From Chrysomallon squamiferum (lineage: Eukaryota > Animalia > Mollusca): a stretch of 64,000 bases of DNA. The translations under genes and the position numbers were made by a program. This document shows, in pieces, positions 1 to 64,000 of this stretch. Location: contig CM022678.1 of NCBI GenBank assembly GCA_012295275.1, forward strand, positions 186,001-250,000. Direction: 5' to 3'. The number at the start of each line of letters is the position of its first letter. Position 1 is the stretch's first letter. The notes beneath the pieces are model-generated. The model ran no database searches and was not told where the DNA came from. It was given only the letters and a program-made list of their open reading frames with translations.

Positions 1-1813
1 AAAGTTTCTTTTTCTGATATGTTAATTTCATTTTACACAGATTTGATGCAAAAAAGCTTGACAATGTTCTTAGTCCATACGCAACACAGTGACTTGGAAC
101 AGATGTTAAATTTATTGATTTTTTTTCAACTTTCAAATCATTATGAAGGAGACTTGAAATATTGCTGAGAATTTGATTGGCAGTATTTATATATATGAAT
201 GATACATAAACAGTTGGAAAGTTTTCTTCAAAAAAATGTATATTTTGGCTACGAAATACATCTTGATCAATTCCACGTAGTCCTTGATGCAGTATTTCAG
301 ATGTTTTGCCATAAAAGTGTTTTTCCTCTGTCATATACTTAACAAACTCTTCATCTTTCAGTGACGGATGTGAGATAATTTTTCTGAAATTGTCTGATGC
401 CAGCAAAACAGTAAATCTGCGAGCAAGAACATCAAAGCAGTCAGGTCTCACAGTCATTGTAATGTGACTTTTGTCAGACACTCCAGGTGTCACAACATAT
501 TCTAACAACATGGAGACAGGACACACTTCTAGCAACTCTGCTGCTTTCTTTGGAAACTCTGATGAAAAAATCAGAAACAAAGAGTCAAACACTGATTGGT
601 GAATAAATGTGTATCTATTGTCAGAACACTCCAGATACGTACCACACATTATATCAGCTGTTTTCTTTATATCTGTAAGATCTGTGTTTTTTACACTCTG
701 ACAGACTCGCTCTAGCAGTCTTACTAATTTCATTATGTCACTGTCAGAGGCATTTTCAAATGGATCCAGTGAATCAATGCTGAGACTGCCTTGCTGAAAC
801 ATGATCAGCAGTAGAACCAGGTAATTAATCTGTGAAGATTTATCATTTTTCAAATTTTCCAGCCCTTGTCTCAGATATTCTACAGGTTTCTCAAAAAACT
901 TGACTCCTCTTTTTTGTGCATCACTTGAATTAACATAATAAACACACACCTGAGGAAATCCTAACTCTGTACATGTATTGTAATTGCCACAACACCATAC
1001 ATCAGTTTCATTCATTTTAACATCCTTTTGTTTGAGATATCTGTTTAGAATTTCTTTTTTTCATCATAATCCAGACAACAGTCATCACTCTGCAGATCAA
1101 GAACATGATTCTCATTAAACAGACCAAATTCCTTCAAACTAGTTTTACTTTCTAAAATATTTGTTTTCTTAAAGTAATAATACATTTCAAAGAACCTTCC
1201 TGAACAAGACTCCATATCTCTGGAAATTTGAGTTTCCATGATTCTATAAAATCTGAAACGAGATTAGTCTTACCAAATATATCATCAATGAGAACAACAC
1301 TTTTCTTATTTCTAGATAGAGGGATGTCACTGAATCCAGTGTGATGAGTCAGTGAGTAAGATTCTCTTTTTTCTTCATTTTCAATCTTTCTCATCATGCT
1401 CAAAGCTAGAGTTGTCTTTCCTAAACCTGGACTTCCTACTACAATCACAACACCATACTGCTTCAAAAGTTCAACACCTCTTTTCTCTGCTCTTGTTTCA
1501 ACATAGACTCTCCAGTCAGCTGAGTTTAACACTGACCTGGTACACTCTGTATTACAGCATTAAAAAACCCCATCTATTATTAATTATTTTGAACATATTT
1601 TACCATTTAGATATAAATAATATAATTTTCAACTGGATATCAGAGGTCAAGTTCTTAAAAGAAAAATGCTATAATTTGTTTCATAAGTTTAGTTCAGCAG
1701 AATTTAATGAAGATAAAAAGTTGTCACAATTTTAGATGGTGTAAAAGTAACAAGATGATTATTTTGTTATTTATGAATTTATTTGGAAATTGTACAAATA
1801 ATAATAAAAAAAT

Positions 1814-1875
<62 letters not shown>

Positions 1876-3100
1876 CTTTGATATTGGATGCTCGCACATC
1901 AGTCTTTGCTGAAATAATATAAAAACAAAACAAGTAAATTTGTGTTATTGATGATCAGTAAAAGAAATGATTGAAGTGATCTGTACAATTACTCTGCATT
2001 TTATTCATCAGCAAACATGTAACATTATTATTAAATCTTTGTTATTTATTTTACTACAATTATTACTACTATTATCAAAACTACTGCTGTTGTTTCTTAT
2101 CATTAATGCTATTTATTGTTATTGTTCATATTATTATTACTATTATTACGATTATTATTATTATTATTATTATTATTGTTGTTGTTGTTGTTGTTGTTGT
2201 TGGTGTTGGTTTTGGTGGTGGTGGTGGTGGTGGTGGTGTATGATTATTGTTGTTGTTGTACCTTCTTCTGTATATTAGTATCCACATGTAATAATAATGA
2301 CAGGTAGATAGTCTTGTTTAATTCATGTATATATTAACAGTTTAAGATTAAACTCTAGTTCAGTTCAGCATAAATAAACTGTGTCACTGTCTGAACATAT
2401 GTGTGTGTGTGCAATGCATGTCTGCATATATATGTGTGTGTGTATGTATGTGTTCAGTGTATGTGTTATATAGGTATATATTTAAATATCTTGTATGTAT
2501 TGTGTATATGTCTGTATGAGCATGTTACTATGTTGTTCAGGTCACAGTGATAGAAATGTACTAATGACTACTGTGATGTGTATTCTGTTATTTATTAAGC
2601 TGGTAGAAAAAAGAAACTTTCAGTTTTTAACTTACTAGTTTTAATAACTTGATTTCCAAACACAACATTCCTACAATTAGACGCAGCCTGGTAATTCTGA
2701 ACTGTGATGTTATTTACATTGTGCTCTACCACTGGTTGCGTTCTTCCAGTATCTTTGTAAACAGAGTAAAAGAAATTAGTTAAATTCACAATTTAAAAAA
2801 TAATTTCTAAAAACAATATATCTACTTGTAGAGATATGACACTGTACACTATTAATGCAGTCTGTCCTGACAGTATTTCTGAATATAACTATTCATTTTT
2901 TTTTTAAATATGTATAATATTGTTATGAATATAAAAGAAAAAAAAGTCACATTTCAAAGCCTAACAAAAATTAAAACAAAATATAAACAAGAGTTGAAAT
3001 ATTTCATTATTAAAGATACAAATAATTTTGTCATACTCTCTGAGGAAGACATATCTGTAACGTTAGATGAAATCTGTGAACTCTTTTTTCTGTCATTCAT
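1..3100 (-). pseudogene. STAND NTPase (nSTAND3-like) gene, copy A; 5' part only, two frameshifts, runs off the window start
   Basis: Exons 3037-3110 (ATG at 3100), 2636-2752 and 1546 to <1 have canonical AG/GT sites and compatible phases. Walker A GSPGLGKT, Walker B VLIDDIFG, IITLR, GFPQ and FIHQS motifs are present. Alignment to copy B shows 1-bp deletions at about 1153 and about 1057. 1-3420 is colinear with about 18742-22080, introns included. Confidence 0.8.
2636..2752 (-). CDS. Symmetric phase 1-1 exon with RHIM/cRHIM-like motif, copy A (TGRTQPVVEHNVNNITVQNYQAASNCRNVVFGNQVIKT)
   Basis: 117 bp, tttacaaag acceptor and gtaagt donor, open and in frame with the NTPase exon; conserved with 21273-21389. 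Confidence 0.75.
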
Positions 3101-4928
3101 GTTGGTTGAGCTGTAAAAAATAATATAATGATTTTTAAAACAAGAATAAAATTGTTTTAATGTATTCTATTCACTGCTATATAAGATTAAGCAAAATTCA
3201 GATAAAAAATAAAATAAAACCCACTTCATGGTATATTCTTTCTCATGAACAACAAGTGATATTTCCTTTAAACATACCCAGACAGTACATACACTGCTAA
3301 AATGAAAATTGCTTTCGTTCCATAAATATATTCCTGAAATATTGTTATAAAATATCAGAATCTAAGTAAGTTTTAATAAAAGTCCTCATTTTCTAAACAG
3401 TGATGAGATTGTTATATAAAGATAGACTTTTAATATCAGGGTGACAAGATTTCTTGTGTGGCTGTGTTTAAAAACTGTCATTTACAAACCACCAATACAG
3501 TAATGATATCTATAAATAGTACAGCATTCAACCATTAAAAAAACTTTCTTTATTTGCTGTTTATTTTTTAGAGGTGATTTCTCAATGCCATATATACAGG
3601 TATTTGAAAGAAAAAAAGAAAAACATACATATATTAATGTTATTTCATGCAGTTTAAACATTATTTTACAATAATTATAATAATTTATTAATGTTTATCA
3701 TATATTCATTCCTTTTGAATGTAAATGGTTTTTGAAAATAATGAAACAGATCACTACTCTATTTGTATTTAAATAGAAATCCAGGTGAACCGTCTAAAAA
3801 ATGAAAATAGCTAACATATAAAAAAAGTCAATAAATAACTTATTAAATAAAGAGCTGTAATACGTTACTACTAATAATAATACATATAAAAACATACTAA
3901 AGATCAGGTTAAAATGTTTAAGTGCTTGTGGTATTTAGGACAATGTGACGAATTCACTGTTAAGACATTGTGCAGAAAATAAAAAAATAAAAAAACAAAC
4001 ATTTGTCTATATTGTGAGAAGCTAAATCATTTCAATAACGGCGCTACATACAAACACAATTACAAAAACGGAATTAGTTTCATTAAACAAAATAGAAAAG
4101 GAATTCAAAAATAATACAGTATATGAGATAATATTATTATAAAATTTTTCATCCGTAACATCCATATACGAGAATTGTAAATACAATTTCGCTGACAACA
4201 TATTTTCAAGTCAGGCTTTATGTAACGTTTTTCATATGAATATAAAAGAACACCTGACACTAGCATGACGTATTTGTTAGAGAACTAACTCTGATATATC
4301 TAAAAATAATCAAACTAGGAACACTCGAATCGTTAAAACATAATAAATTATAAAATATCATCCGCTTTCAATATGGCCGACTTGTTTCACTTCTGTTTTG
4401 TTTACTTTTAGCTATCAGAATCCGCCACTGATAAACACGTTGACTGACGTCAAATATCTTACACGTCATCAGGTGTCACTTCTCAGGTTTCAATGTCAGA
4501 CTGAAATACACAAATCGTGTTACGAGACATGTACACTCATCTTACAAGCATTTTTCCTTCAAGTAAATTATATTGATTTAATGTAGTTCTATTACTCTGC
4601 ATTGTTTTTATTTGTTATTAAATGTATATACTACTACTACTACTACTACTACTAATAATAATAATAATAATAATCATAGTAATAATAATAATAATGATTC
4701 AAAAGAAAAATGAAAAATAAGTGCAGCTATTAGTTTTAGAACTATATCGGTGCCAACTATCGGTACTCTCTTAGAAGCGAGTTATTCCCTGTTTAATTAT
4801 TCTACTCATTGATCAAAGCCAAGATCACAGATAGTAAATAAATAGCTTGATAAAAATAAAATAAAAATAAAATATTTTGAATACATGAATAAATAAATGG
4901 AACTGAAATAAAGATGGGATAAAAATAT

Positions 4929-5128
4929 NNNNNNNNNNNNNNNNNNNNNNNNNNNNNNNNNNNNNNNNNNNNNNNNNNNNNNNNNNNNNNNNNNNNNNNN
5001 NNNNNNNNNNNNNNNNNNNNNNNNNNNNNNNNNNNNNNNNNNNNNNNNNNNNNNNNNNNNNNNNNNNNNNNNNNNNNNNNNNNNNNNNNNNNNNNNNNNN
5101 NNNNNNNNNNNNNNNNNNNNNNNNNNNN
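4929..5128. other. Assembly gap (200 N)
   Basis: Run of exactly 200 N, consistent with a fixed-size scaffolding gap. Confidence 0.99.
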
Positions 5129-5504
5129 TTATTTTGTATCTTTTTTGTTCTATTTCTTATAGCTTTTCACATCTCATTCGATTTCTTTACTGAAGCGAAA
5201 CTTACTATGCTGATTGTTTGCAGGTTTGAATAATAACAAATATACGAGTGTTTTATAATTGTCGAGGTCACACTCGACACACAGTCATATTGAAGATGTG
5301 ATCGTTTTATTAAGTAATGAAATAAACTACTTTGCAGTTAAAACAAATACAGCACAAACGTGCATTTAAATTTGTCCCGTTTTTCTCAGACTTTACATCC
5401 GTAATAAGCCAATTACTTAGAAAAATAAGTTAATTTTAGAAAGTTTTTTTATAACTGTCAGGATAATATTTAATATACGTTTTATTTTAATAAAACATTA
5501 ATGT

Positions 5505-6070
5505 CATAGGTTAGGGCTAGGCCCAGAACTAGGTTAGGGCTAGGGTAACATTAGTGTCATATTTAGTTTTGATTTTATGGTTAGAGTTAGGTTAGTATAA
5601 GACTTAAAATTAAAGTTACCGTTGGCATTATCGTTAGGGGTTAGATTCTGGTAAGATTTAGTTATCTGTTTACCATATGACTAGGGTTAAAGTTAGTTTT
5701 ATGGTTAGGCTTAATGTTGGCTTGTATGCAGATGGCGCTAGATACAAGATTGGACGTCCCCCTGTTCGCATCTACGTCCTCAGCCTTCCGTAGATACATG
5801 CTAGTAAGGACGTATGTGAAATTGTACTTTTCACGGAAACAGGCACGTCGGTTCATTTCGGCGACACTCGGTAGGTTTGAAGTCGGCGACTGGAAAAGAA
5901 ACGTGAAATCGTGACGTCATCGGAGCTCGATACAAGATTAGAAGTAAAGTTGTTTTAACAATGCACTGGGCAGCGTCCGGTCAGCTTCTACGTCTGCAAA
6001 CACGTCACGTGTTATTTTATAACAAAAAAAATATTAATAGTATTTTAATGTGAGTTATTTGACGTCAGCT
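5505..6070. mobile_element. Dispersed repeat with degenerate TTAGGG-like tract and one monomer of the 54/55-bp satellite
   Basis: ggttagggctaggg-like tract at about 5505-5715; monomer at 5925-5976; the following ~95 bp match the right flank of the array at 44470-44560. Element class not determined. Confidence 0.5.
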
Positions 6071-6651
6071 GTTAGAAGATGATAACAAGATGATAACGAG
6101 GTTTCTACATACGTTCATAATGTAGTGAAAATATTTATCGTACTTCAAAAATGTATTTATTCAGTATATGCAGTTTTTAATTATAGTCTTTCAATACTTT
6201 TGACATACTTAAAACAGATTCAACTCAGACATTCCTTTCAAAAACTATCTTTTAATTTATTGTTTTAAATAATTGTAGTAATATACCAGAGTAAAATATT
6301 TCAGTTTTTAACAGTGATATTGAAAATGTTAAATTGTGCACACATGAATATAGGCAGCACTGAATCATTAACATCCAATATGGCGTCTGATGTATTTCTA
6401 TTACCTAGTGCATTGTTTGTGAATTCAATAAATAATTCAATAAATACAATAAATAAATAAATAAATAAAACTAAATTCTGACCATTCTGATTATAAAACG
6501 GTTTTATAAATTTCTCAGCCGTTATATTCAGGTGTTAAATCTCAGTAATGCACTTCTAAAAAATCTTCCGCTTCTGTGAAACAGCCATTTGTGAGATGTA
6601 CGTAAAAACAAGAAAAAACTGAAATGTATTACTTCATTAACAGGTTATGAC

Positions 6652-6688
<37 letters not shown>

Positions 6689-6718
6689 TTCCAACAATCG
6701 CTCTATTTTTAAGCACAA

Positions 6719-6749
<31 letters not shown>

Positions 6750-6824
6750 ATATATATATACACACATTTTTTTCACTTTCAAAGGTAAATCAGAATCATA
6801 TGCTAGCAGATTCTTTTATTTATT

Positions 6825-6936
<112 letters not shown>

Positions 6937-6947
6937 ATCTCTTAGTG

Positions 6948-7221
6948 AAGCAGCCGTGAGGTTGCCATGACAACTCATACAATGCATTACTCAATTGGAG
7001 TGTGTTTTTCTTGAACAATACAGGAAATTTACTTTATCTAATAAAGAAAACAAAAGTAATATACATTTATAAAATATATTTACTATGTTAATTGAATTAC
7101 AATACACTCTGTAATAATAATTGTTATTTTAAAATACTAGCAGTTTAATGGACTTTTACTATCAAGGATTACTTACTTAGGTATCATCCCATTTGTTACA
7201 CATCTATTTGTCACAGACCTT
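6948..7221 (+). repeat. ~275-bp dispersed repeat; inverted copy at 52278-52551
   Basis: aagcagccg...gaggttgccatgacaactcatacaatgcattactcaa...tttgtcacagac matches the reverse complement of 52278-52551 with few mismatches. Confidence 0.9.
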
Positions 7222-7580
7222 GTAACAGAACAGTTCATAATCGAGTGAACTGGTAAATCAGATGCAATTGATCCGTATTACAATTTATCAGAATTAAAAA
7301 AAAAAAAAAAAAACTTTAAACAAAGCAGTTTAAAGTTGTTTCATTTAGTTGTATTGGAAAGTTGTTTAATTCCCATCGCTAATCCCAACCAAAACAACAG
7401 CTTAAGACAAAGGTATTATCACGTGACTTGCACAACCAACCAGACCAAGTATTTTGTTAATCTGATTTCCTGTTTCTAAAAGTGAAAACAAAATATCTTG
7501 TGACAATCGTTGAGCAAACTTACTGTCGCACAAAAAGTACATAAAGTATATATACAGATCTCAATTATATAAAAATTAGG

Positions 7581-7621
<41 letters not shown>

Positions 7622-7817
7622 CACATTTCCTAATTTCTTTCTATTTGATTATTCTCATTGTATTTAGTAACTGAATAAAATGAAATGTTAATATTATACA
7701 AATTGGCTTAGTCAGTTCTTCAGCTGTAAGAACATGGTGTGTAACAAATGAGAGACAAACAGCATTTGTCCAGTTTATCCATTAATCAAAGACACGGTTA
7801 ATTATAAACCCAAAGGC

Positions 7818-8029
7818 TGAACATTGATCTACACTTAGTTGATAACAAATATACAGAAGCTGACATATTTCATACATTATTTATGTAACAGTGGCATAAC
7901 CAGCAAAGGTTAGCACATTAAACAATACTTTTTGTTTGTTTTTATTTTATTTTTTATGTAACAGAAAAACAAACAAGTAAATTAAAAGTAAATCACTAAA
8001 AAGTCTTTTTTCATTCAATAATAATAATG

Positions 8030-8092
<63 letters not shown>

Positions 8093-8501
8093 GCAATAAA
8101 ATCAATAAAAAAAATCATTAATAATAGAATCATTTTTTATTATATTTTATTTATTTATTTACTTTTAAATCTAAAATTACCTCACATAATAAAACAAAAG
8201 TTCAAAATTCAATAATAATAATAATAACAATAATAATAATAGTGAACATTGATCTACACTTAGTTGATACACAAAATAAAGGCAGTTTGCACACTGTACA
8301 ATGCCAACTACAACAAATATACAGAAGCTGACACATTTCATACATTATTTATGTAACAGTGGCATAACCAGCAAAGGTTAACACATTACACGATACCTTT
8401 TGTTTGTTTTTATTTTCTGTTTTATGTAACAGAAAAACAAACAAGTAAATTAAAAGTAAATCACTAAAAAGTGTTTGTTCATTCAATAATAATAATGATA
8501 A

Positions 8502-8586
<85 letters not shown>

Positions 8587-8707
8587 GCAATAAAATCAAT
8601 ACAAAAATAATAAATAATAGAATATTTTTTTATTATATTTTATTTATTTATTTATTTACTTTTAAATCTAAAATTACCTCACATAATAAAACAAAAGTTC
8701 AAAATTC

Positions 8708-8772
<65 letters not shown>

Positions 8773-8785
8773 TAACAACAACAAC

Positions 8786-8820
<35 letters not shown>
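7818..8820. repeat. Tandem duplication (~425-bp unit, 2 copies) containing (AAT)n tracts
   Basis: tgaacattgatctacacttagttgata starts at about 7818 and 8243, and the downstream sequence is colinear in both copies. Confidence 0.85.
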
Positions 8821-8821
<1 letters not shown>

Positions 8822-9613
8822 TTATACAGTACAAGTATTCAACGTAATTTAAGGATCAGAAATTAGACCAAATAATTTTTAATAATAATACTAGTGATGA
8901 CAAAACAAGTTGCCAAGAAAAAAAGAAAAATGTTTAAGGGAATAAAAAAATGTATAAATTTTGCTCCTCACGATAACATCATACAGTATTTAATAATAAG
9001 TTTAAAAAATGCATAATTTAATAACAAAATGATTTTATGTATCAAATAATTTCTACAAGGAAAGAAACATCAAGACAGGCCAAAAACCAGTTTATACAAA
9101 ACAATCATTCAGTGTAAACATTAAAATCATTTTTAATAATAATAATAATTCATCACAAAAAAATGTAATTTCATGCAAGATTTTTACAAATAACATGAAT
9201 CAGTTTTTACTTCACTCATAGTTCAAACAGATATATGTAAACATTAAATAAAAATAATCCTATTTTTAACTTACATTTACTTTAATAATTATTCACTATT
9301 TTACAGCTATTAAATAGATAACTGTAAATATTAATTAAAATAATCCTAATTTAAACTTAAATTTACTTTACTAATTATTTAATATTTACAATTATTGAAT
9401 AAATAAATGTAAACATTAGAAACTAGAATTTTTTCTAATTTAAACTTAAATTTACTATATTAATTATTCGCTATTTTATAGTCATATGTAGACATTCTTA
9501 AATAAATATATTCCTAATATATACTTACATTTATTATTTATCGAATATTTTATAATTATTAAACACACACAGATATATATATATATATATATATATATAT
9601 TTCCTCATCCCCA

Positions 9614-9652
<39 letters not shown>

Positions 9653-11764
9653 CACTATAATAGTTATCTGTGTTATATGTCAAAAAGAAATAAGAGTATG
9701 AAAATATTAAGTGTACATTACAATGCATTGTTCTCTAACTATTAAATATGTAAATGCAGATAAAATGTATTGAAAATGAAAACTATCATTTTCTTTATTA
9801 ATTTTGTTACTGTCTGTTTTCTAATGATAACTTAGTCAAATTTAAACATTATGTGAAACTATTTCCTTATTAATAAGAGGAAACAAATGCAGATATTTTC
9901 TTTGTTATGACAATGAGTTATGAAACGAACAGTAAAAAAGTGTATATATACATACACACACATGCACACATCATAATTATAAACATAATAACATATTTAG
10001 TAACTACAGATCTATATATAGGTGTATATATGATAATATAATACATATTAAAAAAAGTATTACAATTTATTTATTAAATACAAACATTTTATCAAATGTC
10101 TATAAAAATCTTATATTAAACATTGTAATAGTAGTTCACCTGCTATAAACACAGTGAAAATATTTAGTAACTACAGATCTATGTTTTTAAAAAGAAAAAA
10201 TAATATATATATATATATACACACACACGCATACATATATATCAATATATATTAAAAAATATTACAATATATTTATAAAAAACAAAACTTTTATAAAATA
10301 AGACTATAAAATTTATATTGAACATTGTAGTACTAGTTCACTTGCCATAAACACAGTGAAAATATTTAGTTCTACAGAACTATTTTGTTATAAAATAAAA
10401 ATGTTAATAAACATTACATTAGTCTAAACACAGTAAAACATTCATTTAGCATGACAGAACTATTTTGTAAAGTAAACACAAAATCCTTTGCATTTAACAT
10501 TAATACACAATTTTACTTAGTAAAAACAATATAAGACAGCACTATTTTATAAAGTAAAACCTATGTATTTTACTCAACATTAAAACACAACTTTAATTAA
10601 AACATCCAATTTAACAGATATGTTCACACATGAACAGCAACACGAGTAATAATCAAGTCATCATGAATAAAAACTGTCTAACTTTTCACTGACTGAATAA
10701 CCAGATGAAAATTAACATCAGTATTTAATATTGTTGTATTATTATTATTAACCCTAACTTATCTTAATTTCTTTTTAAACTGAATTGGGTAATAAATCCC
10801 CCAAAGTGTTTGAGTGAAAAGTAAAAATCAAGTGAAAATTACGTAAGGATGCACAGCATTATATTATTTCTTCTTACGTATAAATACAAACAGACAACAC
10901 AGTATTTAAACAGAAACAAAAGACTATACAACAGGAATACAACAAATTATACAGTTTGGTACAATATTTCAATAGATACAATATATTATACAATATGGTA
11001 ATACAATATTTGTACAGAAATAGAAACTATACCATACTTCAATACAATCTTTGAACTGATAAAATAGACTTTACCATTCATTAACACAATATTTCAACAG
11101 ATGTAATAGTAATACAATATCTGTACACAAACAAAAACTACATTAATACAATACTTGAATATATACAATAGACCATAATATGGTAATACCTGTATATAAC
11201 CAGAAACTGCACCAAATATTATTTAAATAGAAATAGCAGAGTACACAGCACGGTAATGCAGTATTTGAATATAAACAATATATAGTATCTAGATATGGGC
11301 CATTCCATGGTATTTGATCCATGGTATGCAAATTTTAAAATGATCCATTAAACTAAGAATTTATTGATAATGAAAGTTAAAATCATTAAGCATGTAAAAA
11401 TATGTTGTCATTAACAGTTTACTTCTGTTTTATGGTTTCTGATGACATTTGTATTTGGAAAATGTAAATTGTAAGACGTGACGTGACATTTTTTTTTTTT
11501 TTCAGTAATGTTAAACTAGGTGTGACGACAACATATTCACAATATACAGTGTATGAAAAACCTATTTTTGCCTTCTTTAATGTCACAATTTATGTTTGTA
11601 ATTAATTTGCAAAAGATATAATGTCACGTCCTGGCTACTTTGACATATAAAAGTTAATATTATTTAAGAAATATTCCTAAGAAATAAAAAATACTTTTCA
11701 ATTTTCCTCCTACTCAAGAGGAACAAACTAATTAGAAGCTATGTAAGTAAGAGCTGGTATAAAT

Positions 11765-12608
11765 GTATAAAACAAAGTGACAGTCTGAGCCAGGACGTGA
11801 CAAACAAGAAAATACACGTATGTACAGCAGTTATCAGATCTATGTAAGTAACAGCTTGTATAAATCAAAGTGACAGTCTGAGCCAGGATGTGACAGACAA
11901 GAAAATACACGCATGTACAGCAGTTATCAGATCTATGTAAGTAACAGCTTGTATAAAACAAAGTGACAGTCTGAGCCAGGACGTGACAAACAAGAAAATA
12001 CACGCATGTACAGCAGTTATCAGATCTCTGTAAGTAACAGCTTGTATAAAACAAAGTGACTGTCTGAGCCAGGATGTGACAAACAAGATGGCTGGTGGTT
12101 GAGAAAATACACGCATGTACAGCAGTTATCAGATCTATGTAAGTAACAGCTTGTATAAAACAAAGTGACAGTCTGAGCCAGGATGTGACAAACAAGAAAA
12201 TACACGAATGTACAGCAGTTATCAGATCTATGTAAGTAACAGCTTGTATAAAACAAAGTGACAGTCTGAGCCAGGACGTGACAAACAATAAAATACACGC
12301 ATGTACACCAGTTATCAGATCTCTGTAAGTAACAGCTTGTATAAAACAAAGTGACAGTCTGAGCCAGGACGTGACAAACAAGAAAATACACGCATGTACA
12401 GCAGTTATCAGATCTCTGTAAGTAACAGCTTGTATAAAACAAAGTGACAGTCTGAGCCAGGACGTGACAAACAAGAAAATACACGCATGTACAGCAGTTA
12501 TCAGATCTCTGTAAGTAACAGCTTGTATAAAACAAAGTGACAGTCTGAGCCAGGATGTGACAAACAAGAAAATACACGCATGTACAGCAGTTATCAGATC
12601 TCTGTAAG
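11765..12608. repeat. 93-bp tandem repeat, 9 copies
   Basis: Unit gtataaaacaaagtgacagtctgagccaggacgtgac...gtaagtaacagctt starts at 11765, 11858, 11951, 12044 (16-bp insert), 12153, 12246, 12339, 12432 and 12525. Confidence 0.95.
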
Positions 12609-12907
12609 CAGTGAACTGAGCAGAGGATTCTGTATCACGTAGAAGACAGATGAGAATATATTTCACTATGTTCAACAGTGTAGTTAGAAGAATGCCTCTC
12701 ACACAAGACATGACCATTGTATGACAAATACTGCAGTGATCCACAATGCCTGGCTCCAGAAAGACAGAAAAATACAGAAAGAGAGAGACAGCAGAGAGAA
12801 CAAAATAATGAATTTAGCAGAACAGCAAAGAGGAAAAAGAAGAAAAGATGACGGACAGGAAACAAAGGGAAAGATTGAACAAAATACAACGTAACCACAC
12901 ACGAAGG

Positions 12908-13098
12908 AAAACAATTAATTATGGACAAATAAGGTAGATGTGTTAAGCTAATAAAACAATTACTTATGGACAAGTAAGGTAGATGTGTTAAGGTATTAAG
13001 CTAATAAAACAATTACTTATAGACAAGTAAGGTAGATGTATTAAGCTAATAAAACAATTACTTATGGACAAGTAAGGTAGATGTGTTAAGCTAATAAA
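12908..13098. repeat. ~45-bp tandem repeat, ~4 copies
   Basis: aaaacaattacttatggacaagtaaggtagatgtgttaagctaat repeated. Confidence 0.9.
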
Positions 13099-13979
13099 AA
13101 TGTCTTCTAGAGAATAAGAATAATCAACCGTTTTTACACATTGGACAAAATGCCACATCCTCGCTCATACTTAACTTTTAAAAACTACAATTAACGTAAA
13201 CAGTAATTTCCTGCTGAATGGCTATGTGGAGTTCTGAAACAGACTGGGTAAACTACTACAGGACACATTTTATAAAGCACGTTACTTTCTATGAGAGCAG
13301 AGTTTTGGAATTAATAGTATGGTAAAAAAAAGTAATGTCCAAATTTTGTCACGTCCTGGCATATTTTACTTTCAAATTTCTGGTAAAATATTACGTCAGA
13401 CAAAAACTGATATGACTTACTTATAGTAGCATGTTCATTGTCTCTATAAAAGGCCAAACATCAATCTATGAAGAGAGATTTTTAGTGATTAAATAGTGAA
13501 CATGTCACCTCCTGGGTGAAATTCTTACCACAGAATGACACACCAGACTACACAGCAAACTTACACAAACTTGCACTGGCTTTAACTCTTCATCGCAATG
13601 TATTAGTTCACTAATTTTATTTGAAAATGTGGTCTGGCTCCTGTATCAGTAATTATGATTTTGAATTGAAAAGTTATAACACAATTAAATACACTGACAA
13701 ATGATTACATTAAAAATAATTACAAATGAAACTGTTCAAAATAAAATCATGTCAGAAGTAAAACTGTCTCAGGATGAAGATCAACTTTGTACGACAGGAA
13801 TTAGAAACAAAATTTAGATTTCTTCACAGCAATTATTATCTTCTTTTTTCTATTTCTGCACAATTTTAAAATGTTCTCATTAGGTAATCATCCACTTAAA
13901 GTGATAGTCTGTTTAGATAATGTTTTAAACTGAAAAAAGTTCAAGGATTTTATATCAAAATTTATTTATCTATAACTGT

Positions 13980-15404
13980 CTTTAGCACTATGCTCCAGTA
14001 ATACAAATAATTTCCCTTTGGTTACAATTTACATTTTTTATCATTCAGAGATGAATAAAGGTCATCATCGTAATAATTAACTGAAGTCAGAAGAGGAGTT
14101 TCCCATCGACTGTCTTTGACATTTACAGCCAAACCTTTTTAGTCAGCACTTCCAAAATTTCTAATTTGCAAATTCAGCTGCTGTGTTAAATAGAATTGTT
14201 ATCTTTGATTGCTAAATTTGGATGAGCTCCATGCGCCCATAAACACACAAAAATGTCCCTTTTGTTATAATCAAACCTGCAATTCATAGCTTTATCCAGA
14301 GGAGTTTCACCATTAGAATTAATAACATTTACATCAACACCTTTTTCAATCAGTGCCATCACAATTTCTGCATTTCCACATTTAGCTGCTAAGTGTAAAA
14401 CAGAATTATTATCATTGTCTGTTAAATTAAGATCAGCTCCATTTTCCAGTAAATAGAGAACTACTTGACGGTTTTCATCATTCAGATGTGGACCAAAGTA
14501 ATTTTCCTCATAATTAACAGCTGTAAAAAGAGGAGTTTCACCTCTACTGTTTTTGAAATTTACATCAACACCTTTTTCAATCAGTGCTGTCACAATTTCT
14601 ATATTTCCAGATTCAGCTGCCTTGTGTAAAATAGAATTGTTATCATTGTCTGTTAAATTAGGATCAGCTCCATTTTCCAGTAGATACAGAACTACTTGAC
14701 GGTTTTCATCATTCAGATGTGGATCAAAGCAATTTTCCTCATAATTAACAGCTGTAAAAAGAGGAGTTTCACCTCTACTGTTTTTGAAATTTACATCCAC
14801 ACCTTTTTCAATCAGTGCTGTCACAATATCTACATTTCCACATTTAGCTGCTAAGTGTAAAATAGAATTGTTATCGTTGTCTGTTAAATTAAGACCAGCT
14901 CCATGTTCCAGTAAATACAGAACTATTTGGCGATTTTCATCATTCAGATATAGATCAAAGTAATTTTCCTCATAATTAACAGCTGTAAAAAGAGGAGTTT
15001 CACCTCTACTGTTTCTGAAATTTACATCCACACCTTTTCGAATCAGTGCTGTCACAATTTCTATATTTCCACATTTAGCTGCTAAGTGTAAAATAGAATT
15101 GTTATCGTTGTCTGTTAAATTAAGATCAGCTCCATGTTCCAGTAAATACAAAACTACTTCACATTTTTCATGATTCAGAGATGGATTATATTCACTTTCA
15201 TCACAATTAACAGCTGTAAAAAGAGGAGTTTCACCTCTACTGTTTTTCATATTTACATCCAAACCTTTTTCAATCAGTGCTATCACAATTTCTGTATATC
15301 CATATTTAGCTGCTAAGTGTAAAATAGAATTGTTATCATTGCCTGTTAAATTAGGATCAGCTCCATGCGCCCATAAACACAAAACAATTTCCCTTTTCCT
15401 ACAA
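13980..15404 (-). pseudogene. Out-of-frame continuation of the copy B ankyrin array (5 intact two-ankyrin units plus 1 decayed unit)
   Basis: ORF 14186-15457 continues the same 77-aa unit in another frame after a net 5-nt deletion at about 15417. Beyond the stop at 14186 a frameshifted unit (EILEVLTKK...ETPLLTSVNYYDDD) is still recognisable. Confidence 0.85.
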
Positions 15405-17430
15405 TCAAACCTGTAACCCTTTATCCAGAGGAGTCTCACCACTGGAATTAATAACATTTACATCAACACCTTTTTCAGTCAGCGCCATCACAATTTCTGT
15501 ATTTCCACATTCAGCTGCTAAGTGTAAAACAGAATTGTTATCATTGTCTGTTAAATTAAGATCAGCTCCATGTTCCAGTAAATAAAAAGCTATTTTACAT
15601 TTTTCCTCATTCAGATATGGATCAAAGTAATTTTCCACATAATTAACAGCTATAAAAAGAGGAGTCTTACCTTGACTGTTTTTCAGATTTACATCAACAC
15701 CTTTTTCAATCAGTGCCATCACAATTTCTATATTTCCAGATTCAGCTGCTAAGTGTAAAACAGAATTGTTATCATTGTCTGTTAAATTAGGATCAGCTCC
15801 ATGTTCGAGTAAGAAATAGACTACTTTACATATTTCATCATTCAGAGATGGATTATATTCATCTTCCTCATAATTAACAGCTTTTAAAAGAGGAGTTTCA
15901 CCTTTATTGTTTTTAATATTTTCGTCAACACCTTTTTCAATCAGTGCTGTCACAATTTCTATATTTCCACATTCAGCTGCTACGTGTAAAACAGAATTGT
16001 TATCTTTGTCTGTTAAGTTATGATCAGCTCCATGTTCCAGTAAATACAAAACTACTTCACATTTGTTACGATTCAGAGATGTATTATATTCACCTTCATC
16101 ATAATTAACAGATGTAAGAAGAGGAGTTTCACCTTTATTGTTTTTAATATTTACATTCACACCTTTTTCAATCACTGCTTTCAGAACACCAACATTTCCA
16201 CAGTTAGCTGCTAAGTGTAAAACAGAATTGTTATCATTGTCTGTTAAGTTAGGATCAGCTCCATGTTCCAGTAAATACAAAACTATTTCGCTGTCACAGG
16301 AGTATATTCGACGACTGCAAAAATCATCTATGTAGTAATTCAGAGCTGTAAAAAGAGGAGTTTCACCTTTATTGTTTTGAATATTGACATGCACACCTTT
16401 TTCATACACTGCTGTCACAATTTTTATGTCTCCATGTTCAGCTGCTAAGTGCAAAACAGAATTGTTATCACTGTCAGTTAAATTAGGATCAGCTCCATGT
16501 TCCAGTAAATACAAAACTACTTTACATTTTTCATCAGTCAGAAATGGATGAAAGTGATCTGCATCACAATTAACAGCTGCAAAAAGAGGAGTTTCACCAC
16601 TCCTGTTTTTCATATTTACATCAAAGCCTTTTTCAATCAGTGCTGTCACAATTTCTATATTTCCATACTTAGCTGATAGGTGTAAAACAGAATTGTCATC
16701 ATTCTGTATTAAATTAGGATCAGCTCCATGTTCCAGTAAACAAAACATTACCTTACATTTTTCATCATTAACTGATGAATCATATTCATGTCCATCATAT
16801 TTAAGAGCTAAAGCAAGAGGAGTTTCACCTCTGTTGTTTTTTATATTTACATCAACACCTTTTTCAATCAGTGCTGTCACAATTTTAATACTTGCACATT
16901 TAACTGTTAAGTGTAAAACAGAATTGTTATCACTGTCAGTTAAATTAGGATCAGCTCCATGTTCCAGTAAATACAAAACTGCTTTCAATTTTTCATCATT
17001 TACAAATGGATCAAGCTCATCTTCATCATAATTAACAGATGTAAAAAGAGGAGTTTCACCTCTACAGTTTCTAACATTTACATCCAAACCATTTTGAATC
17101 AGTGCTGCCACAATTTCAATATTTCCTTGATAAGCTGCTAAGTGTAAAACAGAATTGCTATCATCATCTGTTAAATTAGGATCAGCTCCATGTTCCAGTA
17201 AATACAAAACTGCTTTCAATTTTTCATCATTTACAAATGGATCAAGCTCATCTTCATCATAATTAACAGATGTAAAAAGAGGAGTTTCACCTCTACAGTT
17301 TCTAACATTTACATCCAAACCATTTTGAATCAGTGCTGCCACAATTTCAATATTTCCTTGATAAGCTGCTAAGTGTAAAACAGAATTGCTATCATCATCT
17401 GTTAAATTAGGATCAGCTCCATGTTCCAGT
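13980..17430 (-). repeat. Coding tandem array of ~231-bp (77-aa) two-ankyrin units, ~15 units
   Basis: Recurring HGADPNLTDxDNNSVLHLAA...GETPLFTAVNY[loop]VVLYLLE; a near-perfect duplicate pair is spaced 231 bp apart (17001 versus 17232). Confidence 0.92.
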
Positions 17431-20400
17431 AAATACAAAACAACTTCATTCTGTTTAAGTGCAACAGCTTTAAAAAGATGACTGTTTATAATATTTACAT
17501 CCATACCCTTTTCAATCAGTGCAGTCACAATTTCTTTAATTCCATGTTCAATTGCTAGGTTTAAAACAGAATTGTTATAAGTTTTTGTTAAATTAAGATC
17601 AGCTCCTTGTTTCAGTAAGTATAAAGCTATTTCTGGTCTGTCATGATATAAAGACAAAAGAAGAGGAGTTTCCCCTTTAGTGTTAATTACATTTATATCA
17701 ACACCCTTTTGTGTTACTTTTTTCACCACATCTATGTCAATTTGAGATGCTATGTGCAGTGCTGAATTCTTTCCTTTATCTGTTATATCAGTATCAGCAC
17801 CACTTTCCAGTAACAACAAAGCTACTTCCTTTCTGTGTGTCACTGCTTTTACAGTTTCATGAAGTGGAGTTCTTCCCTCACTGTTTACTGCATTAACATC
17901 AGCATTTCTGTCTATCAGTGATTTTGTCATATATAAGTCACCACGCTGAACTGAAAAGTGGAGAGCTGTGTCTGAAGGCAACAGTTTCAAACAAGGTCTA
18001 TGTTTAAGCAACTGTTTCAATATAATTTGCTTTTCAAAGAACTGAATCAATTTCTCTTTGACAGCTACATTCACATTAGGATCAGCACCTTTATCAAGAA
18101 GGCACTGAACAACATCTACACCGTTAAACATCACAGCTACTTTCAGTACTTCACTTTTCTTCCAGTTGTTCTCATCTGTATCATTTCGTCTCTGCTCAAT
18201 GAGAAAATGCACTGTATCAGTAGATCCCCACATTGCTGCTGCTAAAAGTACTTTATCTCTGTTCTCATCATTTAAACAATCAGGTTTCAGTTTTACTATT
18301 TCTTTAATAACATCTGAATTACTCTGACCAGCTGCAATATTAGCAATATATTTAATTTTGTTTATTATATCATTGGTAACCAGCTTCTTAAATAGATGTA
18401 TGACAGAGTTTTTAAAACTTATGTAACTTACTTTTCTATGGAACTTAACCAATAACAGTTTCACAGCTTTTTCTTTGACTTCCTTGTTGTTTTTCTCTTT
18501 GTTTATCATGTCAGCCAACAGACAGGCAATGTTCATGTTATCTGAATAAATAGAAAGACATAACAAGTGGGAAAACAGAGTCAACTTCATCTCCTTTTTA
18601 TACTGTAACAATTGTTTCAGTATGGTAGCACTGTCTGTTTTTGAACATGCTGCTGCACTGAATGTATCAAATGTTGGAATGACACCTGATTCTAGCAAAA
18701 GTTTCACAACATATTCATCACCAAACAAACAAGAAATATCCAAAAGTTCTTTTTTCAGATATGTGTATTTCATTTTACATAGATTTTCTGCCAAAAATCT
18801 TGACAATGTCCTTAGTCCATTAACAATACACTCACTTGGAACAGATGTTGAATTTATTAATTTCTTTTCAACTTTTAAATCACTATCAAGAAGAGATGGT
18901 CTATTGCTGAATATTTCATTAGCAATGTTTATATATATGAATGATACATAAACAGTTTGAAAGTTTTTTTCAGAAACATCTATAAATTGTCTCCGAAATA
19001 CATCTTGATGAATTCCACGTAGTCTTTGATGCAGTATTTCAGGTGTTTTGCCATAAAAGTGTTTTTCCTCTGTCATATACTTCACAAACTCTTCATCTTT
19101 CAGTGACGGATGTGAAATAATTTTTCTGAAATTGTCTGATGCCAGCAAATCAGTAAATCTGCGAGCAAGAACATCAAAGCAGTCAGGTGTCACAGTCATT
19201 GTAATGTGACTTTTGTTAGACACTCCAGGTGTCACAACATATTCTAACAACATGGAGACAGGGCACACTTCTAGCAACTCTGCTGCTTTCTCTGGAAAGT
19301 CTGATGAAAAGATCAGAAACACAGAGTCAAACATTGACTGATGAATAAATGTGTATTTATTGTCACAGCAGTTCAAGTAGGTACCGCACATTACATCAGC
19401 TGTTTTCTTTATATCTGTGAGATCTGTGTTTTTTACACTCTGACAGACTCGCTCTAGCAGCCTTATTAATTTCATTATTTCACTGTCAGTGTCATTTTTA
19501 AATGGGTCCAGTGAATCAATGTTGAGACTGCCTTGCTGAAACATGATCAGCAGTAGAACCAGGTAATTAATCTGTGAAGATTTATCATTTTTCAAATTTT
19601 CCAGCCCTTGTCTCAGATAGTCTACAGGTTTCTCAAAAAACTTGACTCCTCTTTTTTGTGCATCACTTGAAGTAACATAATAAACACACACCTGAGGAAA
19701 TCCTAACTCTTTACATGAATTGCAAATAACACAACACCTTATATCAGTTTTATCCATTGTAACATTCTTTTGTTCAAGGTATCTGTTTAGAATTTCTTCT
19801 TTTTCATCATCATCCAGACAACAATCATCACTCTGCAGACCAAGAACATGTTTCTCCTTAAACAGACCAAATTCCTTCAAACTAGTTTCACTTTCTGAAA
19901 ATATTTGTTTTCTTAAAGTAATAATGCATTTCAGAGAACCTTCCTGAACAAGATTCCAGATCACTGGAAATTTGAGTTTCCATGATTCTATAAAATCTGA
20001 AACAAGATTAGTCTTACCAAATATATCATCAATGAGAACAACACATTTCTTATTTTCAGATAGAGAGATGCCACTGAAACCAGTGTGATGAGTCAGCAAG
20101 TAAGATTCTCTTTTTTCTTCATTTTCTATCTGTCTCATCATTCTCAAAGCAAGAGTTGTCTTTCCTGAACCTGGACTTCCTACTACAATCACAACACCGT
20201 TCTGCTTCAAAAGTTCAACACCTCTTTTCTCTGCTCTTGTTTCAACATAGACTCTCCAGTCAACTGAGTTTAACACTGACCTGGTACACTCTGTATCACA
20301 GCATTAAAAAACAAACCATCTATTATTAATTATTTTGAACATATTTTACCATTTAGATATAAAAAATATAATTTTTAACTGGGTATCAGAGGTGAACTTC

Positions 20401-20542
20401 TTAAAAGAAAAATGCAATAGTTTGTTTCATAAGTTGAGTTCAGCAGAATTTAATGAAGCTAAAACGTTGTCACAATTTTAGATGGTGTAAAAGTAACGAG
20501 ATGATTATTTTGTTATTTATGAATATCTTTGGAAATTGTACA

Positions 20543-20582
<40 letters not shown>

Positions 20583-23500
20583 TACCTTTGATATTGGATG
20601 CTTTCACATCAGTCTTTGCTGAAATAGTATAATAATAAAACAAGTAAGTTTGTGTTATTGATGATAAGTAAAAGAAATGATTAAAGTGATCTGTACAATT
20701 ACTCTGCATTTTATTAATCAGTAAACATATAACATTATTATTAAATCTTTGTTATTTATTTTACTACAGTTTTTACTACTATTACTAAAACTACTGCTGT
20801 TGTTTCTTATCACTAATGCTATTTATTGTTATTGTTTATATTATTATTACTATTATTACAATTATTATTATTATTATTATTGTTGTTGTTGTACCTTCTT
20901 GTGTATATTAGTATCCACATATAATAATAATAATGACAGGTAGATAGTCTTGTTTAATTCATGTATATATTAACAGTTTAAGATTAAACTCTAGTTCAGT
21001 TCAGCATACATAAACTGTGTCACTGTCTGAACATATTTGTGTGTGTGCAATGCATATCTGCATATATACATGTGTGTGTATGTATGTGTTCAGTGTAAGT
21101 GTTATATAGGTATATATTTAAATATGTTGTATATATTGGGTATATATCTGTATGAGCATCTTACTCTGTTGTTCAGGTCACAATGATAGAAATGTACTAA
21201 TGACTACTGTGGTGTGTATTCTGTTATTTATTAAGCAGGTAGAAAAAAGGAAACTTTCAGTTTTTAACTTACTGGTGTTAATAACTTGATTTCCAAACAC
21301 AACATTCCTACAATTAGACACAGCCTGGTAAGTCTGAACTGTGCTGATGTTTACACTGTGCTCTACCACTGGTTGAGTTCTTCCAGTATCTTTGTAAACA
21401 GAGCAAAATAAATTATTTAAATTAACAATTTAAAATAATAATTTCTAAAAACAATATATCTACTTGTAGAGATATGTCACTGTACACTATGCAGTCTGTC
21501 CTAACAGTATTTCTGAATATAACAATACATTTTTTTTTTTTTTTAAATATGTATAATATTGTTATGAATATAAAAGAAAAAATTGTCACGTTTCAAAGCC
21601 TAACAAAAATTAAACCAAAATATAAACACGAATTGAAATATTTCATTATTAAAGATACAAATAATTGTGTCGTACTCTCTGAGGAAGACATATCTGTAAC
21701 GTTAGATGAAATTTGTGAACTCTTTTTTCTGTCTTTCATGTTGGTTGAGCTGTAAAAAATAATATAATGATTTTCAAAACAGAAGAAAGAAAAACAAAAA
21801 TGTTCAATGTATTCTATTCACTGCTACATAAGATTAAGCAAAATTCAGATTAAAACAAATTGAAAAAAAAAATGAAACCCACTTCATGGTATATTCTTTC
21901 TCATGAACAACAAGTGATATTTCATTTCAACCTACCCACAGACAGTACATACACTGCTAAAATGAAAATTGCTTTTGTTCCATAAATATATTCCTGAAAT
22001 ATTGTTATAAAATATCAGAAGCTAAATAAGTTTTAATAAATGTCCTCATTTTCTAAACAGTGATGAGATTGTTATATAAAAATAGTCATGAAAAGACAAT
22101 TAACACCTCACTGCTAATGAGAAAACTTGATACTGTTGTAATTAATTACTCTTACATCATATTATAATCAGTTCATTCGAAACATTTTCTAACAATTAAC
22201 TCATAACTATCACAAAGCATTTGTACGATGTTTTCTAAGTAGCAGTTTTGTAAATATAATAACTGTTCCAATAGTTATATTATCTGATACCTTAGTTTCA
22301 AAGTAAATGTAATAATTATCACAATATATGTACTATTTATAACAGTTTTATAATAAATATAATAATTATATAAATACTCATGAAAACAATTTTAACAGTG
22401 TTGTTACTTCATTTTATTGCTTTTTTTCCTCTTTTCATGGGATGGTGATTCACCACTAGGGCCAGGTTCTGGGTCTGGGTTGCTGTGTTTCTCAGCTGTT
22501 CTGCTGCTTTGTCGAAGCGACATCGTCAACCTGAAACACACAGATTTACTAGTGCTATTCCAAGTTTACCTAACCATTGCACATATACATGAAAGCAATA
22601 CATTTCACTAAAATCACTGAAAATAACTAAATCTGTGAGATGTAAGAAAAGTCATACATAAAACACACATGTTGATCAGCCTGCATACATGAAGGAAAGA
22701 TGAAAACAAATTTTAAACATTCAACAGCAAAAACACAGGTAAAACTCAATTACATAAGTCAATTTTATCTTATTTACTGTGTGCACACACTTTCATGTTT
22801 GATTTTCATTCATGCATATTATTTCTTGAAAAAGCATCTCTGGTAACATCATTTTAAATAATAATCTACAAAACAATCACAGCTGAATAAGTTCACATAG
22901 TTCTCGGTTCAGATTTATGCAGAACATCATATAAATAATACTACTAGAATCAATTCCACTCTTAGTGTTGTCTGTCCTCTTACTTTGTCATATAAGCAAT
23001 ACAAATATAAATATAACATGTGAACAGTTTTACCAAGTTATATTCTCACTTAGCTATACACTTAGTTTTGTGGATTGTACTAAATTATTTTATATAAACA
23101 AAACAAATATAAATGTAACGTGAACACTTTTACTAAGTTATACTTTAAAGTTTTGTCAACTGTACTAAATTATGTTATAAAAATATAAATATAATTGTAT
23201 TCTTACTTATCAATATAACATAACATGTGAACAGTTTGACCAAGTTGTATTCTTGGTTTTGTGGATTCTACTAAATTATGTTAAGTATGTTACAGGCTGA
23301 TTTTTAATCTGTCACTGACCATATTTCATGAGGATGCCACACATATTCATATCTCAAAATGTGGACTTCTTTCCTTTAGTCAGAATGGGTGATGTGTGCA
23401 AGTTGTTCAGTTTGAAGTGTCTGACAGAAAAGTAGTAATAACAACCTGATGTGTTTTCTGTTATATATAAAACATGTAGAGAAAAAGAAAAGTTTCAGTT

Positions 23501-25941
23501 TTCAACTTGCAAATTAAATTATCTTCTACTCCTAAATGAACATTTGCACAGCAAGATATAAGATTCACTGTTTGTCGTACAAGCTGTATTATTTTATTAA
23601 ATTTATAACTCACAAGCTTATTTTTGTTTTTAAATGTTTGTATCTGTAAGGACAGCATACAGTATTAATACAATCTATTATTTGTTAAAAGTATTACTAA
23701 ATATAACAATATATGGTTTAAAAAATGTTTTATCTGATTAAGTGTAGGTGTATGAAATATACATTACTTTACAGTTTTAAAATGTATAACAGAAAAACAA
23801 GAATAATTATAATAGTCATGATGAAATAATCAAACAGTAACCAGTGTGTGTTTTGCTTTACTGTGAAACAAAAAGGCCACAGAGACTTTAAATTGCTAAT
23901 TCATTATCAATATAAATTGAAAAAGTTTCAATTTAGTAATTCCGAAGATAGAATAAACAATATATTGAAAAAAGTGTATTGTTCCAAATGTAAACAATAC
24001 TATTGTCAGTTTAGAATGTATCATTAATAAAGTAAACAATATATTGAAATATACTATTATTGCAAATACCAAAATTATTTTTTCTCTTTATAATTTTCTA
24101 TCAAAAGTAAACAGTATTTTGAAATATTGAAATTTTGTCATCAGAATTCAGTTAAATAAGTGATAAAGAACTTTGTCTTATTGAAAGTGCGGACACACTT
24201 TCATCTTTGATTTTCAAACCTCACGCATATTATTTCTTGAAGAAACATTTTTCAGTTGAGATATAACATAATTTGTAAATAATAATGTTTAAAACGTAGA
24301 ACAATCACAGATGAGTCACTTCACAGTTCAGGATTCAGATTCATGCATGGATTCATATAAATAACATTAGAATCAATCTCAATCAATCTTAGTCTTGTCT
24401 GTCTTATTAGTGAAATATGCTACATAAGCAATAAAATTATAATTTCTCATTAGTTTTACTAAGTTATAATTCTTTGTTTTGTCAGTGTACTAAATTATGT
24501 TGCAAAAATAATGCATAAATATAACTTCTGAATATTTTCACCAAGTTATATTTTTACTTATCAAAATAACATATCATGTGAATAGTTTTACTAAGTTATA
24601 TTCTTAGTTTTGTCAACTGTACTAAATTATGTTATATGATACTCATAGTGATACTGTAGCTTTGTATACTGTAGTTTTTATTTTTTTAATGAAAATAAAT
24701 TACAATTTTTTTTTTTAAATAATAAAAGGCTAATATTAATATGAGGATTTTTTAATACAAAAATGGATATGAAAGCAGTGTTCACAATGCTGTTGATAAA
24801 AAAAACTTTGTAATTAATTACCTTGTTTCGGATTTCTTTTTTTTCTTGTTCTGATGTGGTGATGGGCTGACAGGGCCAGGTTCTGTGTCTGTGTTGCTGT
24901 GTTTCTCAGCTGTTCTTCTGCTTTGTTGAATAGTCAACCTGAAACACACATATTTACTACTGCTATTCCAAGTTTACCTGAACATTACAAAGATATATGA
25001 AAGCTATCAACAGAACATTTCTCTAAAATCACTGAAAATTACTAATTCTGTGAGATTTAACTAAAGTCTGTGAAAATTACTGCATTGACATTATTTTAGA
25101 TTTGGTGACATCAACTTTCCATTTAATGTATTTTTCATACATAAAACACATATGTTGATCAGCCTGATACATGAAGAAAAGATGAAAACAAATTTTAAAC
25201 ACTTAACAGCAATAACACAGGTAAAATTCAGTTAAATAAGTGTCAACTTTATCTTATTTACTGTGTGTACACACTTTCATGTTTGATTTTCATTCATGCT
25301 AATTATTTCTTGAAAAAGCATCTCTGGTAACATAATTTTAAATAATAATCTTCAAAACAATCACAGCTGAATGAGTTCACATAGTTCATGGTTCAGATTT
25401 ATGCACAACATCATATAAATAATACTACTAGAATCAATTTCACTCTTTGTTTTGTCTGTCCTCTTACTAACTTTGTCATATAAACAATACAAATATAAAT
25501 ATAACATGTGAACAGTTTTATCAAGTTATATTCTCACTTAGCTATACACTTAGTTTTGTGGATTGTACTAAATTATTTTATATAAACAAAACAAATACTT
25601 ATCAAAATAACATAACAGGTAAATAGTTTTACTAAGTTATATTCTTAGTTTTGTCAACTGTACTAAATTATGTTATATGATACTCATAGTGATACTGTAG
25701 CTTTGTGTACTGTAGTTTTTATTTTTTTTATAAAAATAAATTATAAAAATATTTTTTTTATACAAAAATGGATATGAAAGCAGTGATCACAATGCTGTTG
25801 ATAAAAAAACTTTGTAATTAATTACCTTGTTTTGGATTTCTTTTTTTTCTTGTTCTGAGGTGGTGATGGGCTGACTGGGCCAGGTTCTGTGTCTGTGTTG
25901 CTGTGTTTCTCAGCTGTTATTCTGCTTTGTTGAAGAGACAT
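15405..25941 (-). CDS. NLR-like STAND NTPase (nSTAND3-like) with ankyrin repeats, copy B; predicted 1810 aa from 6 exons
   Basis: Exons 25826-25941, 24822-24938, 22408-22530, 21676-21749, 21273-21389 and 15405-20290 all have AG/GT sites, sum to 5433 nt and read through without a stop. Walker A GSPGSGKT, Walker B VLIDDIFG, sensor-1-like IITLR, GxP (GFPQ) and winged-helix-like FIHQS motifs are followed by many ankyrin repeats (GETPL, SVLHLAA, GADPN). The large exon is certain; use of the upstream exons is inferred. Confidence 0.85.
21273..21389 (-). CDS. Symmetric phase 1-1 exon with RHIM/cRHIM-like motif, copy B (TGRTQPVVEHSVNISTVQTYQAVSNCRNVVFGNQVINT)
   Basis: 117 bp, canonical splice sites, in frame with the phase-1 acceptor at 20290. 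Confidence 0.75.
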
Positions 25942-25948
25942 AGTCAAC
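22408..25948 (-). repeat. Intragenic duplications producing three homologous phase 2-2 exons (22408-22530, 24822-24938, 25826-25948)
   Basis: Each begins tgtgtttcag|GTTGAC and encodes TAEKHSNxDxEPGP followed by a lysine cluster; lengths 123, 117 and 123 bp. Flanking introns are also duplicated (about 22480-23100 with 24880-25600; about 24560-25150 with 25600-26200). Confidence 0.85.
23511..23643 (-). pseudogene. Degenerate paralogue of the RHIM-like exon (…NLISCCANVHLGVEDNLI)
   Basis: ttacag acceptor; the 3' boundary gcaagttgaaaactgaaac mirrors gtaagttaaaaactgaaag of the RHIM-like exon. It is 133 bp, has a GC donor, and its phase does not fit the neighbouring exons. Confidence 0.5.
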
Positions 25949-26327
25949 CTGAAACACACAGATTTACTACTGCTATTCCAAGTTTACCTAAACATTACAA
26001 ATATACATGAAAGCTATCAACAGAACATTTGTATAAAATCACTGGAAATGACTAAACCTGTGCAATGTAACAAAAATTACTGCATTGCTATTAATTTAGG
26101 TTTGTGGACATCAGCTTTACATTTAACACATTTTTCATACTAAAAACACGTTGGTCTGTCTGCATACACAAAGAAATGTCAAAAACTAATTCTAAACACT
26201 TAGTAACGATAACACAGGTAAAATCATGTCATCAGAATTGATTTAATGTAGTTCTATTACTTTGCATTGTTTTTATTTGTTATAAAATGTATATAATAAT
26301 AATAATAATAACAGCAGCAGCAAAAAC

Positions 26328-26366
<39 letters not shown>

Positions 26367-26904
26367 CATAGTAATAATAATAATAATAATGATTCAAAAG
26401 AAAAATGAAAAATAAGTGTAACTATTAGTTTAGAACTACATCGGTGCCAACTACGATCGGTAATTTCTTAGAAGCGAGTTCTTCCTCTTTAATTATTCTA
26501 CTATTGATCAATAAGATCAGATATAAATAAATATCTTGATAAAATAAAATAAAATAAAATAAAATGAATACATAAATAAATAAATGGAACTAAATTAAGT
26601 AATAAGATGGATAAAAATATGGGATTAGCTATTCATAGTTCATATGACTTATATTAGAATTATGACGATTATAATAATACTGATGATGACGACGACAACA
26701 ACAACAATAATGGATTTAGTCTAACTCTACTACTACTAATACTCTCACAACAACGGCTGATATTTCTATGCTGCATCTACAATTACTGCTGCTGCCACTT
26801 CTACTACTGAAACTTCTACTATTGAACCTACTGCAACCATTACAAGAAGCACAAATATCATTATTATTACTACTGCCACAAATGTATTTATTTATATATT
26901 AGAT

Positions 26905-26998
<94 letters not shown>

Positions 26999-27937
26999 TA
27001 ATAATAATAACAACACAAACAAGAACATACTAATCCTATCGAGTGCATGTGTTATTTCTCTGACGATACTCACGTGACCAGTTTATCAAGCTACAGCTAA
27101 CACGTGACTGTTTGTTTCTTATGTAGTTCAGATAAAAACAGTGTATCACACGAGAACAAAGCTAAAGCTGGGTGTTACTTACAACGATCTGACAAATTCA
27201 TTGTAAATACAGTGTCTGCGCATAAGTGTAGAAATAAATAGAAAACGTGTGAAATTATTTAAACTGTGAAAAAATATAAATTTTCAATAACGATGATAAA
27301 GACAAACACATCAACAACCAAATTACTTCCAATAGACAAATAAACAAACAAACTCTTAAATAGAAAATAATACAATTATACGAGTAAATATTATTATTAC
27401 GTTTTTATTAGCTAGTTCAATACACATGATTATAAATAAAACAACTTTATCTCAGAACACATTTTTCAAGTCAGGGTCTACATTAAATTTAATTCATGTC
27501 TATTTAGAAAACCTCACAACATAATGATCAGTGTCCTACCCACTTCCAGTTAAGTGATCCTATTTTTCTGTTGTATCGAAACAAACGAACATATAAAAAC
27601 ACTGGAAATAATTACAGTGTCATGGTCAGTGTGTCACGTGTACATCAGTAGCAGCGAACATCTTTTTATCTTTACCTTTGTAGATGAAAACAAATACACT
27701 AACAATTTATACACTAGTTGGAACATGTCATAGAAAAAGACGAACGTTACATTAGAAGAAAGGGATGAATGAAAAAACGACAAAAATAAAAAATAAAAAA
27801 ATAAAAAGGGAGGGAAGGAAGGAAGAAATAAATGTTTCATTTAAGACTCACTGAACACATTTTATTTGCTGATTTGTGTGCTGCTAAGGACGGCTGAGAT
27901 AAAACGAGATTCACTCTGTGTGTGTACATCTCACATA

Positions 27938-28186
27938 TACATACATACATACATACATACATACATACATACATACATACATACATACATACATACATAC
28001 ATACATACATACATACATACATACATACAAACATACATACATACATACATACATACATACAAACATACATACATACATACATACATACATACATACATAA
28101 ATACATACATACATACATACATACATACATACAAACAAACATACATACATACATACATACATACATAAATACATACATACATACAT
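27938..28186. repeat. (TACA)n microsatellite, ~250 bp
   Basis: Direct reading; it generates the spurious YIHT/MYVC ORFs. Confidence 0.97.
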
Positions 28187-28541
28187 ATATCTATGTATGT
28201 ATGTATATATTCGTATTCGTATTCACCAAATTATTTGGATATTTAAAAGGACATTGTTAGTTCAGATTTTAGAACATATAACATTCATAGACATTTCTAT
28301 CAGCACCTAAAGCAATTAACTGAATGCTCGATATACGTGATACTGATTTTGTTCTCACGAGGTAAAACTCAATGATCTAAAACTGAAAACACTAACAAAA
28401 CAAAAAACATAATAATAATAATAATTCTACTAATAATAAAAACACCAGCAATACGAACAGCAGTGATAATTATAAATAAATAAATAAAATTAATAAATAA
28501 TAACTAAAACTGGAAAGTATTCCATCACTCTGAGTTTCCGA

Positions 28542-28593
<52 letters not shown>

Positions 28594-30088
28594 AGAGAGA
28601 GGCAGAGGGAGAGCGAGAGAGTAAAACAAAATGGAATACTTGCCAGGTTGTATATTTTCTAAGAAGGAGATAACAATCAGGCTTTGCTGTCGTGGAAACC
28701 AGGTTTCAGTTGTATGAGACAAACAAACAAATACGTGATCTAATATACCCGCTTGAAGAGAACTTTGACCGTCTCGTGATCGAGATAACAGTCAGGTGAG
28801 GTATGCCAGCTTGAAAACATGTCCTTATTTGGTAAACTGATAATTACACACGTCAGTTAAAACGATTAATAATCAACAATACAATTTTATCTTTTCGCTT
28901 TAACGTGAAATAAAACAGCCAGGTCCGGTTTTGCATAAATAACGGGTGGGTGTTCTATTTATACATTTACTTTTCACAACAACAGTTACCTGTAGCTACT
29001 ACTACTACTACTACAATTACTATTACTTCTAATACTGCTACGGCTTTACTACCACTACTAACATCAATACCATTATTAGTATTATAACTAATTTAACAAC
29101 TGTTAGTACTCTGGATCATACTACTTCTGCTTCTACCACTACACCTACTGCTACTATTACTGCTACTGTTACCTGTACTGGCGTTGCTACCACTAACATT
29201 ACTGCTACTACTGCTACTAATGCTATAGTTGTCAAAACTAATCATATTGCTACAGCTTTACTACTACAACTATTACTACTGCTATTATAAGTACTATCAC
29301 TATTACTGCTATTATACGTATAACAGCAGTTATTATGCTTTCTGCTACTACTACTGTTTTCTAATTTCAAATCACTTTATGATATTTTATTTTTTAACAC
29401 CGAAAATATCTTTGTTAAATCTACTTTGATTTAATTATGTATGTTCAACTCGTTTATAACTAGCTTATTAGTAAAACACGTGTTAGTGATAAGATGACCT
29501 ACTAATCTTTTTTGTGAAGAGTAAAGTTTACTTTGCTGTCTTAAATGTTTTACCTTGAGATAAACTAAATATAATGCCAGCTTTCCACACACAGAAACAC
29601 ACACATACACATTCACAAACAGAAACACAAAAACAAACTAACTCTTAGAAAACATTAATAAATCAATCAATTAATTAGAACACACATGATTGTGTTAGAA
29701 TAGTGGGGGCATATTTAATCTCAAATTATTTTATTTATTTATGTATGTATTTATTTAATTAATTATTTACTTATTTATCATCATCATCATCAACATATAT
29801 ATATATATTCTGAATGTCCTTATTTTTGAGAAATTAAGAATTGACCATAAATGGAAATCACACACAGACGTACAGACATATGCACAAAGAAACACAATCT
29901 TAAACGCATACACACACATAAATATAGAGACTTACAAACACATACATACATGCACACGGAGAAATACACACACATATACTGAAGCATACACATACTCAGA
30001 CACACATACATACACACACCCATACATAAGCACAGGGTCTTCTCTTACGTTTATTATTATTGTTGTTATTATTATCATTCTTATTATA

Positions 30089-30139
<51 letters not shown>

Positions 30140-30825
30140 GTTATTATTATTATTATTGTTAATATTGAAATAAATAATCTTTAATCATTGCTGGTATTGA
30201 AGATAATACTGGATACAGAGAAGGAAACAATCTTTGTTTAATCGATTAATATACTTTAAAATATTTCAAACACAATTAATTTAGTAGTACTAGTAGTAGC
30301 AGTCGTAGTCGTAGTAGTAGTAGTAGTTGTTGTTGTAGTTGTAGTAGTAGTAATAGTAGTAGTAGTAGTTGTAGTAGTAGTAGTAATAGTAGTAGTAGTA
30401 GTAGTAGTGGTAATAATAATATAATAATAATTTCTTTATGGTCAAACTTTTCATTCTTTAATAATGTAAATGTAGTTATATTTTACAGTAGTAATTTTCT
30501 ACGAGTGGTTTGAAATTTTTGTTATCTCTGCTGAACTTGTTCTTCAAACACGAGTTGGTGATAACATGACCTACACATCTGCTTTATCAGGTCTAAAGTT
30601 TGCTTAGTTGTCTAAATTTATTCAATATAGATAAAGATTACTTTCTACTACAAAGTCAACTTGAGAGAGAGAAAATAAACAAATGAACAAATAGAGAAAT
30701 AAGTAAATAAAAAACTAACAAATAAATAAATAAATAAGAAAAAACTTAATAAATGTGTAAAAAGAAAACCATCTATTATTATAGTAGTATATTTTAAACA
30801 ACACACTCACGCACACACACACATC

Positions 30826-30892
<67 letters not shown>

Positions 30893-33546
30893 TGGAAAGA
30901 TCGGAAGAGAATCACACATTATCACACGAGGTGAACCATTGTGTTGTATGGAGACGGGTGTGGATGTTCATAAATATCTTTATCAACAGACTCGTGTAGT
31001 CCATGAACATCTGAATATCAGTTCGTATATCATCTCTTCATTTACCTAAAATATGATTCACCTGGAGAAACATTTCAACAAGACACGAGGTGTCAGTGGA
31101 GAGGAGCAGAAATTCAAACTTGGATCACAAGACGTACTCCCCAGTATCGCTGTCACATCTTAAACAGCGCGCAGCTTGATACCAGAGTTTTCTTCCAACA
31201 CTTTTCTTCTAATATCTCTTTTGTTGACGAACACAACAATTGCTGTTAGTTTTATTAAATTGTTAGTTAGTATTACTGGCTACTGCTGTCATTACTACTA
31301 AGTTGTGTATTGTGCATCCGACAAGGCGACAGGAGTATGTATATGTGTGCAAAAATAAGCAGGCGCACACTCGCAACCACGCACACAGTACAGAGACATA
31401 TATCACAGTTACAGAAGGCTTTGTTACAAACAAACACAGCCACATTAAATATGTGTGACATTGCATGTTACTGAAATGGCTGAACAACTCTTAATGAAAT
31501 TTCGAATACTGACAGAATAAACATGTATAGTTTAATTCTGCAGAAATAGAATGACAAATTATATAAATGCTTTACAAATTAAACAAATAATTTAATAAAT
31601 GTTTTATACTTTACAGAAATCAGATGATTAACTTGTCTAAATTACGTAATCGGACTGACGTCACTGGACAAGGAGCAATGACAATAACAACAAGACAAGT
31701 AACAGTGACTACTGCCTCTAGCACTTCTGCTCTTACTACTATTTCTATTTCTAGTTATTACTCTAATATTAGTTTCATTTAGTTTATAACAACATAATAA
31801 CAACATCGAAAACAAATATTACTTCTACTTCTGCTAGTAACACAAAACAATACAAAAATTCAAACAGTTATTACTACAAATACCACCAGCACTACTGTTA
31901 CTACTAATATTATTTCCAATATGAATCTCTAAAACAAATAGTTTTCAGGGAGCGTCTGCCGGATTACAGATCAAATCAAATTTATTTTGATTTCTTTTTT
32001 TAGAAATAATAGCATGACAAATAGATATAAAAGAATACAGTGCATACCGTCAGAAATATATATATATTCAATATAAAAATTGAGTAATGAGTCAACTGTA
32101 CATGTGTATGTGTGTATGCGTGCGTGCGTGTGTGTGTGTGTACATACATACAGACAATTTACAGCTCACAAGATAAGACTCTTTGACCTTAAAAGATAAT
32201 CACCATTATTTAGTCACTGAATTCCCAAAACACTGCACAAAATGATGAATCAGTTTTGGAAAATTAACTTTCTAGAAAACAAAACAAATAAATAAAATAA
32301 AATAAAATAAAATAAAAAATCAGAATGTAAATAAATAAACAAATAAATAATTGTTTTATGGTCACTATATGCAGAAGATCACAGATAGGCATACACAATT
32401 AAATTTTATAATACAGTTAGACAGAACCTGAATCATAATTTTAACTTTGAAAAAAGGAATCCATTTATTCAGTGGAATTAATAGGAGATTTAAAAAGTAA
32501 CTGACACAAATACACGCTTTTAACAGCTTAGAAATTTCTAGGTGAGAATCCCAGCCAGTCATTTAACCAAATAGTTTAAACTGAAGACAACTCTAACAAT
32601 TCTCATACATATATTCATGTATGTGATGTCAGAAGATAAAATTCAGTTTTGAAATCAGTTTGGTTCAAAAACTGATAGAGCGTGTGAAAAAACAACAACA
32701 ACAAAAGTTAAAAAGTAAAATGTTCTTGCACATAAGCGGTATTGGAAAAAAAGCTATTTGTCACTGTGAACAAGCAGTTTTGAACTTAAAGAGATTTCTG
32801 AATTGTCCTGTTCATCATCTGAATCTGACATATTTGTTTTCAGTTTACTGTCCTCGCTGTTTCAGCTATCACTGGAACAGTCATCAGATATTTCACACTG
32901 TCCACACACTGAACTCTGAGCTATCACTGGAACAGTCATAAGATATTCCAGACACTGAACTCTGTCTCACGTTCTCAACTTGTTTGTATGTTTCTGATTT
33001 CGGCTAATCACAATGATCTAGTGTTTTATTTGTTTCAATTTCTGCAGTTACTGAACTTTGTTTCATTTTGTTTACCTGTATTTACAAGTCCGATGTTTTA
33101 TCTAGATATCTGTTTGCTGTTTCATTTCTTTCAAACTCTGCAGAGTTCTGTTTCGTCAGAGCTGTATTCTCACCTGATAGGTTGTGATGAAATTCTTTAT
33201 TTAAACTGAATCAATTTCAGAATATTTATTATTCTTATTTTTAACAGGTGTGTAGAAATTTGTAATACGCACGCTGTTGTCAACGTCCGCTTCTGTGTTC
33301 AGGGTTTAGACGACAATGTCAGATTCAAGTGTTTGTTCTTCACTTTGTTTTCATTTATTTCAGCTTTGTCCCTGTCTTCCTCAGCACTTTGTGTTTGAAA
33401 TTTATGTATATTTACGTGTATGTTACACCTTTTTTCAGATTTTCTGCTCGTTATATCACATGTTTTCGCCTGCTCGTTACTTTCATACACCTGACTTTTC
33501 TTCATTTTCCTTTCCTGTTTATTGCACACTTCAATCTCCTCTTCTT

Positions 33547-35085
33547 TTACGTTTGTTTCTTCATCGATGTTTCAAACCTCGATCGTGTTTTTTGCACTAA
33601 AAGTAACAAAGCAGGTATTTGTCCGTCTGTCACACATGTACGAAGTTGTCTGTCACTGTGTTTAGATTTGTGTGACTCAGAAAATCTACAAACAAAAGAG
33701 TCTACAACAATTCTTGATTTACCTTCACCTCCACACCATGTGCGTCCTCCCTTAACATTAACAAACAAGCTGTACTCAGTGTCTTCAGTAATCTTCACTG
33801 GACGTCTGAACTCGACGTCATACACATCGGACACGAGTTCATATCTCTGTGTCAGCGTAGACCCATCCATGATTACGTCTGTTCTTGTGTCAGTGACGAA
33901 GGCGCTGACGTCGTAGTTTCGTGGTACATAGTAACCGTACAACTGAAATCCGCGAAGTAAAGCATTTTTCTTGACAGAGAAAGTAATGGAGTCATCATAT
34001 TCACCAGAACATGACAAGTAATCAAATAATCCGAGTAATTCACCATACGTACCTAACCTGTTTATTGTAATCTGTGTTTTCATTCCAGTTCTCTTGTTAG
34101 AGTTAAAAGGTGAAACATCTTCATCACTGCTCACCAAGTTTTTAAAAATCTTGATTTGTTCTGCGTCAGTGAGTATGTGAGTGGGTGTCACGTGTTTTAC
34201 AAAATACGTCTGATCGAGTAATGGATAACGCACGTGCTTCACGACCTCTCCCAGTGCTTCGCGCATGTTCTTTCCATTCGTCGCTCTTACTTGCTTCCTG
34301 CAGGCGCTGTCAGCCCACTTCACAGCGGCTTCAAAACAATTTTTCTCGTCTGCTCTCAGTTCGTCTGATAGTACGATCTCAACCAGACATTCGTGACAAA
34401 GATCGGTGACTTCACCTGACTTCAGAACTTCGTCGCCATTTTTCAAAATGAAGTCCAGAGTTTTTTTCCTTAGATCATGTTCATCAAACAGGTGAGCTTG
34501 TTCCAACACGACGCACGCATTCTGTGACGACAACGACGACTCAAAATAGTTTAAGCATTTGGCTTCAAGAGTTGTGATGATGTACTTCCTCGATAGATAC
34601 AGCAGACCGGTGACGTTGTCGCCTGTTAGGACGACGTCATCCGTATAAAGATATCTGCGTAAAAGAAGTAGATTAAGACATTAAAGTATCAGATAATTAT
34701 GTGACATTAATTATTTAATAAACAATTAGATTACTAACAAAAACTGTATTGTTATCAACGTTTCTGTCTGTCTGTATGTGTTTAACGTGTGTGTGTGTGT
34801 GTGTGAGTGTGTGTGTGTTTTAACATACTTTAAAAACTCTGAGAAGATTTCTGCCTGCATATCCGGTACTTTGATACTTGTTTGTTCGCGAAGTTCTCCG
34901 GTCAGCATCTGATGAAAAACTTCGCTTCGAATAATGAGAATAAAACGATGGGCATCGACAGCAACTTTATGTTCACCAACCAAAAATCTGACGTCCGTGT
35001 CAGTTCTTGTACGAAAAACGTGTTCAAGGCATTGCATCAGATTCTTCCCTGTCTGCCAACTTGAGATTATAGTTGCGGTGGCCAT
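33547..35085 (-). CDS. BTB/POZ-BACK-PHR domain protein (BTBD1/2/3/6-like), 2 coding exons, 454 aa
   Basis: Exons 34829-35085 and 33547-34654 joined by a phase-2 intron (gtatgt...ttttacgcag), 1365 nt. BTB: DVRFLVG...AHRFILIIRSEVFHQML...FLKYLYTD. BACK: CFEAAVKWADSAC...VRYPLL. PHR: DSITFSV...RGFQLYG...GQIPALL. Confidence 0.92.
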
Positions 35086-35101
35086 ATTTTCACTACAAAC
35101 A

Positions 35102-35159
<58 letters not shown>

Positions 35160-35368
35160 GTAATAATAACAATAATAAAAATAACAGTAATAATAATAAT
35201 AATAATAACAGTAATAATAATAAGAAGAAGAAAGATAATAAAAATTATAATAATAAAAAAAATAGTAATCGTAATAACAATAATAATGACAAGAACAATA
35301 ATAATAATAATTATAAAAATAATAACAATAACATTAACAATAACAAAAATTATTATAATAATAATAAC

Positions 35369-35405
<37 letters not shown>

Positions 35406-35596
35406 TCAATAATAAACATAAAAATAGCAATAACAATAACAATAATAATAAAAGAAATAAGAATAATAATAATAATATCAATAACAATAATAATAATAAT
35501 GAAAATAATACCAATAATAATAATAACACTAATAAATATAATAATAGAAATAACAATAACAACAATAAGAACAACAACAACAATAATAATAATAAT

Positions 35597-35650
<54 letters not shown>
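35102..35650. repeat. Compound (AAT)/(AAC) low-complexity tract, ~550 bp
   Basis: Direct reading; abuts the acceptor upstream of the first BTB coding exon (35092). Confidence 0.95.
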
Positions 35651-36713
35651 GGCATACTAAAAATAATTTTAAAATATTTCCCAGTGCATATGACGTGTGC
35701 AAGGACATATTCCAAAATCGAAACAAAAAAATAATCAAACCAAGATAATTTCTAAAAATCGATTACTTTCTGTTTAACGCCTCTTCTAGTGAACACTGAG
35801 ATCAGAGGTCTAAAAATATCTAACTAACTAACTAACTAACTGACTAAATAAATAAATAATAAATATATTAATAAAAGAAGGAAAGAAAGAAAAAACATCG
35901 GCTAGATAAAGGATAAAAAAGAATTACCGTGTGCTGATGGTAATGATTACTATGATGATGACGAAGACACAAAGAATTATTATTATTATCATTTTTATTG
36001 TAAACAAAGGTCTGTGCTCAGTCAGATAAGAAATATTTCACTGTTGGAGAAACGATTTTCATATCGCAATGTACTGGTGGTCATTTATAACAGCTTACTT
36101 CTCGAAAAGTTAGCAAAATTATCCGTCAGTGACAGATCTATACAGAAACACTAAAGAATAAAGTAATAAAAAAAAAAAGAAATAGAATACAATTTAAAAT
36201 ACCTTCTGATTTGAACTTCCTGATGGACAATTTATTTAAGCGACTATTTTCGGTCTGTCGACTCAACTCTAGATCACCGCTATCACCGATCTAAGAATAA
36301 ATGAAACAAATTAAAATAAAATAAAACAAAATGAAATAAAGTAAGCAATAAATAACAAAATATATCAATAAGAAATAATGGCTCTACTAGGGTAGTAATA
36401 GTAGAACTAGTATTAAATATATTACTACTACCACTACTACTAATAATAACAATAATAATAGCATACTAAAATTAGGATACACTTAACCTAGATTCATTTC
36501 AATTTAAAAAACCTCGTACTGAAATAATCTGTTTGTTAGAGAACAAACTCTGATATATTTAGTAATAAATTAAGAACACTGGAATAGTTAAAACATAATA
36601 AAATAAAAAATATCAAAGACTTTGAATATGGCCAACTTGTTTTATTTCTGCTTTGTGTACTTTTGGTCCTCAAAATCCACCACTGATAAACACGCGAGTG
36701 ACGTCATCAAGTG

Positions 36714-36783
36714 CAGTGGCGTGCAGAGGTGGGAGCCGAAGGGGCTCTGGCCCCGAGCTTCACCAGACCTCCACACGACACTG
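36714..36783. mobile_element. 70-bp hAT-like MITE with 8-bp target-site duplication
   Basis: TIRs CAGTGGCGTGCAGAGGT and revcomp CAGTGTCGTGTGGAGGT (14/17). TSD ATCAAGTG at 36706-36713 and 36784-36791. Homologous empty site ATCAGGTG at 4468-4475. Confidence 0.85.
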
Positions 36784-37609
36784 ATCAAGTGTCACGTTGT
36801 TAGGTTTCAATATCAGTTTAATATAAAGAAATCGTGCTACGAGATATATGTATACTCATCTTACAGAAATGTTCTTTAAAACTGATTACAACAATTGAAT
36901 AGATTAAGTACTACTAGATTGCATTGTTTATACGTAAGTTATTAAATCTGTATAATAATAATAATAATAATAAAAACAATAGCAGCAACAACAATAATAA
37001 GAAGAAGAAATACATTTTACAGTGCACTAAATATACGTGTACATATTTTATTTCTCTGACGATGCTTGCATGACCAGTATATCAAGTTAAGGTAACACGT
37101 GACGTTTGCTTGTAATGTATGTAGCTAAGATAAAAATAGGGTGCCACTGCTGTATGAGAAACATAAAGGTATACTCGGGTGTTATTTACAACGATCTGAT
37201 AAATTCATTGTTAAAAAACTCTCTGCCCATAAGTGTAGAAATAAACCCTTGAAAATATGAAATCAATTACACTTGTCATTAGTTCAAGGAAGAAGATATA
37301 GACAACCCAATTATTTCCAATAAAGAGAACAAACTAACAAACTTGTAAATAGAAAATAATACTATTATATGAGATAATATTTTCATATCTTCTATTGGCA
37401 CGTACCATACCTTTAAAAAGCCTCACGCAGTAATATTGTTTATTATATGTATATCAATAGCAGCGATAAAAGAAAAATACAATAACATATTATACGCTGG
37501 TTGGAACGGCTGATATTCCAATATGAACGTTAGATAAGAAGAAAGGAATTAATGAAGAAAGAAAGAAAGACTGAGATGAACACACGCAGGGCAATAAAAA
37601 ATCAAATAC

Positions 37610-37648
<39 letters not shown>

Positions 37649-38066
37649 TAAATTAAATTAACACAATAAAAAATACTTTGTAGTTTCAAAGTAGTTACTT
37701 TAAATTTTTCCTGATCGATAATTGATCTTCTATTGATCACAGATATCAGGAATCTATAAATAAATAAATAAAATGACATTAAGTAAAATGAAGTAATCGG
37801 ATATAGTATAAACTATAAACGATACATTGAACTCTACAGATACCGAACCAATTATCCGGCGTCCTGAAATCCCGAAAGACAAGAAAACAAGAACTTTTTC
37901 CCGACACAATTTTCATACTTTGAGCGCGCGGGTTTTGTCCTCACAAGACCGTAACTACTCTTTCAAGCCGCATGTTGTTCATTGACTCGCCGCATTGTTT
38001 ACGTGTCGAGTAGCTACAGTTGTGTATTGTCAATTTTCTTATTTCATATTTTTTTTAAATTTTAAA

Positions 38067-38266
38067 NNNNNNNNNNNNNNNNNNNNNNNNNNNNNNNNNN
38101 NNNNNNNNNNNNNNNNNNNNNNNNNNNNNNNNNNNNNNNNNNNNNNNNNNNNNNNNNNNNNNNNNNNNNNNNNNNNNNNNNNNNNNNNNNNNNNNNNNNN
38201 NNNNNNNNNNNNNNNNNNNNNNNNNNNNNNNNNNNNNNNNNNNNNNNNNNNNNNNNNNNNNNNNNN
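38067..38266. other. Assembly gap (200 N)
   Basis: Run of exactly 200 N directly left of the satellite. Confidence 0.99.
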
Positions 38267-41200
38267 GGCGCTCGATACAAGATTAGAAGTAAAGTTGTTT
38301 TAACAATGCCTGGGCAGCGTGGCGCTCGATACAAGATTAGAAGTAAAGTTGTTTTAACAATGCCTGGGCAGCGTGGCGCTCGATACAAGATTAGAAGTAA
38401 AGTTGTTTTAACAATGCCTGGGCAGCGTGGCGCTCGATACAAGATTAGAAGTAAAGTTGTTTTAACAATGCCTGGGCAGCGTGGCGCTCGATACAAGATC
38501 AGAAGTAAAGTTGTTTTAACAATGCCTGGGCAGCGTGGCGCTCGATACAAGATCAGAAGTAAAGTTGTTTTAACAATGCCTGGGCAGCGTGGCGCTCGAT
38601 ACAAGATCAGAAGTAAAGTTGTTTTAACAAAGCACTGGGCAGCGTGGCGCTCGATACAAGATCAGAAGTAAAGTTGTTTTAACAATGCACTGGGCAGCGT
38701 GGCGCTCGATACAAGATTAAGAAGCGCTCGAAAGTTGTTTTAACAATGCCTGGGCAGCGTGGCGCTCGATACAAGATTAGAAGTAAAGTTGTTTTAACAA
38801 TGCACTGGGCAGCGTGGCGCTCGATACAAGATTAGAAGTAAAGTTGTTTTAACAATGCACTGGGCAGCGTGGCGCTCGATACAAGATTAGAAGTAAAGTT
38901 GTTTTAACAAAGCCTGGGCAGCGTGGCGCTCGATACAAGATTAGAAGTAAAGTTGTTTTAACAGTGCACTGGGCAGCGTGGCGCTCGATACAAGATTAGA
39001 AGTAAAGTTGTTTTAACAATGCACTGGGCAGCGTGGCGCTCGATACAAGATTAGAAGTAAAGTTGTTTTAACAATGCCTGGGCAGCGTGGCGCTCGATAC
39101 AAGATGAGAAGTAAAGTTGTTTTAACAATGCCTGGGCAGCGTGGCGCTCGATACAAGATCAGAAGTAAAGTTGTTTTAACAATGCACTGGGCAGCGTGGC
39201 GCTCGATACAAGATTAGAAGTAAAGTTGTTTTAACAATGCCTGGGCAGCGTGGCGCTCGATACAAGATTAGAAGTAAAGTTGTTTTAACAATGCCTGGGC
39301 AGCGTGGCGCTCGATACAAGATCAGAAGTAAAGTTGTTTTAACAAGCGTGGCGATACTGTTGGCTGGGCAGCGGCGCTCGATACAAGATTAGAAGTAAAG
39401 TTGTTTTAACAATGCACTGGGCAGCGTGGCGCTCGATACAAGATTAGAAGTAAAGTTGTTTTAACAATGCCTGGGCAGCGTGGCGCTCGATACAAGATTA
39501 GAAGTAAAGTTGTTTTAACAATGCCTGGGCAGCGTGGCGCTCGATACAAGATTAGAAGTAAAGTTGTTTTAACAATGCCTGGGCAGCGTGGCGCTCGATA
39601 CAAGATCAGAAGTAAAGTTGTTTTAACAATGCACTGGGCAGCGTGGCGCTCGATACAAGATTAGAAGTAAAGTTGTTTTAAACAGCGTGGCGCTCGATAC
39701 AAGATCAGAAGTAAAGTTGTTTTAACAATGCCTGGGCAGCGTGGCGCTCGATACAAGATTAGAAGTAAAGTTGTTTTAACAATGCCTGGGCAGCGTGGCG
39801 CTCGATACAAGATCAGAAGTAAAGTTGTTTTAACAAAGTTGCTCGATACAAGATTAGAAGTAAAGTTGTTTTAACAATGCCTGGGCAGCGTGGCGCTCGA
39901 TACAAGATCAGAAGAAGTTGTTTTAAAGTTGTTTTAACAATGCCTGGGCAGCGTGGCGCTCGATACAAGATCAGAAGTAAAGTTGTTTTAAAATGCCTGG
40001 GCAGCGTGGCGCTGGGCAGCGTGGCGCTCGATACAAGATTAGAAGTAAAGTTGTTTTAACAATGCCTGGGCAGCGTGGCGCTCGATACAAGATTAGAAGT
40101 AAAGTTGTTTTAACAATGCACTGGGCAGCGTGGCGCTCGATACAAGATTAGAAGTAAAGTTGTTTTAACAATGCCTGGGCAGCGTGGCGCTCGATACAAG
40201 ATTAGAAGTAAAGTTGTTTTAACAATGCACTGGGCAGCGTGGCGCTCGATACAAGATTAGAAGTAAAGTTGTTTTAACAATGCACTGGGCAGCGTGGGCG
40301 CTCGATACAAGATACAAGATCAGAAGTAAAGTTGTTTTAACAATGCCTGGGCAGCGTGGCGCTCGATACAAGATTAGAAGTAAAGTTGTTTTAACAATGC
40401 ACTGGGCAGCGTGGCGCTCGATACAAGTAAAGTTGTTTTAACAAGCACTGGGCAGCGTGGCGCTCGATACAAATTAGAAGTTGTTTTAACAATGCCTTTC
40501 GATACAAGATTAGAAGTAAAGTTGTTTTAACAATGCCTGGGCAGCGTGGCGCTCGATACAAGATTAGAAGTAAAGTTGTTTTAACAATGCCTGGGCAGCG
40601 TGGCGCTCGATACAAGATTAGAAGTAAAGTTGTTTTAACAATGCACTGGGCAGCGTGGCGCTCGATACAAGATCAGAAGTAAAGTTGTTTTAACAATGCA
40701 CTGGGCAGCGTGGCGCTCGATACAAGATTAGAAGTAAAGTTGTTTTAACAATGCACTGGGCAGCGTGGCGCTCGATACAAGATTAGAAGTAAAGTTGTTT
40801 TTTGGGCAGCGTGGCGCTCGATGCACTAAAGTTGTTTTAACAATGCCTGGGCCAGTGGCGCTCGATACAAGATTAGAAGTAAAGTTGTTTTAACAATGCC
40901 TGGGCAGCGTGGCGCTCGATACAAGATTAGAAGTAAAGTTGTTTTAACAATGCCTGGGCAGCGTGGCGCTCGATACAAGATAGAAGAAAAAGTTGTTTTA
41001 ACAATGCCTGGGCAGCGTGGCGCTCGATACAAGATCAGAAGTAAAGTTGTTTTAACAATGCACTGGGCAGCGTGGCGCTCGATACAAGATTAGAAGTAAA
41101 GTTGTTTTAACAATGCCTGGGCAGCGTGGCGCTCGATACAAGATTAGAAGTAAAGTTGTTTTAACAATGCACTGGGCAGCGTGGCGCTCGATACAAGATT

Positions 41201-44200
41201 AGAAGTAAAGTTGTTTTAACAATGCACTGGGCAGCGTGGCGCTCGATACAAGATCAGAAGTAAAGTTGTTTTAACAATGCACTGGGCAGCGTGGCGCTCG
41301 ATACAAGATTAGAAGTAAAGTTGTTTTAACAATGCCTGGGCAGCGTGGCGCTCGATACAAGATTAGAAGTAAAGTTGTTTTAACAATGCACTGGGCAGCG
41401 TGGCGCTGATACAAGATTAGAAGTAAAGTTGTTTTAACAATGCCTGGGCAGCGTGGCGCTCGATACAAGATTAGAAGTAAAGTTGTTTTAACAATGCCTG
41501 GGCAGCGTGGCGCTCGATACAAGATTAGAAGTAAAGTTGTTTTAACAATGCACTGGGCAGCGTGGCGCTCGATACAAGATCAGAAGTAAAGTTGTTTTAA
41601 CAATGCCTGGGCAGCGTGGCGCTCGATACAAGATAACAGAGCGTGGCGCTCGATTAAGATTAGAAGTAAGTTGTTTTAACAATGCCTGGGCAGCGTGGCG
41701 CTCGATACAAGATTAGAAGTAAAGTTGTTTTAACAATGCCTGGGCAGCGTGGCGCTCGATACAAGATTAGAAGTAAAGTTGTTTTAACAATGCCTGGGCA
41801 GCGTGGCGCTCTCGATACAAGATGGCGCTCGATACAAGATCAGAAGTAAAGTTGTTTTAACAATGCACTGGGCAGCGTGGCGCTCGATACAAGATTAGAA
41901 GTAAAGTTGTTTTAACAATGCCTGGGCAGCGTGGCGCTCGATACAAGATTAGAAGTAAAGTTGTTTTAACAATGCACTGGGCAGCGTGGCGCTCGATACA
42001 AGATTAGAAGTAAAGTTGTTTTAACAATGCCTGGGCAGCGTGGCGCTCGATACAAGATCAGAAGTAAAGTTGTTTTAACAATGCCTGGGCAGCGTGGCGC
42101 TCGATACAAGATTAGAAGTAAAGTTGTTTTAACAATGCACTGGGCAGCGTGGCGCTCGATACAAGATCAGAAGTAAAGTTGTTTTAACAAAGCCTGGGCA
42201 GCGTGGCGCTCGATACAAGATCAGAAGTAAAGTTGTTTTAACAATGCCTGGGCAGCGTGGCGCTCGATACAAGATTAGAAGTAAAGTTGTTTTAACAATG
42301 CACTGGGCAGCGTGGCGCTCGATACAAGATTAGAAGTAAAGTTGTTTTAACAATGCACTGGGCAGCGTGGCGCTCGATACAAGATTAGAAGTAAAGTTGT
42401 TTTAACAATGCTGGGCAGCGTGGCGCTGGGCTGGGCAGCGTGGCGCTCGATACAAGATTAGAAGTAAAGTTGTTTTAACAATGCCTGGGCAGCGTGGCGC
42501 TCGATACAAGATTAGAAGTAAAGTTGTTTTAACAATGCACTGGGCAGCGTGGCGCTCGATACAAGATGAGAAGTAAAGTTGTTTTAACAATGCCTGGGCA
42601 GCGTGGCGCTCGATACAAGATTAGAAGTAAAGTTGTTTTAAAGTTGTTTTAACAATGCACTGGGCAGCGTGGCGCTCGATACAAGATTAGAAGTAAAGTT
42701 GTTTTAACAATGCACTGGGCAGCGTGGCGCTCGATACAAGATTAGAAGTAAAGTTGTTTTAACAATGCCTGGGCAGCGTGGCGCTCGATACAAGATCAGA
42801 AGTAAAGTTGTTTTAACAATGCCTGGGCAGCGTGGCGCTCGATACAAGATTAGAAGTAAAGTTGTTTTAACAATGCCTGGGCAGCGTGGCGCTCGATACA
42901 AGATCAGAAGTAAAGTTGTTTTAACAATGCCTGGGCAGCGTGGCGCTCGATACAAGATTAGAAGATAAAGTTGTTTTAACAATGCACTGGGCAGCGTGGC
43001 GCTCGATACAAGATTAGAAGTAAAGTTGTTTTAACAATGCACTGGGCAGCGTGGCGCTCGATACAAGATTAGAAGTAAAGTTGTTTTAACAATGCCTGGG
43101 CAGCGTGGCGCGATACTGGGCTGGGCAGCGTGGCGCTCGATACAAGATTAGAAGAAGTAAAAGTTGTTTTAACAATGCACTGGGCAGCGTGGCGCTCGAT
43201 ACAAGATTAGAAGTAAAGTTGTTTTAACAATGCCTGGGCAGCGTGGCGCTCGATACAAGATTAGAAGTAAAGTTGTTTTAACAATGCACTGGGCAGCGTG
43301 GCGCTCGATACAAGATTAGAAGTAAAGTTGTTTTAACAAATGCCTGGGCAGCGTGGCGCTCGATACAAGATTAGAAGTAAAGTTGTTTTAACAATGCCTG
43401 GGCAGCGTGGCGCTCGATACAAGATCAGAAGTAAAGTTGTTTTAACAATGCCTGGGCAGCGTGGCGCTCGATACAAGATCAGAAGTAAAGTTGTTTTAAC
43501 AATGCCTGGGCAGCGTGGCGCTCGATACAAGATTAGAAGTAAAGTTGTTTTAACAATGCCTGGGCAGCGTGGCGCTCGATACAAGATTAGAAGTAAAGTT
43601 GTTTTAACAAATGCCTGGGCAGCGTGGCGCTCGATACAAGATCAGAAGTAAAGTTGTTTTAACAAAGCGTGGCGCTCGATGCCTGCCTGGGCAGCGTGGC
43701 GCTCGATACAAGATCAGAAGTAAAGTTGTTTTAACAATGCCTGGGCAGCGTGGCGCTCGATACAAGATCAGAAGTAAAGTTGTTTTAACAATGCCTGGGC
43801 AGCGTGGCGCTCGATACAAGATTAGAAGTAAAGTTGTTTTAACAAGCGTGGCGCTCGATGCCTGGGCAGCGTGGCGCTCGATACAAGATCAGAAGTAAAG
43901 TTGTTTTAACAATGCCTGGGCAGCGTGGCGCTCGATACAAGATCAGAAGTAAAGTTGTTTTAACAGTGCCTGGGCAGCGTGGCGCTCGATACAAGATTAG
44001 AAGTAAAGTTGTTTTAACAATGCCTGGGCAGCGTGGCGCTCGATACAAGATTAGAAGTAAAGTTGTTTTAACAGTGCACTGGGCAGCGTGGCGCTCGATA
44101 CAAGATTAGAAGTAAAGTTGTTTTAACAATGCCTGGGCAGCGTGGCGCTCGATACAAGATTAGAAGTAAAGTTGTTTTAACAATGCCTGGGCAGCGTGGC

Positions 44201-44469
44201 GCTCGATACAAGATTAGAAGTAAAGTTGTTTTAACAGTGCCTGGGCAGCGTGGCGCTCGATACAAGATTAGAAGTAAAGTTGTTTTAACAATGCCTGGGC
44301 AGCGTGGCGCTCGATACAAGATTAGAAGTAAAGTTGTTTTAACAATGCACTGGGCAGCGTGGCGCTCGATACAAGATTAGAAGTAAAGTTGTTTTAACAA
44401 TGCACTGGGCAGCGTGGCGCTCGATACAAGATTAGAAGTAAAGTTGTTTTAACAATGCCTGGGCAGCGT
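38267..44469. repeat. 54/55-bp satellite array, roughly 110-115 copies, truncated by the gap
   Basis: Unit GATACAAGAT(T/C)AGAAGTAAAGTTGTTTTAACAATGC(A)CTGGGCAGCGTGGCGCTC repeated head-to-tail with no spacers. Confidence 0.98.
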
Positions 44470-45099
44470 CCGGTCAGCTTCTACGTCTGCAAACATGTCA
44501 CGTGTTATTTTATAGCAAGAAAAATATTAATAGTATTTTAATGTGAGTTATTTGATGTCAGTTGTACGAAACACACTAATAAGATGATAACAAGGTTTCT
44601 AGTAGCACAGACTATGTCAGTAGTAGAAACAATATTTCTGCACTTCACATTAAATTAACTGATAAACTACTAGTGACATTGTTTCATTCACTAAGTTTAT
44701 GAATTTGTATGGACAATGTTTCTGGTTCCACGCGCTAAGTAAGCAGTGAGAATGTTTCTAGTGTAAACACTAAGTAGATAAACTAGTAGCGACAATATTT
44801 TGAGCATAAGCACGCTCTAAGTTACTTGATGAGTAAGTAATGAAAATGTTTGTCATAATAAACAGTAAGTAAATTCATACACTAATAGTGACAATGTTCA
44901 GCATATAGTGGAACAGTTATAATTAGTTTTGACACAAGAAGATTGAAAGAAAGAAGTAACAACACGTTTTTTAACATTACAATCAGATTTATTTACTAAC
45001 ACACACTGTGACATACAACATTGTGAACCTTAAGATTACAGTGAACTGAACTTTATTTTAACAAAATATGTTAATTTTCAATTATTTTATGTGGCTTGA

Positions 45100-45199
<100 letters not shown>

Positions 45200-45726
45200 T
45201 TATTTAATATTATTAAAATAAATTTACTTTTAATCTGTTTTACCCTTTACAGAAATATTATGCAGTCACTGAGGATAATATGTAAGTAAACCTTTCAATT
45301 TTGTTAATATATTATCGGATTTAAATTAAATAACAGCGATAATAATTAATAAAAAAAAAAAGTAAAAAAAATTATTCAAACTTGTAATAAAATAAATGAA
45401 TAATAATAAACAAAAAAAAAAAAAAAAAAAAAAAAAAAATAAGGATGAAAAGCAATCATTTCTATTCTTAAAAGAAACAAGCAAAAACAAAAACAAAAAA
45501 CTATTTCTTGAGTTAAAAAATAAAGTTAAAATGAAGCAGATATATAATTTTATTTTATTTTATTTATTTATTTATTTTATTATTATTATCGGAACACTGC
45601 AAAGCAGACGAAGAAACTAAGACGGCATTCGGGAAGTTTCGGAATGATCCGAATGGTCACGACCATACAATACTGGGTCAGCGAGCCTCTCGGTTTTGTT
45701 TATCAAGACTACCGTTAAGTACAGTC

Positions 45727-48340
45727 ATGTCCGGTCTTCAAAATTAGTGTTTATGAAAAGATGGTAAATTAAGGTAATCCGATACGTCCAATTTATCGAA
45801 CTACGAGCAAACCTTTTATGTGAAATAAAATCATTAATAGTGGCTCTTGTTGCCGAGACGGAACTTTGGTCGCAATTGAATTAATTTAAAATGTTAATTG
45901 TTATTATGTGTAAAAAACATTTTTATATATTAGGTAATAGGATTCCTGCTGGTATTTATATTATTTGGACATAAGAAAAAGAAAAACAAACATTATTATT
46001 AAACACATTTTACATTTTATGTTTTGAAGATGCATAAATAAAATAAATTACTTTTCATTCTTCCTAAAGATTATCATTATTATTAATTTTTTTATGTGAA
46101 ATAATCTTTTTTAATAAAAATGTTTGACACAATTACAGTTTTGTCACTAAATTGGAAAAAAATTTAAAGCTTTCAGTTTCCTTTTTGTTGGTTATTATGA
46201 ACAATAATAAAATACAGAAAAACCTGAGTAAAATAAATTTATTCTGACTAAATTATTTGTATTTTTAATATTTTAGGTAGATTTAAATAGTAATTTGTTT
46301 TTGTTTCCAGAGATTACCAATGATAAATTTTATACTTTTTTTTTAACTATAATTTTATTTATTAGATAATCAATAATAAATGTTACATTTTTTTTTAGTT
46401 GACTCACTTTTTAAGGTTTATCAATGATAAATGTAATTTATCACTTTACAGGATAAACAAGCTATTTCTGTCCAGACGAAAGGCCAGGATCCTTCAGGCC
46501 AAGGATGACCACTTGACCATGTGTGTAGTGCACAGTACAGTGAAGAGCAATAACTTCTCCAGTCCTGACTTTTAAGAGAAATTTGTACAGACTCAGACAC
46601 TCAGATGTACTCAACATGTTTGTAAACAGATGCTGGGTATAATGGACAAGTAATTCAGTTTACTACCAGATTTTATAAACTTTAAAATAATAATAAATTA
46701 CTTAATTTCACCTGAGAATGTTTTAGTATTAATATTATTACATATATTTTTATTGTTTATTTGTAAATACAGACTTTGTCGTTGATTTACCAATTGTGAT
46801 AACATAGCTGTAAGAGGAAATAGTCAATTGAACATGTATTTTAGAAAGTTTAAATTTAAAATTTAGAATAAGATAAAGATTATAGATTTTATTTGCTATC
46901 AGTTTAAAAAGGTAAAAAATAAAAATAAATAAAGTATATTTTATTATTAAAATTATTAGATTCATACTTACAGGTTCTGACTTGATTTGTTCAAACTTGT
47001 GTTAAACACACACATCCATCCCCAGATAATCAAAACTACAGGAACAACAAGAAATATTTTAATAAATACAATTTGACTTTATTTTATTTCATTTAAATTT
47101 TATTTCACTCGAGATATATATTCGTTGAAAACATCATTCCAAATTCAAATGAAGAAATAAAATTGTAATAGTTCTACAAAAATGTCAATGTAATGTTTTA
47201 TTTTCAGAAACAAGCTGGATGTTATATCAGAATCACCAGAGAGTACAGAAATCTATTTACATCAGATTCTTAAAGCAAAGAAATCACAGGACAGTTACAG
47301 ACCATCAGATGTTTTACATGAGTGCTGTTTTAACAGGCTGAGTGATTGGTAAGTAAACTCTATGTACATCACATTTGTAATCATTTTTGTTTTAAATGTA
47401 TGAATGTCATGTCTGATGTTTTGGACACAAGCTGGTGTTGCACACAGAGTACAGAAATCTATTTACAGCAGATTCTTCACATCATTTTGTTTAACTGTCT
47501 GGTAAATCAATGTAAATTTTTCTCTCACAACTTTTCCCTAAGGCCTTTCGATAACCATGAAGTGTGAAAAATAATTTTAAATGGTCTGTTTCGGATGATA
47601 ATTATTTATTATTATTTTTGATAATGACAGTGTAAGAAAAAAACCCCTACAATTTTCACTGTTAATTAAGTCAGCTATTTTTATGTTCAGTTTTCAGTGT
47701 ACATTTTAATACATGAGTAACAGACTGCACAATTCAAGATTGATACTACAATCTGTTACTTCTCATCTCAACTCTCTACTTTTAAGTCACAAAACATCAC
47801 ATTTGAATTTTACCTAGTCTTGATTTTTTACATGTCAAATTGTATAATACAAATTCAGAGGTAAATTTCATAATCAGGACATATTAATACTGTTTATACA
47901 ATTCTGAATATTATTTTAGTTTTAGTAAAAACACATTTATTTTTGTTTTAAATTTTCAGGATTGTTTATAGTGAGAAGTGTTAATGATAATCATCTGTTC
48001 ATTCTAAATGGCTTCTTGAGTTTGTCTCCAAGTGTTTCAAGTTTTCTGATCACACTGAACTAAGCAAGCAGAAGAAATAGCAGAAGATGAAACATCTCAA
48101 CAAAAAAATAAAAAGAAGCTGAATGCTTGGAGAATACTGAGAACTTCTAGAAAAATCCACACCAAACAAAAAGTTTAAAAACATTACTTGTGTGAGACAT
48201 GGACTACTTACTGAATAATTTATAAAACTGTGAAAGTGTGATTTCAGATTGGAAGTCAGTGTTGTTCATACAAGATATAGTTACATACAGACCAATATAC
48301 AAAATGTTTGGACCAGATACAGCACCAAGTTCAGTCAGGT
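45727..48340 (+). pseudogene. Decayed multi-exon THAP-domain-like gene (probably transposon-derived)
   Basis: Exon-like blocks with splice sites at about 45727-45773, 46452-46649, 47209-47348 and 47960 onward. 46452 onward reads KQAIS...DPSGQG*PLDHVCSAQ, resembling the THAP W..AI...W.P...VCS.HF pattern; stops and frameshifts present. Confidence 0.35.
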
Positions 48341-49329
48341 CTGTGTAAAAAAAAAAAAAGTCTTTAGTTTTTAAAAATGATTTGTTAGAAATCCTTGATT
48401 ACTGCTTTGAAAAAAAAGAACACATTTTATATAAAGGTGTTTGATCCAGGGGAGATAATTTCATTTTTCTGTTTTATTTTTTGTATTTCTTAATTTCAAT
48501 TTTTTTTTTTACCAAGACTTCTGGTAAAGATTTAGCCAATAAACTTATCTTAATAAAACATAAAATGGTAGTAGATAATTTCTTTTTTTTTAAAGATAAA
48601 ATCAGAAATTATAAATTTTCTGAATAAATAATTTTCAGATTACAAGTTATTTGTTATTTTTTTCTGTAAACAAATATCTTGGTATTTTTTATTTAATTAA
48701 TTTGAATATTTTATTATTATACTTTTGTTGGACAGATCAGAAATCTTGGTATTTTTATATTTTACAGCACCCTTCGCTCTCATCTTTAAAACCTTATAAA
48801 ACATTTTAAAACAAGTTCAATTATACCATGCTTTTTTGAATTTGTAATTAAGGATTTTTATAACATTTTTCTAAAATTGTGTTTTTATATGAAAAAGTAG
48901 TTTTGATATAATTTGTTTTTTTGTCGTAATAAACATTTCAAATTATTTTCTATTCTGTTTTGAATTTAATATTTTTAGCTAACATTATTAAACATCCTAA
49001 AGTGAGGAATATTTTTATTTACATAGTTTTGGTATATTAACTGAAACTTAATAAACATTATAAATTCTTATATATTAGTAGCTGTACAAAATTATTTGAA
49101 TTTTCTGATTCAGGTTGAGTGCATGAAATGTCCGTAACATAGAGAGAAAAAAATCACAGGCTAGTTTAGACTGTTTATTTTAAGAAAAGTAAATAAATTT
49201 GATTACATATATTTATTTATTTATATTTCAAAAATTGAAAAACAAAACAGGATATTTTCTTTACGCTGTCAAACTAGAAGTGAAAACATCAGCCTAAGAG
49301 ACACACACTAATGTACTGGGTGAACCAAA

Positions 49330-52300
49330 ACATTTTTTCTGAACATTAACACCTCATATTTCCTATGTCACAGTTTGATGTGTAGATTGGGAAAACAATT
49401 CCTGACTCCAGCACTGTGAGAAGACAGCAACTGTTAGTCTCTGATACTGCATTGTCCCACTCTGCTGTATGAGTCAGGTAAAGGACTAGCTCAGTCCTTC
49501 GTATCGTCAGTGTGGCGAGACATCACTCTCATGAACACTGCCTTCCCAAGTTTCTGTCTCATCTTGTTCTGCTGTTCTCTTCTCTGTTTCCTTTCTCTTC
49601 TCGTCCAGCTTCAGTTTCAGACGTCACCTGCTCTTCAACTTCCTGACTGTTGTGTTTACCACTGTCATGCACTGTCCTCTCAGTCATCTGCCAAGTGCTT
49701 TCATGCACTGACACTTACTGGTTCATTTGACAGACAACTCTGTGTGGCATTGAGGTCCAGAGAGACAGTGGCTTCCACAGTTGTGTCCCCTTGACTTGGA
49801 AATCCATCAGCTGTGACATGCGATGTGTGAGGAAATTTCCTAGACATTGTTGGAGATGTTGTCCTGTTTCTTGGAGTTTTGTCTCTTTCCTGTGTTTTTC
49901 TTTGGCTGGTTTTAGCATTAAAGCTTCAAGTTTTTCTCCCTGATTGCTCACATTTGACTGTTGAGATTGGTTACCTGGTGTAGTAACACTCTACAACTTC
50001 ATGCTGTCAGAGTTGTTGTAGTTGGACGTGGTCGGCTGATGTTGGCCAAGAGTGAAGAACACACTGGTCTGAATCTGACTGGTGAGAGCACTGTCTCGTC
50101 TGTGTAAACAAATAAACCAATAAAATACTGAATAAAATATTAAGTAAATAAACAAACATATAAAATACTGAAAAACTATTAACTAAACAAACAAACCAAT
50201 AAAATACTGAATAAAATATTAAGTAAATAAACAAACAAATAAATGAATAAAATATTAAATAAAATGGTAAATAAAGTATTAATCATTTTTCTTTCTTTCT
50301 CCCCCTATTCAACTAACAACTATATTTTTATACTATTATTGTTATAACTACTACAACAAAAACAACAACAACTACTACTACAACTACTACTGTTCCTGTT
50401 TCTACACCTACTTTTCATTTGACTTTTATAATTTCTCATTTAACTGTTATATACTCAAACTCCCTCTATTATTACTACTATTGCAACAATAAATCTGCTA
50501 TTAGTACTGCTCCTACTACTATAACTAGTACTATAACTAGTATGTTTCTGACTGAGTCACACAAGATACATTATGATCACAAAGCATTGTTGGCTAAAAT
50601 ATCACCTTTTACTACAAACAAGAATGATTATTATTAAGTACTAATGCTATAATAACCACACTACTACAACAATGGGTTGTACTACTACTACTGCTATTAC
50701 TATAACAACAACGACAACCTCTGCAGATGCTTCTGTTCCTGCCAGGCTAGTACAGATTCTTTGATGACATTTCTCTCCTGTGGTGAGCTCACAGAATTAC
50801 CTCTTCTTGTGTTCTGAGCAGTTTCTGAAAAACAAGTTTTTATTTATTTACCTGTGTAGGTAAACAAAATATTTCTCTTACTCAATTCTTAGAATCATCA
50901 AATTATAGTGAAAACTAAGAGATGGCAAAGGAAATTTTTAAACTTTCAAATAAAAACACAATAAAGTGAACTGCATTCTGGGAGTTGAAAACAAAACAAG
51001 AAATGGTTTTCATTACTCTTACTAAAAATATAAACTAAAAAGAAATGAAACAATGCAAATGGAAATAAGGAAAGATGGAAGTAAACTAAGTTATCCTGCT
51101 ATTTGTATACCACAATTAATTTACTTGTTTTTGTAGACTATCCTTGCACTAGTCTGTTTTTCTTACTCTGTATGGAGAATATTTTACCAATACCAAAACA
51201 GAGAAGAATTAAGTAGATTGTTAAACAGAAAAGTTAATGTGTGTGTTTTTCATACCAGTTTGATGTTTAGGTAACAACACTTGTCTGTTTTGTGGTATGT
51301 TCCTGAAAAAGCAAAATAAAAAAAACAAAAAATTAATTTTAGATTGCCTTTATTAATAACATTATTTACTATTATATATATATATCAATGCCATTTGCAG
51401 ATACAAATGAATATGTGTTGATAAAAATATATTTAAGCTATTTTATTTCAAATGTGCATGCATGCATACAGACATACTGATAAACACATACAGTCTGAGG
51501 TAATGAATAATTAAAGATAAGTATATTTTTAATATAGTCTAAATTCTTAATTAAAAAAAAATCGGTATCTTTTAAATATATATCAATATAACCTGATTAT
51601 TGATAAATATAAATTCTGCTAAAATAAAGAAGAAATATTTTATTTAGGAACATACACAGCATGTTTTTTTACTAGTTCTTTGTATTTTAAAAGGCAAATA
51701 ACAATAAAGCATTTAAAATTTTGTTTAATATTAACATTTTTTATTAGTAGCCTTCTCAAATACTTGACATTGTATAAAGATCTTTCAAAGACTGAAATCA
51801 TTCATTTTAAATAATAAAAATTGATTTACATACATAAAAGCATCCCTCTAAATATACACTAAAACTGATTAGTATAAATCCCAATTTTTCCAGTACAATA
51901 ATACATTTCATAAATTAATATAATGAAAGACTAATTAAAAACTCTCACAAAACTTACTTTCTGCTTCCTGACCAATCAGAAGCTGTCCTGTCTCTGTCAG
52001 TTTTATCACTTCTATCCAGAAGAACTGCTCTGCAGGAAAGACTAACAGTTTTTCTCGTATTCTATCTCAGGTGTACAGGACGTCCTTGTAAGTGAAGTGG
52101 AAAAATTGATGAGAATGTTTTGATGAGGCAAAGATTATATAAAGAATTAGGTATTCCTAACCCATCTTTCAAACATATGTCTAAGAAAAAATAAATAACA
52201 ATGAGGCAGTCAATATCTAATAATACAGGAAAAAATAAGGATGATATACGACTGTGGAGAGAGAGAGAGAGAGAGACAAAGTCTGTGACAAATGGATGTG

Positions 52301-52555
52301 TAACAAATGGGATGATACCTAAATGAGTAACCCTTGAGAGTAAAAGTCCATTAAACTGCTAATATTTTAAAATAACAATTATTATTACAGAGTGTATTGT
52401 AATTCAATTATCATAATAAATATATTTTATAAATGTATATTACTTTTGTTTTCTTTATTAGATAAAGTAAATTTCCTGTATTGTTCAAGAAAAACACACT
52501 GCAGTTGAGTAATGCATTGTATGAGTTGTCATGGCAACCTCTCGGCTGCTTGTTA

Positions 52556-52600
<45 letters not shown>

Positions 52601-54857
52601 ATGAAACATTTTCTATAAATTTTGTTGATTATAAAATTAAAAAAACAATAACAACACATCTCTCAAAACTGTATATAAACATTCATAATTTAATATATGC
52701 TAAATTTACCAACTGATTCATTATTTTATTTACAAAATTTGTGTTTATTAAACTAACCATGAAAACTGAGGCTGCAGACAATAGAAACTACAGTACATTG
52801 TCTCCTATGTAACAGGAAAGTTAAACACTTTAAAATACTCATTCCTTTGTTTTAAAATACACAAATAAACATTTACAACAAAATAACTGCATTTATATCA
52901 ATGTAAGTATAGGCATGTGTGTGTGTGTGCATGTGTCTGTGGGTGTGTGTATATGTCTATGTGTTTGTGTGTGTGTGTATATGTGTACTTATTGATATAT
53001 TATTTACAAACTGCAACTTCATATATTAAATTAAATTAAGCTTCATTAGGTTTAGAATAATGAGAAATATAAAAGAAAACAAACTCAAATTCACCAGCTC
53101 AGAATTGTTCTCTTTTGCAATGGCAGCAGTACAAACTTTATTTAACCAGAAAATAACTGTGACCTCAGTGTCTGATGGAAGTTCAATGGATGTGTTAAAA
53201 GTTGCAGTTTGTCTGAAAGTTTAAACATTTCTTGTTCAAAATGCTGAATGAAAAGTCTGAGGTGTCATTGCATTATATGATAAATTATACAAAATATGCA
53301 GCCCAGATTTCATTCTGCATCTGCCTCTGTTCTCTGTCTTGCCATTCCTTCATCCTCTCTCCTCATACATTCCTACATTTACATATTTAACTGCAGTCAT
53401 CATAATACTTCTCCTTCTTAGTGATCAAAGTAGAAGGATGAATGGCATTAAATACATCTCAACAATAAAATAAATAAACTTTAACACACCAAAACAAACT
53501 CATTTTAATCAAAGTTTAGCATTTAACAAGATAATATATAAAAAATAAATAAATAAATAAATAAATAAAAACAACATACCTGACAGCTTGAACAGCATGT
53601 TCTACTGAAACAACTTCACTGGCATACGCCAACATCAGCACATGAGTTAGAGCTGTACATGCATACCTAGAAAAGTAAAAAGCAATAATAAACAAACAGT
53701 TTTAAATAAATAAATAATACTTCTGACTTTTGTGATTAATAAATTATGTTACCGAGTAATGCAACAAAACAACAGCAAATAACTGAATATTATTACACTA
53801 TTTTATAATTAATTAACAACTACTACAAAACTTATTTTACTCTCTAAGACACAAAAATAAAAAAAACTTACAACTGAGAATGGTGCAGACTACATGAGAA
53901 TGGTTTCTGTAAAAACAGCTGATTCATCCTTCTCCATGATGTAAATTCCCTTTCTAGACAACACCTGAATAATACTGCAGTGAGATACATAAAATATTTA
54001 CCATCAATATTAAATATAAAGTTTAGTAATTTTTATAACAAAATGCATTTATCTGACAAATGTAGATCAATATATACATATATATAATTTTCTTTAATTA
54101 TTGTTGCATAGATCAGTGCTTTTAAAGTTTCATTTTACTGCATGGTTTTCACATGCATGATTGCTAAAGACAGATTCCTTCTCTCCAAAAAAGCTGTGGT
54201 AGGACTTATGTACCTTTGGCTGAATGAGATTACAATTTCACGTGCTAAATTCAAACTAATATATGCTTGAAAAGTAGTAAATTAATGTTGTTGACCCTTA
54301 TATTGCCTTAAGATGTTGTTTAGCTTCTTGCTGAGAAACAGACTGAAAATGTATTTGTATGCAAAGAAAAATACCAGCCAGTCTGTAGTTTTGTGTGTAC
54401 TATGCTGCTGCAAGAGAAACAAATAACTTTAATGTTACAAAATTTTCCAAAAAATTATTTTCCTATTAAATTACATATCAGAAAAAAACACCCAATAAAA
54501 ACAGATTAAAATCACTCCAAGGTATTTTTGATAACTTTGATATGAAAAAGATTTCGAATATGTATCTGAATAAAATTTACTTGCATTTTTCTTTCAAAAT
54601 CAATGGAAAACCAGTAATTAATTTTGGTCATTTGACAACATAAACAATGTGTATTGTATACATGTTAAAGCCAAAGCTACATATATCCAAATTAAGGTAC
54701 AGTTACTTCCATTTCTTGACCTTTTTTCATACAAACTTAGTGCTTAATGTGGAAGCAAAACTGAAAGTGAGTTACATATATGATCTGTATTTTAAGGTCC
54801 ATACGTAATCAGATACATGAACACATTATGTCTATATAAACTCTCTAATATTTGTCA

Positions 54858-54888
<31 letters not shown>

Positions 54889-54891
54889 CAG

Positions 54892-54924
<33 letters not shown>

Positions 54925-55670
54925 AATTAGAAAATCTCAAGATTATATTTAGATTTATATGTTAATGGAATATCTGTAGTTAATATATGGAAAGAAATGC
55001 AGCTAATGAAAATAGGTTCATAGATAATCTGGTTTTATGTTAGAGAAAGACAAGATCATCCATCTTTGTCACAGTAGCTGTGTAACCAGTTATGATTACA
55101 ATCAGACTTTCTCTGCACAACTGCAAATTAGATAAGATTTGCACTTTAACAGTTAATTATGCAAGATTTTTTTTCTCTAGATTTTTTTTTTTTTTTAATA
55201 CAAAACTAACATTTATTCCAGTAATTATGACACAAATTTACACACATGCAGACAACTGATAAAGTAAAATTATTCGAATAAACAAGTGACTCAGCATAAT
55301 TCCACATCTAACAGTTAATTTTTTAAACCTTGTAAATTTATTTCGGAGTTATTAGTTTGTATTATAGTAATGTGTTTTTCTGATAGTTAATAAGTAAAAT
55401 ATGACATAACTGACTGCTAAAGTGCAAATCAGATAGATTCACTATTCTGTTTCTAACCTTCACACTCTACAACACTCAAGCAAACATCCCTGCAGTAACT
55501 GAAATAATCAGTGATGGTTTCACTGGACATTTCCAGTATCATCTGATCACTGCAGTCTCTGTCAATGTGATGGAGGTTACTGGTGTATCCTCTATATTGG
55601 ACTTAATTTTGTTTCTACAACCTGTTCTTCTCTGTGGTCTCCTTTGCCTTTCTACCACTTATGGTAACTA
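49330..55670 (-). pseudogene. Decayed multi-exon gene of unknown family
   Basis: Several higher-GC blocks bounded by minus-strand AG/GT sites (about 55447-55670, 53872-53977, 53580-53667, 51958-52161, 51256-51302, 50717-50824, 49330-50099); translations are interrupted by stops. Confidence 0.35.
52278..52551 (-). repeat. Inverted copy of the 6948-7221 repeat, flanked on both sides by (GA)n
   Basis: Reverse-complement match to 6948-7221. Confidence 0.9.
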
Positions 55671-56750
55671 TTTGACATAAAAATAAAAATAAATTTTAAA
55701 ACAGAATCAAACTCAAAGTTATGGTACCAGTCAGTTTTATCACTTCTATCCAGAATAACTGCTCTTGTATTCTAACCCTAACCTCAGCAATTACTAATTT
55801 TTGGGCCCCAGTATATGACAAACGAAATGGAAAATAGAATAAATGGCTCCAAAATAAATGATTTCTGCATAACTGGAAAGAGTATGGGGAAAATTTACAA
55901 AATTTATGGTGGTAACTTGAAAAATAATGGAGTAATGGCAATATTTTATCCGATAATTTCGGCAATTTTCCTCCTTTTTTCAAACTTCACTGATGAAATG
56001 CTGTGATTTTAATTCATTAAAATTCTAATATTGTCTTATTATTATTATTATTATTATTATAAATAAATAAAATTACCCAATCAAATGGCACTTTTTAGTA
56101 TGTGTAACAACAGGCGGCCACAATCATTAATGATAATCGTAACAGTTTGTTTAATTTATGATTCGTAACAACAAATCAAGATGATTTTTGACTTAATGTA
56201 AATATTAAAAAAACGGTGACAGTCGGCCGAGTCGCCGTATTTTGGTAATATTTTAAACAAAGTTAAACATCTAGATGAACTTTTTTTTTTCGATGTGAGA
56301 GACATTCATCTTTTGTTTTTCATCTAAAAGTGAAATTGTCAAGTCCGTGTTAATCAAGGTAATGAAAAAACAATTACTTATATAACTTAGCAAACCTGAT
56401 AAAAGTGATATAATTTGACACGATTTCTTAATTTTCTACTTTTTTCATGCCATAAGCTACATATGTTTTAATTGTTAAAATCCATGATAACTTAATAAGA
56501 TCAACATAAATCCATGACAACTTGATAACATCAAATATTAATCCTCGCTTCCAAGAAAAACTCTACACTTGTCACGTACCTTTAAATATGGCGGACCAAA
56601 AAAAGGTGCCCGTCACGTGTACGACATATCCTTATTAGAGTTGTTTCCCTTACACCGTTAACAACTGTGCCATTTCACATTGTTGTAAAATACAGTATAA
56701 AAAGCGTTTTATAAATGAAAATCTAACCATTACTTTTATAGGAAGCCGAC

Positions 56751-56785
<35 letters not shown>

Positions 56786-56844
56786 TTTTTTTTTTTTTTA
56801 GGTGATAACATTTTCGTATTTCAACAACAACATTATCTTTATAA

Positions 56845-56880
<36 letters not shown>

Positions 56881-57072
56881 GCTTGGTGAAGAAAACTGGA
56901 AAAACCAGAACTCCGAAGCTTAGCGATAATTGGTCTGGTATCATTAATAACAACAACAAGAACAGTAGTGGTAGTAACAAAAACCTGTTTAATTATGGTA
57001 ACAAAATACGGAATTCCCTTCATTTATTTTTATCACCGGACGTAAAATTTTGACGAAACTGGATATTTATTA

Positions 57073-57405
57073 TGCTAAAGTGAGCTAGCGAACATTTCCA
57101 GCGAACTTTTAGAACCGTAACGTCAAAGAATTATCGGTTGGTTATTGGACATGTTGTCATTAGCAATAACTGTATGATCAAGTATTTGCTATTGTTTTTC
57201 CTTTTCAGTTCCAACATAAAGGTGTAATAACCAGCAGACGTATCGACTCCGAAAAAAACAAATACAAAAAAATAAAAAATAAAAAATAAATAAATAAATA
57301 AAAATTGTTTTATTTATTTATTTATTGATGTATTTATTTATTTATATATTTATTTATTGTCACATGCATTGTCATGCAAAAAAAAACAACAAAAGTAGTA
57401 GTAGT

Positions 57406-57455
<50 letters not shown>

Positions 57456-57656
57456 AGAAGAAGAAGAAGAAGAAGAAGAAGAAATAAGAAAATAAATAAA
57501 TAAGAAATGAAAAAGTTGTAAAACTAAGGGGTTTTGTTTGCTAAACTTCATTTACTGTCATCATTTCACTTTGCTTTAGCTTAATTTGTATTTCTTTTGA
57601 AAAATTCAAGCTTATCAATTATTTATTTATTTATTTACTTATTTCTTCTTCTTCTT

Positions 57657-57687
<31 letters not shown>

Positions 57688-58301
57688 TTATTATTATTAT
57701 TATTATTCCATATATAGTTCAGTTTTATTTGAAAATTTATTAAGTTGATTTGAATAACCAGAACTGAATTTTTAAGCTATTTGTAGTTAATAAAGAATTT
57801 TTATTATTATTTTATAAACAATAAAATCTTATAATGATTTTTTATGTCATATTTTTATATTGTTTATTTATTTATTTAATTTTTATTTAATTTTTAAATA
57901 TTTTTTAGTGAGACAGAATGAAAGCAATAACATTTTTTGCACACACACACACACATTATATATATTATTTAAAAGAAATAACTTGAACAAATAATTAGTT
58001 TGTTTTTTGGCATGATGGATCCTATCAAAGGCAATAAACAGCTGTCACCCATCATGATGCAGATACTCATTTCTACATCCAACAATTTTACTGTCAGTGA
58101 AGGTAAAAATTTCACAAGACATTCTATCTGGAAGTCTGTGAAAGTTCAATGCATTTCCTTTAGAATTTGTGCAAGAAAAACTCAATAGTTAAAAATAAAT
58201 AAGATAATTTGTAATTTAAATTTTTTGTTGATGTTGCTGCTGATTTTTTTTTTTAACTGACTTTTGCAAGAACAAGGGACGAACATTTGTTTCAGAATGT
58301 G

Positions 58302-58332
<31 letters not shown>

Positions 58333-59822
58333 AAATTTTGCTGTTTCCTGAAGAGAAACAGTTTTGTCTCAGATCAGCAGAAAAATTCAAATATGGCGTA
58401 CAAATTAAATGAACTGTCACACTTGTGATTTGTTGAGAATATAATAAATTATGTGATATTTGTATTGTGTTATTTTTTTTTTCTATTTACAATTATGTAG
58501 GCTTTGCTATACATTTTGTCACCCATATCAAGACACTTTGTAATAAATACTGTTTGTATTACTGTTTTTTCTAATACCTTGAACTTCAAAGGCCATTTGT
58601 GCAAATCATAGTTATGTCAACTTAGAATTAACTTAATTCCACTTTTTTTTATTTTTTTTTTTTTTTTTAAAACAAAATAATAATAATAATAAAATATCTT
58701 ATTCAATGTATTCAGTAATTTATTTAAATACACCATCTATCAGATTTAAGCAACATCCTTCTTAAGATTTTGTCTAAATTACAAATATCAATGTGATAAT
58801 TAATACCAACAATTAATGTCTGGCCTCCAATTTAAGTTCTTAAATAATATTAACAATTTGTAATAAAAGTAAATAAATACCAGTTCTGTAATAAAAACAA
58901 GTAAAACAAATAAATAACACATCATCACAACAAACTTTTGCTTCTTTAAGCAGTTGACAATGTCCAAAATGTGTTCCAGAAAACCCCAAGAAACAAACCA
59001 TAAAGAACATAATCAAAATCCCACCTCAAAAACCCCTAAAAAAACAAAAACTAAACAACAACAAAATAATAGAAATAAGAATTTATTCAAAAACAAATAA
59101 GACTAAGAAACAAAATAATAATTAAGTGCATTTTAAAGAACTGAAATCAAATAAAAAAATAAATAAACCAAAATGGCTTCTCATTTGAGGTTATTGTATT
59201 CAGAAAAAAACTTACCAGTGATGTAAATTTAAACAATTCCAAAATATAACTGATCATTTCTGGTCATTCTCATCCTAGCTTACTCAGTTTAACATGTAAT
59301 GCAATGCTTTTCCAACAGAATTATGAAACAAAGCAGAGAATAATTTGGATACTTGTAACCTACTTACAAATGTTTCATGTTATTCAAAATACAAAATAAT
59401 TAAAATCAATGTGGTTCATCGACCTTAAAGAATTTCAGATAAAATGCAAAGTATTTTGAATTGCTTTAGGAAATGGTTACAACCTACATTAATGATTTAG
59501 TAGACAAAAATGTATAAAGTATAATGCAAAATGCTCTTAATTTCAGATTATTTGAAATACATCTAATTATAAACTTCCAGAAAAACAATGAATCTAATCA
59601 ATGGGCACTTTAATACTTTTGTTAAATTGTAAACTATGCCTTTGTTACTAATAATTAGCTAATGGCACACACATGTTTGTTTCAACAAATTATGTTTAGC
59701 TATCATGACACTCAAGTGTTAAATAGTGGTTTTCTTCATTTTCTATCTTGAGAGGCTCATAAAAAACAACTTCAGATACATCAGTACAGACTATATGAGA
59801 AAATACATTTAAATAATTAATA

Positions 59823-59870
<48 letters not shown>

Positions 59871-61078
59871 TACAGAAATGTAATGCATATCACCATGAAA
59901 TTCCCTGCTGGAATCTGATTCATGTGATAATAACTCTAACTTTTGCAACTAACTTTATTTCATTTTAAAAGAAACTATTTGTTTTCTGTTAAGATAATGC
60001 AGTATTTGTTTACCAATTCCATGTCTGTATAAAAATAAGTTTGGATATTTAGGAATACACTTATTAGTTAAAATATCTTTTGCTACAGCAGAAACAATTT
60101 CTGCAGCTACTGGTATCAGTTTGTGTGGGAAAACCTGGCATTTCAGAGTAATTAACAAAAAACCACAGAGTGATATTTAATGGTTTTCCATAATACATCT
60201 TATGTTCCAGCATTAAATACATGAACATATGAAAAATGACTTCATTGTTTTTTACTCCCAAATGAATCACAGTAGCACAGTACTTTAATAGGTATGTCTA
60301 TTACTATTATTGTCCAATGAGTGTTTCTTTCATTCAAAGGTACAACATATTTATAATCAAACCATCTTTGCTTTCTGCAATGCGAAATGTCCATCTAGAT
60401 TGATCTGTATCACCATTAACACAAATCTTCTGACCAAACCAAGCACAATCTACCATGTGAATATTTTGATTTTTCAGTTGTTTTTATAGTACAGACATGA
60501 ATACATTAATATGGCTACTATTAAGGCAGCAATCATGTTGAAGAATATTGTTTAAGAAATCTGCATTTACTGTTACATCAATTTCAGTGCTAACAAAATA
60601 TTCCAGTGTTTGCTTCTTTATTGAATTATAATCAATGCGAAGCTCAGTTTGTTTCCTAATCAATTTTTTCTTACTAAAATGTAATGTCTCTAATGATACT
60701 CTGTTTATTATATTTTTGCCATAAAATAATAGCAATGATCTGCATGCTTGTAAATCTGTTACATTTATATCATTTACAGGTTTCATTTCACCATTTTTTT
60801 AACTTCCATTTTTAATAAACTGTCACCATCACAAGAATCCATTTTCTCATAATGGGAAATTATTATTATCATCATCAGAAGTATCATCTTCTGGTGTAAC
60901 CGTCTCATAAACATTGTCCTCAAAACCTTGCTCTTCCTCACAAGTCTGATCTTCAGCTGACATATCAGTCTGAAATGTTTTGTTACAGTCTCGTTAAAAA
61001 ACCCAGGCTCTACAAAAATTAACCTTCATCACAGCAAAGTACATGAGCAATGTTCTTATATAAAAGTAAAATAAATAA

Positions 61079-61166
<88 letters not shown>

Positions 61167-62538
61167 CTACCTGAAGTGTGTCGTCCCATCCAAATGTCAC
61201 AATCCATCTGTGGATAAGGAATTTTAGTAAATGACTGACATTTTCCACTTTTCATACACTGAAGAAATAAAGTGACACAACTTTTTATAATATTATGAAA
61301 AACCTATAGAAATTAAGAATGTGCCTATGATCTGCTCATGAAAAAGGTAACAAATAGTAAAAATAATAGTTTATTCTAATGTGGCAGTTTTGATATATCA
61401 GTTAGTGAGAACACATACACACCAATAAAGTTTATTAGGATTACTGATACATATAAGAACATAAACAGAAAGAACATTACCTACACAAAATAATGCATCA
61501 AAAATGTTCAAAACTCTAATCTAAATTAAAGAGATTTATGTCACAGCATAAAAAGAAGGTCGATATTGCTAATGTTGACTTACAGGAACACCCCCTGTGA
61601 AACCCGTGCTACTCTTAAGCTCAATTTTGTGAAACTAATTTCTATGCAGTTCCTAAGACTACATACTAATATGGTTTATACCACATATAGAGATTTATGT
61701 CACAGCATTTAATTCTGTCTGGAAAAAGAAGTTCAATATTGCCAATGACGAGTTACATGTGCACACTCTGGAAAAAACCCAATGCCCTTAAACCAAGTTT
61801 GTTGATGCACACGTCCATGCATTTTCTAAATGTGCTCTTATTATGGATTAGATGATATACAATTATTTATGTTATAGCATTTAAGTGTCTGTTAGTCACA
61901 ACTGAAGTGGTTTATACAGTCCTTTATAGAAGCATCCCTAACAGTTTAGACCTTTGTTGTTAAATGTATTTTCAATAGCCAGACATAAGATTATGATACA
62001 CTGTTTGAAATAGGATTAACTTTAAACTTACGTGAATGGCTTTGATTCTTGAAATAGATTCTTATCATTAACAGACTTCTGCTGCCATCTCCTTTTTATA
62101 ACCAGTCTCGAAAAGGAACGACTGGGATCTACAAATAAGACAAATTTGCTCATTATCAAAAATGATCAAAAATGAGGTAAATATATCTGATATATCTGGA
62201 AATAAAAATATTAGAAATGGTGATTAAGAATACAGTAAACAGGTAGTATAAAACTGAGCTAGCGAACAATATGTCCGATGTGGAATGATACATAACAAAC
62301 ACCATATTTCTAAAATAAATTGCATTACATATTTGGAATTTTAATTTTGCTACAGATTTCAAACACGTATGCGTTTTTTAATAATAAAAGTGAGAATGTT
62401 TCATACCTCTAAAATGTAAACTTTTATTGAAACTGCGAACTATTTGTTCGAAAGAACTGACGTGCGATAAATTATTCACTGGAGTTATCGTTCGCTGGTT
62501 TCACAGCGGCTGGAATTGTTCGCTGCTTTATTTTAGTG
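57073..62538 (-). mobile_element. Decayed CACTA/EnSpm (CMC)-like DNA transposon
   Basis: Imperfect inverted termini TGCTAAAGTGAGCTAGCGAACATTTCCAGC and revcomp CACTAAAATAAAGCAGCGAACAATTCCAGC. Subterminal AGCGAAC repeats occur in both orientations. Internal minus-strand remnants include spliced exons, a CNKTF zinc-finger-like fragment, an acidic tract and fragments such as CRNCFC and HGIGKQIL. Confidence 0.5.
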
Positions 62539-64000
62539 GAATTTGCGTCACTTCGATAGTTTTGAGTTTTACTTCCTTTTCTACTGGAGGTAAGGACAAC
62601 ATACTATATTGTTTTTCGTAGTGATGTTGATTCTTTATTTCTTTCACAGTACAAAAAATGTGTTTTATTTTATTTTATTTTATTTATAAATCCCAAATAT
62701 CATAAAAAAATAATTTTGTTGGCACTATAATCCAAGGGGTATATAATATATAAACCAAAGCAATTTAGTTTTTAAATACAGTAGTTAAAAAAACAAAACA
62801 ACATATTACAATGAAAACTGTTTTCAAAATGGTCTTTTAAGACCTAAACAAGTAGTTAAACATTAAAGAAGTAACTGTGAACATTGCACGTGTGTGTATG
62901 TTATTAACATAATTTTTCGAAGTAAAAACAATAATGGATATACATCATGATCATCATGATGCTATATTTTTGGGGTCAGTGCCTACAAATAAATGTATCT
63001 AGTCATCATATCTTGCCTATATAGACTGTCAAAGTTCTTTATATTGCTGACATTGGTGTTCAACTAATGGATTGAGTGATAAAACAAGTTTACTGAGATA
63101 ATTAATTACTACATACTACAAACCTCAAAACAAGATCCAAAATGCCTCATTCCTTGCCTGCTCAGTAGTACAAGCGACTAGTAAAACTATACTGAGTTAT
63201 AAAAATGTGTTTTGTTTGTTTGTTGTTGTTTTTTTGTTTTTGTTTTTTTAATGTATCATAATCAAGTATTAAGAAATGAATTAATAATAACAACAATAAT
63301 TATAGTAACAATAATAGTTTTAGTCACACACATGTAATGTACCTTTATAAGTCTTAGACAAATTGTAATCCTTCATAGATGCACATACAACAGATGACCC
63401 ATAATAAAACAGTACACAGAAGCACATTGCATTTCTCGATAGTTATTTTGATTTTCTCCCTATCTAGTTCATTTTATTTTCTTGATATCTAGTAATTTTG
63501 ATTTTCTTCATATCTAAGTATTTGGATTTCCTCAGTAGAGAGAAGCTTTTGTAAAAAAAAAACAAAAAAACCCCATGAATAATGATGTAGTAACAGTTTG
63601 ACACATTTCCTTTTTATTAACTGAAATTCTGTGTAGGAAAAGATAAAGTAATTCACCAGTGAAACTAAACACACCAACAATTTGGATATGGAAAGACTTC
63701 CAAGACTGTTTGAGAAAAGAAAATGTTTAATGTATATTTTATGTATTTTATTTTATTTTCTAAATGAAAATTGACACATGTATTAATAATACATAAAATC
63801 TGAAAACATCTGTTTTGTTTTGTTCTGTTGACAGGACTGAAGAGTTGTATGACCAGTGAGAGACAACTGGTTTAACATACAACAGCTAAAATCTAAAGAT
63901 GGGTTAAAGTGAGTTGTAAGTAAGTAAATGTTTTGAGAGTAAGGTATTCATGTGTATATGTGATTCTGCAGCAAGTTTTATAATGAACAACAACAAAGAG

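What the first reader, a model, noticed from the sequence alone, without database searches (positions are those of the whole stretch)
15405..21389. Animal NLR-like receptor with an N-terminal RHIM/cRHIM-like amyloid motif, STAND NTPase and ankyrin sensor
Seen: a 117-bp symmetric exon, hidden from the ORF track by introns, splices in frame directly ahead of the NTPase in both paralogues. It encodes a V/N/I/T/Q-rich strand followed by invariant SNCRNVVFGNQ. No death-fold, TIR or HEPN effector domain is visible N-terminally. Known: RHIM cores are (I/V)Q(I/V)G and Drosophila cRHIM cores are of the VTFG/VHIG/LHFG type (PGRP-LC, PGRP-LE, Imd); fungal NLRs signal through amyloid motif-STAND-repeat architectures. 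Inference: this is a lophotrochozoan immune receptor whose oligomerisation nucleates an amyloid signal to a RHIM-bearing partner, convergent with fungal and bacterial amyloid-signalling NLRs.
Basis: partly seen in the sequence, partly recalled or inferred. Interest (0 to 1): 0.9.

Follow-up and report, generated by a model that had tools for sequence, protein, structure and literature searches.

The report
Snail immune receptor with RHIM-like tag
A snail gene for an NLR-like receptor (STAND ATPase plus ankyrin repeats) carries, on its own spliced exon, a short peptide spaced like the mammalian RHIM cell-death motif, in the slot where relatives carry death or enzyme domains, so these mollusc receptors likely signal by amyloid-type stacking, which is untested.

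Summary
Mostly confirmed. The minus-strand gene encodes a 1,742-aa nSTAND3-ankyrin protein, closest to Gigantopelta aegis proteins (45%). RNA contigs splice the 117-bp exon. Corrections: it joins a missed 33-bp micro-exon, not the NTPase exon; 'invariant in both paralogues' means little (introns 94-96% identical, second copy frameshifted). Of 79 homologue N-termini, 48 have no folded domain and share short strand motifs well above shuffles; others carry Death, DED, CARD, SAM, caspase or HEPN there. The window's motif fits the RIP1/RIP3 register at six positions but lacks the core Gln and the downstream Asn. Pfam RHIM hit neither it nor 30 homologues, and a profile built without it recovered it in only about a third of runs. 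No partner was found and amyloid formation is untested. RHIM-NACHT-repeat proteins are already reported in amphioxus (PMC4262963), so the concept is not new; I found no report for mollusc nSTAND3 receptors. The scan noted similar motif-NLRs on other DNA (sea squirt, arthropod; unchecked notes). Verdict: new variant of a known kind, RHIM-like signalling tag about 55% likely.

The parts
25826..25948 (-). Upstream 123-bp exon, duplicate of the ATG exon; in frame, adds a basic disordered segment
   Evidence: RNA joint 22528/25824 (CT..AC, cut +2) in X1, X2; repeat families D1/D2; translation
24822..24938 (-). Upstream 117-bp exon, second duplicate of the ATG exon; in frame, no ATG of its own
   Evidence: RNA joint 22528/24820 in X1, X2, X3
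22408..22530 (-). 123-bp exon with ATG at 22523; disordered, Lys/Arg-rich
   Evidence: RNA joint 21749/22408 in X2, X3; an alternative out-of-frame donor at 22454 in X1
21676..21749 (-). 74-bp exon, Ser-rich; residues about 50-66 are a weak second motif candidate
   Evidence: RNA joints; best query window in 9 of 15 motif reruns, mostly weak
21273..21389 (-). 117-bp phase-1/phase-1 exon carrying the RHIM-like peptide
21292..21321 (-). RHIM-like core, residues 87-96: Val -9, Asn -7, Cys -6, Val -3, Phe -1, Gly 0; Gly lies 55 residues before Walker A
20586..20618 (-).
   Evidence: RNA joint 20618/21273 and loose ends at 20292; AG/GT borders
19029..20290 (-). nSTAND3 NTPase with helical and winged-helix-like subdomains; Walker A and B intact
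   Evidence: Pfam PF20720 E 1.8e-24; conserved columns; model pLDDT 93; fold matches incl. NRC1 NB-ARC, Avs5, SAMD9
15405..18230 (-). Ankyrin array, incl. about 8.6 tandem 231-bp (77-aa) units; ends at a frameshift-derived stop
   Evidence: start approximate
14025..15445 (-). Out-of-frame continuation of the ankyrin array (about 4.5 more units)
1..3110 (-). Second copy: exons 3110-3037, 2752-2636 (motif), 1908-1876, and NTPase exon from 1546 with two frameshifts near 1153 and 1055; runs off the window

Best explanation
This is an expressed mollusc nSTAND3-ankyrin NLR-like gene whose unstructured N-terminus carries a divergent RHIM-like peptide that likely serves as its signalling module. Shown: gene structure, domains, splicing, absence of a recognisable folded effector, and that relatives put Death, DED, CARD, SAM, caspase or HEPN domains in the same slot. 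Inferred from STAND biology: the variable ankyrin array senses a ligand, nucleotide exchange oligomerises the NTPase, and the ring brings several copies of the peptide together. Inferred from RHIM/HET-s biology: the clustered peptides would fold as stacked beta-arches and seed the same fold in a partner bearing a matching motif, most plausibly a mollusc RIPK1-like kinase or adaptor, leading to NF-kB activation or cell death.
For: Slot exchange: Pfam finds Death, DED, CARD, SAM, caspase and HEPN N-terminal to nSTAND3 in relatives; a motif-bearing scallop protein (P0148) and a DED-bearing one (P0103) are sisters with support 100. Family signal: motif search on 48 domain-free N-termini without the query scores 141 against 84-88 in 5 shuffled sets (width 12) and 122-149 in 15 reruns. 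The width-14 profile picks residues 89-102 (1 of 5000 N-terminus shuffles) and ranks the two window copies 1st and 3rd of 53,855 six-frame windows. RHIM register: six positions match the RIP1/RIP3 rows of PMC4262963 Fig. S1A. A class pattern from those rows hits only this site in the window (0.3 expected) and only one N-terminus (P0097, a mussel) in 180,629 aa of stored proteins. Hydrophobics at -11, -9, -3, -1 plus Gly (spacing from bioRxiv 10.64898/2026.02.19.706818) occur in 4 of 48 domain-free N-termini (0.9 expected, 3 of 300 shuffles) and 0 of 31 folded ones, including P0014 in the query's own clade. The canonical tetrad occurs in 3 of 48 (0.6 expected). Phe at the third tetrad place is a natural, functional RIPK3 variant, and RHIM-bearing RIPK1 exists in zebra mussel and other spiralians (PMC12119088 passages).
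Against: The query lacks the core Gln, the Asn at +3 and an aliphatic at -11; its 4-of-5 register score arises in 13% of shuffles. Pfam RHIM hit neither the exon nor any of 30 homologues. Recovery of the motif by a query-free profile is seed-dependent: 4 of 15 reruns gave a good match, 9 chose residues 50-57 instead; width 10 gave 565 of 5000. Of 8 patterns tested, 4 were not enriched and the rest only at 0.005-0.04 uncorrected. The class pattern was relaxed at three positions after I had seen the query. The nearest homologue (P0011) has no Gly-ended motif near the NTPase. No partner was found (weak searches, no genome held). The second copy is broken and this copy's ankyrin array is cut by a frameshift.
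Confidence: 0.55

Rival explanations
1. The peptide is a real conserved motif but acts as an ordinary short linear motif: a beta-strand that docks on a folded partner or folds back on the NTPase or ankyrin part to keep the receptor off, without amyloid.
For: The family holds several motif subclasses, many without the Gly that RHIM and HET-s need. Many lie at a near-fixed distance from Walker A (7 of 15 pattern matches at 57-70 residues, query 55), as an intramolecular latch would.
Against: The other 8 matches lie 93-197 residues away. The hydrophobic spacing equals the RHIM nucleation spacing, and some relatives carry the canonical tetrad.
Confidence: 0.25
2. The resemblance is chance in a Val/Asn/Thr-rich disordered tail of a fast-turning-over, partly decaying gene family; the protein is a sensor without its own output (or a pseudogene in the making).
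For: VxxG arises in 31% of shuffles of this N-terminus. Identity between the two copies is explained by recent duplication. Copy B is frameshifted and copy A's array is truncated. Pfam, PDB sequence search and Atlas gave nothing.
Against: Family-level motif signal far above shuffles in every run; strict pattern in 0.04% of N-terminus shuffles; exon is spliced into transcripts of the family; 6 amino-acid changes between the copies all fall outside the core (weak).
Confidence: 0.2

Closest known systems
Amphioxus RHIM-NACHT-repeat protein BF82280 and other Branchiostoma RHIM proteins (Kajava et al. 2014, PMC4262963; whole text and supplement read, figures not held)
   Same: Animal STAND protein with a RHIM-type motif N-terminal to the NTPase, in a slot otherwise held by death-fold domains, and C-terminal repeats.
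   Different: Here the NTPase is nSTAND3, not NACHT; the sensor is ankyrin; the host is a gastropod; the motif lacks the core Gln and the downstream Asn.
Fungal NWD2/HET-S and PNT1/HELLP, bacterial BASS-NLR/Bell pairs (passages of PMC12881547, PMC7889193, bioRxiv 10.1101/2020.01.06.895854)
   Same: Short amyloid-type motif, STAND domain, repeat sensor (WD40, TPR, ANK).
   Different: There the motif is at the very N-terminus and the effector gene is adjacent; here it lies about 90 residues in and no motif-bearing partner gene is in the 64-kb window. Amyloid function is proven there, untested here.
Mammalian RIPK1/RIPK3 RHIM and spiralian RIPK1 (PMC8883498, PMC12119088, bioRxiv 10.64898/2026.02.19.706818; passages)
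   Same: Spacing of hydrophobics at -9, -3, -1, Asn-Cys at -7/-6 as in RIP3, and the Gly at 0.
   Different: No Gln at -2, no Asn at +3, no aliphatic at -11; carried by a STAND receptor, not a kinase.
Drosophila cRHIM of PGRP-LC/LE and Imd (PMC13506858 passages)
   Same: Fits the VxxG definition.
   Different: That definition is met by 31% of shuffles, so it carries little weight.
Mollusc nSTAND3/NACHT receptors with HEPN_DZIP3 or death-fold N-termini (PMC9646362 passages)
   Same: Same NTPase family or architecture, lineage-specific expansion, tandem copies.
   Different: Folded effector replaced by a disordered tail with a short motif.

Membership tests
nSTAND3 NLR-like receptor | nSTAND3 NTPase above Pfam cut-off with intact Walker A/B | tested here: met
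   86.6 bits vs cut-off 27.2; motifs intact
nSTAND3 NLR-like receptor | STAND module fold (NBD, helical domain, winged helix) and C-terminal repeats | tested here: met
   Model pLDDT 93; highest query TM-score among the listed matches 0.43 to NRC1 NB-ARC, further matches Avs5, SAMD9, resistosomes but also AAA+ proteins; ankyrins
nSTAND3 NLR-like receptor | Ligand-triggered oligomerisation and immune role | not testable with these tools
   Inferred from STAND family knowledge
Canonical RHIM | Core tetrad (V/I)-Q-(V/I/L/C)-G (PMC8883498) | tested here: not met
   Val in place of Gln, Phe third; met by 3 of 48 homologue N-termini
Canonical RHIM | Match to the Pfam RHIM model | tested here: not met
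   0 families for the exon at E<=1; no RHIM row for 30 of 30 homologues (in 2 of them only the best 25 families were shown)
Canonical RHIM | Nucleation hydrophobics at -11, -9, -3, -1 and Gly 0 (bioRxiv 10.64898/2026.02.19.706818) | tested here: inconclusive
   4 of 5 in the query, 5 of 5 in 4 homologues
Canonical RHIM | C-terminal Asn-x-apolar extension (PMC4262963) | tested here: not met
   Val at +3, Asn at +5; HET-s repeats also lack it
cRHIM | VxxG core (PMC13506858) | tested here: met
   Residues 93-96, but 31% of shuffles match too
Amyloid-signalling NLR (NWD2/BASS type) | Short motif in a disordered region N-terminal to the STAND domain, no folded effector | tested here: met
Amyloid-signalling NLR (NWD2/BASS type) | Partner effector with the matching motif | tested here: inconclusive
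   None in the window or in two word-based searches; no genome held
Amyloid-signalling NLR (NWD2/BASS type) | Motif forms cross-beta fibrils and seeds the partner | not testable with these tools
   Needs bench assays

The most novel reading that the evidence does not exclude
Gastropods and bivalves have a large, unrecognised class of nSTAND3-ankyrin receptors that signal through a diversified set of RHIM-related amyloid motifs, exchanged with death-fold, caspase and HEPN domains as exon-sized cassettes; the motif subclasses would act as separate signalling channels, as HRAM and BASS families do in fungi and bacteria, so RHIM would not be the only signalling amyloid type in animals.
Probability: 0.3. 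Interest if true: 0.8.

Novelty: new variant of a known kind. Interest (0 to 1): 0.56.

Why it matters
Amyloid signalling by NLRs is proven in fungi and bacteria but in animals rests on one amphioxus architecture noted in 2014. [quoted passage not shown] A mollusc family with dozens of motif-bearing receptors, several motif subclasses and a spiralian RIPK1 as candidate partner makes both questions testable with short peptides. It also explains a class of proteins now annotated 'uncharacterized' or 'ankyrin-like' and shows that such effector motifs hide on small exons that ORF-based annotation misses.

Tried and rejected
Direct splice 21273/20290: not seen; micro-exon model preferred. Two-copy invariance as evidence: rejected. 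Whole-genome partner search: no genome held. Word-based searches with the exon and with the N-terminus of P0014: no candidates, weak evidence. PDB sequence search with the exon: 0 hits; with the NTPase: only P-loop noise. ESM Atlas: no usable hit for the exon or for the P0097 motif. Four-copy complex prediction of the exon: no answer, score 0.03, not evidence either way. Single-sequence model of 863 aa: pLDDT 38, discarded. First two motif searches were unconverged or caught the first NTPase helix, so 16 residues were trimmed. A profile of the family motif was not compared with solved RHIM/HET-s structures, and variation of the motif among expressed paralogues was not read; both stay open. Rows dropped: of 156 stored proteins, 79 had 35 or more residues before the NTPase; 48 were classed domain-free by a hydrophobicity cut-off with 9 manual moves (6 out, 3 in; three SAM and one DED protein stayed in because only the last 200 residues were used). 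The tree held 74 rows (FastTree; the IQ-TREE run did not finish); TIR-like and most HEPN labels on it are by eye or pattern. Literature: 10 searches gave no paper on RHIM-like motifs in mollusc nSTAND3 or NLR proteins; an oyster 'CgRHIM-containing protein' paper was seen only as a reference line; subscription papers and bioRxiv supplements were not visible.
Full report
Gene and host. The window is AT-rich animal DNA. The minus-strand frame 20303-15405 (1,632 aa) holds nSTAND3 (Pfam PF20720, E 1.8e-24) and 19 ankyrin matches. The three best of 10 homologues are Gigantopelta aegis proteins (44-45% over the NTPase), then Haliotis (31-32%) and Mytilus, so the host is likely a gastropod near that lineage. 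A model of the NTPase module from a 63-sequence alignment has pLDDT 93. Its fold matches are STAND and AAA+ proteins, with the highest query TM-score listed (0.43) to the NB-ARC of tomato NRC1.

Splicing. Four RNA runs of one study, kept as contigs, cover the large exon far more deeply than the introns and show canonical joints 21676/21389, 22408/21749, 24820/22528 and 25824/22528. The 117-bp exon is therefore spliced. Its donor joins 20618, and loose ends at 20292 read a 33-bp micro-exon (20618-20586) with AG/GT borders. Many contigs are only 90-99% alike, so part of the signal comes from paralogues. The spliced product from the ATG at 22523 is 1,742 aa with no internal stop; the motif Gly is residue 96 and Walker A starts at 151. 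The N-terminal 114 residues are charged, Pro/Ser-rich and then, at 71-100, nearly uncharged and rich in beta-prone residues.

The second copy. It lies at 3110-1 and is 94-96% identical in introns, 92% in the motif exon. An identical 33-base core is expected with probability about 0.15; the 6 amino-acid changes all lie outside the core. It has two frameshifts early in the NTPase. It is no independent witness. In the main copy a frameshift ends the ankyrin array at 15405, while about 4.5 further 231-bp units follow in another frame.

The family. A search of 1.84 billion representatives gave 1,096 hits, the best 150 listed. Of 156 stored proteins, 79 have a usable N-terminal region. Pfam on 30 chosen homologues shows Death, DED, CARD, SAM, caspase and HEPN_DZIP3 in front of nSTAND3 in some and nothing in the others, and no RHIM row. 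I classed 48 N-termini as domain-free and 31 as folded. A Gibbs motif search on the 48, without the query, scores 141 at width 12 against 84-88 in 5 shuffled sets and 122-149 in 15 reruns, so shared short motifs are real at family level (paralogy contributes to this). The width-14 profile picks query residues 89-102 (13.7 bits; 1 of 5000 N-terminus shuffles, 6 of 5000 exon shuffles, 0 of 1,614 windows in the rest of the protein, folded N-termini at most 7.0) and ranks the two window copies first and third of 53,855 six-frame windows. This is not stable: width 10 gave 565 of 5000, and in 15 reruns the best query window covered the core in 5 (0, 0, 1, 38 and 991 of 1000 shuffles), residues 50-57 in 9 and residue 34 in 1. 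The family evidently holds several subclasses, with and without the Gly. On a 74-row NTPase tree the query sits in a 7-row clade (support 100) whose named members are Gigantopelta proteins, all domain-free and four of six with a Gly-ended pattern or RHIM-like register; a motif-bearing and a DED-bearing scallop protein are sisters; a caspase fusion nests among domain-free abalone proteins. Motif-bearing members were named from Gigantopelta, Haliotis, Mizuhopecten, Solemya and two freshwater mussels.

Is it a RHIM? Not by the strict tests: no Gln in the tetrad (definition in PMC8883498, passage; test), no Pfam match, no Asn at +3. By register it is close. Read by eye against Fig. S1A of PMC4262963, positions -9, -7, -6, -3, -1 and 0 agree with the RIP rows, Asn-Cys at -7/-6 as in RIP3, and the Gly-Asn end and the non-Gln second place resemble HET-s repeat 2. 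A class pattern from those rows, relaxed at three places after I had seen the query, matches only 21321 in the window (0.3 expected), 0.035% of shuffles of the N-terminus, and one N-terminus among 158 stored proteins. Deep mutagenesis places RHIM nucleation on hydrophobics at -11, -9, -3, -1 (bioRxiv 10.64898/2026.02.19.706818, passages): the query has three of four plus Gly, and 4 of 48 domain-free versus 0 of 31 folded N-termini have all five (0.9 expected). Phe at -1 is a natural working variant, and zebra mussel RIPK1 needs its RHIM for full NF-kB activation (PMC12119088, passages). Looser patterns are not or only mildly enriched, and VxxG says nothing.

Mechanism. Shown: architecture, splicing, slot exchange, family-level motif. 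Inferred: ankyrin sensing (the 77-aa units vary in clustered positions), oligomerisation, stacking of the motif, recruitment of a RHIM-bearing kinase or adaptor. No partner was found in the window or by two weak searches, and no genome was held. I give 0.55 to amyloid-type signalling, 0.25 to a non-amyloid linear motif and 0.2 to chance.

Novelty. Kajava et al. 2014 already describe an amphioxus RHIM-NACHT-repeat protein like fungal NWD2 and note that RHIMs take the place of death-fold domains. Ten literature searches found nothing on such motifs in mollusc nSTAND3 receptors. Earlier AI notes of this scan report motif-bearing NLRs in sea-squirt-like and arthropod DNA (unchecked). This is a new variant of a known kind, not a new kind; it is not filed as a RHIM family member.

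Noticed in passing
window 22385-26240: The ATG-bearing exon and its intron are triplicated (spacing about 2.4 and 1.0 kb); RNA joins either upstream copy to the downstream one in frame, and an alternative donor at 22454 shifts the frame so that translation would start at a later ATG.
   Followed up: partly
window 14327-17448: Ankyrin array of 231-bp units with a 272-bp perfectly duplicated stretch (17441-17170) and variable positions clustered in two parts of the unit, like the reshuffled repeats of fungal NLRs; RNA contigs show many other unit variants.
   Followed up: partly
window 33547-34680 (-): Intronless BTB-BACK-PHR fragment (377 aa ORF), unrelated to the finding.
   Followed up: no
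window 38267-44469: About 6 kb satellite of a 54-bp unit beside an N gap; similar sequence at about 5900-6000.
   Followed up: no
window 11764-12608: 93-bp tandem repeat, 9 copies, that gives a spurious 361-aa open frame.
   Followed up: no
P0023 (Haliotis rufescens), P0045/P0049, P0014, P0145: Caspase-nSTAND3-ankyrin fusion; TIR-like (by eye) nSTAND3-ankyrin proteins; two models with two NTPase-ankyrin units in tandem, in P0014 each preceded by the motif (probably fused gene models).
   Followed up: partly
P0001, P0012 (residues 1-28): Two proteins of the query's clade begin with a hydrophobic stretch that looks like a membrane anchor ahead of the disordered tail.
   Followed up: no
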